From assembly GCA_951406725.2 (NCBI GenBank), contig OX597818.1, forward strand, positions 126,790,001 through 126,854,000: 64,000 nucleotides of DNA, written 5' to 3'. The position numbers were made by a program, and so were the translations under genes. The DNA is from Octopus vulgaris. Its lineage: Eukaryota. The notes under the pieces were generated by a model. It saw only the letters and a list, made by a program, of their open reading frames with translations. It ran no database searches and had not been told where the DNA came from. Every line of letters starts with the position of its first letter. Position 1 is the stretch's first letter. Below are positions 1-64,000 of the stretch, in pieces.

Positions 1-290
1 AAATCCAAACTTACAGGGAAAAATCAGATTTAGGATTAAATCCAATTTTATAGTAAAATATATTATATTATATTATATTAAATTAGAGATAAAACCACTA
101 TTAGGCAAATCAAACAATGAAAAACATAAGCCAATACATAAAATTAATTAATTAATATTATTTTAAATATATATCAAAAGTATTAAAAGTTTAATAAAAG
201 ATAAAGAGTAAAACACTACGATCGTTTCATGGCTGTACAATTCGTAATAATTCGAGTTATGGTTACAGTCAATCTTCAGGTTAATTGAAA
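1..290 (-). mobile_element. Penelope-like element (PLE) 3' end/pLTR fragment
   Basis: Carries a hammerhead motif at 214-281 and abuts (TA)n. Positions 81-145 resemble 61751-61815, the end of the GIY-YIG-encoding PLE. Confidence 0.6.
214..281 (-). ncRNA. Type I hammerhead ribozyme motif
   Basis: Minus strand reads ac-CTGAAGA-ttgactgta...tacagccat-GAAAC-gatc-GTA-gt. Core is canonical, stem III is palindromic (ACGATCGT), stem I is short. Confidence 0.65.
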
Positions 291-339
<49 letters not shown>

Positions 340-342
<3 letters not shown>

Positions 343-670
343 CTAAGCTAAGTTGAACAGTCTAAAGTCGTAAGACACCCGCTGTTTTTGTCCTGTTATT
401 ACTATTATTGTTTTTTGTACTTATATTCGTGTGGCATCGTCCGTTTTTCTGTCCTTGTTTCGTATACATTCGATCCCTTTTCCAAGAAATCTAATGCTCG
501 TAGCTTAGTTTTTCCTTGGGGCTGGCCGGATCGGAGCGATCTCAAGATTAATCAGCCGAAATTGCGGGGATGATCCGGTTCTTGACTGAATATTAGAGGC
601 TTCGAATGACCCGTCCGTTTTTTGTGTCGTCTATTTGAGTGTTTTGCGTTCTTGTCCCATTTTGTATTTT
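340..670. repeat. Unclassified ~330 bp interspersed element between microsatellite tracts
   Basis: Complex sequence sharply bounded by TA/CA microsatellites, with no coding signature. Confidence 0.3.
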
Positions 671-677
671 TATACAT

Positions 678-742
<65 letters not shown>

Positions 743-1445
743 TGTGTGTGTATGTGTGTGTCCACGTGTGTGTACGAAATGAACATGTGTAACACTCACG
801 AACTGAGCAATTTTTCTTGTTTCTCTCATCTATATTTACGAGAAACTGTGACTGGCGGTCGAAGAATCCCAGCGTCATATTGTATTTTGCGTACGAGTAC
901 CTTGATGTAAGATCATTAAAATAATGGCTTTATAATAATTTTGAAATTGTAATTCCTAATGAATCCTTCAACTTCAGAATATTTATTTCCTCCAGAATAT
1001 TTATTTTCTTCATGTAAACAACCTCCGTGTGACGTTTATGATATGATTACAACTCCAACTATTGCAATTTGTACAGCTTTATGTTGCTTTAAGTTGATTA
1101 CATTGTTTTGAAAAATAATTTTTCAAATATAATCCACAATGGATCCAGCTGAATTTATTGGATTTAGAAGAATTGCACTTTCTGTAATATTTGTCTTTTA
1201 CGTGCGAACGACCGCTGCCTGACGGTTATGTTATGATTAAGACTTCAACAAATAACTCTTGAACTAATAAATGAATAAATAAAATAAATAAAAATTATTT
1301 ACAGGTGTTTTTTTTGTGTTTTCATATCGTAGCCGAAGGATACTGCTTATACATACATAAAACATACATACATACAGCCACGCATACACCTATATATATG
1401 CATATGTGCGTTTGAGTTGTGTGTGTGTGTATAAATATACGCCTG

Positions 1446-1508
<63 letters not shown>

Positions 1509-1552
1509 GTCTGTCTGTATGTATATATATATATATATATATGTAAATACAA

Positions 1553-1587
<35 letters not shown>

Positions 1588-1591
1588 AGTA

Positions 1592-1629
<38 letters not shown>

Positions 1630-1727
1630 ACGGGAAGCTTTATGAAAATAAACAAAAGACGAAGGCAGGTGGAAAACAAACGAACAATTGTATTAGTATG
1701 GCGCTTAGGAAATATAAATAAAACAAG

Positions 1728-1765
1728 TCTTTAACGTTTCGAGCCTACGCTCTTCAACAGAAAGA
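1728..1765 (-). ncRNA. Minimal hammerhead ribozyme variant
   Basis: tcttt-CTGTTGA-a-gagc(gtag)gctc-GAAA-cg-TT-aaaga: 5-bp stem I, 4-bp stem II, palindromic AACGTT in place of stem III, A6U core change. Confidence 0.55.
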
Positions 1766-1935
1766 TACACAGAGAGAGAAAAACACAGAAAGAAGGAGAG
1801 AAAAAAATGCGTGCAGTAGCTAACGAATCAACATGGCGATCTGATTTTGGCCAGAGGTCAAAGATCAAACATGAGACGCGAGAGCGAAATAAGGGGAGTT
1901 AATAGGGTTGATAAAAGGGTTGAGGGACCAGCTAA

Positions 1936-2250
1936 TAGTGCGTAGGAGGGGTCTGGATGTGTGTATGTATAAGGTTGGTGTATGTATTAGTATGTATAAG
2001 GGTGGTGTGTGTGTGTGTGTGTGTGTGTGTATGAGAGAGTATTAGTGCGTAGGATTGGTCTGGACGTGCGTATGTATGGGGTTGGTGTATGTATTAGTAT
2101 GTATTAGTACGTATTGGTATGTATAAGTGTGTGTGTGTGTGTGTATGGGAGAGTATAAGTGCGTATGCGGGGTCTGGACGTGTGTATGTATAGGGTTGGT
2201 GCATGTATTAGTATGTACTAGTATGTATTAGTACGTATTAGTATGTATTA
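1936..2250. repeat. Three ~110 bp tandem units inside the PLE 3' region
   Basis: agtgcgta..gg.ggtctgga.gtg.gtatgtat..ggttggtg recurs near 1937, 2045 and 2158. Confidence 0.75.
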
Positions 2251-2678
2251 GTTGGTGTGTGTATTAGTATGGCACATCATATGTGATGTGATGTGTAAAG
2301 TCATGTGGTGTAGTGAGAAGAGGGGGAGGGGGAGAAGAGGGGGGAGAGAAGGGGAGGGGAAGAAGAGGGGGAAGAGAGGGGGAAGAGGAGAGGAGGGGGA
2401 GGGGGATGAAGGAGGAAAGAGGGAGAGGGGGAGAGAGGGAGTGAGGGAGCAGAGGGAAGGGGAAGAGGGAGGGAGAAAGAGGGAAGAAGGGAAGGGGAGT
2501 AGGGGTGAAAGGATGAAGGACTGAAGAAGTAGGGGTCGGGGGGAAAGTATAGGTGAGGAGGGGGGTTAGATGAGGAGGGGGGAGAGTTGAGACCAAATGG
2601 CGTATAAGAGCGAAGAGAGAAGAAAGTGAATCGACAGGCGAAAGGGCACTCAACATATTTATTGGGAGTTGCATGTTT

Positions 2679-2825
2679 AGATCAAAACAGTTTGATTCAG
2701 ACTCTTTGGTACTCTGGGTTTCAAGAGTGTTGTTAGTCTTCGGCCATTGGGGTCTGATAACCGAAGACTAGCCACACGCTTGAAACTTAGAGTACCAAGA
2801 AATCTGAAACAAACTGTTTTGATCT
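2679..2825. repeat. Imperfect inverted repeat, 65 bp arms, 17 nt loop
   Basis: Arms 2679-2743 and 2761-2825 are reverse complements with about 9 substitutions and no indels. Confidence 0.9.
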
Positions 2826-2837
2826 CTCTCTCTCTCC

Positions 2838-2929
<92 letters not shown>

Positions 2930-3267
2930 GCTTAGGAGCCCTTCTTGCTTGCTTTCATTGTCCTGTTTGTGTTACCAATTTTGACCCTCCGCAAAATCCC
3001 AAATTTTATTTAATTTGCTTTGCGGGAGTAACTGTTTTATCGAAAGCGTATATGGTTGTTAAATGCTCGAAATACGAGACTAGAGAAACAGCCAACAACT
3101 GATGAAGGTTTGTTCGTTATGTTGTTTTTTTTTTGTTTTCCATTTGTGTCTTTCGTTGTTAGAAAGAATAGTTCATATTCCATGCACTCGTGCTTTGTAT
3201 TTTTTTGTTGGACACATTTCGTGACGTTCTGTGCCCACATATGCATACTACATATATACATATATAT

Positions 3268-3459
3268 ATTGCTTCAACCATTTGACTGCGGCCATGCTGG
3301 AGCACTGCCTTTAGTCGAGCAAATCGCCCCCAGGACTTAATCTTTGTAAGCCTAGTACTTATTCTATCTATCACTTTTGCCGAACCGCTAAGTTACGGGG
3401 ACCTAAACACACCAGCATCAGTTGTCAAGCGATGCTGGAGGGACAAACACAGACACACA

Positions 3460-3510
<51 letters not shown>

Positions 3511-3620
3511 GATGGGCTTCTTTCAGTTTCCGTCTACCAAATCCACTTAAAATGCTTTGGTTGGCCTGAGGCTATAGTAGAAGACACTTGCCCAAGGTGC
3601 CATGTAGTGGGAATGAACGC
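3268..3620 (-). mobile_element. Octopus-type tRNA-derived SINE, family A (CORE/OR-like)
   Basis: Reverse complement of the copy at 30466-30872, with an internal TA microsatellite. Confidence 0.85.
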
Positions 3621-3883
3621 GTGTATATATATATATATACACGCGTGTGTCTCTGCTAATGAGTGTGTGTAGAGGGTATAAGTAAAACTACGCGATTAAA
3701 TCTATTCCATAGTTTCATGAATATAATTTACATAGGTACGAACAATCTCTTTCTACACCTGATATCATGTGAACTGTCCGCATGCACCACTTCAGATACA
3801 TGTGAGGAAGAATGGTTTGGTTTCTCAAATACTTACGCGCATACACGCACAAATGCGCGCGCATGCACATGCACTCACACATA

Positions 3884-4460
3884 CATCATCATCATCATTG
3901 TCCGACCGTGGTCAAGACAATGGAATTTACCATGCTACGCCAGACTTTACGGTCCATCATAGTATTACGGAGGTCCTGTTGCTGGATGCTTGTATCCCCG
4001 GAGATTACATCAGGGTAGGAGAGTGTGCGCCCTCTGGTATTGCGGGTAGATGGCTTCTAGAGGAGAAGAGTAGAAATTGCCTCGTTTTCAGCTCTACAAC
4101 AATGTCCAGCCTACAACAAAGACAGCCTGGACTGTCCTACCTTTCACAAGAGATGACACAGGTGGTAGTTTCCCATATATTTGCATTTTGGTTGGATGAC
4201 GCTTCCACGAGAGATTTTGAGCTCTCATAAGGAGGCGAGTGTAGGTTCCATCCAACCGCCTCTCAAGCTTCTTTGATAACGTCCAGGTTTCTGAGCCATA
4301 TAGTAGAATTGGTTCGACTGTGACTTTGAAGATTTCAAGTTTGAAGTCTCTACTTAGATTTGATGACCAGACCTTATGCATATCATTACAGGCTGACCTG
4401 TAGAAAATCTTTTCCAGATGATGATATGTATGACCCAAGATATTTGTAATCAGAAACCAT
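3884..4460 (-). mobile_element. RTE/RTEX-clade LINE 3' fragment
   Basis: ORF 4094-4438 contains FKVTVEPILLYGSETWTLSKKLERRLDGTYTRLLMRAQNLSW. A (GAT)n tail lies at 3884-3898. Confidence 0.85.
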
Positions 4461-4563
4461 ATTTAAGGGCACTCACACGCACACGCACACACACAATTTG
4501 GTTTTGCCTGATATAAGTATTTAGATAAAATGTTGATTCATTTTCTGCACTAAACGGGCTCAT

Positions 4564-5755
4564 TACGAGTCTGGACTGAAAAATTCACTGGAGGACCAAG
4601 CAGGAGTGATGCCAGAGCTGCGAAATCTTTCATACTATAAGTTCAATTCTTCTAATTAATAACAGTATTTCTTTCCAGGTAAACTGACATCTGACTGTTC
4701 AAAAAACACTTCAAAAGTAACTCGTAGCAACTTCCCTTGAAAGTGGGCAAAGTTTGGTATCGTGATGTTATCAAGTACGTAAAGAAAAGAGTTAGCACCT
4801 AACCATTTTCTTGCTGACATGGTTGCTACATTATGGGGAGACTCTCCCGCTTTATCAACAGTCGAAAAGAGGAGCAGCTGAATTTAGGGTTGGGTATAGT
4901 TGTGTCGTGAAGATCTCGCAGGGTTTGGGCGTCCTACAACTTCCATCACTGAGGAAAATATTGATTCTGTTCACCACATGCTGATGGATCACAAGCAATT
5001 GACTACATATCAAATAACCAATGCTATTGGCATATCTCATGAGAGAGTTGAGAATATTCTGCACAATGAACTTGGCTTGATGAAAGATTCTGCTTAGTGG
5101 GTGCCACGCCATCTGACACCTGATCAAATGCGCACAAGACTCACATGAGAAAATGTGGCATTGTTTGAGGCAGATCTAGCTAGTTTCCTTGAACGTTTCC
5201 TAATCCAGGATGAGTGTTGGCTTGATTACTTTGAATCAGAAACAAAGAGATAGTTCCTGTAGTTGAAACGCTCCACCTCACCCGCTCCAAAAGAAGGCCA
5301 AGGTCGTTTCATATGCAGGGATGGTGATGGCTTCAGACTTTTGGGATGAAAAGGCATTGTATTTATTGACTATCTTCAAAAGTTGGCATAGTACTCTCAA
5401 GGGAGAGTACTATACCAACTTGCAGTTACAAATAGCTATCAGGAAAATTGACGAAAGGAATCTTATTTTATCAGGACAATGCTCCAACACAAGTCCTTGG
5501 TTTCAATGGCTGATGTGTGTGAATGTGGCTTTGGACTGGTTGATCAACCTCCCTATTTTCCTGATTTGGCTGCATCTGACTATTATATGTTCCTCAACAT
5601 GAAAAAACACTTGGCATCGAACCAAAGCTTCTTCACCAATGGGATGTAAGCACTGCAATACCAATGGAAGAAATGTGTGGACCGCAAAGGATGCTATCTT
5701 GAAAAACAAACTCCACTTGTCCGCATTCCATGAGAGTATCATGGTCAGCCTAATT
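4564..5755 (+). mobile_element. Degenerate mariner transposon
   Basis: Fragments GRPTTSITEENIDSVH, WVPRHLTPDQ, VMASDFWD and PDLAASDYYMF, with many stops and frameshifts. Confidence 0.9.
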
Positions 5756-5789
5756 TCTAGGTTTTCTCAATTTCCCTGTAACATAATAA

Positions 5790-6100
5790 TTCTTTATTCT
5801 TTTACTTGTTTTAATCATTTAACAGCAGACATGCTGGAGCACTGCCTTGAAGGATTTTTTAGTCAACTAAATGGACCCAGGACTTAATTTTTAAGCCTAG
5901 TCCTTATTCTAGCAATCTGTTTTGCCAAATCGGTATGTTACGAGAACATAAATTCACCAACACCGGTTATCCAAATGGGGGACAAACACAGGTACACACA
6001 TGCATATTTGTACATGTACGACTTGCTTCCTTCGTTTTCCGTCTATTAAATCTACTCACAAGGTTTAAGTCGCTCCTAGGCTAAAATGGAAGACACAAAG
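5790..6100 (-). mobile_element. SINE family A, diverged
   Basis: Contains the motifs catgctggagcactgcc, gaccccaggactt and ttccgtctattaaatctactcacaagg. Confidence 0.7.
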
Positions 6101-6115
6101 ACACACACATATCTT

Positions 6116-6282
<167 letters not shown>

Positions 6283-6365
6283 GGTCCCGGGTTGATTCGG
6301 GGTTAACCACAGTAAATAAGGTACTCAATACATAGCAGAGTAAAATTAATTTATTATATAGAAGG

Positions 6366-6416
6366 AGCTTCTACAGGACTAGAACTGTTTCATTCAAGAG
6401 AAATCTTCAGGAAGCT
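6366..6416 (-). ncRNA. Type I hammerhead ribozyme, canonical core
   Basis: Exact reverse complement of 9450-9500. Confidence 0.8.
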
Positions 6417-7019
6417 AGTTAACAAGAATTGTATTGGCATTTATACATTTAGGCAGGTTTAAAGGGGTGTTGGTGGGGGACTTTTTGGGGGTAGGCATAG
6501 CGCAAAATATCATACTTGGGGGAGTGGTCAAGGAGTCAGTGTTAAATTAGATAGAAGAATAAATAAAAAAAAAAAAAAATAAAAATATATATATATATAA
6601 AAAAAAGGGGGAATAGAGTTTTAGGTAAATAAGGAGATTCTCACTAATACCTATGCACATATGTATACATATATACACACGCATACAAACATATATACAT
6701 ATACATACACACATACATACACACACATATATATATACATATATATACACTTACACATACATATACATATCTACACATACACATATATGTATACATACAC
6801 ACACTCACATGCATACACGTATACACACATGTATATATACACACACACGACCACACATACATATACACACAGAAAAATATATATACACATACACACACAT
6901 ATACTCACATACACGCATACACACACAAATCCACACACACACATGCACACACAGCACACTAGTCCCTATATACACATATATACACATACACACATATATA
7001 CACACACATACATATACAT

Positions 7020-7083
<64 letters not shown>

Positions 7084-7363
7084 GTGTACCTATGCATACC
7101 TACACATACACACATATATATATACACATACAAATACAGACCCATCCCCTAATTTTAATTTTATTATCTTCGTTTATTACTTTTGTTATCTTTGACCGCT
7201 TGGTCACAAACATCTTGGCTATGACAGCCAGTCCATTTATCTGTCTACTGGAAAACAAGCACTCATTCACTCACGCACACTCTTTAGCACGTACACTCAC
7301 TCATTCGTACACTCATACACATACACGCACGCACGCGTTATATTCATACATACATACATCTAC

Positions 7364-7395
<32 letters not shown>

Positions 7396-7436
7396 TTATG
7401 TATGTGTGTGTGTGTATATATATGTGTGTATATACG

Positions 7437-7503
<67 letters not shown>

Positions 7504-7908
7504 ATGTGTGTAAGTTTATATGTATGTATCCGTCTATATAATAGGTAACTGCACGTACATATACTTAATATTTATTATTTATTATTTATTTTTTGAGTAT
7601 GCATGTATGAATAACTGCGCGTATATATATTTTACTATTTACTTATTTTTTGAGTATGCATGTAAGTATGAATATAAGGAGGCGCGTGTGTGTGTGTGTA
7701 TGTGTAAGCATAGATATATGTATACTTTTACGCATGGGTGTACTTATGTGTATATATGGACGCGCGCATGTGTGTGTGTGTGTATGGGTACGCATGTACA
7801 TGTGTATGTGCGTGTATGAGTATATGAGTATGTATGTATGTGTGTGCGTATATTTGTATATGTATGTATGTATATGTATGTGTGTGTATGAATATATATG
7901 TATATATG

Positions 7909-7948
<40 letters not shown>

Positions 7949-8349
7949 GATATATATATGCGCGTATATATATGTATGTATGTGGGTGTGTGTATGTGTA
8001 TAAATGTATGTATGTATGGATGTATGGATGTATGTATGTATGTATACGTATGTATGTGTATGTGTGTATGTATATGTATGTATGTGTATGAGTGTATATA
8101 TGTGTATATGTGTGTATATGTGTATATGTGTGTATGTATGTATGTGTATGTATATATGTGTATATGTATGTGAATATATATATATATGTATATATATATT
8201 ATATATATATTTATAAAATAAATATATACTATATTATATATAATCCAAGATCAACCACGAAAAATATCCCATGAAAGCCGGTACGATGTATGTATTTGAT
8301 TATCTTATGTATGAATTAAATGTGTAACATTTGTGTAGCTATCTTGATA

Positions 8350-8392
<43 letters not shown>

Positions 8393-8794
8393 GTGTGTAT
8401 TTATGTAGGTGTACGTTATTGGTGTATTTATTGGTGTATATGTAGACTAGCCTTCTAAGAGTGTAGACATGAATCTGTAGGTACGCGTACGTATGTGTAT
8501 ATACGTGAATGTATGTAGATGTATGTATGTATCAATATAACGCGTGCGTGCGTGTATGTGTATGAGTGTACGAATGAGTGAGTGTACGTGCTAAAGAGTG
8601 TGCGTGAGTGAATGAGTGCTTGTTTTCCAGTAGACAGATAAATGGACTGACTGTCATAGCCAAGATGTTTGTGACCAAGCGGTCAAAGATAACAAAAGTA
8701 ATAAACGAAGATAATAAAATTAAAATTAGGGGATGGGTCTGTATTTGTATGTGTATATATATATGTGTGTATGTGTAGGTATGCATAGGTACAC

Positions 8795-8850
<56 letters not shown>

Positions 8851-9449
8851 ATGTATATGTATGTGTGTGTATATATGTGTGTATGTGTATATATGTGTAT
8901 ATAGGGACTAGTGTGCTGTGTGTGCATGTGTGTGTGTGGATTTGTGTGTGTATGCGTGTATGTGAGTATATGTGTGTGTATGTGTATATATATTTTTCTG
9001 TGTGTATATGTATGTGTGGTCGTGTGTGTGTATATATACATGTGTGTATACGTGTATGCATGTGAGTGTGTGTATGTATACATATATGTGTATGTGTAGA
9101 TATGTATATGTATGTGTAAGTGTATATATATGTATATATATATGTGTGTGTATGTATGTGTGTATGTATATGTATATATGTTTGTATGCGTGTGTATATA
9201 TGTATACATATGTGCATAGGTATAAGTGAGAATCTCCTTATTTACCTAAAACTCTATTCCCCCCTTTTTTATATATATATATTTTTATTTTTTAATTTTT
9301 TATTTATTCTTCTATCTAATTTAACACTGACTCCTTGACCACTCCCCCAAGTATGATATTTTGCGCTATGCCTACCCCCAAAAAGTCCCCCACCAACACC
9401 CCTTTAAACCTGCCTAAATGTATAAATGCCAATACAATTCTTGTTAACT

Positions 9450-9500
9450 AGCTTCCTGAAGATTTCTCTTGAATGAAACAGTTCTAGTCCTGTAGAAGCT
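9450..9500 (+). ncRNA. Type I hammerhead ribozyme, canonical core
   Basis: agcttc-CTGAAGA-tttc(tctt)gaat-GAAACAG-ttctagtc-CTGTA-gaagct: 6-bp stem I, 4-bp stem III, GUA cleavage triplet. Confidence 0.8.
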
Positions 9501-9510
9501 CCTTCTATAT

Positions 9511-9563
<53 letters not shown>

Positions 9564-9660
9564 TAACAATAAAGGGTGAAATTAATTAATTTGGAATAAT
9601 TATTAATTACACCAAGTAGATTTCGGCATGTAAAAGCCTCATTCGAGGAAAGTTTAAGTA

Positions 9661-9890
9661 ATACTAAGCAATTAAGGGTTTAGCAACGAATTGCCTCGCC
9701 ACACACCGAATTTAGAAAAAGCAGTCAAAGAGATATAGCTATTCCTTCTACTAAAAGGGAGATCTCAAGTGCTGTGTTTTTACTGAGATCTCCCTTTTAG
9801 TAGAAGGAATAGCTATATCTCTTTGACTGCTATTTCTAAATTCGGTGTGTGGCGAGGCAATTCGTTGCTAAACCCTTAATTGCTTAGTAT
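9661..9890. repeat. Near-perfect fold-back, 107 bp arms, 16 nt spacer
   Basis: 9661-9767 versus 9784-9890 shows one mismatch. It is part of an insert (9561-9890) between (TA)n tracts. Confidence 0.92.
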
Positions 9891-9911
9891 ATATATATAT
9901 ATATATATATA

Positions 9912-10072
9912 TGCGGACTTCATCCAGTTTCCGTCTGCCAAATCCACTCACAAGACTTTGGTTGGCCCATGACGATAGTACAATATATTTATCCAAAGTG
10001 CCACGCAGTGGGACTGAACCTGGAACCATGTAGTTGGGAAGCAAGCTTCTTACCACAAAGCCACGCCTGCGC
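9912..10072 (-). mobile_element. SINE family A, 5' half
   Basis: gtgccacgcagtgggactgaacctggaaccatg...cttaccacaaagccacgcctgcgc is the tRNA-like head, reversed. Confidence 0.85.
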
Positions 10073-10149
10073 TTATATAATAAATATTTTAACAATTTTG
10101 TATTTCTGCCTTTCGTGTAATCAATCACTAAGTAATCTTTGACATAGAA

Positions 10150-10540
10150 ATATCTTTTAATCTTTTGCCTATTACTGGTGTCAGTCGTGGTACTGGGGTC
10201 ATATTAGGGCACCACCTAAAAGATTTTAGTCAAACAAATTGACCCCAGTGCTTAATTTCTAATATGGCACTAATTCTATCGGTCTCTGTACTGAACTGCC
10301 AAGTTAAACTGTGTGTGTGTGTGTGGGGGGGGAACAAACACAGACGCAAAGACATACACATACACATATACACACACACGTATACGAGAGGCTTCCACAG
10401 TTATTGTCTACTGAATTTACTCGCAAAGCATCGGTCAGCACAGGTTTATTATATTAGAAGACACTCGCCCAAAAGTGTCGCGCAGTGAAACTGAACTTGA
10501 AACCACGTGACTGCCAAACGATCTTCTTATGTACAAATCA
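10150..10540 (-). mobile_element. SINE family A, diverged
   Basis: Degenerate matches to the family body and head. Confidence 0.6.
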
Positions 10541-11799
10541 ATGCCGAGAATAACCAAATCTTTTCTAACCATGGCTACCCAGTCTTCGTTTTTTTTCATC
10601 GTAATATTACACGTATTACATGATCTAATGCATTATATTTTTAAGACATTAAGTTTTACGTTTTGAGAGATTTCGTCATTTTTTCTAGCAGATTGAACGA
10701 CCACAGAGTTGCTCCTGTATTGGCTTGTATATGTTGATGTGCATATCACTTGTATAATGACTGAGATAATGAGCTTTTTGAATCGGCTTGGAAAATGGTC
10801 GAGTATTCCACAAATACCTATAGGCCCAATATTATTCCCAAGTGCAGTGAGCAAAGTCCAATTACGACAAAGCTGAGCCTACCTTTAAATTATATACACG
10901 GTCCTCTCGATGGGCTTCTTCACAGCTTCTGTCTACCCAAATTCATTCATATTTCATGAATGGACCCGAGGATATTGTAAATGCGCATGCCGAAAATACA
11001 CCGCCGTAGGATCCAAACTGGGAGCTCTTGGTTGGAAAGCTAACTTCATAACCACTCAGCCATGCTCGTAGCCACAATATGAACTAGTTGTGGAGAAGAC
11101 AATTCTGATGACCGATTTTTTTTTCGCGGCTGAAATAACTCCCGTTTAATTATATTGTTAATCCTCCTGTGGTTAATATGAACAATGCAAATTCTCAGTT
11201 CCCTTTCTGCATAGAATTTGCGATTTGCAATTTGTGATAATATTATTGATGCTCTCCCGCATTAATATTAATGATGATTTCTGCCCTGTAGAAGTTGTTC
11301 CGGTTGTTTACGTTCTGAGTTCAAATCCCACTGGAGTTAGCTTTGCCTTTTGTCCTTTCGGGGTTGATAAAATAAACTACCAATCAAACATTTATCGACT
11401 AAGCATTTTGCCTAAAAATTGTTGAGGCCCTGCTTGAATTGCGGACCATTACCACCACCACAACCACATCATCATCATCATCATCATCATCAACATCCCC
11501 CTCCTCCTCCCCTTCCTCCTCCTCCTCATCATCATCACCATCATCACCACCATCACCACCATCATCATCATCTCATTGCACCGTGTAGATATAAAATATT
11601 AGCTTTTACTGTTCTTTTTATATATTTACTATCAAAGCTTAATAAAAGACCTTAGACAAAACGTTCCTTTCTAAAAAAAAAACAGATGACCTGCTCCAGG
11701 GACAGGCAAAACTATGAGCGATTTCTTGTAACTGGTATCCTTTCGCTCTTGGCATTTTTTACTTTAATTCATCACGTTACAAAATCTTTTCTACAATGT

Positions 11800-13700
11800 C
11801 TGTGCCCAAGAAAATTGAAACATCTATTATGAAACATTCTCTTTTTTCAAGTCTTATATAATAATATCTGGTGCATTGTGTTCAATTATTCTGTATGTAT
11901 GGTTGTAAAGGCCTCTCAGGAGATTTTGGTTTACCCGATTTATTTCATATATGATTGTATCATTTACTTGTGTTGTATTCATTTTTGTGTCATTTACAAA
12001 ATAGCCACGGTAAATTAAGACAAAACTTACCATAGCGTTGCTTGTATTTTTTATAAGCTAACTTTCCACTCACTGATTAAAAAGGCGACACCCGTTGAAG
12101 CGTGGAATAAATATCTTAATATCCTTATTCCCAGAATTAGTGTTTAGAGATTTTTCTTGAGAAGCCAAACACAACTAATCATTTGTCTCTTTAAATATGG
12201 CGCCGTTTCTCACGATAAATCACGGTCTTGATGTCTCTGTAGAACTGCGGATGTAAAATCATTTCTCCCAGCATTTTCTTTCCCAAATTATCATATTTTG
12301 GTATACTTCCTCTCCAAGTTCAACGCAGTTCTTGATATTTCTGCGGAACTATACCTGTAACTGCTTCTTTTCTAGCGCTTCCTGTCTTTCGCAAATTATC
12401 CTGCATTCAGATGTTTTGTCCTCTTTAAATTCAACTCAAATAAGTCCTAGTTCTATTACAGCTTGTTTAAATAGTTCTTCCTAACCATTCGCAAAATACT
12501 CGTTTACTGAATTTTGCCATCTATTTACACAATCAGAAATGCTATTATGTTATCTCCCTTCAATCTTTCATTTCGCGTATAAATGATGGAGATGTACCTT
12601 TTCGATGACTCTCTCTGTGCATAGAGTTCAATCAGTTTTCTTGCACCACGGTAACCGAACGCATTTTAATCGCATCTACCAAATTCCTTGAATCAAGTAT
12701 GGTCTTCAATAAATTCTATCCTTTTCAAATACAGTGTTTCAGTTTTTCTATATGCATATCATTAAGTGCTATTATGGCTAGATCCATTGTCAACAGGTTC
12801 TAAAATCCGTTCTTCTGATTAATTTATTCCACAAAAATGGTCATTCTTCCTTCTTTTCATGTCTAAAGTAGCATATTTTGATATACCAAACTCCATTCCA
12901 TTAATATTTGCAGCACACCTTTACTATCTTAACAAGTGATTTGATGTCTTATTCAGATTTCACAAGTATCCTTAAATCATCCATGAACAATAGAAGACTT
13001 AGAAGACTTACACTTCTCCCTAGTTCGTATGTCACTGAGATAAGTATTAACACGATTACTAAGAGGAGACAGAAAGAGTTACTTAAAGATGCTTCTTTTA
13101 ACTGCTTCTCTTCCCAGTGATTTCATGCTCGCCTTCAAATTCGTTTTCAAGTACGTCATCTTAATACTGAGAATGTTGAAGTTTTCATCTATGTCGAGAA
13201 TTCTAAGTGACACTACTTTCAACGAATGAGACACCACCACGTTGTAGGTATTTTTGAAGTCAACCCAAGTTATGCACAAATAGGTCTGTGGTCGTTTAAA
13301 AATTCTTCCTTATAATTTTATCAATGTTCATATGGTCTTTGGTGCCTTTTGAGCGTTTCCAGCACCACTTTTGTTCAATAGGTAGTCATTTGTTCTGCTT
13401 CAAATTAGGTTTTCTTAGAAAAAACTACCTGTTTGTAACTACCATAAGGCTGGGAATTAGCCGGAAATTTTCAAATGCTTTTTCGTTCGCTATGTTTTTC
13501 TATCTCAAAGTTGTTTGTACCCCAGTTATTCACTCCAGTATACTTCCTTGTATCACAAATTCATTCATATGATTTGCAGTTTGGTCGTGTAAGAATTTCT
13601 AATGTTTCATCCAAAATCCTTGGATCCTATCTGATCCTATCTGATCCTAAGGTTTTCAAATATATTAGATAGGATCTTCATATGTTGGTTTTGCTTTTCG
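11800..13700 (-). mobile_element. Degenerate RLE-type (R4/NeSL-like) non-LTR retrotransposon RT region
   Basis: Minus strand gives LLFMDDL near 12975-12995 and WVDFKNTYNVVVSHS (ORF 13079-13279), which matches the WIDYKKAYDSVPHS motif. Confidence 0.7.
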
Positions 13701-14207
13701 TGCTTTATTACAAAAAGAAAAAAAAACAAAAAAAAAACTCCGACAGCATCATTTTGTCGGCCAACATTTGGCGTCTCTTGCTTCAGATATTTCATTCGTT
13801 GATAAGAGGATTAATAAGAGATTAATATTTAAACAAATATCTGCTATTAAATGCAACAGATTTGTCCTTTCCGTGATGTCTCTAGTTTCATTTTATACAT
13901 AATTTCCTGTGAGCGCTCTTTTACTAACAGAACATTCTGCATGAGAGTGAAATAAATTGTATAACTGATAACTATACATATGTTTGATATTCCTGACACT
14001 ACAGAATATTCTGATTTGCTCCTCTCTTTTCTTTTCGCTCACGCACACACACGCACACACACATACAGACACACACACACATACACACACACGCACGCAC
14101 ACGTTAGAAGACTTCTGAATATGTATAATAGTATATAATCAATAAACTGATAATTTATCTAAATATATGTGTGTGAAAACACACACATACAGAAACATAC
14201 ACACAAA

Positions 14208-14258
<51 letters not shown>

Positions 14259-14310
14259 TATATTTTTATGTATGTAAATGTATGTATGTATGTATGTATC
14301 TATCTATATA

Positions 14311-14592
14311 TAGTCTACTGTTCGTGATGGTAAGATCAACAAGAGTGCTGCATCTGGTAAAAGATGAATATTATTTAATAAACACAATGTATGTTTTTAT
14401 GTGCCACTATTAGTTTTATACGATGAGAGCATGCCAGACAGCATTTTTAACGCATCTGATGTCTCAGCACAATCTTCAGGCACTGAAGTGTCTGGAGATC
14501 GTGTTGAGATACCAGACGTGTTAAAAATACTGTCTGTCATGGTCTCATCACATAAAACTAATAAAACTAATTGTGTTTTTGAGTGTTTACAT

Positions 14593-14627
<35 letters not shown>

Positions 14628-14867
14628 GTCTACCGTTCCATGAAGGGAGGATCAACAAAAAAATGTACTCCATCCACTGAGAGATAAGCGTCGTTTAATG
14701 TACACCGTATTAAGATAAGTGCAACTAATAGTGTTTTGCTAAGGAGACACAATAAGTAGGAAGATTTATATAAATGCACCCTGAGCCTGAATATTGAAGT
14801 TTGCATCCAAGGGGAAGAAATTATTAGTAGTTCTTGTTTTAATATTGTGTACAGTACTAGTAGTGTT

Positions 14868-14908
<41 letters not shown>

Positions 14909-15160
14909 ATATATATAGTCTACCGTTCCATGAAGGGAGGATCAACAAAAAAATGTACTCCATCCACTGAGAGATAAGCGTCGTTTAATGTACACAGTAT
15001 TAAGATAAGTGCTACTAATAGTGTTTTGCCATGGAGACACAATAAGTAGGAAGATTTATATAAATGCATCCTGAGCCTGAATATTGAAGTTTGCATTCAA
15101 GGGGAAGAAATTATTAGTAGTTCTTGTTTTAATATTGTGTACAGTACTAGTAGTGTTTAT
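14311..15160. repeat. Three related units separated by (CA)n(TA)n; units 2 and 3 (14626-14869, 14916-15159) are a near-identical 290 bp tandem duplication
   Basis: All three start tagtctacYgttc...gatcaacaa and end agtgtttaYa. Unit 1 contains a long hairpin. Confidence 0.85.
14408..14563. repeat. Imperfect inverted repeat, 76 bp arms, 4 nt loop
   Basis: 14408-14483 versus 14488-14563 shows about 13 substitutions, mostly transitions, and no indels. Confidence 0.9.
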
Positions 15161-15422
15161 ACACACACATACACACACACACACTCACACATATATATAT
15201 ATATATAGTAGAAATATGTTACGAAAAGAAAATATAAAATACACGTGGAAATGTAAGGGTAAAATATGAAATATCAACGAAAATGCATATTGCAGATAGA
15301 AAAAGGCTATTTATGACAGGTAGTGACAAATATATACATTTAGATTGACTGAGGTAGTAATACAAGTTATAAATGTCATTATTATGAGATGATTATAAGA
15401 TGATAATAAAGTAAGAGAACAA

Positions 15423-15459
15423 AACGAACCAGTGGTTTACGCGAAGGCTATTCATCGTT
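15423..15459 (-). ncRNA. Hammerhead-like variant with A3-U8 core pair
   Basis: aacg-ATGAATA-gc(cttc)gc-G(t)AAA-cc(act)gg-TT-cgtt. It sits at the edge of a (TA)n-flanked insert (15208-15465) and has one extra T in the GAAA box. Confidence 0.45.
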
Positions 15460-15462
15460 AGA

Positions 15463-15521
<59 letters not shown>

Positions 15522-16158
15522 ATAAGAACCAATATAACATCAGATTACGCTACTCCGCCTTGAAAAAGTAAGAATGCATTGGATAATGATGCAGTTGGTA
15601 TACAAAATACAAGAGAAGTGCTGCTGGAATGCTAGCTTTTGACAATAAGTCGTTTGAATCAGATATGATCTGAAATTAAACAAGAAAACATCGCATTCAA
15701 AAGATGAGAGTGGGAAAATGTTGAAACGTTAACGTTCTTAGGAATGATGTTATATGAAAGCAAAAAGAAAACAGAATAGATAAAATAATGCTGCAATACT
15801 GTAATATGACAATTCATTAATGAAAGTGGATTAAATACGAAAACTATCTGTTCTTCAATATAAAATGTCTGACAGAGAAGCTGTTTCTGTACATATACAC
15901 ACGTATATACACAGACTTACATGTATGTATGTATGTATGTATGTATGTATGTATGTATGTATGTATGTATGTATGTATGTATGTATGTATGTATGTATGC
16001 ATGCACGCATGCATGTATGTATGTATGTATGTATGTATGTATGCTTGTATGTATATATACATATACATACATATACATACATACATACATATACATACAT
16101 ACATACACACACACACATATATATATATTATATATATGTGTGTGTGTTTATATATATG

Positions 16159-16194
<36 letters not shown>

Positions 16195-16207
16195 GTATGT
16201 GCATATA

Positions 16208-16271
<64 letters not shown>

Positions 16272-16274
<3 letters not shown>

Positions 16275-16432
16275 GACGAGCTTCTTTAAGTTTCCGTCTA
16301 GCAAATCCACGCACAAAGCTTTGGTCGGATCGAGACTATAGTGGAAGATACTTGCCCAAGGTGCCGTGGAGCGGGACTGAACCCGCAACCATGTGGTTGA
16401 GAAGCAAGCTTCTTACCATACAGCCACAGCCA
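16272..16432 (-). mobile_element. SINE family A, 5' half
   Basis: Contains cttgcccaaggtgccgtggagcgggactgaacccgcaaccatgtggttg. Confidence 0.85.
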
Positions 16433-17154
16433 TCTATATCTATAGATGTCTATATATATATATGTATGTGTGTGTTTGTGTGTGTGTGTGTATGTATGCA
16501 TGAATGTATGTATGTATGTATGTATGTATGTATGTATGTATGTATGTATGTATGTATGTATGTATGGTTGGTTGGTTGGATGAATGGATGGATGATAGAT
16601 AGATGACTAGCTGACTAGCTACATAGGTAGCTAGACAGAGATAGACAGACAGACTGAAAGACTGACAGACAGACATGCAGATAGATGGATAGATAGATAG
16701 ATGTGAATTAATAACTAGTTATTTTGAGACGTAAATTTCCAAGAGTCGCCATAGGTTACCTATAGGAAATTAAATGTGAGGACACGAACAGAATGAGAGA
16801 TTGTCATGAACGGGATGTAGATGGGTGTGACGAAGAGAGAAATTATATCCGGGTCATGCAAACCAATGCGCAGAACCAATTAGTTATCAGATGAAGAGTC
16901 GTCTTTTGTGTGAATGGAAAACACCACAAAATTGCATTCATTGACTCTTTATTAAAGCAAACACCGAGAGAAGCGATAGGTTGTACTATTGCATAATTAA
17001 AGTGATATAATAAGTCGTGCACTTGCTTGATTGCAAACAGACACGCAGATAAAGGAAAACATACACATGCGCAGGCGCGCACACTGACACATATACTCTA
17101 TGAATATATTCGTACATAAATATATTCATAGAGTATACAGAAAATATGACATAC

Positions 17155-17570
17155 TTCGAGGTTTCGTCGGCTCGATGTGGAAAAAATATTATCTGCTTAT
17201 GATCTCGTAAAGCGGCTCTCAATTTCTGGTATAAAGAGAACCAGAGCTCTTAAGGCATTAGAAGAATCAACCGAGAAGGGTTCAAATTGGATCTGGTCTG
17301 GGAGGAATGGCAAGGAATTTCAACATGCATAATTTAACCTACAATCAGCTAATGTCTCCGACTAAACTGGTTACAACACTTTTGAATCTGGGACACTTTG
17401 ACCATCAAGAAGATTTGCAAGGCGGACAATAGCACAAAATGAGGCAGCATAGAGGTATCTGGGTGTCATGTCCAGGATGCTGCCCGGCTCCTCAAAGTGT
17501 AAAGTGTTAAGGGCTGAAACACCTGCATGGGGGAAGCTTCTTCTCTGAAGACCCTCTGCTATTCAGCTCT
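17155..17570 (+). mobile_element. RLE-type LINE (HERO/NeSL-like) 3' end
   Basis: Translates RGFVG, then after a frameshift SAYDLVKRLSISGIKRTRALKALEESTEKGSNWIW followed by a stop. This resembles the EVGxRGF...AExxSxWIW C-terminus. Confidence 0.65.
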
Positions 17571-17689
17571 CCTTAGAATTTCATAATATCATATGAAAAG
17601 ATGAAAATGACGTAAAGAAATACATTATATAGAAAATAAGATGCTTTAAAGTCCTAGTCGTATTTTATTTTGCTATCTAATAAATATTA

Positions 17690-18115
17690 ATTCCCCTTCG
17701 GCTGTCCGTCTTAGATCGACATTGACTGTTCTTGTTCAGCAATCACCTCTTGCAGGCTCGCCTGCTCTTGATCTGCAGCAGCAATGGAACTTCAGGTGAA
17801 GATACTTGATGCAACGGAGAAGTGATGCCTCTCACGTGCTCTTTCGTATTTTTTCTGTTGTTCCTGCTCAATGGCTGGAATTATGAGTTTCAGTGACTGG
17901 TGGCATTCAACGCACCGCAGGGTCTTCTCTCTCATGTGTCTGAAAAGACGCCGGAGTTCTTCATATGTCCGTTCAGCACATCCCTGTATAACAATCTCCA
18001 GTCACAACTCCTTCACCTGCCCTGGCGCAATTCAGCTTAAAAGCCTGCCTTTAGGAGCCTGTCACCTTCCTGCAAACATGTCCAGCGCAGCTGCTATGAG
18101 GATTAGAGAGCCTCC
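17690..18115 (-). mobile_element. RTE (BovB-like) LINE 3' fragment
   Basis: Minus strand reads DRLLKAGF*AELRQGR*RSCDWRLLYRDVLNGHMK, which resembles RLPKxxxYGELxxGKRxxGxxRxRYKDxLK. Confidence 0.65.
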
Positions 18116-19900
18116 ACATCTATATTTAATTTTAATTCATTTGCACTTTATTCTGTTTGCACTTATATTTATTTCTACTATTTACAGAGGAAAATGTATA
18201 TTCCACTTATTGCATTCCTCAGTTACTATCAATTATAGTAATTCATTATCTTCTACCAACATTAATTATAAAAACTAAACATTTCTAACAAGCGCTATCT
18301 ATGAAATCATGAAATTTTACCAACATTATTAATTAGAAAATCAGGAATATCTTTAAAAAGAGAAACTGATTTATTACATACACATTATATCAGGAGTAAC
18401 AAAAATTATCATAAAATGTTCAACATACAGAATTTTAGCAATTTTTTTTCATTATGTATATAAATAAAAGTGAAATTCTGTCTGTTCGGGACCCCTGAAT
18501 TTCAATCTACATCTGCTCAGCATAGACATATCCCTTTTTAGAATCAGGATGACCCCGGGATTGAAGATCTGACTTTCATTTGGTTCTTGAACATGCAGTA
18601 TTGGGATCTGATGTAAGAATATTTGGGCTGCTATTTCTAGCAGGTAAAGTGCTTAAGAGGTCGCAAATGGTTTACAAGTGTTACTTTCCTTAGCTGTAAT
18701 AATAAACGCAACATTCTGTGTTAGAAAACTGAGCAAAGCGTTTTGAATTTAACATCAAAACTTTGTGACAGTTACCTCCGTTACCTACAATAATACAATT
18801 AACAAGAGACAAGGACGAGAATTCAAAATTGTTAGACCTCACCACAGTGCTTTTCTCATGATCAGCTCTATGTTCGTTGTTCTAGAGTTGGAAATGGCAA
18901 CAATCGCTTCGTACTAACACCAAATAGTAAAACTAAGAATGTTGTTAATCCTGCTGCTTTACAGTGATCTCCAAATGTCACAGTGGTTCGAATTTCTCCA
19001 AATGTGATACTCTGTAATATAAATCTGAGATGGTAGGATATCAATATGTGTTTTATTATTATTGCGCAAGAACCAGCTTAGAAGTCTGCATGGAGTGCGG
19101 CTTTTTGGCCCGTAGAAAATAAGAATATGACGTTTGTTCTATGACATAACGTTCACCCTTCGTTGCCCTGGCCTTCATAATTGAAAAATTAAGTCAAAAG
19201 ATTCACAGCTAAGGGTGTTACATGAGGAATTGTCATCTAATGACCTCCTAATATTTTTTGAGACCGTTAAGATGTTATTTGGAGAATGTTTCACTGCCTT
19301 TCCTAGCTTGTTCAGGTACCCTCATTAGTAGAGTGTCTGCGCTGTTCGTTTTGTGTGTAAGTAATAAATAATGTTTGTTTTGCTTGTCGTCTTTTAATGT
19401 GCACACTGTTCCAGGTGGTAAAACTTTAGAAGTGCTTATCTATTTAATAACTCTTATATTTTTTGCTTTGGTTATATCTAAGTGAGAGACTGTGTGGGCG
19501 TGGGGTTATATTTTTCGTTTTATTTCCTGTTGTTGGATATAGTATTTTGTTGCTTATGAAATTTTTCTATCCAAGTAAGAGGAAAACGAATGTTTTGCAT
19601 GTAACTACGTGTGCCTTTGTCAGTGTTTTAGCGTGTGTTAGTACGTTGGTGTTATTAATTATATAAGTTTCTATGTCTGCGAGTGTTTGTCTGTGTTTTA
19701 TTGAGTATGTAGGCGTGAGTTAGCGAGTGGGTGTTACTACGTTTTAGTACACGTAATTTTGCAGCAGATGCTGGAGATCTAAGAATGTTAATTGTCATCA
19801 TGACTTTTATTTGTGTTACGATGAAGAAATATTATTACCTTATTGATAATATAAATTGCAGTTTACACACACACACACACGCACGCAGACACGCATTCAC

Positions 19901-19933
<33 letters not shown>

Positions 19934-20239
19934 TACACGCGCGCGCGCAGACACGCATACACGCACACTCACACAATCACAAACATATATACATACATAG
20001 GTAACCTTATGAATCGTTTGTGCATTCAAGTGTCTGTGTATGTGTGTGGGTGGGTGGAGGTGCCTACGTGTGCGTGCCTGCGTGTGCGTGTGTGTGAGTA
20101 AGAGAGAGAGAGAGAGAGAGTGTGTGTGTGTATGTAGCATATTTCAGCTTTTATACCTCTACATACATTGTCACCAGGCAATTGTTTTGCCTTCTCCTGA
20201 AACAGACGTAATTTCAATAAGTCAAGAATTTATCTTGTA

Positions 20240-20455
20240 TGCTATGTAATAACCCTTATTCGTCTTTATTGTTCAAAACAGGTGACACTTATTACTCCTA
20301 TCTCTCTTTGATTCTTGCTCAAAAGCTTCAGATCATCCATGACGAGCAAATGGTTAAGTTTTCCCTTACTATTCTGAAGTGATACTCTTCATTTGCCTTC
20401 CTTAATACTAAACTGATGGAGATCAAACTTAAAGAGGTTGTGGTTCGGAGCACCA
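20240..20455 (-). mobile_element. RLE-type LINE RT fragment
   Basis: Minus strand reads NHLLVMDDLKLLSK at about 20322-20365. Confidence 0.6.
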
Positions 20456-22147
20456 CCTCTTTAGGGTGGCCCCTAATCCAGTTGATAGTCTTTACAGAAG
20501 TGTCGATGACTTTCTTCAAATTTGGAGGCAATGTTTTCGACGTCAAGGCATGACGATGAAAGAAAGAGTGAGTGCCTTGTAAGTGCGGAATCTCCCGCTT
20601 CATCAGCGTAAAAAATCCAGATTTATTTCCTAGCATAGCAGGGACAGCGTCAGTATACTTAGAAACAATAATTTGGATAGCTAATTCATGCTTTGCAAAA
20701 TGTTTTTCACAAACTGGAACATATTTTCTCCTTTCGTGGTTGCTATGAGATCTTCACAGAAGTGGAAATCTTTCTTTACGGCACCAACATGGACGTACAT
20801 CACTAATGCGATGAGTTGTTTGCGACTTGAAACATCAGTTGTTTCGTACAACTGAAGAGAGATTTTCAAGGGACTAATCTTGACATATGAGATAACTTGA
20901 CACAAAATATCCGAACTCAAATCACCAATTCGTCTCTGAATAACATTATTTGATAGCGGCACTAATTCCAGCTTCTTCCTTGCTTCTTTTCTCAGAATAA
21001 ATGTTGCCATATCTAATGCACATGCTTTGATAAGCTCTTCTCCAATTGTATGGGGCTTCTTCGACTTGGCTATTTTATACGACACTTGGTATGAAGCCAT
21101 CAGCAGTGGTTTGTCAGCAGATATAAAACCTAATTTTGGAAAGGTTGCTCGAGAATCAAAACGGGTTCTTGTAACTTTTCAACGGGCTCTTCAACATCAT
21201 GGCCTAGAGCATCGGCTCCACCATGCCGGTTGATGAAGTGTTCTTACAGCTTAGACGGTTTCACATTTGCGTTGGAAAACACCGTGTCACAAACTATGCA
21301 CTGTGGTTATTGCAAATCCTCAGTTTTTCCCGTGCAAGTCAAACCAAAATGCACATAGTCATCATACCATTACCATGAAGGGTTAATATGATTAAATTAT
21401 GATCTGAAAAGGAAATAAAAAAATGGATAAGGTCGATTGGAAGAAAAACGGGAAATCTAACACACTGACAATAATACTATTATATCCAAGAATAAGTATG
21501 ATAATAATACTATTAATAAAAAGACAAAAAACTGCTGGCTTTTAATTCCCTAATCTAACGGACTAAATTTGAACACACAAAAATGGTTAAGAGCTATGTT
21601 ACTCACAATTATATAATATTCAAATTGATATCACAGCATTAATTTCACGTCTACTTCATATATTTTCACAATTAACTGGTCTTTAATAAAGATACCTTTT
21701 TCACAAAATGAACACATAACAAAGTTATCGTAATCAGCCGTATAGGTAAATAATCTTTTAAAAAGTTATGAAACAATATTCACGACTGAATTTATGATAA
21801 CTGTTATTTGCAAGTCACGTTGTAAATGTAATTTCCTCAAACATGTGTGATCAAAGGCGTTCGGTATGCTGTACCTTCACGACTATCGTTTTTCGCACTT
21901 TGCTATTGTTAGTTGTAAATCGATTTGCCAATGTATTTTTCTGGAGACAGCGAGATATCACGATATATTATTTCCTCCTTTTCTTGACAAAACATTTACG
22001 TTTTCTCTTACAATTTGTTGCAAGAGAAAACGGAAAAACTACAGGAGAGTATTATACAAATTAAGTGCCTGGTTGCAAGGCTGGACATGGCTGGAATGCT
22101 GTCTCGCATTCCTTAGGGGTGCGAGCACCCCTAGTTGGGAAACACTA
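20456..22147 (-). mobile_element. hAT (Buster/Charlie, ZBED5/8-like) transposon, 3'-truncated
   Basis: ORF 20681-21100 contains [24 protein letters not shown]...[10 protein letters not shown], and ORF 20328-20636 contains THSFFHRHAL. A TIR-like TAGTGTTTCCCAAC ends at 22147. Confidence 0.9.
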
Positions 22148-22295
22148 GTCTAAAAGGAACAATAGGCGATTGGAGCCCAATTTCTTTAAAAGCAACTGAA
22201 ACGATTTATACGATTTTAAATATCGTATAATTGTGGGAAACAACAACTTAAATGTTTATGTGCTTTTAAAGTTTTTAATGATCGAACGTTTCCAG

Positions 22296-22866
<571 letters not shown>

Positions 22867-24060
22867 TGTGTTTACTTCCATAAGTTTTAGGTTCGATTTG
22901 TTCTCAGATGGCAGAGAACCATGTCATGGTCTGAGAGAAGTGGTGTTTTTTCCACTGCAATATTGAGGACAGTGTCAGTATGGTTACTGAACACTAGGTG
23001 CAAGGTGTTTTTGTGACACCATGTTGGTTCACGAACAATTTGGGCCAGGAAAAACTCATCCCTGAAATCAAAAATCAATTCGATTGCTTCTTTATCAGGG
23101 GTTGAGACGGAAAAACCTGGTTTCAAGCTATTTGTGGACCAATCAACACTGGGAAGGTTGAAGTCACCCATCATTAATATGCTGTCAGCATGATACTCAT
23201 GGATGAATCACTTAATACTGTTGAGGCATTCCTTGAAGCGTAGAAAAGGAGTTAGGGGTGGCCTATAGAGCCCAACTATTATTAAATTTTTGGTTTCACT
23301 AAACACAAAAGCAGCTTCACAGTAGCCGTTGGTAAATACGTCCATTGCTTCAGCCGAAATAAGAATTGTGCACGAAAATGGCGGTCCCACCCTTTCTTCT
23401 GCTGACACGATCTGCACGGATGGCTGTAAAATTCTTCACTCTCACCTCAGCTTTCAAGTGGAGGTTATTGAGATGGGTCTCTGTGAGGACGAAAAAAAGG
23501 GATATGGTGTGGATGGTCATTAACCCAGTCCTCAATAAATTGGATCTTTCCTTTTTGAGCAGTGGTGGAAGTGGTGATGCCTTTTGCATTGAGCAAAAAT
23601 GTTGAAGCGATAGTGGTGACTGATTCTGACTGTTTTGGTGATTTGCTTGTTAATGGAAGCAATGGGAGTTTGTGCGATAGGGTGGTGGTGGGGGTGGTCG
23701 CGTGTGAAGGTTACAACGTTCTTTTGTAGCTCTTTTGTCAGATTCATAATGGCCATAAAAGAATTATGTTTGGAGAACTGGAAATGTTTGTGGCTGTGGG
23801 TTTTGTATTGGTTAGGGGTTTCGTTTATATTTTTATTTGTGCGAGACGAGTCCCCGGGAGATGGGTAAATGGACAATTATGCTGTAGACATAATCTGTTA
23901 GACTGGAAATAGCGGCAGACTCTAGGGTTCCGAGTAACATGAGTGGTTTTTTCCAAATTTGATTTAGTAACTGGTGAGAATGATGGCAGTGGAGGTAGAG
24001 GCGTTGTTTTAGATTGTGCATTTTGATGGTAACGGCTGTTGTGACTAGGAATTGAGCTTT
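22867..24060 (-). mobile_element. CR1-clade LINE fragment (ORF1 end plus AP endonuclease)
   Basis: APE motifs LTETHL, RADRVSRRKGGTAIFV, GLYRPP, MGDFNLPSVDW and LSDHDMV occur across frameshifted ORFs. Confidence 0.88.
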
Positions 24061-24945
24061 TAGTCCCTGGTAAATGAGTGTTATGTATATTTGAATAATT
24101 TACAGAGAGTAGAATAGAACATCTTTTTTAAGTTACCTATGTTACATCATGATTTATATAATCTAGCAAATACTGATATGTTGTGCATTAATCGTTACGT
24201 AGACGATTATATAATAAACTTTTAAATACCAGATCTAGAGAAGAGAATAAAAATTGAATCAATTATAAATTACCACCAGCGGCTGATTGATAGTGCTGAG
24301 ATAGAATTGTGTGTAAACTTCTTTATACAGCAGTAAAGAAAAGAAAAACAAATATTTTATTAGCGAAAGAAAAGATAGGAATATAATTGTGGAGATGTGT
24401 AAGAATAAAAGGTGAACGCCCTAAGTTGTCATAGATCAAAGAAAATTCTAAGTTAGCATGATAGTTGGCAGTAGTAGTGAAATCAGTCAGGTTCTTGGTT
24501 AGCGAAAAGCAGCCGCATGTACCTATACACACGTATAAACACGCACACACACTCACGCACACTTATATACGGGTATATGACTTTTCATCTTTTCTACAAC
24601 TACGCACACACGTGTGTATTCAGACGTTTAAGACTATATCTCCACACACCTACGAAAGGTGATTGACCTTTTCCTTAAACATCCTGACCACAATATTGCT
24701 CTTCAAGCTGCAATGCTGGTAGTAAAGAAGCGAAGAAGAAAAGGCAGCTGCTTTTCTTAATGGCTTTTCTGTAAGCAATCGGATGTCACATCCTTGTATG
24801 TGATGTTCCTTGGGGAAACTATGAGGTAGTCTATTCGAAGCTTTGATTCTTATTATAAAAAGACGTGGATATGTTGTCTTAGATATAGGAAAACGAGAAA
24901 GATTTCCTCACATGATAAGCTTTCTCATTTCCCTATATCTAATCT

Positions 24946-25179
24946 TATTTCTTTACTACCCACAAGGGGCTAAACACAGAGAGGACAAACAAGGACAGAC
25001 AAAGGGATTAAGTCGATTACATCGACCCCAGTGCATAACTATTACTTAATTTATCGACCCCGAAAGGATGAAAGGCAAAGTCGACCTCGGCGGAATTTGA
25101 ACACACAACTTAACGGCAGACGAAATACGGCTACGCATTTCGCCCGGCGTGCTAACGTTTCTGCCAGCTCGCCGACTTG
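24946..25179 (-). mobile_element. tRNA-derived SINE family B (MetaSINE-like central domain) with 18 bp TSD
   Basis: Minus strand contains gcctttcatcctttcggggtcgataaattaagta. The direct repeat tttccctatatctaatct flanks it at 24928-24945 and 25180-25197. Confidence 0.88.
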
Positions 25180-25536
25180 TTTCCCTATATCTAATCTATT
25201 GGCAGTCTTACCAATTTCAGGTTATCCGGGACTGTGCTTTTATTGAAAGCACGTCCCACTGTCTCAATGCTTCCACTTTATGCTATGTAAGCTACAGTTC
25301 TTTGTTTTTTCAATGCTGGAAGTGGGTGCTATTTGTTTGTTGCTGTGAGTAGAGTTACGTATTTAGTTTGTTTGACGTTGTTGGCTTTGAGTGTTTGTCT
25401 GCTGGTTAATCTCTGCTGTGTTCGCTTCTCTGTCTTCGTTTTGTTTCTGTCGGTGGAAATAGTGGTAGTGATAAGTCTACATGATGTGGAATTATTATTT
25501 TGGGGGATCGATTTGGTATTACTGTTGTTTTGTGTT

Positions 25537-25925
<389 letters not shown>

Positions 25926-25952
25926 ATTGAATGATTTTTTTGATGAACGCTT

Positions 25953-26030
<78 letters not shown>

Positions 26031-27245
26031 CACAGGGATTGGACAAAATAATGGAAACACCTTAAAAATTTCAAACAAATTTATTTTAATATGGAGCAGG
26101 ACCGCTTTGGTAGTAATTACAGCTTGAATTCGGTATTGACTCGTACAAAGTTTGAATTGTTTCCAAAGGAATTTTTGGCCATTATGATTATGGTGTAGGC
26201 TATCGACTCCTTATTTGTTTTTCTAAAATGCATCATAAACGTTCAATAATATTGAGATCTGGGGACTGTGGTGGCCAGACAAGATGTTCAACTTCACTAG
26301 AATGTTCCTCGTGCCAATCATTAACAACTTTAGCTGTGTGAATTGGTACATTATCCTGAAAGATTGCATCTCACTCCGGAAACAGTTCTGCAACCACAGG
26401 ATGAATTTGATCAGATAAAATGTTTGAATAGTCTTGACTATTAATTCTGTCATGAAGGGAAACTATTGGGCTGGTGGATTTCCAAGATATAGCCTCCCAG
26501 TTCATCACAGATCCCCCTCCATGTTTAACAGTTGCATGAAGGCAGTCTGGGTCAAATGCTTTTTTTGGCTGTCTCCACAAGTATCGCCGGCCGGTGGTCG
26601 GAAAAAGATAAAGGATGACTCGTCCAAGAAAATAGCATTCTTCCACTGCTCTAGGTATCAATTCTATAGGTTTTTACTCCACCCTAAATGCTTTGCAACG
26701 TTTGTTTTTGAAAGTAGTGGTTTTCTTATTGCAGCCCTCCAGTGAAATCCAGCTTTGCGCAGCTCCCGACGAACAGTTTTTGTGGAAATTGGGTTCTCAA
26801 GATGGTCATTAAGCTCTGCAGTAATTTTGGGAGCTGTACTTTTGTGATCCTTTCTAACAATTCGTGTAAGAGTCCGACGGTCCCTATCTGAAAGTTTTGG
26901 GGTTTTTCTGGAGTTTTGTCTCGACGAGGAGGTTTTTCCCTCTTTCTCAAGGGCTGTCATTACTTTCGAGACGGTACTTCTTGTTACACCAAACAATTCG
27001 GCTGTTTTCGTTATGCTAACGCCTGCCATACAAGCACCAACAATTTGATCTCTCTGAAAGTCCGATAGATCTGTCATGTTAATGAATTTTAATTACCGTT
27101 TTATGATGATATCTAAAAAGAAACAGCAATTTTAGCAAAACATATAAAGCAACACTAATAATAAATCAAAAACAAAAATAAATAAGCGTTTGACGGTTTT
27201 ATAGAGATTTCAAAATTATGATACTATGATGCTAGGTGTTTCCAG
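26031..27245 (-). mobile_element. Tc1-family transposon, degenerate
   Basis: ORF 26664-27077 (MTDLSDFQRDQIVG...HTH...AIRKPLLS) and ORF 26371-26661 (TVKHGGGSVM). Left TIR ggacaaaataatggaaacacct has a partial right partner aggtgtttcca. Confidence 0.92.
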
Positions 27246-27422
27246 GTTTATATATATATATATATATCTATCTATATATATATATATATGTATATATTAT
27301 ATATATAAGTATATATATATATATATGTATTTATGTATGTATGTATGTATGTATGTATGTATGTATGTGTGTATGTATGTATGTATGTATATATATATAT
27401 ATATATATACATATATACATAT

Positions 27423-27462
<40 letters not shown>

Positions 27463-27465
27463 ACA

Positions 27466-28770
27466 CACGATGTGGTGCTGAAAATTTCTTAGCTTTAAGT
27501 TGATCGTGAGAGAGTAGAACTGTTTCCTTTACAAGGTGTGGGTAGGACAACTATTTAGTGGAAAATATACAAAAGATCACGATGGTATACAATACATCCT
27601 TCCTTTTTTTACAAATTTAGCTCATGATGCCAAATCCTACAGATGATTTTGGTAAAATTGAAGCACGAGTACTCATGAAGTTCCTCTTTTTTCGAAGCAA
27701 AAGAGAGGACAGAATCCATGCAAAAATGGACGAAATCTTCAAGGATGGTTGCCCATCTTACTCCACTTTGAAATATAGAAATCAAGGATTCAGACTGGTC
27801 ATTTCGAGGTCACAGATGAACTGCAGTCAGGACGGCCAACTTCCGCGACCACAGAAGACAAAGGTGACGTTGTGCACGTCATGAATCTCGAGGATCGCCG
27901 CATTTCGGCTAAAGATCATCGCATTTCAGCAACTCTTTCACGTGTTGGCCACTTCAGCCATGAAGAGTTGGCCACATCAGCCACAATATTCTGGGCATGA
28001 GAAATCTTTCCGTAAAATGAAAGCCCAAATGCTTGAACGCAGATCAGAAGCATATCAGATTGACGACATCAAATGCAATTTTGGACTGGTTTGAAGAGAG
28101 AGAAGTTGATTTTATAGCTCGTTTAACCACCATGGATGAAACTTAGCATCGTAGGTATGATTCCCATACCAAGCAGCAATCAATGGAATGGGTCACAGCG
28201 GCTCACCGCATCCCAAGAAATTTCGAACCCAGAAGTTAGCTGGAAGGATTCTGACTTCACTGTTCTGGGACAAAGATGGAGTACTTGTCATAAAACACAT
28301 GCCAATGGGTCGCACCATCAACGCAGAATACTACACGTGTCTGTTGGATGAACTGCTTGAAACTTTGAAGCAGAAACGCCATGGGAAGCTGAGACTGTTC
28401 TTACAGGAAAAGGCACCAACACACACAGCACATGAACTCTACGGAAAATACGCAATTTTGGCTTCGAATTCGTAGACCACCCGACTTAATTTCCTGACTT
28501 GGTCCTTTCCGACTATCACCTCTTTCCACAACTGAAGAAACATCCGAAGAGAACGAAATTTCACTGATAATCGCAAGTGATCGCTGATACAGGGGCCTGA
28601 TTGGCGGCCTCTGTAGCAGGGCTTAGAAAAACTGACAAGGCATAGAAAAACTAAAGGCCCTCTGTAATAAGTTTTTGAATGTGAGAGGGGAGTATACTAA
28701 AATCATAATTAACTGATCCTCCTGTATTTACTTTTACCCAAAGCCAGGAAATTTTCAGCATCCTCTCGTG
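27466..28770 (+). mobile_element. Mariner transposon, full-length but degenerate
   Basis: TIRs cacgatgtggtgctgaaaatttcttagcttt and aaagccaggaaattttcagcatcctctcgtg. Motifs TTMDET, SLFWDKDGV and PDLVLSDYHLFPQLK. Confidence 0.92.
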
Positions 28771-28788
28771 TATATGTGTGTGTGTGTA

Positions 28789-28851
<63 letters not shown>

Positions 28852-29281
28852 ACTCACACACCATGTATGTAAACACGGATAAAGTGGAATTATAAACAGT
28901 TAAAATCGTAATTCACATAGCAACACTCAAAGAGCCGCAAAGCGTGTGATAGTGCGAAATGTAGATCGTCTGCTGTTAAGTGACAGATACTATCAAAATA
29001 ACTTCAACAGAACCAATCAAAGTGTTATTTAATTAATTTATTAGATAAATAGTTAGCTGATTATCCAATTAACTGGGCATGGCAGAAGTGAAATTTAATC
29101 AGTGCGTATGATTTAATGGGCAACAGAACATTCGAAAAATTCAAAAATATTTCATTAAATACACAATTTCGCACGTACTATTGGCAAAACAAGCACAGAA
29201 ACAAGCAGAGAAAAAAACGCAAGCGTACACAATTGGACAGAAACTACCTAAACACAGCCACACACGTATGTATACATTATA

Positions 29282-29368
<87 letters not shown>

Positions 29369-29467
29369 CTCCCTGAATGTATTTGTTCAGATTTTCACTT
29401 TTTGGGAATATTGATAGTTTGTAATTCCTGTACTGGTGAGAACTCGAAAACACATTAATTAAACAAG

Positions 29468-29573
<106 letters not shown>

Positions 29574-29784
29574 CAAAAATCAGACCATTATCCATAGACA
29601 GATATCTAATATATTCTTTATACTTTTGTTGTACACGTTGTGTATTGTTGTTAAAATCTTTTTGTTGTATGACAGTCATTCTAATAGACACATAATGGAA
29701 ATTAATTTGTATTTTACAGTTGGTATTTTGCAATGTTAATATTTTTTCTTTTTCCTTTTATGATTTCGGTACATCATGCATCTG

Positions 29785-29844
<60 letters not shown>

Positions 29845-30465
29845 TGGTGATATTCATCTAAGCAAGTAAACAAACCAGTGAGATGTCCTCTGACATGGCC
29901 TAAGCTGTGGTCGTTAAGAACAAACAAAAGAATTAAATACATAAAGAACACACACACACACACAGACACACACAGACACACACACGCACGCACATATACA
30001 CACATGAATCAAAACAGTCATACATACTAACAAACATACATTTATAAATAATGAATCGAACGGAATTATTACAATGGAGACTAATCTACTGCTTTTGTTA
30101 CTAAATCGCGTTCCTGTTCCTACTACGAAGTAATTCGCATTTCTTTTCCTATGTTCTTGCTACTCTTGATCTTAGTTCTCGCACACTCACTCGCACACAC
30201 ACATACACACTCAGGCACACACTTGCACATACATATATACGCGCGTGCGCAATACAATATACCGTTGAATATTTGGGACTCAAAAGAAAACTCCATCTGT
30301 AAGATTTAAGAAGGAAATAAAATATTCACGCAACATATTTTTTCTATCGACTCCTTTAATGTATGTCTGATCTGCTTAATCTTCGCATTAATGTAGATAA
30401 TGCATATACATACATACATACATACATACATACATACATACATACATACATACATACATACATAC

Positions 30466-30872
30466 GTGGCTGTGTGGTAAGTAGCTTGTTTACCAACCAC
30501 ATGGTTCTGGGTTCAGTCCCACTGCGTGGCACCTTGGACAAGTGTCTTCTTCTATAGCCTCGGGCCGACCAAAGCATTGTGAGTGGATTTGGTAGACGGA
30601 AACTGAAAGAAGCCCGTCGTATATATGTATATATATATATATGTGTGTGTGTTTGTGTGTCTGCGTTTGTCCCCCTAGCATTGCTTGACAACCGATGCTG
30701 GTGTGTTTATGTCCCCGTTACTTAGCGGTTCGGCAAAAGAGACCGATAGAATAAGTACTGGGCTTACAAAAGAATAAGTCCTGGGGTCGAGTTCCTCGAT
30801 TAAAGGCGGTGCTCCAGCATGGCCGCAGTCAAATGACTGAAACAAGTAAAAGAGTAAATGAGAGTAAAGAGT
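30466..30872 (+). mobile_element. SINE family A, near full length
   Basis: tRNA-like A/B boxes (gtggctgtgtggtaag, ggttcagtccc), CORE-like gcaccttggacaagtgtc, internal microsatellite and a gagtaaa tail. Confidence 0.9.
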
Positions 30873-31004
30873 AATACATTCACATACATACATACACATA
30901 CATACATACATACATACATACATACATACATACATACATACATACATACATACATACATACACACACACACAAACACACACACATAATATATATACATGT
31001 ATAT

Positions 31005-31310
31005 ATTCTTTTATTATTTTACTTGTATCAGCCATTAGATGGCGGCCATGCTGGGGCAGCGTCTTGCTGAATTTCAGTCGAACGAATCGACCCCAATACA
31101 CATTCTATTTGTCTATTTTGCTGAACTGCTAAGTTACGGGGACATAAACGCACTAACACATATATACACGTTGGGCTTCTTCCTGTTTCTGTTTACCAAA
31201 TCCATTGATAAGACTTTGGTTGACCAGAGGATATAAGAGAACATAACTGCGCAAGGTACCGCACAGTGAGACTGAACCTGGAACCATGTGGTTGGGAAGC
31301 AAACTTCATA
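31005..31310 (-). mobile_element. SINE family A, diverged, tail-to-tail with the previous copy
   Basis: Contains ggccatgctggggcagcg...gagactgaacctggaaccatgtggttgggaagc. Confidence 0.75.
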
Positions 31311-31550
31311 AGCTTTCAAACGAATATAAAATAATTTTTTGGGAATTAAGATTCCAATGTACATAAGTGTTAAAGATAATTGCAATTAAAGAAAGGCAAC
31401 CGCCGACTTTTTCTATCAAAATTAGTCGTCCAACACAATATTTACATGCTATTATTTGTAGCATGTATGTGCTTCGAGATCCTTTTCCCAAAACAAAAAG
31501 AGGATTATACACACTCACATACATATACACTTTCTCATGCGCGCGCACAT

Positions 31551-31614
<64 letters not shown>

Positions 31615-31639
31615 GCATGTTCTCTTCTGATTTTAATCA

Positions 31640-32620
31640 TTTACGTTCTTCCTCTGAAGATGGAGCAGGTTTTTAAACACGAGAAAAGTCTTGCATATTT
31701 TTACTGTTCCACCTGGAAATTGTATTTGCAATGCACAAGTTTGTTGGTTCCTTTTGCAGAAAACTCTAGCTTATCCAGATTGTCGCTTAGGCATTTACTT
31801 ACAAAACTAAGTGCACCAATTATTATTTGTATAAATGTGAATTTATAATCTGGATATAGAAGCTGGAGGCTTCGAAGCAGTTGCGCAAAGATATCCTCTT
31901 TCTCTTTGATCTTCAAACAGATATTCACAATCAAAAGGACAGCTGAGCGCTCTGACAATGCGTACTTTTTCTTGCCTGTCCCCAACAACGGCATCCAGCC
32001 TGTTACGTTTGAACTTGACAAATGTTTCGATGGGAATATTCCACCAGTATTCCTTGTGTTGACGTTTGTGTATGCATTCGATAACAAGGAGATTATCTAT
32101 ATTTATTCGAGGACAGTCGGTTTTCCAAATAGCATTGTATATTGTTTTTGCGACAACGCCATGCCACATAACGAGGTCCTAACTTGATGACATTTTTGGA
32201 AAGCTACTAATCACATGAATGATACCTTCCGTAGGATTTATGACACAATCAACATTTTCGGTGGGATCTTGGAGCTCTAAGCACTTCACTATCTCTTCTA
32301 CCTATTATGTATTTCGTAGTAATCGTCTGTTCTTGGATTGAAATGCATAGCTTTTGAAGTTTGATGTAATGTAGCGGTTACGAGTCCAAGAGAGGCTGCA
32401 CTTCATGCAATATTAGTCTTCTTCAAGTCTCTGGGAAACATACCCATGTATAGTCACTTTTTGGTATGCTGAGAGTTTCACATCCAGCATGGTGTCGGTT
32501 CAGTATTCTCTCCTTACTGCATTTACGCACGATCATTAAAGTTAAAATCCCTATCTTCGCTCTAGATAATTCAAGATCTTGATAGGAGGCTTTCTTAAAG
32601 GCAATGTTTTCCTTCCTCAT
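31640..32620 (-). mobile_element. R4/Dong-like RLE LINE C-terminal region
   Basis: HKEYWWNIPIET..RNRLDAVV..LSCPFD and LQLLYPDYKFTFIQIIIGALSFV (ORFs 31843-32169 and 31701-32087) match a restriction-like endonuclease. Confidence 0.75.
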
Positions 32621-33917
32621 CTTTTTGTATAATGATTATGATTTAGAAGTGAACTTGTGATTTATACAGGCTCGTTCTAAAAGATTTCTGATAGAAAAAG
32701 TTGGAGGTTGTCTTTCTTTATATGCAATTATTTATAGTATTTATGCACTTCGGGATCTAATTCCAAAGCAGAATTATTTTATGTTCTCTTGAAAGTTTAT
32801 GAAGTTTGCTTCTCAACCACATGGTTCCGGGTTCCGTATTTTAGAGTAATCAAAACCTTCCCTCAAGAGCTTGGTGGGAAGAGTAAGCATAGAGAGTTTT
32901 GTTAATTTATGGATAAAGTGTAAACTCATCTTTCCTTTTGCATTTTATTATCGTGGTTAACCATCGAATATGGCGGCGCAGGTTGTTGATGTTTTCTTGA
33001 TGAGTCTTGTTTTCCATTTAGGCTACTTTCATTTCGTAGTTTCATTACCATGTATACTGCAGATTTCTCCTTGGCCTTCTTTAAAACCGATAGCAGCTGT
33101 ATATATGAGAGTATTGATATTCCAGTAATTAGCATCACGTGATTCTATGTGCTCTTCAACGACATCGTCAATTACTTTTCACATTAGAGCTTTCGGATTT
33201 TTCTTAATCTGTTGATTAACGATAGTTTCAAAAAAGTAGAAAATATTTCCATAAGTTGTGTTTTCAGGATGTTTCTAAGTTGAATATATTCCAGTTGTCT
33301 CTGTTGACTCAGCTATATTTGAAGAGACACGAGAATTTAGAGATGGCGACAGTGGTTTGTTTACATATTTTCGACCTCTCTTCAAGCAGGTTTTGGCCAG
33401 TTAGTGTATTCAGAAGATCGATTTACGTCACGGGAGCAAGCCATTTTTTTAAAAAAGAAAAATTCCATGTTGCCGAAGTTGTTTTGCAGTAAATGTTCGT
33501 CTCAGTATTTTTTAACTGCTTCATATATCCGATAGAAATACCTTCACATGCATTGACATGGTTTCGAAGTAGATATCGGTTTAGATGTAGGGTCCAAGTA
33601 AAATTAGAGGACTACTTACGTCTTACTGGAAAGCTTACTGGTGCTGTAGAGCTGTTTTTGTTGGTGGTGTTGTTATTAATTTCAGCTATGATCGTGTTAG
33701 CAAACTTCCATGTGATATAAGGTATATTTTTATAGTCCCGTCTGACTAACGTTATGTTGGTACGTAAAAGGTGTTACTCATATATATAATTAGTGAAATA
33801 ATCCAACTAATAATTTAGGTTGGAAGTGTCGGCATAAATGTAGAAACAAAATGTTCAAACAGAAATTTTAAACGATCCTCTACGCCTGTGCGTCTGGTGT
33901 TGACAGCAACAATATTC

Positions 33918-34582
33918 TGTATGTATGTATGTATGTATGTATGTATGTATGTATGTATGTATGTATGTATGTATGTATGTATGTATGTATGTATGTATGT
34001 ATGAATGAATGAATGAATGAATGAATGTATGTATGTATGTATGTGTGTATGTATGTATGTATGTATGTATGTATGTATGTATGTATGTATGTATGTATGT
34101 ATGAATGAATGTATGTATGTATGTATGAATGAATGAATGAATGTATGTATGTATGTATGTATGTATGTATGTATGTATGAATGAATGAATGAATGTATGT
34201 ATGTATGTATGTATGTGTGTATGTATGAATGAATGTATGTATGTATGAATGAATGATGTATGTATGTATGTATGTATGTATGTATGTATGTATGTATGAA
34301 TGAATGTATGTATGTATGTATGAATGAATGAATGAATGTATGTATGTATGTATATATGTATGTATGTATGTATGAATGAATGAATGAAATAATGAATGAA
34401 TGTATGTATGTATGTATGTATGAATGCATGTATGTATGTATGTATGAATGAATGTATGTATGTATGTATGTATGTATGAATGAATAAATGTATGCATGTA
34501 TGTATGTATATATGTATGTATGTATGTATGAATGAATGAATGAATGAATGAATGCATGTATGTATGTATGTATGTATGTATG
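33918..34582. repeat. Compound (TATG)n/(AATG)n microsatellite, ~660 bp
   Basis: Seen directly in the sequence. Confidence 0.97.
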
Positions 34583-35947
34583 CTGTATGGAGTATGCCAT
34601 TAAACTGCATCCTGTAGTGAAGCTTCAGTACGGAAGTTCTGGAGTCGTGTGGGAGCGTGGAGTCACCTCCATATTATCATTACTCCCGTTTTCATTCTAA
34701 TTCAAAACAGTAGTACCTGTCAGCGTATGTATGGGTTAGATAGATTTTCCACGGGTATAGGAAGCTCCCGTCATTTCTGAAAAAGCTATGCTTCTCCTAG
34801 GAGAAGTATACTCTAACATAAGACTCGTAGTCAAAATAGTATGAGTCATCTTGCAATGCTTGTCATTTGAGTCCACTATGGCGACCAAGAGAGTAAGAAA
34901 AGTGTTGTACAAGCTTTTGTCACTTAAATCCGACGACGTATAGACGTCTCACTATCATTTCGTTTCTTGACCAGTTTTGTATTTTATGAAATCCTATTGT
35001 AGGATGAAAGCAAACCAGAACAATTCTATTGAATGTATGTATGAAGGCTATCATTTGACATCATGACGCAATCATCAAGTATATCATTATTCAGTTTTAT
35101 TTCAAGATTTCTTACCAATAGAGAAAGAGCCGGTTTCTAACCTAAATCCAAAGCTCCTTCACTGGAATTTCAACAACATCAATAGGGTATTTTTATGTAT
35201 ATATAGGTGCAGATTTGAGTGTTTTGTTTTATGTATGAATTTTCATGCTTATAGTTGCATATCTAGACATGCTTATATATACTTAAATGATAAACTTCTG
35301 GAAAGTTTTAAGTATGTATGTATTTAGGTAGGTAGGTAGGTAGGTAGGTAGGTAGGTATGTATGTATGTATGTATGTGTATGTATGTATGTATGTATGTA
35401 TGTATGTATGTTTGTATGTATGTATGTAGGTAGGTAGGTAGGTAGGTAGGTTGGTAGGTAGGTAGGTAGGTATACATACAAAAGGACAACACAGACGAAA
35501 TATATATCTTTCCAGAGGAGTGATATAAAATATCCATATTTCTAACATTGAAGCAAGAAATAGTTTCTTTCAGTCTAGAGATAAGTAAAACATACGCTCA
35601 ACTATTTTGCTGTCAACTCTATAGAATATTTAATTGCAAATTAATCGGTAATCCTTTATAGACAGAAAAATCCAGCAATATAAATACAAAATAGTTAATA
35701 CATACAAAATTATATAGAAGTATTTATTTCTTTCAGATTATAAATTACTAATATTTTCTAATGTAATGCATATCTGTATTCATAAATATACTGAAAATTG
35801 AATGTATATCCATATAGACACTTTTTTGTTTATTCTTACAAATATTGGTTAATAAGAGAACAACGAACAATGAGAAACTTAGGATAGTATTATAAATATA
35901 GAAAATTACATTGACCCATAGTTTATGTATTTTGAAACCATGTGTAG

Positions 35948-36365
35948 AGGCGCAGGCATGTTTGTGTGGTAATGAAGCATGCTTTTCAACCATGAGGGTT
36001 TCAGGTTCAGTCGCACTATGTGCCACTTTGTGTAAGTGTCTTCTACTATAACTCCGGACTGACCAATGACACGCGGGTGAATTTGGTTGATGGAAACTGT
36101 GCAGAAGCCCATCGTATACATATGTGTGTATATATGTGTCTGTCTGTCTTTGTGCTTATGTGTGCGTTTTCGCCCACTCGTTCACAGCCGGTGCTGGTTT
36201 CTTTACATTCAATAACTTAGCAGCTCGGCAAAAACGAGCCGCGATAATAAATACAAGACTTTAAAATAAGTAAGTCTTGGAAGCGTTTGTTCGACTAAAC
36301 CTTTCAGGATGGTGCCCCAGCATGGCCACAGTTTAATGACGGAAAGAAGTATAAGGTAAAAGATA
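35948..36365 (+). mobile_element. SINE family A, diverged
   Basis: Runs from head aggcgcaggc to tail ggtgccccagcatggccacag. Confidence 0.75.
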
Positions 36366-36396
36366 ACTACTATGTGTGTGCGCACACGCGTGTGTT

Positions 36397-36458
<62 letters not shown>

Positions 36459-36459
<1 letters not shown>

Positions 36460-37078
36460 CTGTATATATAAAAGGCAGGATGTGTGTGTGAGTGTGTGTG
36501 TGTGTGTGTACATTTTGCACGTCCACAAATTAGGATGCATGTCGCTCCAACTTTAGGAGGACATTCGTCATGAACCTAGCTGTATTTTCGTCAACTTATT
36601 TTTTGTTTACCAGAGGCACCAGCGAATAGCAGTAAAAATAAATTTTCAATCAAAACTTTTAACAATTTTCAAGTCGGAGAAATCACCGTTGTTTGCAAAC
36701 AGGAGGTAAGTCCCCTTCTAGCGACGAGTAAGTTTTTGTTGACTTTTGTTGTTTTTTTTCCATCGAAGAAAAAATTGTTTTGTTGATATACGGGCAACAC
36801 ACGCGCACACACTCACAAACACGCACACACACACATACACACACACACACAAACACACACACACGAACATGTATGCATACAAAAATCATGTATGCTATGG
36901 GTGTATGTACGTACGTGCGTGTATGTGTGTGTTGCCCATATATATATATAGAAAAACAAATTTCAACGGATTTCGCCCAAATTTAACGTCGATATTACTT
37001 AGATTGGTTTGAAATAAAGAACTTGATTAGCTTAATAATCCTAACTTAATCGCGGGCAAATCCGGATTATACTGCTAG
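36459..37078 (+). mobile_element. Non-autonomous Helitron
   Basis: 5' end A|TCTGTATATATAAAAG. 3' end is a GC-rich subterminal cgcgggcaaatccgg followed by CTAG|T. Inserted at an A/T site with no TSD. Confidence 0.65.
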
Positions 37079-37094
37079 TATATATATATACATA

Positions 37095-40000
37095 TGCATC
37101 AAATGAAATAAAAAACAGAACACAAAGGATGTCGCGGTACACGTGTTTCAATCTTTATAAAATAACCTATTCTTACATCAATGTGTAATCGACATAACAG
37201 ATAGTTTAAAGCTCTCTTCAGCCGCATGCAATTGCTATACCAAACAATTACATCACATGAAATTATGAAAAATCCGAAAATATACATTTGGTATTATCTA
37301 TAATGGTGGGTATATTGAGTTTCACTGAGAAAGTATGTTTGCAAATCTTCATAATCAAATATGTGTAGGGTAGCATGGGACTTCAAACATCCGTCCATAC
37401 TCTATCATCAGACATTGCATTATTGGGAAATCTCCCAAAATTTCCGGCAATTTCCGACCTATCCGGCAACCTCCGGCAATCTTTTTTTGAAAGATTTTAG
37501 AAAAATTTTCCACAAAAGTTTCTGAAATTTTTTCCGAAATATTTTAGAAAATTTTCTCCAAAATTTTTTAAAATCTCCCAAAATGCTATTTCACCTTCCT
37601 CCGGCTATATCCGACAATCTCCGGCAATCTCCGGCTATCTCTGGCCATCTCCGGATATCTACGGCAAATTCCGGTAATTTCCGGCAATTCCCCTCAATCT
37701 CCGGCAATTTCCGACAAATTCCTATCACTTCCGGCAATCTCCGAAAATTTCAGGCAATTCTCGGTAATCTCTGGCAATTTCCGTTAATTTCCGGCGTATC
37801 CGACAATTTCCGGCAATCTCCGGCTATCTTTTTCTGAAAGATTTTTTGAAAATTTTTCCCAAAAACTTTTCAAAATTTTCCCCAAAGATTTTAAAAAATT
37901 TTCCCCAAAAATTTTTTAAAATTCTTGGCAAAAAATTTTCAAAATTTTTTGCCCAAAGTTTTTCCCAAGAATTTTTCAAATCTTTCTCCAAAAATTTTTG
38001 AAAATTTTTCCATGCATCATTGGGAAATCTCCCAAAATGCTATTCCACCAATCACCGGCAATCTCCGGCCATCTCCTGCAATTTCCGGTAATTTCCGGCA
38101 ATCTCCGGCAACTTCCAGTAATTACCGGCAATCTCCAGCAATCTCCAGTAATCTCCGGCAATTTCCGGCATCTCCGACAATTTCCGGCAATGTTGGGCAA
38201 TCTTTTGTTGAAAGATTTTTTGAAAATTTTACCCAAAAGTTTTTAAAACTTTTTCACAAAAATTTTTCAAAATGTTTCCCAAAAATTTTCGAAACTTTTC
38301 CCCAAATTTCTTCAAAATTTTTCCTAAATGTTTTCAAAATTTTACCCCAAAATTTTTGAAAAACCTTCTCCAAAATTTGTTTAAATTTTCCCAAAAAGTT
38401 TTAAAAATTTTTCCGAAATATTTTAGAAAATTTTCCCCAATAATCTTTGAAAATTTTTCGCTGCCTTATTGGGAAATCTCCCAAAATGCTATTCTGCCTA
38501 TCTCCAGCAATCTCCGGTTATCTCTGGCAATCGCCGGATATCTCCGGCAATCTCCCGCAATTTCCGGCAATCTCCAAAATTTTGAGAAATTTTCGTTCAA
38601 AATCTTTCAAAATTTTTCCCCAAAAATATTTCAATAATTTCCCCCAAAATTTTTCTAAATTTTACCACAAAATTTTTGTAACTCTTCCCCGAAAATTTTT
38701 GAAAATTTTCCCCTAAAGTTTTTCAAAATTTTTCGAAATATTTTAGAAAATTTTCCCAAAAAAGTTTTGAAAAATTTTCCCTGCATTTTTGGGAAATCTC
38801 CCAAAATGCTATTCCGCCTATCTCCGACAATCCTCGGCTATCTCTGGCAATCTCCGGATATAACCGGATATCTTTGGCAATCTCCGGCAATTTCAGGCAA
38901 TTCCCGCCAATCTCTAGCAATTTCCGGTAATCTCCGATCACTTCCGGCAATTTCCGGCAATCTTCAAAGTTTTTCGAAATTTTCCCCCAAAAGTTTCAAG
39001 ATTTTCACCAAAAATTTTTCGAAAATTTTCCACAAATTTTTTGAAAATCTTCCCCAAAAATTTTTGAAAATTTTCCCCAAAAGTTTTTCAAAATTTTTAC
39101 GAAATATTTTAGATTTTCCCCAAATATTTTTGAAAATTTTTCCCTGCATTATTGGGAAATCTCCCAAAATGCTATTCCGCCCATCTCCGACAATCTCCGG
39201 CTATCTCTGGCAATCTCCGGATATCTTCGGCAATCTCCGGCAATTTCCGTCTAACTCGGGAAATTTCCGGAAATTCTCGGTAATCTCCGGAAATTTCCGG
39301 CAATTTCCGGCATATCCGACAATTTCCAGCAGTCTCCGCCTATCTTTTTCTGAAAGATTTAAAAAAAATTCTCCTCAAATGTTTTTGATAATTTTTTTGA
39401 AAATTTACCCCAAAAATTTTTGAAAATATTTTGAAAATTTTCCCCAATAATTTTTGAAAATTATCCCCCAAACTTTTTCAAAACTTTTTGGGAAATTTTT
39501 CACAAAAATTTTTGAAAATTTTCCTAAAAACTTTTGAAAATTTTCTATGAAAATTTTTTAAATTCTTGCTAAAAAATTTTCAAAATTTAGCCCAAAACCT
39601 TTCCCAAGAATTTTTCAAAGTTTTCACCAAAAATTTTTGAAAATCTTTCTCCAAAATTTTTCCCTGCATTACTGGGATATCTCCCAAAATGCTATTCCGC
39701 CAATTTCCGGCAATCTCCGGCTATCTCTGGCAATTCCGGCTATCTCCGGTAATTTCCGGCCCTATCCGGTAAATTTCGGTAATTTCCAGCAATTTCCGTC
39801 AATTTCTGAAAATTTTCAGCAATTTCCGGCCATTTCTTGTCATTTGCAGCAATTTCCGCTATATCCGAGAATTTCCGGCAATTTTCCCCAAAACGTTTTG
39901 AAAATTTTCACGAAAAATTTTCCCCAAAAGTTTTTCAAAGTTTCTCCCAAAAATTTTCGAGAATTTTCCCAAAAACTTTTGAAAATTTTTCTCTGCATTA

Positions 40001-40450
40001 TTGGGAAATCCCCAAAATGCTATTCAGCCAAACTCCGGCTATCTCCGGTAAACTCCGGCTATCTTCGACAAATTCCGACAGTCTCCGGCAAACTCCTTCA
40101 ATTTCCGGCAATTTTTTCCCAAAAATTTTTGAAAATTTACAACAAACATTTATGAAAATTTTCACCAAAAATTTTTGAAATGTTTCCCCCAAATGTTTTG
40201 AAAATTTTCCCAAATATTTTTGAAAATTTTCCCCAAAAATTTTTGAAATACCAAATGTACATTTTCGGATTTTTCATAATATCATAATGTGATGTAATTC
40301 TTTGGTATAGCAATTTCATGCGGCTGAAGAGAGCTTTAAACCATCTGTTGTGTCGATTACACATTGATGTAAGAATAGGTTGTTTTATAAAGCTTGAAAC
40401 ACGTGTACCGCGACATCCTTTGTGTTCTGTTTTTTATTTCATTTGATGCA
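37095..40450. mobile_element. Non-autonomous TIR (foldback-like) element with ~200 bp TIRs and an internal higher-order satellite
   Basis: 37095-37295 is the reverse complement of 40248-40450 (TGCATCAAATG...CATTTGATGCA). TA flanks both sides. Confidence 0.9.
37417..40247. repeat. Bipartite higher-order tandem array (10-bp CCGG blocks alternating with ~11-bp A4T4-5 blocks)
   Basis: Units begin gcattattgggaaatctcccaaaatgc at about 37417, 38014, 38463, 38783, 39146, 39666 and 39995 (partial at 37571). Each continues with (atYtccggca)n and then (aaaattttYYS)n. Confidence 0.92.
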
Positions 40451-40833
40451 TATACCCTCTCACCTCTGCTACTAACTGGCATATACAGGTGCTTACACTT
40501 ATCAAGTATTCTCCCTGAATTTACTTATATATATATACTGTATATAAATTCCCTACTGGGAATGACCAAGTTTAAAAATCTGCTGGATCTCACTCATAAG
40601 GGAATCTTACATTGCTTATTAACTCTATATTTGGAAGGACTCATATTAATCTCTGTTGGACTTTTGGATTTTACTCAAAGGATATTGGAATATTGCATAT
40701 ATACCATTGTGCCTATAAAACAGATTTACAACTTCAATACCCATACATATCTGGCATCTATTTTCGTTCCTCCACCCCACTCACTATTTTGTATCACATC
40801 GAAACTAACTATGACTTAATTTTCCTCCACACC

Positions 40834-40885
40834 GTCTCCGATGAAGGGATATTATTAATTTATATCCTAGAAACAGCTGTAAGAC
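40834..40885 (+). ncRNA. Type I hammerhead ribozyme motif (U4C) in a PLE-like end (about 40455-40955)
   Basis: gtct-CCGATGA-a-gggatat(tattaattt)atatcct-a-GAAAC-agct-GTA-agac, with palindromic stem III ACAGCTGT. The element ends in (TA)n. Confidence 0.7.
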
Positions 40886-41504
40886 CTTCTATCTATAAAT
40901 GCTCTAATATCTATACAGCCTTGGTTTTTTAATCTTATTACGCAAAAAATTCTTATATATATATATATATATATATACATATACACACACACATACATAC
41001 GCACATGCATACGTGCGTATATACATACATACGCAGATGCGTACTTACGTGCATATACACATACATACATACGTACACACATACATACGTATATATAACC
41101 TGAACTAACTAGATGTAAGGGAGAAAAGGAAAAATAAAGATAAATAATAGTAAAACAAAAGTTTTGTGATATAGAGATAAGTGACTGATAATAGGTTTTA
41201 GAGTTTTGTCGTGGGGGTTAGGGTCGCAAATCACTTCCTAGTTTCGGCGGGTGAGGTTGAAATTTGATATTGTTGTGATGAGTGGTCAGTCTACATCTAT
41301 CCATCACTACAGGTTTATAGCTTTAAGTTTATAGTGTGTGTGTGCGTGCATATACACACATACATACATACGTACACACATGCATACACACAGGCGTACG
41401 TACGTACATACATACATACATGCATGCATGCATACATGCGTACATACATAGATACACACACACATACGTACATATATATAACGAACTAACTGTTACTTTC
41501 TCAG

Positions 41505-41736
41505 ATGCAGCACGGATTTTTGTCAGATTTTTGTCGCGGTCTTAAAGCGACGAAAATATTTTGTCGCGGTCTTAAAGAGACGAAAATATTTTGACAAATT
41601 AAACTTAAATGTTGAAGTGAATTGAGCGGCTTTTGTGTGTTTCTTAAATGGCTTACAAACACCTTCCACGCTGCAATTGTTTTCGTTTCAGCACACGATC
41701 TCAGATCAAATCACTTGCTATGCAAGTACATCTCCG

Positions 41737-41738
<2 letters not shown>
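41505..41738 (+). mobile_element. Short PLE-like element, family H (also at 56258-56530 and 60472-60812); hammerhead core deleted, 30 bp duplication
   Basis: Shares ...ccacgctgcaattgttttcgtttcagcacacgatctcagatc...gtacatctcc with the other copies. gtcgcggtcttaaagMgacgaaaatatttt occurs twice. Confidence 0.8.
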
Positions 41739-41799
<61 letters not shown>

Positions 41800-43807
41800 G
41801 CAACTCTAACGAATCAAAGAGTAATAAATATACTGGGTACCAACTTCTTACAGTCTGTTCCACCCGTTACATACACACACACATACACAATCTCTTTCTC
41901 TCTCTCTCTCTTTCTCTTCCCCTCTCTCTCACACGCACACACAAACACAGCATGCACACATATATACACATGCATACACATATGTTGTTTGACTGAAGAC
42001 AATAATTGATCTAATGTAGTCTCGTTGAATATCTCGCAGAACTCCCAATTTTTTTATTTCGTATCCTTTTTCTAGAATGTTAAGCATATCCGCCATTTGC
42101 CTTAATACAACAACCCTTTAGTAAGTTCATTCTATCGGAAATCTGATGAGATTTCAAACAGGAGATTATCAAGAATACATTATCCACTGGTACTTTACCT
42201 CCACATACGAGACATTTCTCGTTCCTCTGCTATAATGCATGTATGTGGTCTGTGTTCTAATCAAGAAGCCTCCACATCATCTCTTACTACGGCTATACAG
42301 AATTCTCTCAACCTTTATATATAGTCCATCTGTACTATCCATATTGCACTCTTTACTCATAGTTCACTCCGGAATGTGGTGAATATGAATATATTAATTA
42401 CATGTTGTCCACTACTCGATCTCACCACAAAAAAGATTACTCTGGCTCAGTATCTGATGATGCTGTCTTTCCTCAACGATATTATATCAAGCTTATATCA
42501 GCGATATTATATCAAGCCCAAGATGCGGTTTTGTCTCCTTCTCATTTTTCTTCCTATACATTAAAGATCTACTTGCTGTCACCGCCATCGACACTTACCC
42601 CAATGCAGACGATTCTATCTTTCATTCCTACCTCACTTTGCATATAGAATTAAGACACTTTACTCAGTCTACATTGACTACACGAAAAGAAACCTTGAAA
42701 GTCAACCTAAAATTAAAAAGCCTTTCCCCGATGGGATCTCGATCAATTTTGTCTCTTTCAACTGTAAATTAACACACTCTGCGCATAATACAAAAGTACA
42801 TAAACCAGATTACTCTGTCAAATATAATGGTTATTTATTCCCATAATTTTGAATCAACCGTGCATTATCTTGTAGAAATTTCGATGATGTATTAGTTTAA
42901 TTTTAGAGTGACATTGTAAGAAAGTGTGAGAGGCATGATCTGACCCGTTTAAACATAAAATATTTGAACCAGATACGGCCAGTGTACAACGTGCTACCAA
43001 AACATTCATACTTGCTGCAATTCCAAGGCGCTACTTGTTACTGAAAACCTCATCAACTGAATGCCTATCTTCAATATACGAGTAGCAGGGTCTAAATCTC
43101 ATAGACTGGACTTTCTCTTCACACCCAGAAAATCCACCCTATCCACACGCACACGCGCACATATACTACCGCACATACTTCATAATGGAGTACCGCTCCC
43201 ACACTGGGATGAACCTGCTGCAATACACACAACTTAGAGTGCCTTCATATAAGGATTATTCGGTACTCAAACACACACGACATAGATGTAATGTCTCCTC
43301 ATTCTTCATTTTATACCGAAATACAGTTTCTTCTGCTCTTAAGCACTCGCTTAGGCACTCTTGACTCGGCTATATTCTGTCTGCTTTGCGTGACATGAAT
43401 TATTGTGTTCAGTCCTTTATATTTCCAGAGCATTGGTCTCCCTGAAATACCGCTGTCGCTATTATATTGTCCAGGTGCCAACTACTTGTGGTAGTGTAAG
43501 GTTAGTGTTTATTCTAATCAGCCTCACCAGTGACGGCGGATTTATAAAGTCACTTCTCGAATAAAGAAATATGTGTATGTATATGTGAAGCAGGGAAAAG
43601 CTAGGAAGGAGATAATGGAGTGCCAGAACATTCTTCGGAAAGGCATCAACATCACAACTCCACTTCTGCATCCATATCCACATGGAATTTTTAACTTGGA
43701 AGCCACTGAACCACAAAAAGTCAGGCAAGGGAACCAGTTTTATCACATTACATTAGTGCAAAAGTTAATTTTCTATCCTAAACAATGTGTGTGTGTGTGT
43801 GTGCGTG

Positions 43808-43861
<54 letters not shown>

Positions 43862-44021
43862 TGTTCACTTTTCTGAGTTTACATAGTCAGACAAATCCAC
43901 TGAGCAAAATTTTCTACTGCTGGATGTTGTTCTTTTTAGTAACCATCACCTGTTTCCAGACAAGAACCCAACAACTTTAGAAGAAATTCAATATTCAAAT
44001 TGACGCAGGAGTGGCTGTGTG

Positions 44022-44352
44022 GTAAGTAGCTTGCTTACCAACCACATGGTTCCGGGTTCAATCCCACTGCGTGGCATCTTGGGCAAGTGTCTTCTACTAT
44101 AGCCTCGAGCTGCCCAAAGCCTTGTGAGTGGATTTGGTAGACGGAAACTGAGAGAAGCGCGTCGTATATATGTATATTTATATATGTGTGTATGTGTATG
44201 TTTGTGTGTCTATGTTTGTCCTCCTAACATCGCTTGACAACCGATGCTGGTGTGTTTATGTCCCTGTAACTTAGCGGTTCGGTAAAAGAGAACCGAGAGA
44301 ATAAGTACTAGGCTTACAAAGAATAAGTCCTGGGGTCGATTTGCTTGACTAA
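44022..44352 (+). mobile_element. SINE family A, 3'-truncated
   Basis: Head gacgcaggagtggctgtgtggtaagtagcttgc plus body match. Confidence 0.9.
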
Positions 44353-44469
44353 AGAATGTTATCACCAACAACGTGATTTATCTAAGACATCACCCAGTAA
44401 TCTATCAAGTTCATTTATCCATGTCTCAATACATATTGCTTCCCTCCATTAGATGGGTAGATTTGCTAT

Positions 44470-45725
44470 TAGGTTGTCAAGAAAATTCTTGTGGAATTTT
44501 TTATTTTGGTTTTAAATGATGTATTTTCAAATTGATTTTCGTAAAAATTACTTTATATATCACTTTAAAGCCCGTTTTGTTTTTGCTCTATCTAATCGTG
44601 TTACTTTTTTTCTTGTTGAATATTTAGGCCATTTTTTCCGGAACGTTGAATGCAACATAGACAAAAAGCAAATTCGCACAATTTTCTTATTCCAGTTCAA
44701 GCTAGGCCGAAAAGTTGCGGAAACTGCTCGTGATATCAACGATGCGTTTGGCACAGGAACCACTAATGAACGCACAGCACAATGGTGGTTCAAATAATTT
44801 CGTACCGGTGACGAGAGTCTTGAAGGTGATAAGCGTAGTTGTCGGCCATTGGATGTTGACAACAATCAACTAAGAGCCTTAGTCGAAGCCAATCCACGCA
44901 CAACTGTTCGAGAGCTTGCTTCTGAATTATACGTAATGTAAATGACAATTTCCAACCACTTGAAAGAGATTGGAAAAAATACTTGAGAACTGGGTGCCGC
45001 ACGAATTGAACGACAACCAACAAAAAAATATGGTGTTTTGAAGTGTCATCTTCCCTTCTTTTACGCAACAAGAACGATCCGTTTCTCGACCGGATTGTGC
45101 CTTGCGATGAAAAGTAGATTCTTTACAACAATCGGCGACGCTCAGCTCTACAGCCCTTCCCGAAGCCAAAATTGTACCAAAAGAAGGTCATGGTGACTGT
45201 TTGGTGGTCTGCGTCCAGTCTCATCCATCACAGCTTTTTGGATCCAGGCGAAACCATTACGGCGGAGAAGTACTGTCAGCAAAAGGATGAAATGCATAAG
45301 AAACTCCGACAACAGCCAGCATTGGTCAATAGAATAGGACCAATTTTTCTCCACGTCAACGCTCGGCCGCATATCGCACAACTGACCCTGTAGAAGTTGA
45401 ACAAATTGGGCTACGAAACTCTGCCTTATCCGCCATACTCACCAGACCTCTCGTCTACAGACTACCACTTTTTCAAGCATCTCGACAACTTCCTGCGTGA
45501 GAAATACTTCAAAAACCAAGACGATGCCAAAAACGCTTTCAACAACTTCATCGCCACCAGAACGCAGGACTTTTACGCTACTGACACAAATAAACTTGTT
45601 TCGCGTTGGCAAAAGTGTGCTGATTCTGATGGTGTTTATTTCGATTAATAAAGTTTTGTATGAGCCGAGATATGTGCACCTGAATTTAAAGGTTAAAAAC
45701 CGCAAGAACTATCTTGACAACTTAA
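44470..45725 (+). mobile_element. Mariner transposon (Hsmar1/SETMAR-like), degenerate
   Basis: TIRs ttaggttgtcaaga and tcttgacaacttaa with TA flanks. Motifs KKQIRTIFLFQFKLGRKVAETARDIN, WVPHEL, QKKVMVTVWWS and YSPDLSSTDYHFFKHLDNFL. Confidence 0.95.
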
Positions 45726-45999
45726 TAGTATATATAATTTGATATATACGTATGTGTGTGTGTGTGTGTGTATACAAACATTTTTATATATATATGCCTA
45801 ACACACTTGTCTCTACCTGCTCACGTTCAAATACCTTGAGCACTACGAAGTGTATTCTATATAGAGAACACTTGTCTCTAAATCTATATATCGTTCATGT
45901 AGTGTATGAACAATATCCTTAAGGTGAACAATTAACCACCTGCGACCACTTCTAGGCTTTGTCACTAACTCAGTTTTTAACCAAATTAGATTATGCTTT

Positions 46000-48900
46000 C
46001 ATTTTTAGGTTGGTCACATCCTAAGCTACATTTTCAGGTATAAAATTTGAAAATTGCTTCGGTAGAAAAACGATTCAGCAAAATATGTGAGGTCAAAATC
46101 AAGAGAGTAAAATTACTTTCCAATAACACTGTGTGACAAAGTTTTATTTTAGCTTATATGATGCATGCACCTGCATTTTATTATTTCCTATGTGCTTCGA
46201 TCTAGAAACCAAAGGGAAGGACTACTATTCCCTTCAAACTTTGCTTTTTTGACTCGCATATCAATGTTTTGAAACCAAATATGCACGCACACGCACGCAC
46301 ACACACGCGCGCGCGCACATATACATGCAGAAAATTAATCGCTGTAAAGGGAAACTTCAAATATATACAAAAGAACGGGATAAATCACGGCTGAAATGCC
46401 CATTGTCAATGGTTTTCTCGCTCAGAGTTGATCAACGACCTAAATAACAAGAAAAAAAAAACAAGTTTGTATTCCGCTGGAATTGAATTTGGTTTCATTC
46501 TAACAGCTTCAGCGATAATAGTAAAGGGTCTTTAGACAGGGTCTATTCCTTTTGTTGGTTTGTGTCAACATAAGAACCCCATTTTACTTCTACGCTTATA
46601 TTATCTATGTTAATATCGGATCTGATCTGTGTCTTTCTATACAAATGCTATACTAAATATGAAGTATGTTTTTTAATATCAATCAAAACCTCGAGCCTCT
46701 TATTGTAATACTTTGTGTATGTTAATGAGAGAAGCCGAGGCACAAACTCTCCTAGAATGTTGAAATTTGTGCGGTAACAACTTAGCTTTACCTATAACTT
46801 AATTTATTGTGTGTTAATACATTTGTTTTAATATGAGACTCTATATCTAAATCACTGTTTGTTTTCATTCCGAATTTTAAGTTTATCAATGATATAATTC
46901 AGGTCAGGCTTGTAATTATTTGTGTCTATGTTATATTAGGAGAGGAAGTTTTGCTTAATCAAGTATACTATGTATTTGAAGTTTTCTGAGAATCAGTATT
47001 TTTCATTTGGAATTATGTGTGTTTCAGTTTTACCGCTGATACAACATTTATAAGAGTTTCAATGTTTCTTCTGATCTAAAATATCATGTATATAAATATT
47101 TTCTCTGGGTTTAGTTATTCTCTGAATTAGATTTAGTAGAGAAATTCGCACACATCAGAATTATTTTGATCTGAGATTTCCAGGTAATCAATTGTTTATT
47201 TCTGACTAAAGATTTATAGCGACTATAATATAATTTCTGATCGGAGATCTTATGTGTCCATGCTATCTATCTCTTATCCGATAATTGTAATGATTGTGGG
47301 TCACTTGTATAGAGCGAAGAATGCTCTTATGTATTAGCTATCGAACCCTGATTTCCTACAATTCTATAAATGTAAACACCAAGAATAGATATTTCATAGA
47401 GTACGAATGCAGTTAGCTTAATTGCTATTTGTTATTATGTGTAACTTTCTCTTCCAACTAATAGATAATAATTATTTTGATTTATCCATTTAAAGTATTA
47501 ACTCTCACAAAATCTGAGAGTAAACTCTCCTGTTATTGCAGATTGTTTCCATTTCCTTTAACCGAGAACACTTAACGTACGCCATTATAGCCAGAGTAAT
47601 TTCCTTTATATACAATATTACAAATGTGAAGCAGATTTTACGACGTTTCAACATAAATTGTTTTGCTGTTTTCATCTGCCTGTGGATGATTGAACTCAGT
47701 TATCTTGCGTAATATTTTTCAAATCATGCCCAGAGAAACACCAAACGACAAACTAGTGTAATTTACATGGGTATCTTGATAGCATATCAAAAGCATTAAA
47801 CTTTTGAAGAGTAATATCCTTAAAAGTGGTACTATAGTATGGAAGGAATACTCGGACTGTCCTGAATATTTAAGCTGTTCTTGAAAGATTTTACTTTCAT
47901 CAGAAACGACAGCAAAAGGACGAAATGTATGCCCCAAAAATCAGAGCCATGCTTGTAACTCTTTATTCTGATGTTATTCTGCATACAATTGTCATCATTT
48001 CTGTCTTCAATTAACTTGCTCTGCCAAAAACCATACAGAAACCAGAAGTTCATTAATATCATCAATAACTCTTTACCTAAGATTGGTATATCTAATGCCA
48101 TACTTCACTGGAATCACATTCTTCATTATTTTGTCCAGCATCATATTCAATTTTGGTGGTTACATTGCATATCTTTGCATGATCCATGCATTTTCCAAAA
48201 AGAGCTTACAAAATGCAGTGGAGAGGATTGAAAGAAGTTCAGTTATCATTACATGTTAAAACTGTGGTAGTACTAAAACTAACTATCGAAAGTTGTTAGT
48301 TATTTACAACACGCAGAGAAAGAAGTTTTTACTCGAGGCAATATCACATACGACAAAATTCCAATAAGATAATGATAAAATAGAAATAGGAAATCGAAAT
48401 TTAAAGCCATTTAACCTGCACTAACTCATAAATCATATGCGGACCAAACCTACTTAGAACACATATCGGGATATAATGTTTTTCGCACAGAATCTATAAA
48501 GGACAAATAAGTAAAATTGCTGTTATAAATATGAATAATCATCAATTTGAAAACGGGTCTCTTGAAGTATAAGGATGACAATTAGATAATACATTACCTA
48601 ATTACCGTAACATGTAACTGACACCGACTTACTACATTTTATCATAATAGGACAGGAAAGATTGCAATAATAGTAAAGCCATAATTTTTTTATAACCTCA
48701 GACAGAATTTATAAATTAATCTTCTTTGTAGCCACAGGTTTCCTTGGATGTCACGCCGTTATTGGTTCAACATTTTTATTAATTTTTAATCCGAATTATA
48801 ATAAACTACTCTTCCTCTCATCATTTTTTGTTTCGAAATAATAGCTTGATGTTGACACAATGTAGATGTTGTTTGATTATTCCTATACACAGCAATGCCT

Positions 48901-49971
48901 TCAGCCGGCAGAACACTATTTTATAATAGTTTTGCTCGTTAAATTTCACCTGCATTTATTGGATTACATACTTAGTAAACAATAAAATTTAGTAAATCCA
49001 TTAGCACATCGGTATTCAATATCTATGAATTTATTCATCAATACCCACTAAGGACATGTGTCAAGTAATTTAGCTAAAAGCACAAAATAGTGATATGCAA
49101 ATGTGAAGTGTATACCTAATGTTACATACATATAGCTGTTCAATTGTTAGCTATATCACCTATTTGTGACCTACTATGACATACGAAGTTTTGCATTCTA
49201 CTTTTGTGAATATACTTAATTTTTAAAAAAAGAGTTGCACATACATACTTCTGGTTGTATATCTAAATGCACGAGCGCCAAAAAAGTATAAATAGAAATG
49301 AATAAACGAACAAAAGCAAAGCTCATTAAAAGAATACGTATAATTTGTTATTCAGTTGTTGCATCTTTTATTGTTACTATTTTTTAATTACAATCAATAA
49401 AACATATTTTAAATAAATAGAAGTAGAGAAGAAATTAGAAAAATAAATATTCCTACGTGAAGGATTTTCGAAACAAATTGAAAATAAAATAATACATGAG
49501 TATTAAAATAGTAATAATTTCTATCTGATACGTAAGAGCAGAAATTAAAAAAAGGGAGGTGAAGTCGTGATATTCATGCCTTTTCCAAAGACACGACTAT
49601 CATAGTTAAAGGAAAGAATTGCAACCAGGAATTAAAACCATGTTGCAAGTGTCGATGCACTTACGTCAATTTCCATAACATGGGGATTCACTCAATGACA
49701 AAAATATTTGGTATCATTAAAAAAAAAATGAAAATAAGAAGGAACAGTATGGAAAGAAATAGGATAATAGGGAGAAGTTGTAGAAAGTAGACAATGAGAT
49801 AGAAAAACAATGCAAGGGTTTATAACAAAAAATAATATTTGACTACGCCATAAAACTGCGTTGAAGGTCAGCGATGCATTTTGGCAGTGACCAGTTTATC
49901 GGTTTCCCATTTGGTTCATAGTACTGTTACCCTGATAATGTTTAAAGATCGTGTTTTTTATGTTTTATGTT

Positions 49972-50037
<66 letters not shown>

Positions 50038-50177
50038 TTAATTTAATTTTTTTCTCCATTTATATATCTTAATCTTTCGTTTGTTCGTCAAAATAGGAAA
50101 GAAGTTCTGGCCGGCAATCAATCAGATGAGGACTGGTTTAAGGATGTGTTTACTTTCATTGAAGAATCTTGCTGAAT
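46000..50177 (-). other. Possible terminal non-coding (3' UTR) exon of the candidate peptide-precursor gene
   Basis: Good minus-strand acceptor ttatttatctctatgaatttcag| at 50178, followed by ~4 kb of AT-rich sequence almost free of transposons. The lower boundary is unknown. Confidence 0.3.
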
Positions 50178-50454
50178 CTGAAATTCATAGAGATAAATAA
50201 GTTTTTGAATTATATTGTAAAAACCGTGGGGCAATATGTTGGAAGAGTTGATTAAACGACAAGCAAAATACTTTTACATTTCCAATCAGAAGAGATACTA
50301 ATAGTCAAAATCCTAGAATCGTCGAATTCGTCTTTTATCGTTAAGTGGTCGAAAAATAATTACCAATTAAATACAGAGTTCTATTTAAACGACTACACAC
50401 TTCTTAAACGATTATTCTTATGTCTATATAATAAATCATTAGGACAATTATTGG

Positions 50455-50645
50455 TTTCAGCTTTTTGGCACAAGGTCAGTAATTTCAGGTGAGAGGTAAG
50501 TCTATTACATCGACACCAGGGCTCAAATAGTATTTATTTTATCACCCCCGAAAAGATGAAAGGCGTAGTCAACCTCGGCAGAATTTGAACTGAGAATGTA
50601 AAAGACCAACGAAATGCGTGCTAACGATGCTGCAAGCTTACCGCC
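50455..50645 (-). mobile_element. SINE family B, diverged
   Basis: Contains atcacccccgaaaagatgaaaggcgtagtcaacctcggcagaatttgaactgagaa. Confidence 0.75.
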
Positions 50646-50674
50646 TTAATCATTATTTTAATTCTTGAAAAATG

Positions 50675-50895
50675 TGACGAGCTAGTAGAATCATTAATGT
50701 GTGGCACAAAATGTTTAGCGGCATTTCCTCTGACTCTTTGCATTCTGAGTTCAAATTCTGTCGAGGTTGACTTTGCTTTTCATTTTCTTCGAAGTCGATT
50801 AAATAAGTACCAGTAGAGCACTGGGTTCGATGTAAGTGACTTAGCCCATGCCCTCAAAATTTCAGTACCTATGTTTATAGTAGAAAGAATTATCA
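50675..50895 (+). mobile_element. SINE family B, head-to-head with the previous copy
   Basis: Contains ttctgagttcaaattctgtcgaggttgactttgcttttcat...aaataagtaccag. Confidence 0.8.
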
Positions 50896-51099
50896 TAATT
50901 ATTAAAGACATTTAAAGCGAATTGATTGCTGATTGTGGAATTGTCAACGTTATATGGTTACATACAGGCTTTCATTGCCAGAATCCCGAGAAAATAGTAG
51001 TAATATGTAGGATGTTCGGGCTAAATTTGACGACATTTTTTGCCTCCTTTTTCTTTCATGAACAGCAGATGTATTGATGAATAGTCACTGACGTTGGAG

Positions 51100-51904
51100 A
51101 ACATAAACATTAAAGTTGTAGTTGAGAAAAAAGCTGATATGGAGGATTGGAAGCCATCTGAATATCGAAAAAGAATTACTTGTATCATTATGATTCACGC
51201 AGGTTATCAAAACGCCGACATCATGACTGATGCTTAATACTTTGTGAACGCTGACAAAGCTGAAAGATGTAACATGGACACCTGCAACGGAGACTACGTA
51301 ACTGTGACCAATAGGAGGGAACACGGCCGGCGTTCTGACAGCGTCCGTGTGGCGGAGTTCATCACTACATTTTTGAAGAGAGCTTTAAGCTCAATTTAGA
51401 CGGCTATGTGAATCTGTTAATGACTGTGGCCAAGCCCTGGCTGGATAGGGTTGCTTCTGGAAGGCCATATGTGTGACAGCAGGACTCGGCTCCTTGCCAT
51501 ACCCCAGAAAAGAGGCGGAAATAAATGTCGGAGTATTTCTACGACTTCACCAGACTCACCTTCTGGCTTCCTAATTCCTTCGAATGTAGTACCATGAATT
51601 GTTAGGTGTGGAGCGCGGTTGAGAAAGACACTAGAGCTCTGCCTGCAACATTAAGGCCGATTCGGTGGTCAAGATCGAGGAGGTGTTCTAAGATATCTCC
51701 AGAGACACAGTGAGGAACATATGCGTCATATTCTGGAGTCGTCTTAAGGCCGTGGCAATAGCTGGACACAGCTACTTTGAGTAAACTGTTATCGCCTAGC
51801 CATAATCTAGTTGATATTTTTGATCTTTTTAAAATACTATTATTTTTATCGATGATGTTTATTTTCTTTGTATGTGAACTGTCAACTTTCCTCGAACTCC
51901 CTGT
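51100..51904 (+). mobile_element. maT/DD37D (Bmmar1-like) Tc1-mariner remnant
   Basis: Translates YVNLLMTVAKPWLDRVASGRPYV*QQDSAPCHT and FWLPNS...VWSAVEKDT. TIR-like end ...gaactccctg|ta. Confidence 0.7.
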
Positions 51905-53141
51905 ACACTGGAAATCAAAGAAGTTAGTCATAAACTTCCCTCGCATATTCCTCATTCCTCAATCCATTAAGTCCAAGTCTACATAAATTCTTCTTTGTAT
52001 TTCATCTTCATGGAGTCGAATAGGTACTAGCAATGGAATACTGTCAATTCAAACAACTATATTTCTTCATTAAAGAGAAAGGCATTGAGCATATGGAGCG
52101 TTCATTATCAAAGACGTAATTGATAAAGATGTAGTGAAATGGCTACAACCTAGAATCGAAGCCAACTCGCTGTGTTCCTATCCTCTTTAGCAGAATAGCT
52201 TACTGTTTTTATACAGGGCAATGTGTGACGTATTTTTTTCTATCATCCTGCTCATTATCGTAAGTTCTGTAAACTTCCAGAAACGCTGCAGGCACTTTTC
52301 TAAGACGGACTATTTTGTGTAACTTCAAATCAATTGTTGTTGAGCAGACATATGATCAAAGACACTTCAACTATGACCCTCTTTTTTCTACGATTATCTA
52401 GGACTACATTATTTCATGTAGTCTCTCTTATATAATACGATGGAGTGTGGTTCGAAGAAGATTTCGTTGATATCTGTAGTTGATAAAACCACTTCTTAGA
52501 TGCTTCCTCTTTGTAATATAATAACATCAATCCTGCAATGATACACAACGTAAGAGAAACAGTGAAAGTCTGCTTCCGATGTTGTTAACCTTACCTTTAA
52601 ACTGTTCTTAGATTACCAAAGCAGTAGTTTTATACTGTTTCCTTCCCTTAGTTCACGTGATTTACATCATCATCATCATCTTAATCAACATCTTAATCAT
52701 TGTCGTCGTCGTCGTTGTCGTGGCTATCATCATCATCATCGTTACCGCTGTATTTTAATGATTTAGAACCTACATAGGATTTATTGCAACCTGCTTCGAT
52801 TCTTCAACTTGCCATCGATCCTAAATTTTTATCTATCTTTATCCAAATTCACTAATCTACAAATTATAGTCTACTAATCTAACATACTAAGGAGCTATTC
52901 TATTCAGCTAATCAGCTGCACCAAGTCCGATGTATTGACTAAAACTCGAAGTTCTAACATGAATGGGTTTTGTGATGTTTCTAAATCTAAGTGACTGTAA
53001 ATATATAAATATAAAAACTGGACAGCTTTCATTTTAAAACAATGAAATAAATAAATAAATTTCAGAGAGCGAGAGTGAGAGAAAGAGAGAGAGAGACAGA
53101 CAGAGAAAGAAAGAAATCAAATGCCTCACCATTTCTTTAGA

Positions 53142-53247
53142 TTACTCAGTCTTTGCAAGTCTCTCTGCTGCAAATCGGATCAGTCTTTGAGCCAGAATTG
53201 AACGTCTGATGTCGTCACTTGATATGTCACTACGTTTTTTCTTGCCG
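53142..53247 (-). CDS. Candidate final coding exon of an amidated neuropeptide/prohormone precursor (exon 53130-53247)
   Basis: Acceptor ttttgcttacgattttag|, reading frame (x)GKKKRSDISSDDIRRSILAQRLIRFAAERLAKTE*, and donor ATG|GTGAGG 12 nt after the stop. Confidence 0.55.
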
Positions 53248-53394
53248 CTAAAATCGTAAGCAAAACTAAGTGTAAAGGAACCAGTGTAGGGAAAAAATGT
53301 CTTGTTATTAAAATTTTATCAAATTAAGTGAAAAGATCTCGCCAGTAATTAATTTTAACTTTTCAAATCAAAAGCTGTTGGAAAGGTGTGTGTT

Positions 53395-53436
<42 letters not shown>

Positions 53437-53473
53437 TATGTGTGTGTATGTGTGTGTGTGTGTGTGTACTTAC

Positions 53474-53504
53474 CTCAAAAATATAACAGTGCAGCATCTC
53501 TTTT
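53474..53504 (-). CDS. Possible upstream micro-exon (31 nt) of the same gene
   Basis: Perfect donor GAG|GTAAGT in phase 2, compatible with the next exon, giving (x)KRCCTVIFLS|GKKKR. The acceptor tttaag| is weak. Confidence 0.3.
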
Positions 53505-55270
53505 CTTAAATATGATTAATTGTTTAAGCTAAGATTACAAATTTATTACCAATTTATAACTACGGAACTAAGATTATGTTTAATAGCTTACAAACAAAAT
53601 CGAAACCGTATGATGAATTAGGGACATTAAAAAGTGATTATTATCTATAAAAAAACATTCGATATTGTTCAATTTTATAATCGTTATAGCTCACTGGATC
53701 GCCAACGAATGTTGTACTTTCCTGTTATTTGTGAAAGGTCTTTGCCTTAAGTTATAGAAGCCAACCTGTAAAAGTTGCCCCTTCCTTCAGGAGACTCGAG
53801 ATAACATCTTGGACAAATGGTAGCAATCTATCTAGGCTACTCATCTAGGTTTAAGCTGAATTCTAAAGCCAGGCAAAACTGTTGGACAAGTGTTATGTAT
53901 TCCCTTCAACTGTGGATTGAGGATGGTGGCTGCTCTCAATATATTATTGGTATTTTACTATCAAGACACTAGGTACGACATTAGACCAATTCTCCCTCAA
54001 TTCTCCTGATGCAATAGAATATCATTGTACTGCGTAAAAATAGAACACTTATAGATTTACTTGTCCTTCGCATCATTCATAGTAAGTCTGCTTACATCAA
54101 CATATCAAAGCAGTAGCAGCGATCGACGGATGCTCTATTTCCGTTTTTCAAAGGCTTTTATTAGGCCGATTTGATAACTGTTTAGTTTTAAACGAAATGT
54201 AAAAGTATGACATGAAATAGAACCTACATTGCCAGCGCAACTTGCCAATTTTCGACTATCTGTAGAATTTGCTATAATTTAAGTTCATTTTCATTTTTTG
54301 GATTAGGTATTAACTTACTCAGCCACAACTACCACCAATACCACCACCTACACTACCACCACCACCATCTACGGCACCACCACCACCGCTACTACTACTA
54401 CTACTACTATCCAGTGGCGATTGTACCGATACTGCCAAGAGCTTTTGTATAGAAAGAGATAAGGATATAGAAAATAATTCAATATTAATCACGAGATCGA
54501 CCAAGTGCACAAAGTCATCATGTACGTGTACGTGTGTTTTATGCGCACATGTCTCTGTATGTGTTATATATAAGTGCGAACTTCAATTCAAAGACTGTTG
54601 TATGTATGTATGTTTGTAATTATGTGTGTATGTATGCATGTATGTATGTATTTACATATGTATGTATGAATGCATGTATGTATGAGTGCTTAACAAACCG
54701 TGAAGCGGTCAGGCATGACACTTCTCTTTTGTTTTATGCGCATCACAGGTAGAGAAAAATGTGTCTACATGCTAAATATTTCTCTTAAAGTCAGGTCTGC
54801 TAATATTTATATTTATTTCAGTGTTTCTGACTCACACTGTTTTATGCATAATATATCTGTTAAAGACGACTCGTCAAAAGCACAATTATATAAACTAAGC
54901 AATCCACCACAGTTATAGCCTAATTTATAACTGCTTTATATAGCAGCTGAATATTAGTGATTGAAATCGAGTATATATCTTAGCGGAGAGGTCAACAATC
55001 CGTGAAATGATCCATAAGAAAACTCCAATTAGATTTTCTGTTCATCGAAAGCATGGGACCGGTTACATGAAAGGAAGAGCTTGAAATATAAAGAACTAGT
55101 TAGAAAATGGCAGGGATAGAGGCTTCTAACTGATGTGGGTTGCCATGTGTTAGCAGCTAGGTCTATTATGTCCTGCTTAGCTCATTTGACTTTTATTTTT
55201 TTTTTTGTCACTTACCCTCAGCGTTTGCGTCGAATTGTTTGTCGATGTAGAAAAGTTGGAAGGTAAGAGG

Positions 55271-55316
<46 letters not shown>

Positions 55317-55322
<6 letters not shown>

Positions 55323-55528
55323 AAGTCAGTCGTTACATCAAGGCGGATGTTTAATGTTACTACTAGTTTAATCCCAGGTTATCTGCACACGCACCAATAA
55401 CCAGCTGGCAGGGAATCTGCCTGGGGTTAAGCTAGTAGTAACATTCAACAGCCACTTTGATATATCGACTGACTTTACTATTTAGTATAGTTACCACTCT
55501 ATCTCAAGAAGAGATAGAGTTGTAACTA
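55317..55528. repeat. Imperfect inverted repeat (62 bp arms) plus a second 18 bp-stem hairpin, between (TA)n tracts
   Basis: 55317-55378 versus 55420-55481 shows about 8 substitutions and no indels. The second hairpin tagttaccactctatctc-aagaa-gagatagagttgtaacta spans 55488-55528. Confidence 0.88.
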
Positions 55529-55544
55529 ATTTGATTATATATAT

Positions 55545-56198
55545 ATTTTATTATTATTTTTTTTATCTAGTTTCAGCTCACGAGCTGTGGCCATGCTGGG
55601 GCACCGCCATTTGGTGTTGCTATATAATTTTACTTCACGAATGCTTTTTAGCAATTGCCATTTGGTGCATGAGAGAGTTCGATGCAGCTGCCCTCATCTG
55701 CACCTCCTGTCGTGAAGTTGGTTCATCTGGGACACCTGACAGGAAGAGATCCAGTTTTATTTTAAAGACATCTGCATCCACCCCATGCAGGTCTCTCAGG
55801 TTCTTCGGGAGGATATTGAAGAGCTGTGGGCCTCTGAAGCCCAGGCTATCACAGTATCTTGTCCTACATCTTGATGGCAAATTTGGAGTCCTTGGCACTA
55901 TGCAGTGGCGCCCAGTTCTAGCATTTGTGTAACTCTCGATGCCAAAGTTTGGGACAAGTCCTTCTAGTATCTTCCAGATGTATATTATGGCATATCTTTC
56001 TCGCCTACGCTCTAAGGAATAGAGTCTTAATCTCTTGAGTCTTTCCCAGTAGCTTATATGCTGCACAGAGGCTATCTTCTTCGTGTAGCTTCGTTGGATC
56101 GCCTCAAGTTCTGTGATTAACTTGACACTGGATGGTGACCATAGCTGAGAGCAATAGTCAAAGTGGCTTAGGATAAGTGTCCTCCAGAGGACCATCAT
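55545..56198 (-). mobile_element. CR1-clade LINE 3' end, young
   Basis: Uninterrupted ORF 55635-56198 (LSHFDYCSQLWSP..LEAIQRSYTK..YWERLKRLRLYSLERRRER..GPQLFNILP), then a short 3' UTR and A/TAA tail. Confidence 0.93.
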
Positions 56199-56257
56199 AT
56201 ATATGTTTATCGAATTTGTGTTAATGTGTATAGAATAAATATATCAGTTATATAAAC

Positions 56258-56530
56258 AATTGCATCGTTGAGATGTTTGTAAGCCATTTAAGAACACACA
56301 AAACCCGTTAGTTTCACTTCAACATTTAAATACACAAAATGTCGTCAATGAACAGGTCGCGGTTTGGAAGCGATGAAAATATTTTGACACAAATTTAATT
56401 TAAATATTGAAGTGAAACTGACGGTTTTTTTGTCCTTAAATGGCCGACAAGCATCTTCCACGCTGCAATTGTTTTTGCTTCAGCACACGATCTCAGATCA
56501 TGTTACTTGCAATGCAGGTACATCTCCGTA
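56258..56530 (+). mobile_element. PLE-like family H copy with an inverted 5' partial duplicate and a degenerate hammerhead (56344-56388)
   Basis: 56258-56332 is the reverse complement of 56398-56472 (diverged). Motif gtca-ATGAACA-ggtcgc..gcgat-GAAA-atattt-tgac. Confidence 0.75.
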
Positions 56531-57109
56531 TTGTGTGTGTGTGTCCTCTGACGTATTTTGTAATATGCATTCGTGCTTCTGTGAGTGTATGTTTGCATGG
56601 GAATTGTTAGATTTGAGAACACGTTTGCGAATGTTTGTGTATTCTTGTGTTTGTATGTGACTGTAAGATTGTGTGTTTCTGTGCGTTCGACTGCGTTTTG
56701 AAATGCTTTTCGTAAATTTGGCATTCAACAATGGAGAGTACTAGATTTTTAAAACGTCAAGTGATATTTGATATTTTTGAATCGCTTGGTCAGCAAATAA
56801 TACATATTTAGAGAATAATATTTAAAAAACAAGAAAGAAAGTTAAATGTTGAAAGTATGTCACATCAGCAAGAAATTCTGAACTATAAATTAACAAGGAT
56901 GACGATAATTATGACAATGATGACGATGATGATGATGAGAAGGAGTGGGAGGAGGAGGAAGAGGAAGGGAAGGAGGAAGAGGAAGAGAAGGAGGAGGAGG
57001 ATAGCGATGATGAAATCTAAGATGTGTGACAGGAATGCAGTAAGACGTAAATATATGTGAAAAGTCAGAAATATATACAGAAAATACATAATAACGAAAT
57101 ACAAAAAGA

Positions 57110-57790
57110 ACACTTGATAATACGAAATATATTGAAGTATATAGAAACATAAACATTTAATAATGAGGAATATTTAACATAAACTTTTAATAATGAGAAA
57201 CATTTAAACATAGAGAAATATATATCAAACAATGAAACATATATTTAAGTATATAGAAATACATTTACATTTAACAATGAGAAATACATTTAAGCATATA
57301 GAAATATATGAAATATGAAAAATACATTTAAACATATAGAAATACATATATACACACACATATATACGTTTAACAATGAAAATGCATTTAAGCATACAGA
57401 AATACATATAAAAGTGAGAAATACATTTCAACATACGGAAATACAATTTACATTTAACACTGAAAAATAATTTCTTAACATAGAAATATATGTGTGTGTG
57501 TGTGTGTGTATCTATGTGTGTGTATATACGTGTGTGTGTGCGTGTGTCTATATATATATGTATGTATGTATATATACATATATATATATGTGTGTGTGCG
57601 TGTGTGTGTGTGTGTGTGTATGTATATATACGTATGTATACACACACACACATATTGAATGCTTTTGACAATGAGAAATATATTTACACACAGAAATATA
57701 TACAATTAAGAAACAAGAAATACATTTAACATATAGAGGTATATACATGTATGTATATATATGTATATGTAGATATAGAAATATAGAAAT
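57110..57790. repeat. Degenerate AT-rich minisatellite interrupted by CA/TA microsatellite
   Basis: Recurrent aatgagaaatacatttaa / catatagaaata units. Confidence 0.7.
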
Positions 57791-57796
57791 CTATGC

Positions 57797-57854
<58 letters not shown>

Positions 57855-57855
57855 G

Positions 57856-57889
<34 letters not shown>

Positions 57890-57894
57890 ATATA

Positions 57895-57939
<45 letters not shown>

Positions 57940-58679
57940 ACATGTATATGTATATATATATGTGTGTGCCTGTGTGTGTATCTGTGTATTTTTGTGTGTA
58001 ACATAGATATTTACAAAGTGATTGAGATGTCTATTTAGCATTAAAAGAAATCGGTTCAGGTTATTTGAGGTCAGTTTTGGTCTCGACTCCTCGTAACTTT
58101 CTCTCTCACCATCATCTCAACTTTATTCATTAGAATATTCGGCCACAGACCCTCCATCGACTGCTACAGATTAGGGATTCCAACAGAGCTTTTCGTTCAT
58201 GTGAACGTCTTTTTCCAAGATATTATCTTCACGGGGTGACAGACATTAGTAATTTAAACCAATGATGCCCTCATCAAGACTTTTGAGATGCCACTTCTGC
58301 TGATCTAGAGTTGTTTGAACTACGCGATCGATATTTGCAAATAGATGAGATGGACTTATGTTACCAGCAACGCCATGATATCTGTGCTGGCCATAGATAT
58401 TGTGGCGTAGTTTGTAACATATGGAGAATATTACAAAAAAATTAAACGTTTCATTAACCATAATGAAAACATAAAGAAAAAGTAAACAATACCAGCAACA
58501 GCAATAATAATAAATGAGTTTTCAGTGTAGGAATATATTTATAAATATGCTTATGTATGTATTTTGTGCATATGTATGTGTATATTAATTAGTTTGGTCC
58601 AAAGAAAAGGCTGCTTTCGTAGATTTCTTAACCCCACTCTCCATAGACCCGAGGTCTATGTGGTTAATTGAAAATTAAT

Positions 58680-59250
58680 GTTTGCAAAAAAGAAAAAATG
58701 CTGGATGGGAGCCCAAGAGATACCGATCTTCTTGGAGAGCAGAACTGGAAGCAATGGTAAGAGCGAGATTATGAGGGCGAGGATTTTTCACTGCATGTGT
58801 GAAAGAAACTATTGAATTTGCAGTTTTGAAATGGTTGAATGAATCCGGTGCAAAGTCAAACAATTCCGAAGAGAAGAAATGACTGAAGTAGTGTCGAAAA
58901 AAAGCAGAGAGAAAAGATAAGCACATATGTGGATCAGAAGTTGATCTATATATAAGATGGAGAGCAATTTCATGAGAATCAGTCATGGAGCGATTTTCTA
59001 GCAGCGCTCTAGATTGTCACTAAATGTGTAATACTAGACACGACATAGAAGTATTAATTTATAGTTTTTACTTGTGCTTTGCAATGATTAGCAGTTCTAA
59101 CGGAGAGGGATCTGCATTGCATTCTGATATCAAGGATGAAAAATCAAACTTCTTGATTTAGTCTTTCCCATGCTGAGGATGTACAATGACCAAGATAGAT
59201 TCTGGAAGAGGCAGAGGCGCAGCATTTGTAACAACCATTAACATTTTAGA
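58680..59250 (-). mobile_element. Old CR1/L2-group LINE 3' remnant
   Basis: ORF 58675-58986 reads CLSFLSAFFRHYFSHFFSSELFDFAP, resembling LSLFYRYFxGxCSSELxxLVP. Confidence 0.4.
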
Positions 59251-59257
59251 TGCAGGT

Positions 59258-59590
59258 TACTCTCTTTTACTCTTTTAGATGTTTCAGTCATTTGACTGAG
59301 ACCATGTTGGAATACCGCCTTTAGTCGAGCAAATCGACCCCAGGACTTATGCTTTGTAAGCCTAGTACTTATTCTATCGGTCTCTTTTGCCGAACCGCTA
59401 GGTTACGGGGACGTAAACACACCAGCATCAGTTGTCAAGCGATGTTGGAAGAACAAACACAGACACACAAAGGTATACACACACACTCATATATATACAT
59501 ATATACGACGGGCTTATTTCAGTTTCCTTCTACCAAATCCACTCACAAGGCTTTGGTCGGCCCGAGGCTACAGTAGAAGACACTTGCCAG
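59258..59590 (-). mobile_element. SINE family A, 5'-truncated
   Basis: Match to the family body and tail. Confidence 0.88.
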
Positions 59591-60343
59591 GTTATTCATA
59601 TTTTAGCATTTTTGTTTTCTCTTTTTGTGTGTGTATGTGTGTGTGTGTGTATGTGTGCGTGTGTGTGTGTACGTGGGCGTGCGTGCGAAGGCTCAAAAAT
59701 ATTGTTCCGGTCCTGTTACTAACCGATGAAATAATATATTTCCACCTTTAAAAAAAATGCACCTTGGTGAAGTTTTGAAAGGATTTAGGAGAATTTTCAC
59801 TGCTATAACCGACCCATTTTATTAATGGTCTCAAACGAACAAGTCGATAGTAAAGGGATTCGAATTCAGTATTTGCTGAAAATAAGCAGCATAAGGCACT
59901 TGATTATTGCTTTCGTGGTTGTATAAACTTCATCGACCCATCGTACACATTTGATGATACAAATGCAATGGGAATCAATGAGGCTTCATAGTGTTTGCAA
60001 AATATCTTACTGATTCCATGTTTGTAGCAAAAACAACTTTCACCAAGGGAAAAGAAACAAAAAAAAAAAGACAGATTAAACTGAACTAGGAAAGAAAGAA
60101 ATGGATTTCTTACATAGGCATAAGGTCACACATTTTCGGCGACAGAAAGATCGAATATATCCGAAACAATACTGGATCCGTATTCCTATTATCGACCCCA
60201 CAAAGATAACCTCCTCATCGGCAAGATTCGAATTTCGATCGTAAACGTTTGTAACTACATGCCACAAGGCAGATCTAATATTGATTATATCTAAACATTG
60301 ATTATAGAATGTAGATGAATTTTTAAACTCACTATCCATATTG

Positions 60344-60402
<59 letters not shown>

Positions 60403-60403
60403 C

Positions 60404-60474
<71 letters not shown>

Positions 60475-60609
60475 AGATGTACTCGCATAGCAAGTAATTT
60501 GATCTGAGATCGTGTGCTGAAACGAAAACAATTGCAGCGTGGAAGGTGTTTATAACCCATTTAAGAAACACACAAAAGCCGTTCGATTCACTTCAACATT
60601 TAAGTTTAA

Positions 60610-60659
60610 TTTGTCAAAATATTTTCGTCGCTAAAATCCGCGACCTGTTCACTGACAAA
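60610..60659 (-). ncRNA. Hammerhead variant with G3-C8 core pair
   Basis: Mirror image of 60682-60731. Confidence 0.7.
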
Positions 60660-60681
60660 AATCCGTGCTGCATCACGGATT

Positions 60682-60731
60682 TTTGTCAGTGAACAGGTCG
60701 CGGATTTTAGCGACGAAAATATTTTGACAAA
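60682..60731 (+). ncRNA. Hammerhead variant with G3-C8 core pair
   Basis: tttgtca-GTGAACA-g-gtcgc(ggatttta)gcgac-GAAA-ata-TTT-tgacaaa: 7-bp stem I, 5-bp stem II, palindromic AATATT stem III. Confidence 0.7.
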
Positions 60732-60808
60732 TTAAACTTAAATGTTGAAGTAAATCGAACAGCTTTTGTGTGTTTCTTAAATGGGTTATAAACACCTTCC
60801 ACGCTGCA

Positions 60809-60883
<75 letters not shown>

Positions 60884-61227
60884 GAAATTTTCATCAATAG
60901 GGTCAGCATTTGAATTAAATAAATGAATGCTGGTTGTGTAATGGAGCGATTAACACTTCATAGTCTTCCTTAGATGTGGTGAAGTTCTTTCTTCTCATAA
61001 CACTGAAAAGCCATACGTAAAACTTCAATAAAAATTGAGATTTCGGTCACTGGTTTCTCGAGAAAAATGTTGTCTTTGTTTAATTTAACTTTTAACTCAA
61101 ATCTAAGGAAACTGAAAATGTTCTTCCACGTATGTAATGTTTAGGAAACAGCCATTACTTCAAAGCAATTCATAATTGAAGAAGTGTATAGACTGCACAG
61201 GATTCGTTTAATAGCACATATACAGAC

Positions 61228-61650
61228 ATAGCTGTGTTGTAAGAAGCTTGCTTACCAACCACATGGTTCCTGGTTCAGGCCAGTGCGTGGCACCTTGGGC
61301 AAGTGTCGTCTAATATAACCTCGGGCCATCTAAGCCCTATGAGTGGATTTAGTAGACGGAAACTGAGAGAAGCCCGTCGTGTGAATATATGTATGTGTGT
61401 GCATGTGTGCATGTGTGTGTATGTGCTTGTGTGCGACTTTGTGTCTGTGTTTCCCTACCCCATTCCATGACAACCGGTGTTTACGTCCCCGTAATCTAGC
61501 GGTTCGGCAAAGCAGTCCGATAGAATAAGTACTAGGCTTAAAAAGCAAGACCTGGGGTCGGTTTATTCGACTAAAATCCATCAAGGTGCTGCTCCAGCAT
61601 GGCTGCAGTCAAATGACTGAAACTAATAAAAGAATAAAAGAATAGAAGAA
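61228..61650 (+). mobile_element. SINE family A, full length, diverged
   Basis: Head, CORE-like segment, internal microsatellite and taaaagaa tail. Confidence 0.88.
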
Positions 61651-61872
61651 TATATATATATGTATACGTATATATAAATACATATGAATGTATTTATGTA
61701 TGTATGCATGTATGTATATATATATATATATATATACATGCACATATATTATTAAGAGAAATATCCTCTATTATGCAATCTAATAGTGAAAGACATTATC
61801 CATATATAGAAAAAATTAAATATACTATAATAAATATTTTTTTAAATCAATAAATTGAAGAAACATTAAACT

Positions 61873-61986
61873 GACTACGCGCATTTCGTGACTATATCTT
61901 TAAATCGATAATGATAAGATCGATACTATTAAAATAAATTCGATTTAAAATTAATTCGATTTAAAAATATAGCCACTTTTCAGGTC
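61873..61986 (-). ncRNA. Type I hammerhead motif with a long stem II (G8A change)
   Basis: gac-CTGAAAA-gtggctatat...atatagtcac-GAAAT-gcgc-GTA-gtc. Confidence 0.6.
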
Positions 61987-62533
61987 TAAAATAAAATAAA
62001 TGTATGTATCTGAACATATAATAATTAACAAATAAATATAGAAATATACGTATCGTAACAATAAATAATCGAATAAAATTTAACAATATTAATGAAAAAT
62101 AAAATCATAACATCTTATTGAAGAATACCAGTCAACTGAAATTGTAAATTTTAAACTTAGAACCTAGTGTTTCTAAGAAATTTATCACGTGGAAACATGA
62201 CATAAATAATAACTAGAGAATAAATTGATAGAAATATGTATCTTAGCTGTGAAAATAAGAAATAAACTAGATGTAACATACCATTTATTGAAAAATTCTA
62301 AATTCTCAATAATTTAAGACTAAAATACGTAAAATACATAAAATATACTAAATTTCTATAACTTAATCTATATTCATCAATCTATTTATTTATTTTATAA
62401 ACAATTTGGTTTAGTCTAATTCTAATTGTGCAATATACCCTACATAATCTACTGCTAATTTATACTCATTATACAACTACAATTTATAACTACAAAAATT
62501 AGTAACATAAATCAGTGTTTATATACACACAAA

Positions 62534-62935
62534 TTAGCTAAACTTATTATATAAATAATTTAACTTATGCCTACATGTAATTTTTCGCTCATCTTGCAAA
62601 TTAATGAATTTTTTATTATTAGATAGTAATATCTCCATAAATTCATTTGTACATAGTAAACAAAAATGTTTACCTATTCGATAAGATTTAGATTTACAAA
62701 CTATTTCCCAATTTAAATTATACTTAGTTCCTTTAGATTTCAATCCCCATACATATTTGCTAAGGCCAGTAGAATTGGTCAATGTTTTATTTTTAAATGA
62801 ATGCATGTGTTGAGCTACCCTTAATTTAATTTTATTAGAAGTCGACCCCACGTAAATCGCATTTAAATTATAGCTATTCCTATTAATATTTTCATCAATC
62901 AAAGTCACTACACATTTATATACTACATCATCCAA
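62534..62935 (-). pseudogene. PLE GIY-YIG endonuclease domain
   Basis: VVYKC..YVGST..KLRVAQHMHSF..STGLSKYVWGLK..CLLCTNE..CRHK. An in-frame TAA lies just upstream. Confidence 0.9.
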
Positions 62936-64000
62936 ATTACATTTATTTTAAAATTTACATTTTGTCATATCTCTACATGTACAATTAATTATATTCTGGT
63001 CTTTATTATTATTAGAATAATTATTCAATTTGTTAATGTAAGACTTATTCAGCTTAAATTTATTAAAAGAACAAATAATGTTACCAATATTATTAGTAGT
63101 AGAATAACCAACTCCAAAATTATTACTAGAAAGAAATGTTATATTTTTATTATCTATAATGAATACTTCAATTAGTTTTAATATCTCTTTAATAATGTTT
63201 CTTTTAACTTGAGCCCCATAAGAAATAATTATATAAATTTTATTTTGTTCTTATTATTAACATTATTTATTTTTATTAAATTATTATATCTATTATTATC
63301 ATTAAACAATTAAATTTATTTTTATCTTTTAGTCTATTATATTTGTTTTTTGTATTATCGTAATTCCTATTATTAAAACCATAATTACCTAAATAATATA
63401 TATATATTTATACACGTGTTGAGGCTGTAAGTACGTATGCATGTTTGTATACATGCATGTGCGTTTGTAAGTATGAATTTATGCATGTATATATATATAT
63501 GTATTTACATATGTATGCATGAATGTCTGTATGAATTACGTATGCACGCGTGTATTAATTTATACATATATATGTATGTATGTGTGTGTATGTATGTATC
63601 TCTCTATGTATGCATTCATGTATGTACACATAGATTGAAGCACTGTGACGTTAGAGTTGGGTGCGTTAATTGTAAACATCTGCAAGGTGAAATATTGGAA
63701 GAGTGGCGAATGTAGCACATAAGGCACTCTTTAGAACGTGTGAATATAGCGTAATTTAGAGATAAGCTAAATCCGTTTTGACAAGATGTACATAGCATCA
63801 CGGTATGATATAGAATACATAGCCATGCTATGGTGATAGGGTGTACGTTTACAGGGTGCTCTAAAAGTAACAAAAAAAGGATAAATCCATGTGTCACATG
63901 TGAAGAAACATGCCTTTGTCTTGGTGAACACGATGTAATCAAACTTTGACGCAGTGAAACAATAAAAGATATTGAAAAAAAGGGGAGGAGCATGTAAAGA

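What the first reader, a model, noticed from the sequence alone, without database searches (positions are those of the whole stretch)
53130..53504. Hidden candidate neuropeptide-precursor gene: amidation/cleavage signal GKKKR at an exon start
Seen: a 118-nt minus-strand exon with a clean acceptor and donor encodes (x)GKKKR-SDISSDDIRRSILAQRLIRFAAERLAKTE*. The stop is 12 nt before the next donor, which is compatible with escape from NMD. A perfect phase-2 donor 226 nt upstream would join to give KR-CCTVIFLS-GKKKR. Established: Gly followed by basic residues signals convertase cleavage and C-terminal amidation. Inference: a short secreted-peptide gene, possibly yielding CCTVIFLS-amide (vicinal Cys) if the micro-exon is real, or another amidated peptide if the true upstream exon lies elsewhere. 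I do not recognise the family, and I found no signal-peptide exon in the window.
Basis: partly seen in the sequence, partly recalled or inferred. Interest (0 to 1): 0.75.

Follow-up and report, generated by a model that had tools for sequence, protein, structure and literature searches.

The report
Octopus iPTH/QSamide neuropeptide gene, already published

Summary
The exon is real. Contigs of 3 of 4 laid runs span 53247(53246)-53130 and splice on to a 3' UTR exon at 50177. It is the shared last coding exon of the iPTH/PXXXamide/QSGamide precursor. NCBI holds it as 'uncharacterized' or 'hypothetical' in three Octopus species. Table S1 of PMC7224569 lists the O. bimaculoides orthologue as a PTH-type precursor with three transcripts. 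The signal-peptide exon and three in-frame peptide exons lie 12-26 kb upstream, outside the window. Loose ends join two of them directly to 53247. The CCTVIFLS micro-exon is not supported, though minor use is not excluded. Splicing of this gene family into QSamide or PXXXamide forms is published for oyster (PMC8398477). One side result was not found in print: an inverted duplicate 1.15 Mb away, with intact frames and splice sites. Its peptide exons differ at 20 of 108 residues, against 1 of 63 in the signal and last exons. Selection is suggested but not proven (pN/pS test p=0.09), and its expression is not shown.

The parts
53130..53247 (-). Shared last coding exon (118 nt, phase-2 acceptor). 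Its upstream exons lie beyond the window's end, at window coordinates continued (genome = C5:126790000 + position): cassette B 65537-65439, cassette A 70900-70781, cassette C 71976-71863, signal-peptide exon 79142-79054
   Evidence: Sequence; contig records end at both boundaries; matches P0002-P0005 at 94-100%; upstream exons mapped; X1 loose end equals the last 30 nt of B, X5 loose end the last 29 nt of A plus one base
53232..53246 (-). GKKKR: glycine amide donor plus polybasic convertase site (processing predicted)
   Evidence: G plus basic residues is described as strictly conserved in iPTH precursors (PMC7224569)
53142..53231 (-). 29-residue C-terminal extension peptide and stop codon
   Evidence: conserved in the Argonauta (P0008) and unnamed Sepia-like (P0010) proteins
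50178..53129 (-). Intron in the 3' UTR (2,952 nt, GT..AG)
   Evidence: Records X12:10, X2:17, X5:28 skip it; ends read
49343..50177 (-). Terminal 3' UTR exon; ATTAAA at 49388 and AATAAA at 49372; 3' end approximate
   Evidence: Contigs of all 4 runs stop at 49343-49358; signals; contigs cannot show an exact end
53468..53497 (-).
   Evidence: low-depth contigs run 400-930 nt upstream of it without a break, and X1 and X5 join across it
53248..64000 (-). In-window part of the 12,191-nt intron between cassette exon B (outside the window) and the last coding exon
   Evidence: X1 joins exon B to 53247 across it

Best explanation
The exon is the shared last coding exon of the octopus iPTH/PXXXamide/QSGamide neuropeptide precursor gene, spliced to alternative upstream peptide exons so that its GKKKR would amidate and release whichever peptide is joined to it. 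Shown: exon 1 carries the ATG and a hydrophobic leader. Three cassette exons of 114, 120 and 99 nt each begin with x-KR, are multiples of three and are phase 2 at both ends, so any choice stays in frame. Two of them are seen joined straight to 53247. A 3' UTR intron follows 12 nt after the stop. Inferred from established neuropeptide processing: signal peptidase, convertase cuts at KR and KKKR, carboxypeptidase trimming and PAM amidation would give QLADM...IEKS-amide and QTGDI...VHAS-amide (pyroglutamate, one disulfide) or TSSDQ...VDAI-amide. Where two cassettes are kept (models P0003, P0005, P0008), only the one next to the last exon would be amidated. Inferred from insect and tick orthologues: the peptides likely act on the class B GPCR orthologous to PTH/glucagon/PACAP receptors, as brain-gut or neuroendocrine signals.
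For: Spliced contigs at both boundaries in 3 of 4 runs, and upstream joints in 2 of 4. The X12 and X2 records break exactly at 53247, as expected where several upstream sequences converge. Full-length proteins exist in three Octopus species, Argonauta and Ostrea edulis. All four upstream exons map with GT..AG ends. Table S1 of PMC7224569 prints O. bimaculoides transcripts 1-3, one for each cassette exon, with a last exon differing from ours at 2 of 34 residues, as in P0005. The oyster QSamide3/PXXXamide gene is differentially spliced the same way, and its mature peptides were detected by MS (PMC8398477). Receptor activation is shown in Tribolium (EC50 63 and 413 nM) and Ixodes. Of the 9 ESM Atlas rows with a family for P0004, 8 are neuropeptide precursors, at 0.87-0.90, a lead only.
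Against: No peptide or receptor data for octopus were obtained. PMC8557429 (2021) says the QSGamide-receptor pairing was not proven in Lophotrochozoa. The name-giving Pro at -4 is Val in the octopus exon-B peptide. No Pfam family matched, 0 of 6 proteins. The laid runs are RNA by guess only, although splicing at GT..AG ends shows RNA. Only 24 of 441 loose-end rows were shown, and no joint of exon C to the last exon was among them. SignalP was not run.
Confidence: 0.94

Rival explanations
1. A 24-nt micro-exon ending at 53474 is a fourth, minor cassette and would give CCTVIFLS-amide after a monobasic Arg.
For: The donor is a perfect consensus, in the right phase and kept in the duplicate. It is the only AGGT[AG]AG in the 12,191-nt intron. 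AGGTAAGT occurs 7 times on both strands of 234 kb, two of them this site and its duplicate, so by my arithmetic chance placement within 300 nt is under 1%. Model P0006 skips all three cassettes, so splicing here is flexible.
Against: The only in-phase acceptor is purine-rich (0.42) and drops the KR. Contigs in X1, X2 and X5 run 400-930 nt upstream of the donor without a break, at depth 15, 9 and 11 against 2733, 149 and 351 on the exon (contig depth is a crude measure). None of the database proteins that I read (P0002-P0006, P0008-P0011) and none of the three published O. bimaculoides transcripts has it. Caveat: the tool skips the repeat at 53384-53477, and even the true 53130/50177 joint is missing from the 15 of 17 joint rows shown, so absence there proves nothing.
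Confidence: 0.04
2. The stretch is non-coding or read in another frame, and KKKR is chance or a nuclear localisation signal.
For: G[KR]{1,4}R motifs are common: 51 six-frame hits in the window.
Against: The other two frames stop after 5 and 21 codons. This frame is conserved to Argonauta and cuttlefish-like proteins, and full precursors start with a hydrophobic leader.
Confidence: 0.01
3. The second copy on C5 is not a paralogue but the other allele, placed in inverted orientation by the assembly.
For: The inverted match runs for at least 114 kb and was still going at the end of what I fetched, as a folded-back haplotig would. One X1 intron contig is a mosaic: 9 of 13 compared differences equal the second copy. 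No expression of the second copy was seen.
Against: The copies differ by 3.3% substitutions in exon flanks (125 of 3752), and at 15 sites in 53478-53879. Organism B's contig differs from the window at only 5 sites there, and X1's at 3 in 932. O. sinensis has a second locus (P0004) with the two residues that mark the second copy, K at the end of exon 1 and T17 in the last exon, though on a 48-kb contig. The copies differ by indels of many kilobases.
Confidence: 0.2

Closest known systems
Octopus bimaculoides PTH-type precursor, transcripts 1-3 (Xie et al. 2020, PMC7224569, Table S1)
   Same: Same signal exon, same three alternative peptides, same GKKKR-led last exon; RefSeq XP_014776777 matches the exon-1, A, B and last-exon stretches at 94-100%.
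   Different: A few substitutions (QRLIRF against QKLIQF; L/I in exon B; N/K in exon C). This genome holds a second, diverged copy.
Crassostrea gigas QSamide3/PXXXamide gene (PMC8398477)
   Same: One gene, differential splicing to either QSamide or PXXXamide peptides, including two-peptide transcripts, with a shared last exon starting with G plus basic residues.
   Different: The oyster transcripts printed in Table S1 of PMC7224569 show one QS-type and two PXXX-type peptides; octopus has two QS-type and one PXXX-type, and lacks the Pro at -4.
Insect and tick iPTH with PTHR-type class B GPCRs (PMC7224569; bioRxiv 10.64898/2026.06.22.733765)
   Same: Signal peptide, KR, SD near the N-terminus, G plus basic residues, C-terminal extension.
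   Different: Usually one peptide per gene; receptor activation is shown there and not in octopus. iPTH has under 12% identity to vertebrate PTH: the name rests on the receptor.
Vertebrate calcitonin/CGRP gene (recalled, no call)
   Same: Alternative splicing yields different amidated class B GPCR ligands from one gene.
   Different: There each peptide exon carries its own amidation signal; here the signal is shared on the next exon. An analogy of logic, not membership.

Membership tests
iPTH/PXXXamide precursor | N-terminal signal peptide | tested here: met
   Hydrophobic core at residues 5-15 (mean KD 3.09), V-N-A before R22 (the -3/-1 rule is recalled). SignalP not run.
iPTH/PXXXamide precursor | Dibasic KR before the mature peptide | tested here: met
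   FKR, SKR and VKR open exons C, A and B.
iPTH/PXXXamide precursor | Conserved SD near the N-terminus of the mature peptide (PMC7224569) | tested here: met
   Exon B reads TSSDQRIAEL, as in the Sepia and Crassostrea sequences of Table S1. Exons A and C keep the D only.
iPTH/PXXXamide precursor | G plus basic residues after the peptide, then a C-terminal extension | tested here: met
   GKKKR plus 29 residues.
PXXXamide in the strict sense | Pro at position -4 | tested here: not met
   The exon-B peptide ends D-V-D-A-I. PMC7224569 calls this Pro only mildly conserved and lists the octopus sequence under iPTH, so I file it under iPTH/QSGamide, not strict PXXXamide.
QSamide/QSGamide | N-terminal Gln, C-terminal Ser-Gly, Cys pair (read from the name and from the Platynereis and Crassostrea sequences in Table S1, not from a stated definition) | tested here: met
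   Exons A and C start with Q after KR, carry C-x4-C and end in S|G.
QSamide/PXXXamide spliced genes | Alternative splicing of peptide exons onto a shared last exon | tested here: met
   X1 joins exon B and X5 joins exon A to 53247. These are runs of two organisms, so two isoforms in one species were not shown here. Database models differ in exon use.
iPTH | Activation of a PTH-receptor orthologue | not testable with these tools
   Shown in beetle and tick; unproven in Lophotrochozoa as of PMC8557429. No title among the 7 listed reports it.
iPTH/QSamide | Mature amidated peptide present in tissue | not testable with these tools
   Detected by MS in oyster; no octopus data obtained.

The most novel reading that the evidence does not exclude
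The common-octopus lineage carries a second, inverted copy of its PTH-type neuropeptide gene whose three mature peptides have been driven apart by positive selection while the signal and C-terminal exons stayed fixed: six ligands from two genes, the new set tuned to a different receptor or tissue, with a 3' UTR rebuilt by a deletion.
Probability: 0.25. Interest if true: 0.5.

Novelty: already known. Interest (0 to 1): 0.2.

Why it matters
As given, the finding re-discovers a published neuropeptide precursor that databases still call uncharacterized. Its practical value is a name and an exon map for the gene, and three defined peptides for the open test of whether molluscan QSGamides activate the PTH-type receptor. 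The duplicate would matter more: if it is expressed and under selection, it is a young natural experiment in ligand divergence for a class B GPCR in a cephalopod.

Tried and rejected
Run search: no RNA holder listed on record; 22 of 24 rows hold part of the stretch and 4 were laid. Pfam: 0 of 6 proteins matched. ESM Atlas structure rows were all under the bar and are meaningless for this low-confidence model. A search for proteins of 30-85 residues with the duplicate's model P0009 found no candidate, which says nothing on its expression. The duplicate's diagnostic base at 53197 was not among the 40 of 57 difference rows shown: inconclusive. An A-run loose end at 49728 that I first noted as poly(A) is a genomic A-run on the wrong strand; corrected. 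P0007 (1137 aa, 9 stretches, 47% identity) was dropped unread as a likely repeat-protein hit. YVSEEELRSKR-like tblastn hits fall in a stretch that matches in the other orientation, likely a repeat, and were dropped. A venom role for the duplicate was considered; passages of bioRxiv 10.64898/2026.02.02.703354 name QSG only in an abbreviation list among the places shown, so there is no support. Earlier findings of the scan: nothing. No paper in the library names the three LOC ids. No fold or complex job was sent, because it would not change the reading. The receptor gene was not searched for in the genome.

Full report
Observation. The window is microsatellite-rich animal DNA at G000:C5:126790001-126854000. 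The 118-nt minus-strand exon, its splice sites, the GKKKR frame and the stop 12 nt before the donor are as described. The motif alone is weak, with 51 six-frame hits in the window, so I tested transcription and homology.

Transcription. Four of the 22 holder runs were laid on 46400-55500; their RNA status is a guess by the tool. Records of X12 and X2 cover 53130-53247 and one of X5 covers 53130-53246, each continuing at 50177: 3 of 4 runs. The skipped part has GT..AG ends, which shows spliced RNA. Contigs of all four runs end at 49343-49358, just past ATTAAA (49388) and AATAAA (49372). The stop thus lies 12 nt before what appears to be the last junction, which by the 50-nt rule (recalled) escapes NMD. 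At the acceptor, the X1 loose end equals the last 30 nt of an exon ending at 65439, and the X5 loose end equals the end of an exon at 70781 (compared by eye; positions above 64000 are window coordinates continued, genome = C5:126790000 + position). Only 24 of 441 loose-end rows were shown.

Identity. A 40-residue query found 4 proteins among 15 candidates, named uncharacterized or hypothetical in O. vulgaris, O. sinensis (two loci) and O. bimaculoides. P0002 lies on a contig of the same length as C5, so the window is most likely O. vulgaris. Further relatives came from Argonauta, Ostrea edulis and an unnamed Sepia-like protein. tblastn placed a signal-peptide exon at 79142-79054 and three cassette exons at 71976-71863 (C), 70900-70781 (A) and 65537-65439 (B), all outside the window. 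Each cassette starts with x-KR, is a multiple of three and is phase 2 at both ends. Database models use A, C, C+B, A+B or none. Pfam has no model.

Literature. PMC7224569 (seen: passages, Results part 1 of 2, Table S1 part 1 of 2 plus term hits; one page of that file holds no text) deorphanised beetle PTH receptors with PXXXamide, renamed it iPTH, and prints three O. bimaculoides transcripts matching exons C, A and B. PMC8398477 (passages, no figures or supplements) describes differential splicing of the oyster QSamide3/PXXXamide gene and MS detection of its peptides. PMC8557429 (passages) equates iPTH/PXXXamide with QSGamide and states that the receptor pairing was unproven in Lophotrochozoa. 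The tick preprint (passages) confirms receptor activation. PMC6425005 (one passage) only names the family. The cuttlefish paper that coined PXXXamide was not read. Supplements of the two bioRxiv preprints were not seen and could mention octopus QSG peptides.

Mechanism. Shown: exon order, frames, two upstream joints and the 3' UTR intron. Inferred from established neuropeptide processing: the amide-donor glycine and polybasic site sit on the shared exon, so splicing decides which peptide is amidated. In two-cassette transcripts the upstream peptide would end at the next exon's x-KR without an amide. Inferred from arthropod orthologues: action on a PTH/glucagon/PACAP-type class B GPCR, in nervous system and gut. 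The physiological role in octopus is not established; gut, gonad or neuroendocrine signalling is my best guess from the oyster and beetle expression data.

Micro-exon. The donor at 53474 is a perfect consensus and rare: 7 AGGTAAGT on both strands of 234 kb, and the only AGGT[AG]AG in its 12-kb intron. I cannot explain it beyond chance. Its one in-phase acceptor is purine-rich and would drop the KR. Low-depth contigs run upstream of it without a boundary, and the seen joints bypass it. The joint table is blind near this repeat, so minor use is not excluded.

Duplicate. A second copy lies inverted 1.15 Mb away, in a block matching at 88-99.8% over at least 114 kb. All five coding exons keep frames and GT..AG sites. 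Whole-codon counts give 20 of 108 residues changed in the peptide exons against 1 of 63 in the signal and last exons (Fisher p=5e-4); a further R/K change in the split codon ending exon 1 was left out. pN is 0.095, pS 0.033, and flanking introns differ by 0.033. Against the mean flank rate the excess has p=1.3e-4, against the most diverged flank p=0.13, and the direct pN/pS test gives p=0.09; these tests are post hoc. The window's copy equals O. bimaculoides in exon A and at 31 of 32 residues in exon B, so most changes fall on the duplicate. Against a clean story, Argonauta shares three exon-B residues with the duplicate, one exon-C change likely arose in the window's copy, and a 3.1-kb intron tract is 99.8% identical, suggesting gene conversion. 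The duplicate has lost the 3' UTR acceptor by a deletion equivalent to about 51822-49415 but keeps the poly(A) signals. It has no match to the two far-upstream exons of model P0002 within the 150 kb fetched. It may be a functional paralogue, a decaying copy or an assembly artefact. I found no description of it in searches, which cover only an open-access library and were judged mostly by title.

Verdict. A real, expressed neuropeptide gene of a known family, with its orthologue and isoforms in print since 2020. Already known; interest 0.2.

Noticed in passing
G000:C5:125636871-125751291 (L039, L009-L019) against window coordinates -46600 to 166039: Inverted duplication of at least 114 kb at 88-99.8% identity that holds a second copy of the gene; the duplicate's side is far more compact in places. 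The inner end was not reached.
   Followed up: partly
L004:1199-4297 (window coordinates continued 75199-78297): 3.1-kb intron tract 99.8% identical between the two copies, against about 95% around it: recent gene conversion or assembly cross-over.
   Followed up: no
window 51656-52464: X1 intron contig with 20 differences from the window; 9 of 13 compared equal the duplicate, but it lacks the duplicate's indels and runs past its deletion: a mosaic haplotype.
   Followed up: partly
P0006: A 64-residue database protein joins exon 1 straight to the last exon and would give a short RYIPEEELS-amide; source unnamed.
   Followed up: no
L031:945-2109 (window coordinates continued 144945-146109): Model P0002 draws its N-terminal extension from two exons about 66 kb upstream of the ATG exon; they may be 5' UTR exons translated by the annotation.
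   Followed up: partly
window 37490-40249: Complex satellite alternating 10-mer (CTCCGGCAAT-type) and 23-mer (AAAATTTTCC-type) arrays with a 320-363-nt higher-order period; no match to it in the duplicate among the listed alignments.
   Followed up: no
window 6351-7388 and 8492-9515: 1-kb inverted repeat, 97.7% identical.
   Followed up: no
window 20328-21178, 26371-27092, 27621-28475, 44516-45648, 22887-23710, 55635-56243, 62534-62947: Broken ORFs that look like DNA transposases (hAT-like, Tc1/mariner-like) and LINE endonuclease/reverse transcriptase or GIY-YIG fragments; labels recalled from the translations, not tested.
   Followed up: no
window 50352-50959: Very high contig depth with many loose ends in all four runs: a high-copy dispersed repeat in the 3' UTR intron.
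   Followed up: no
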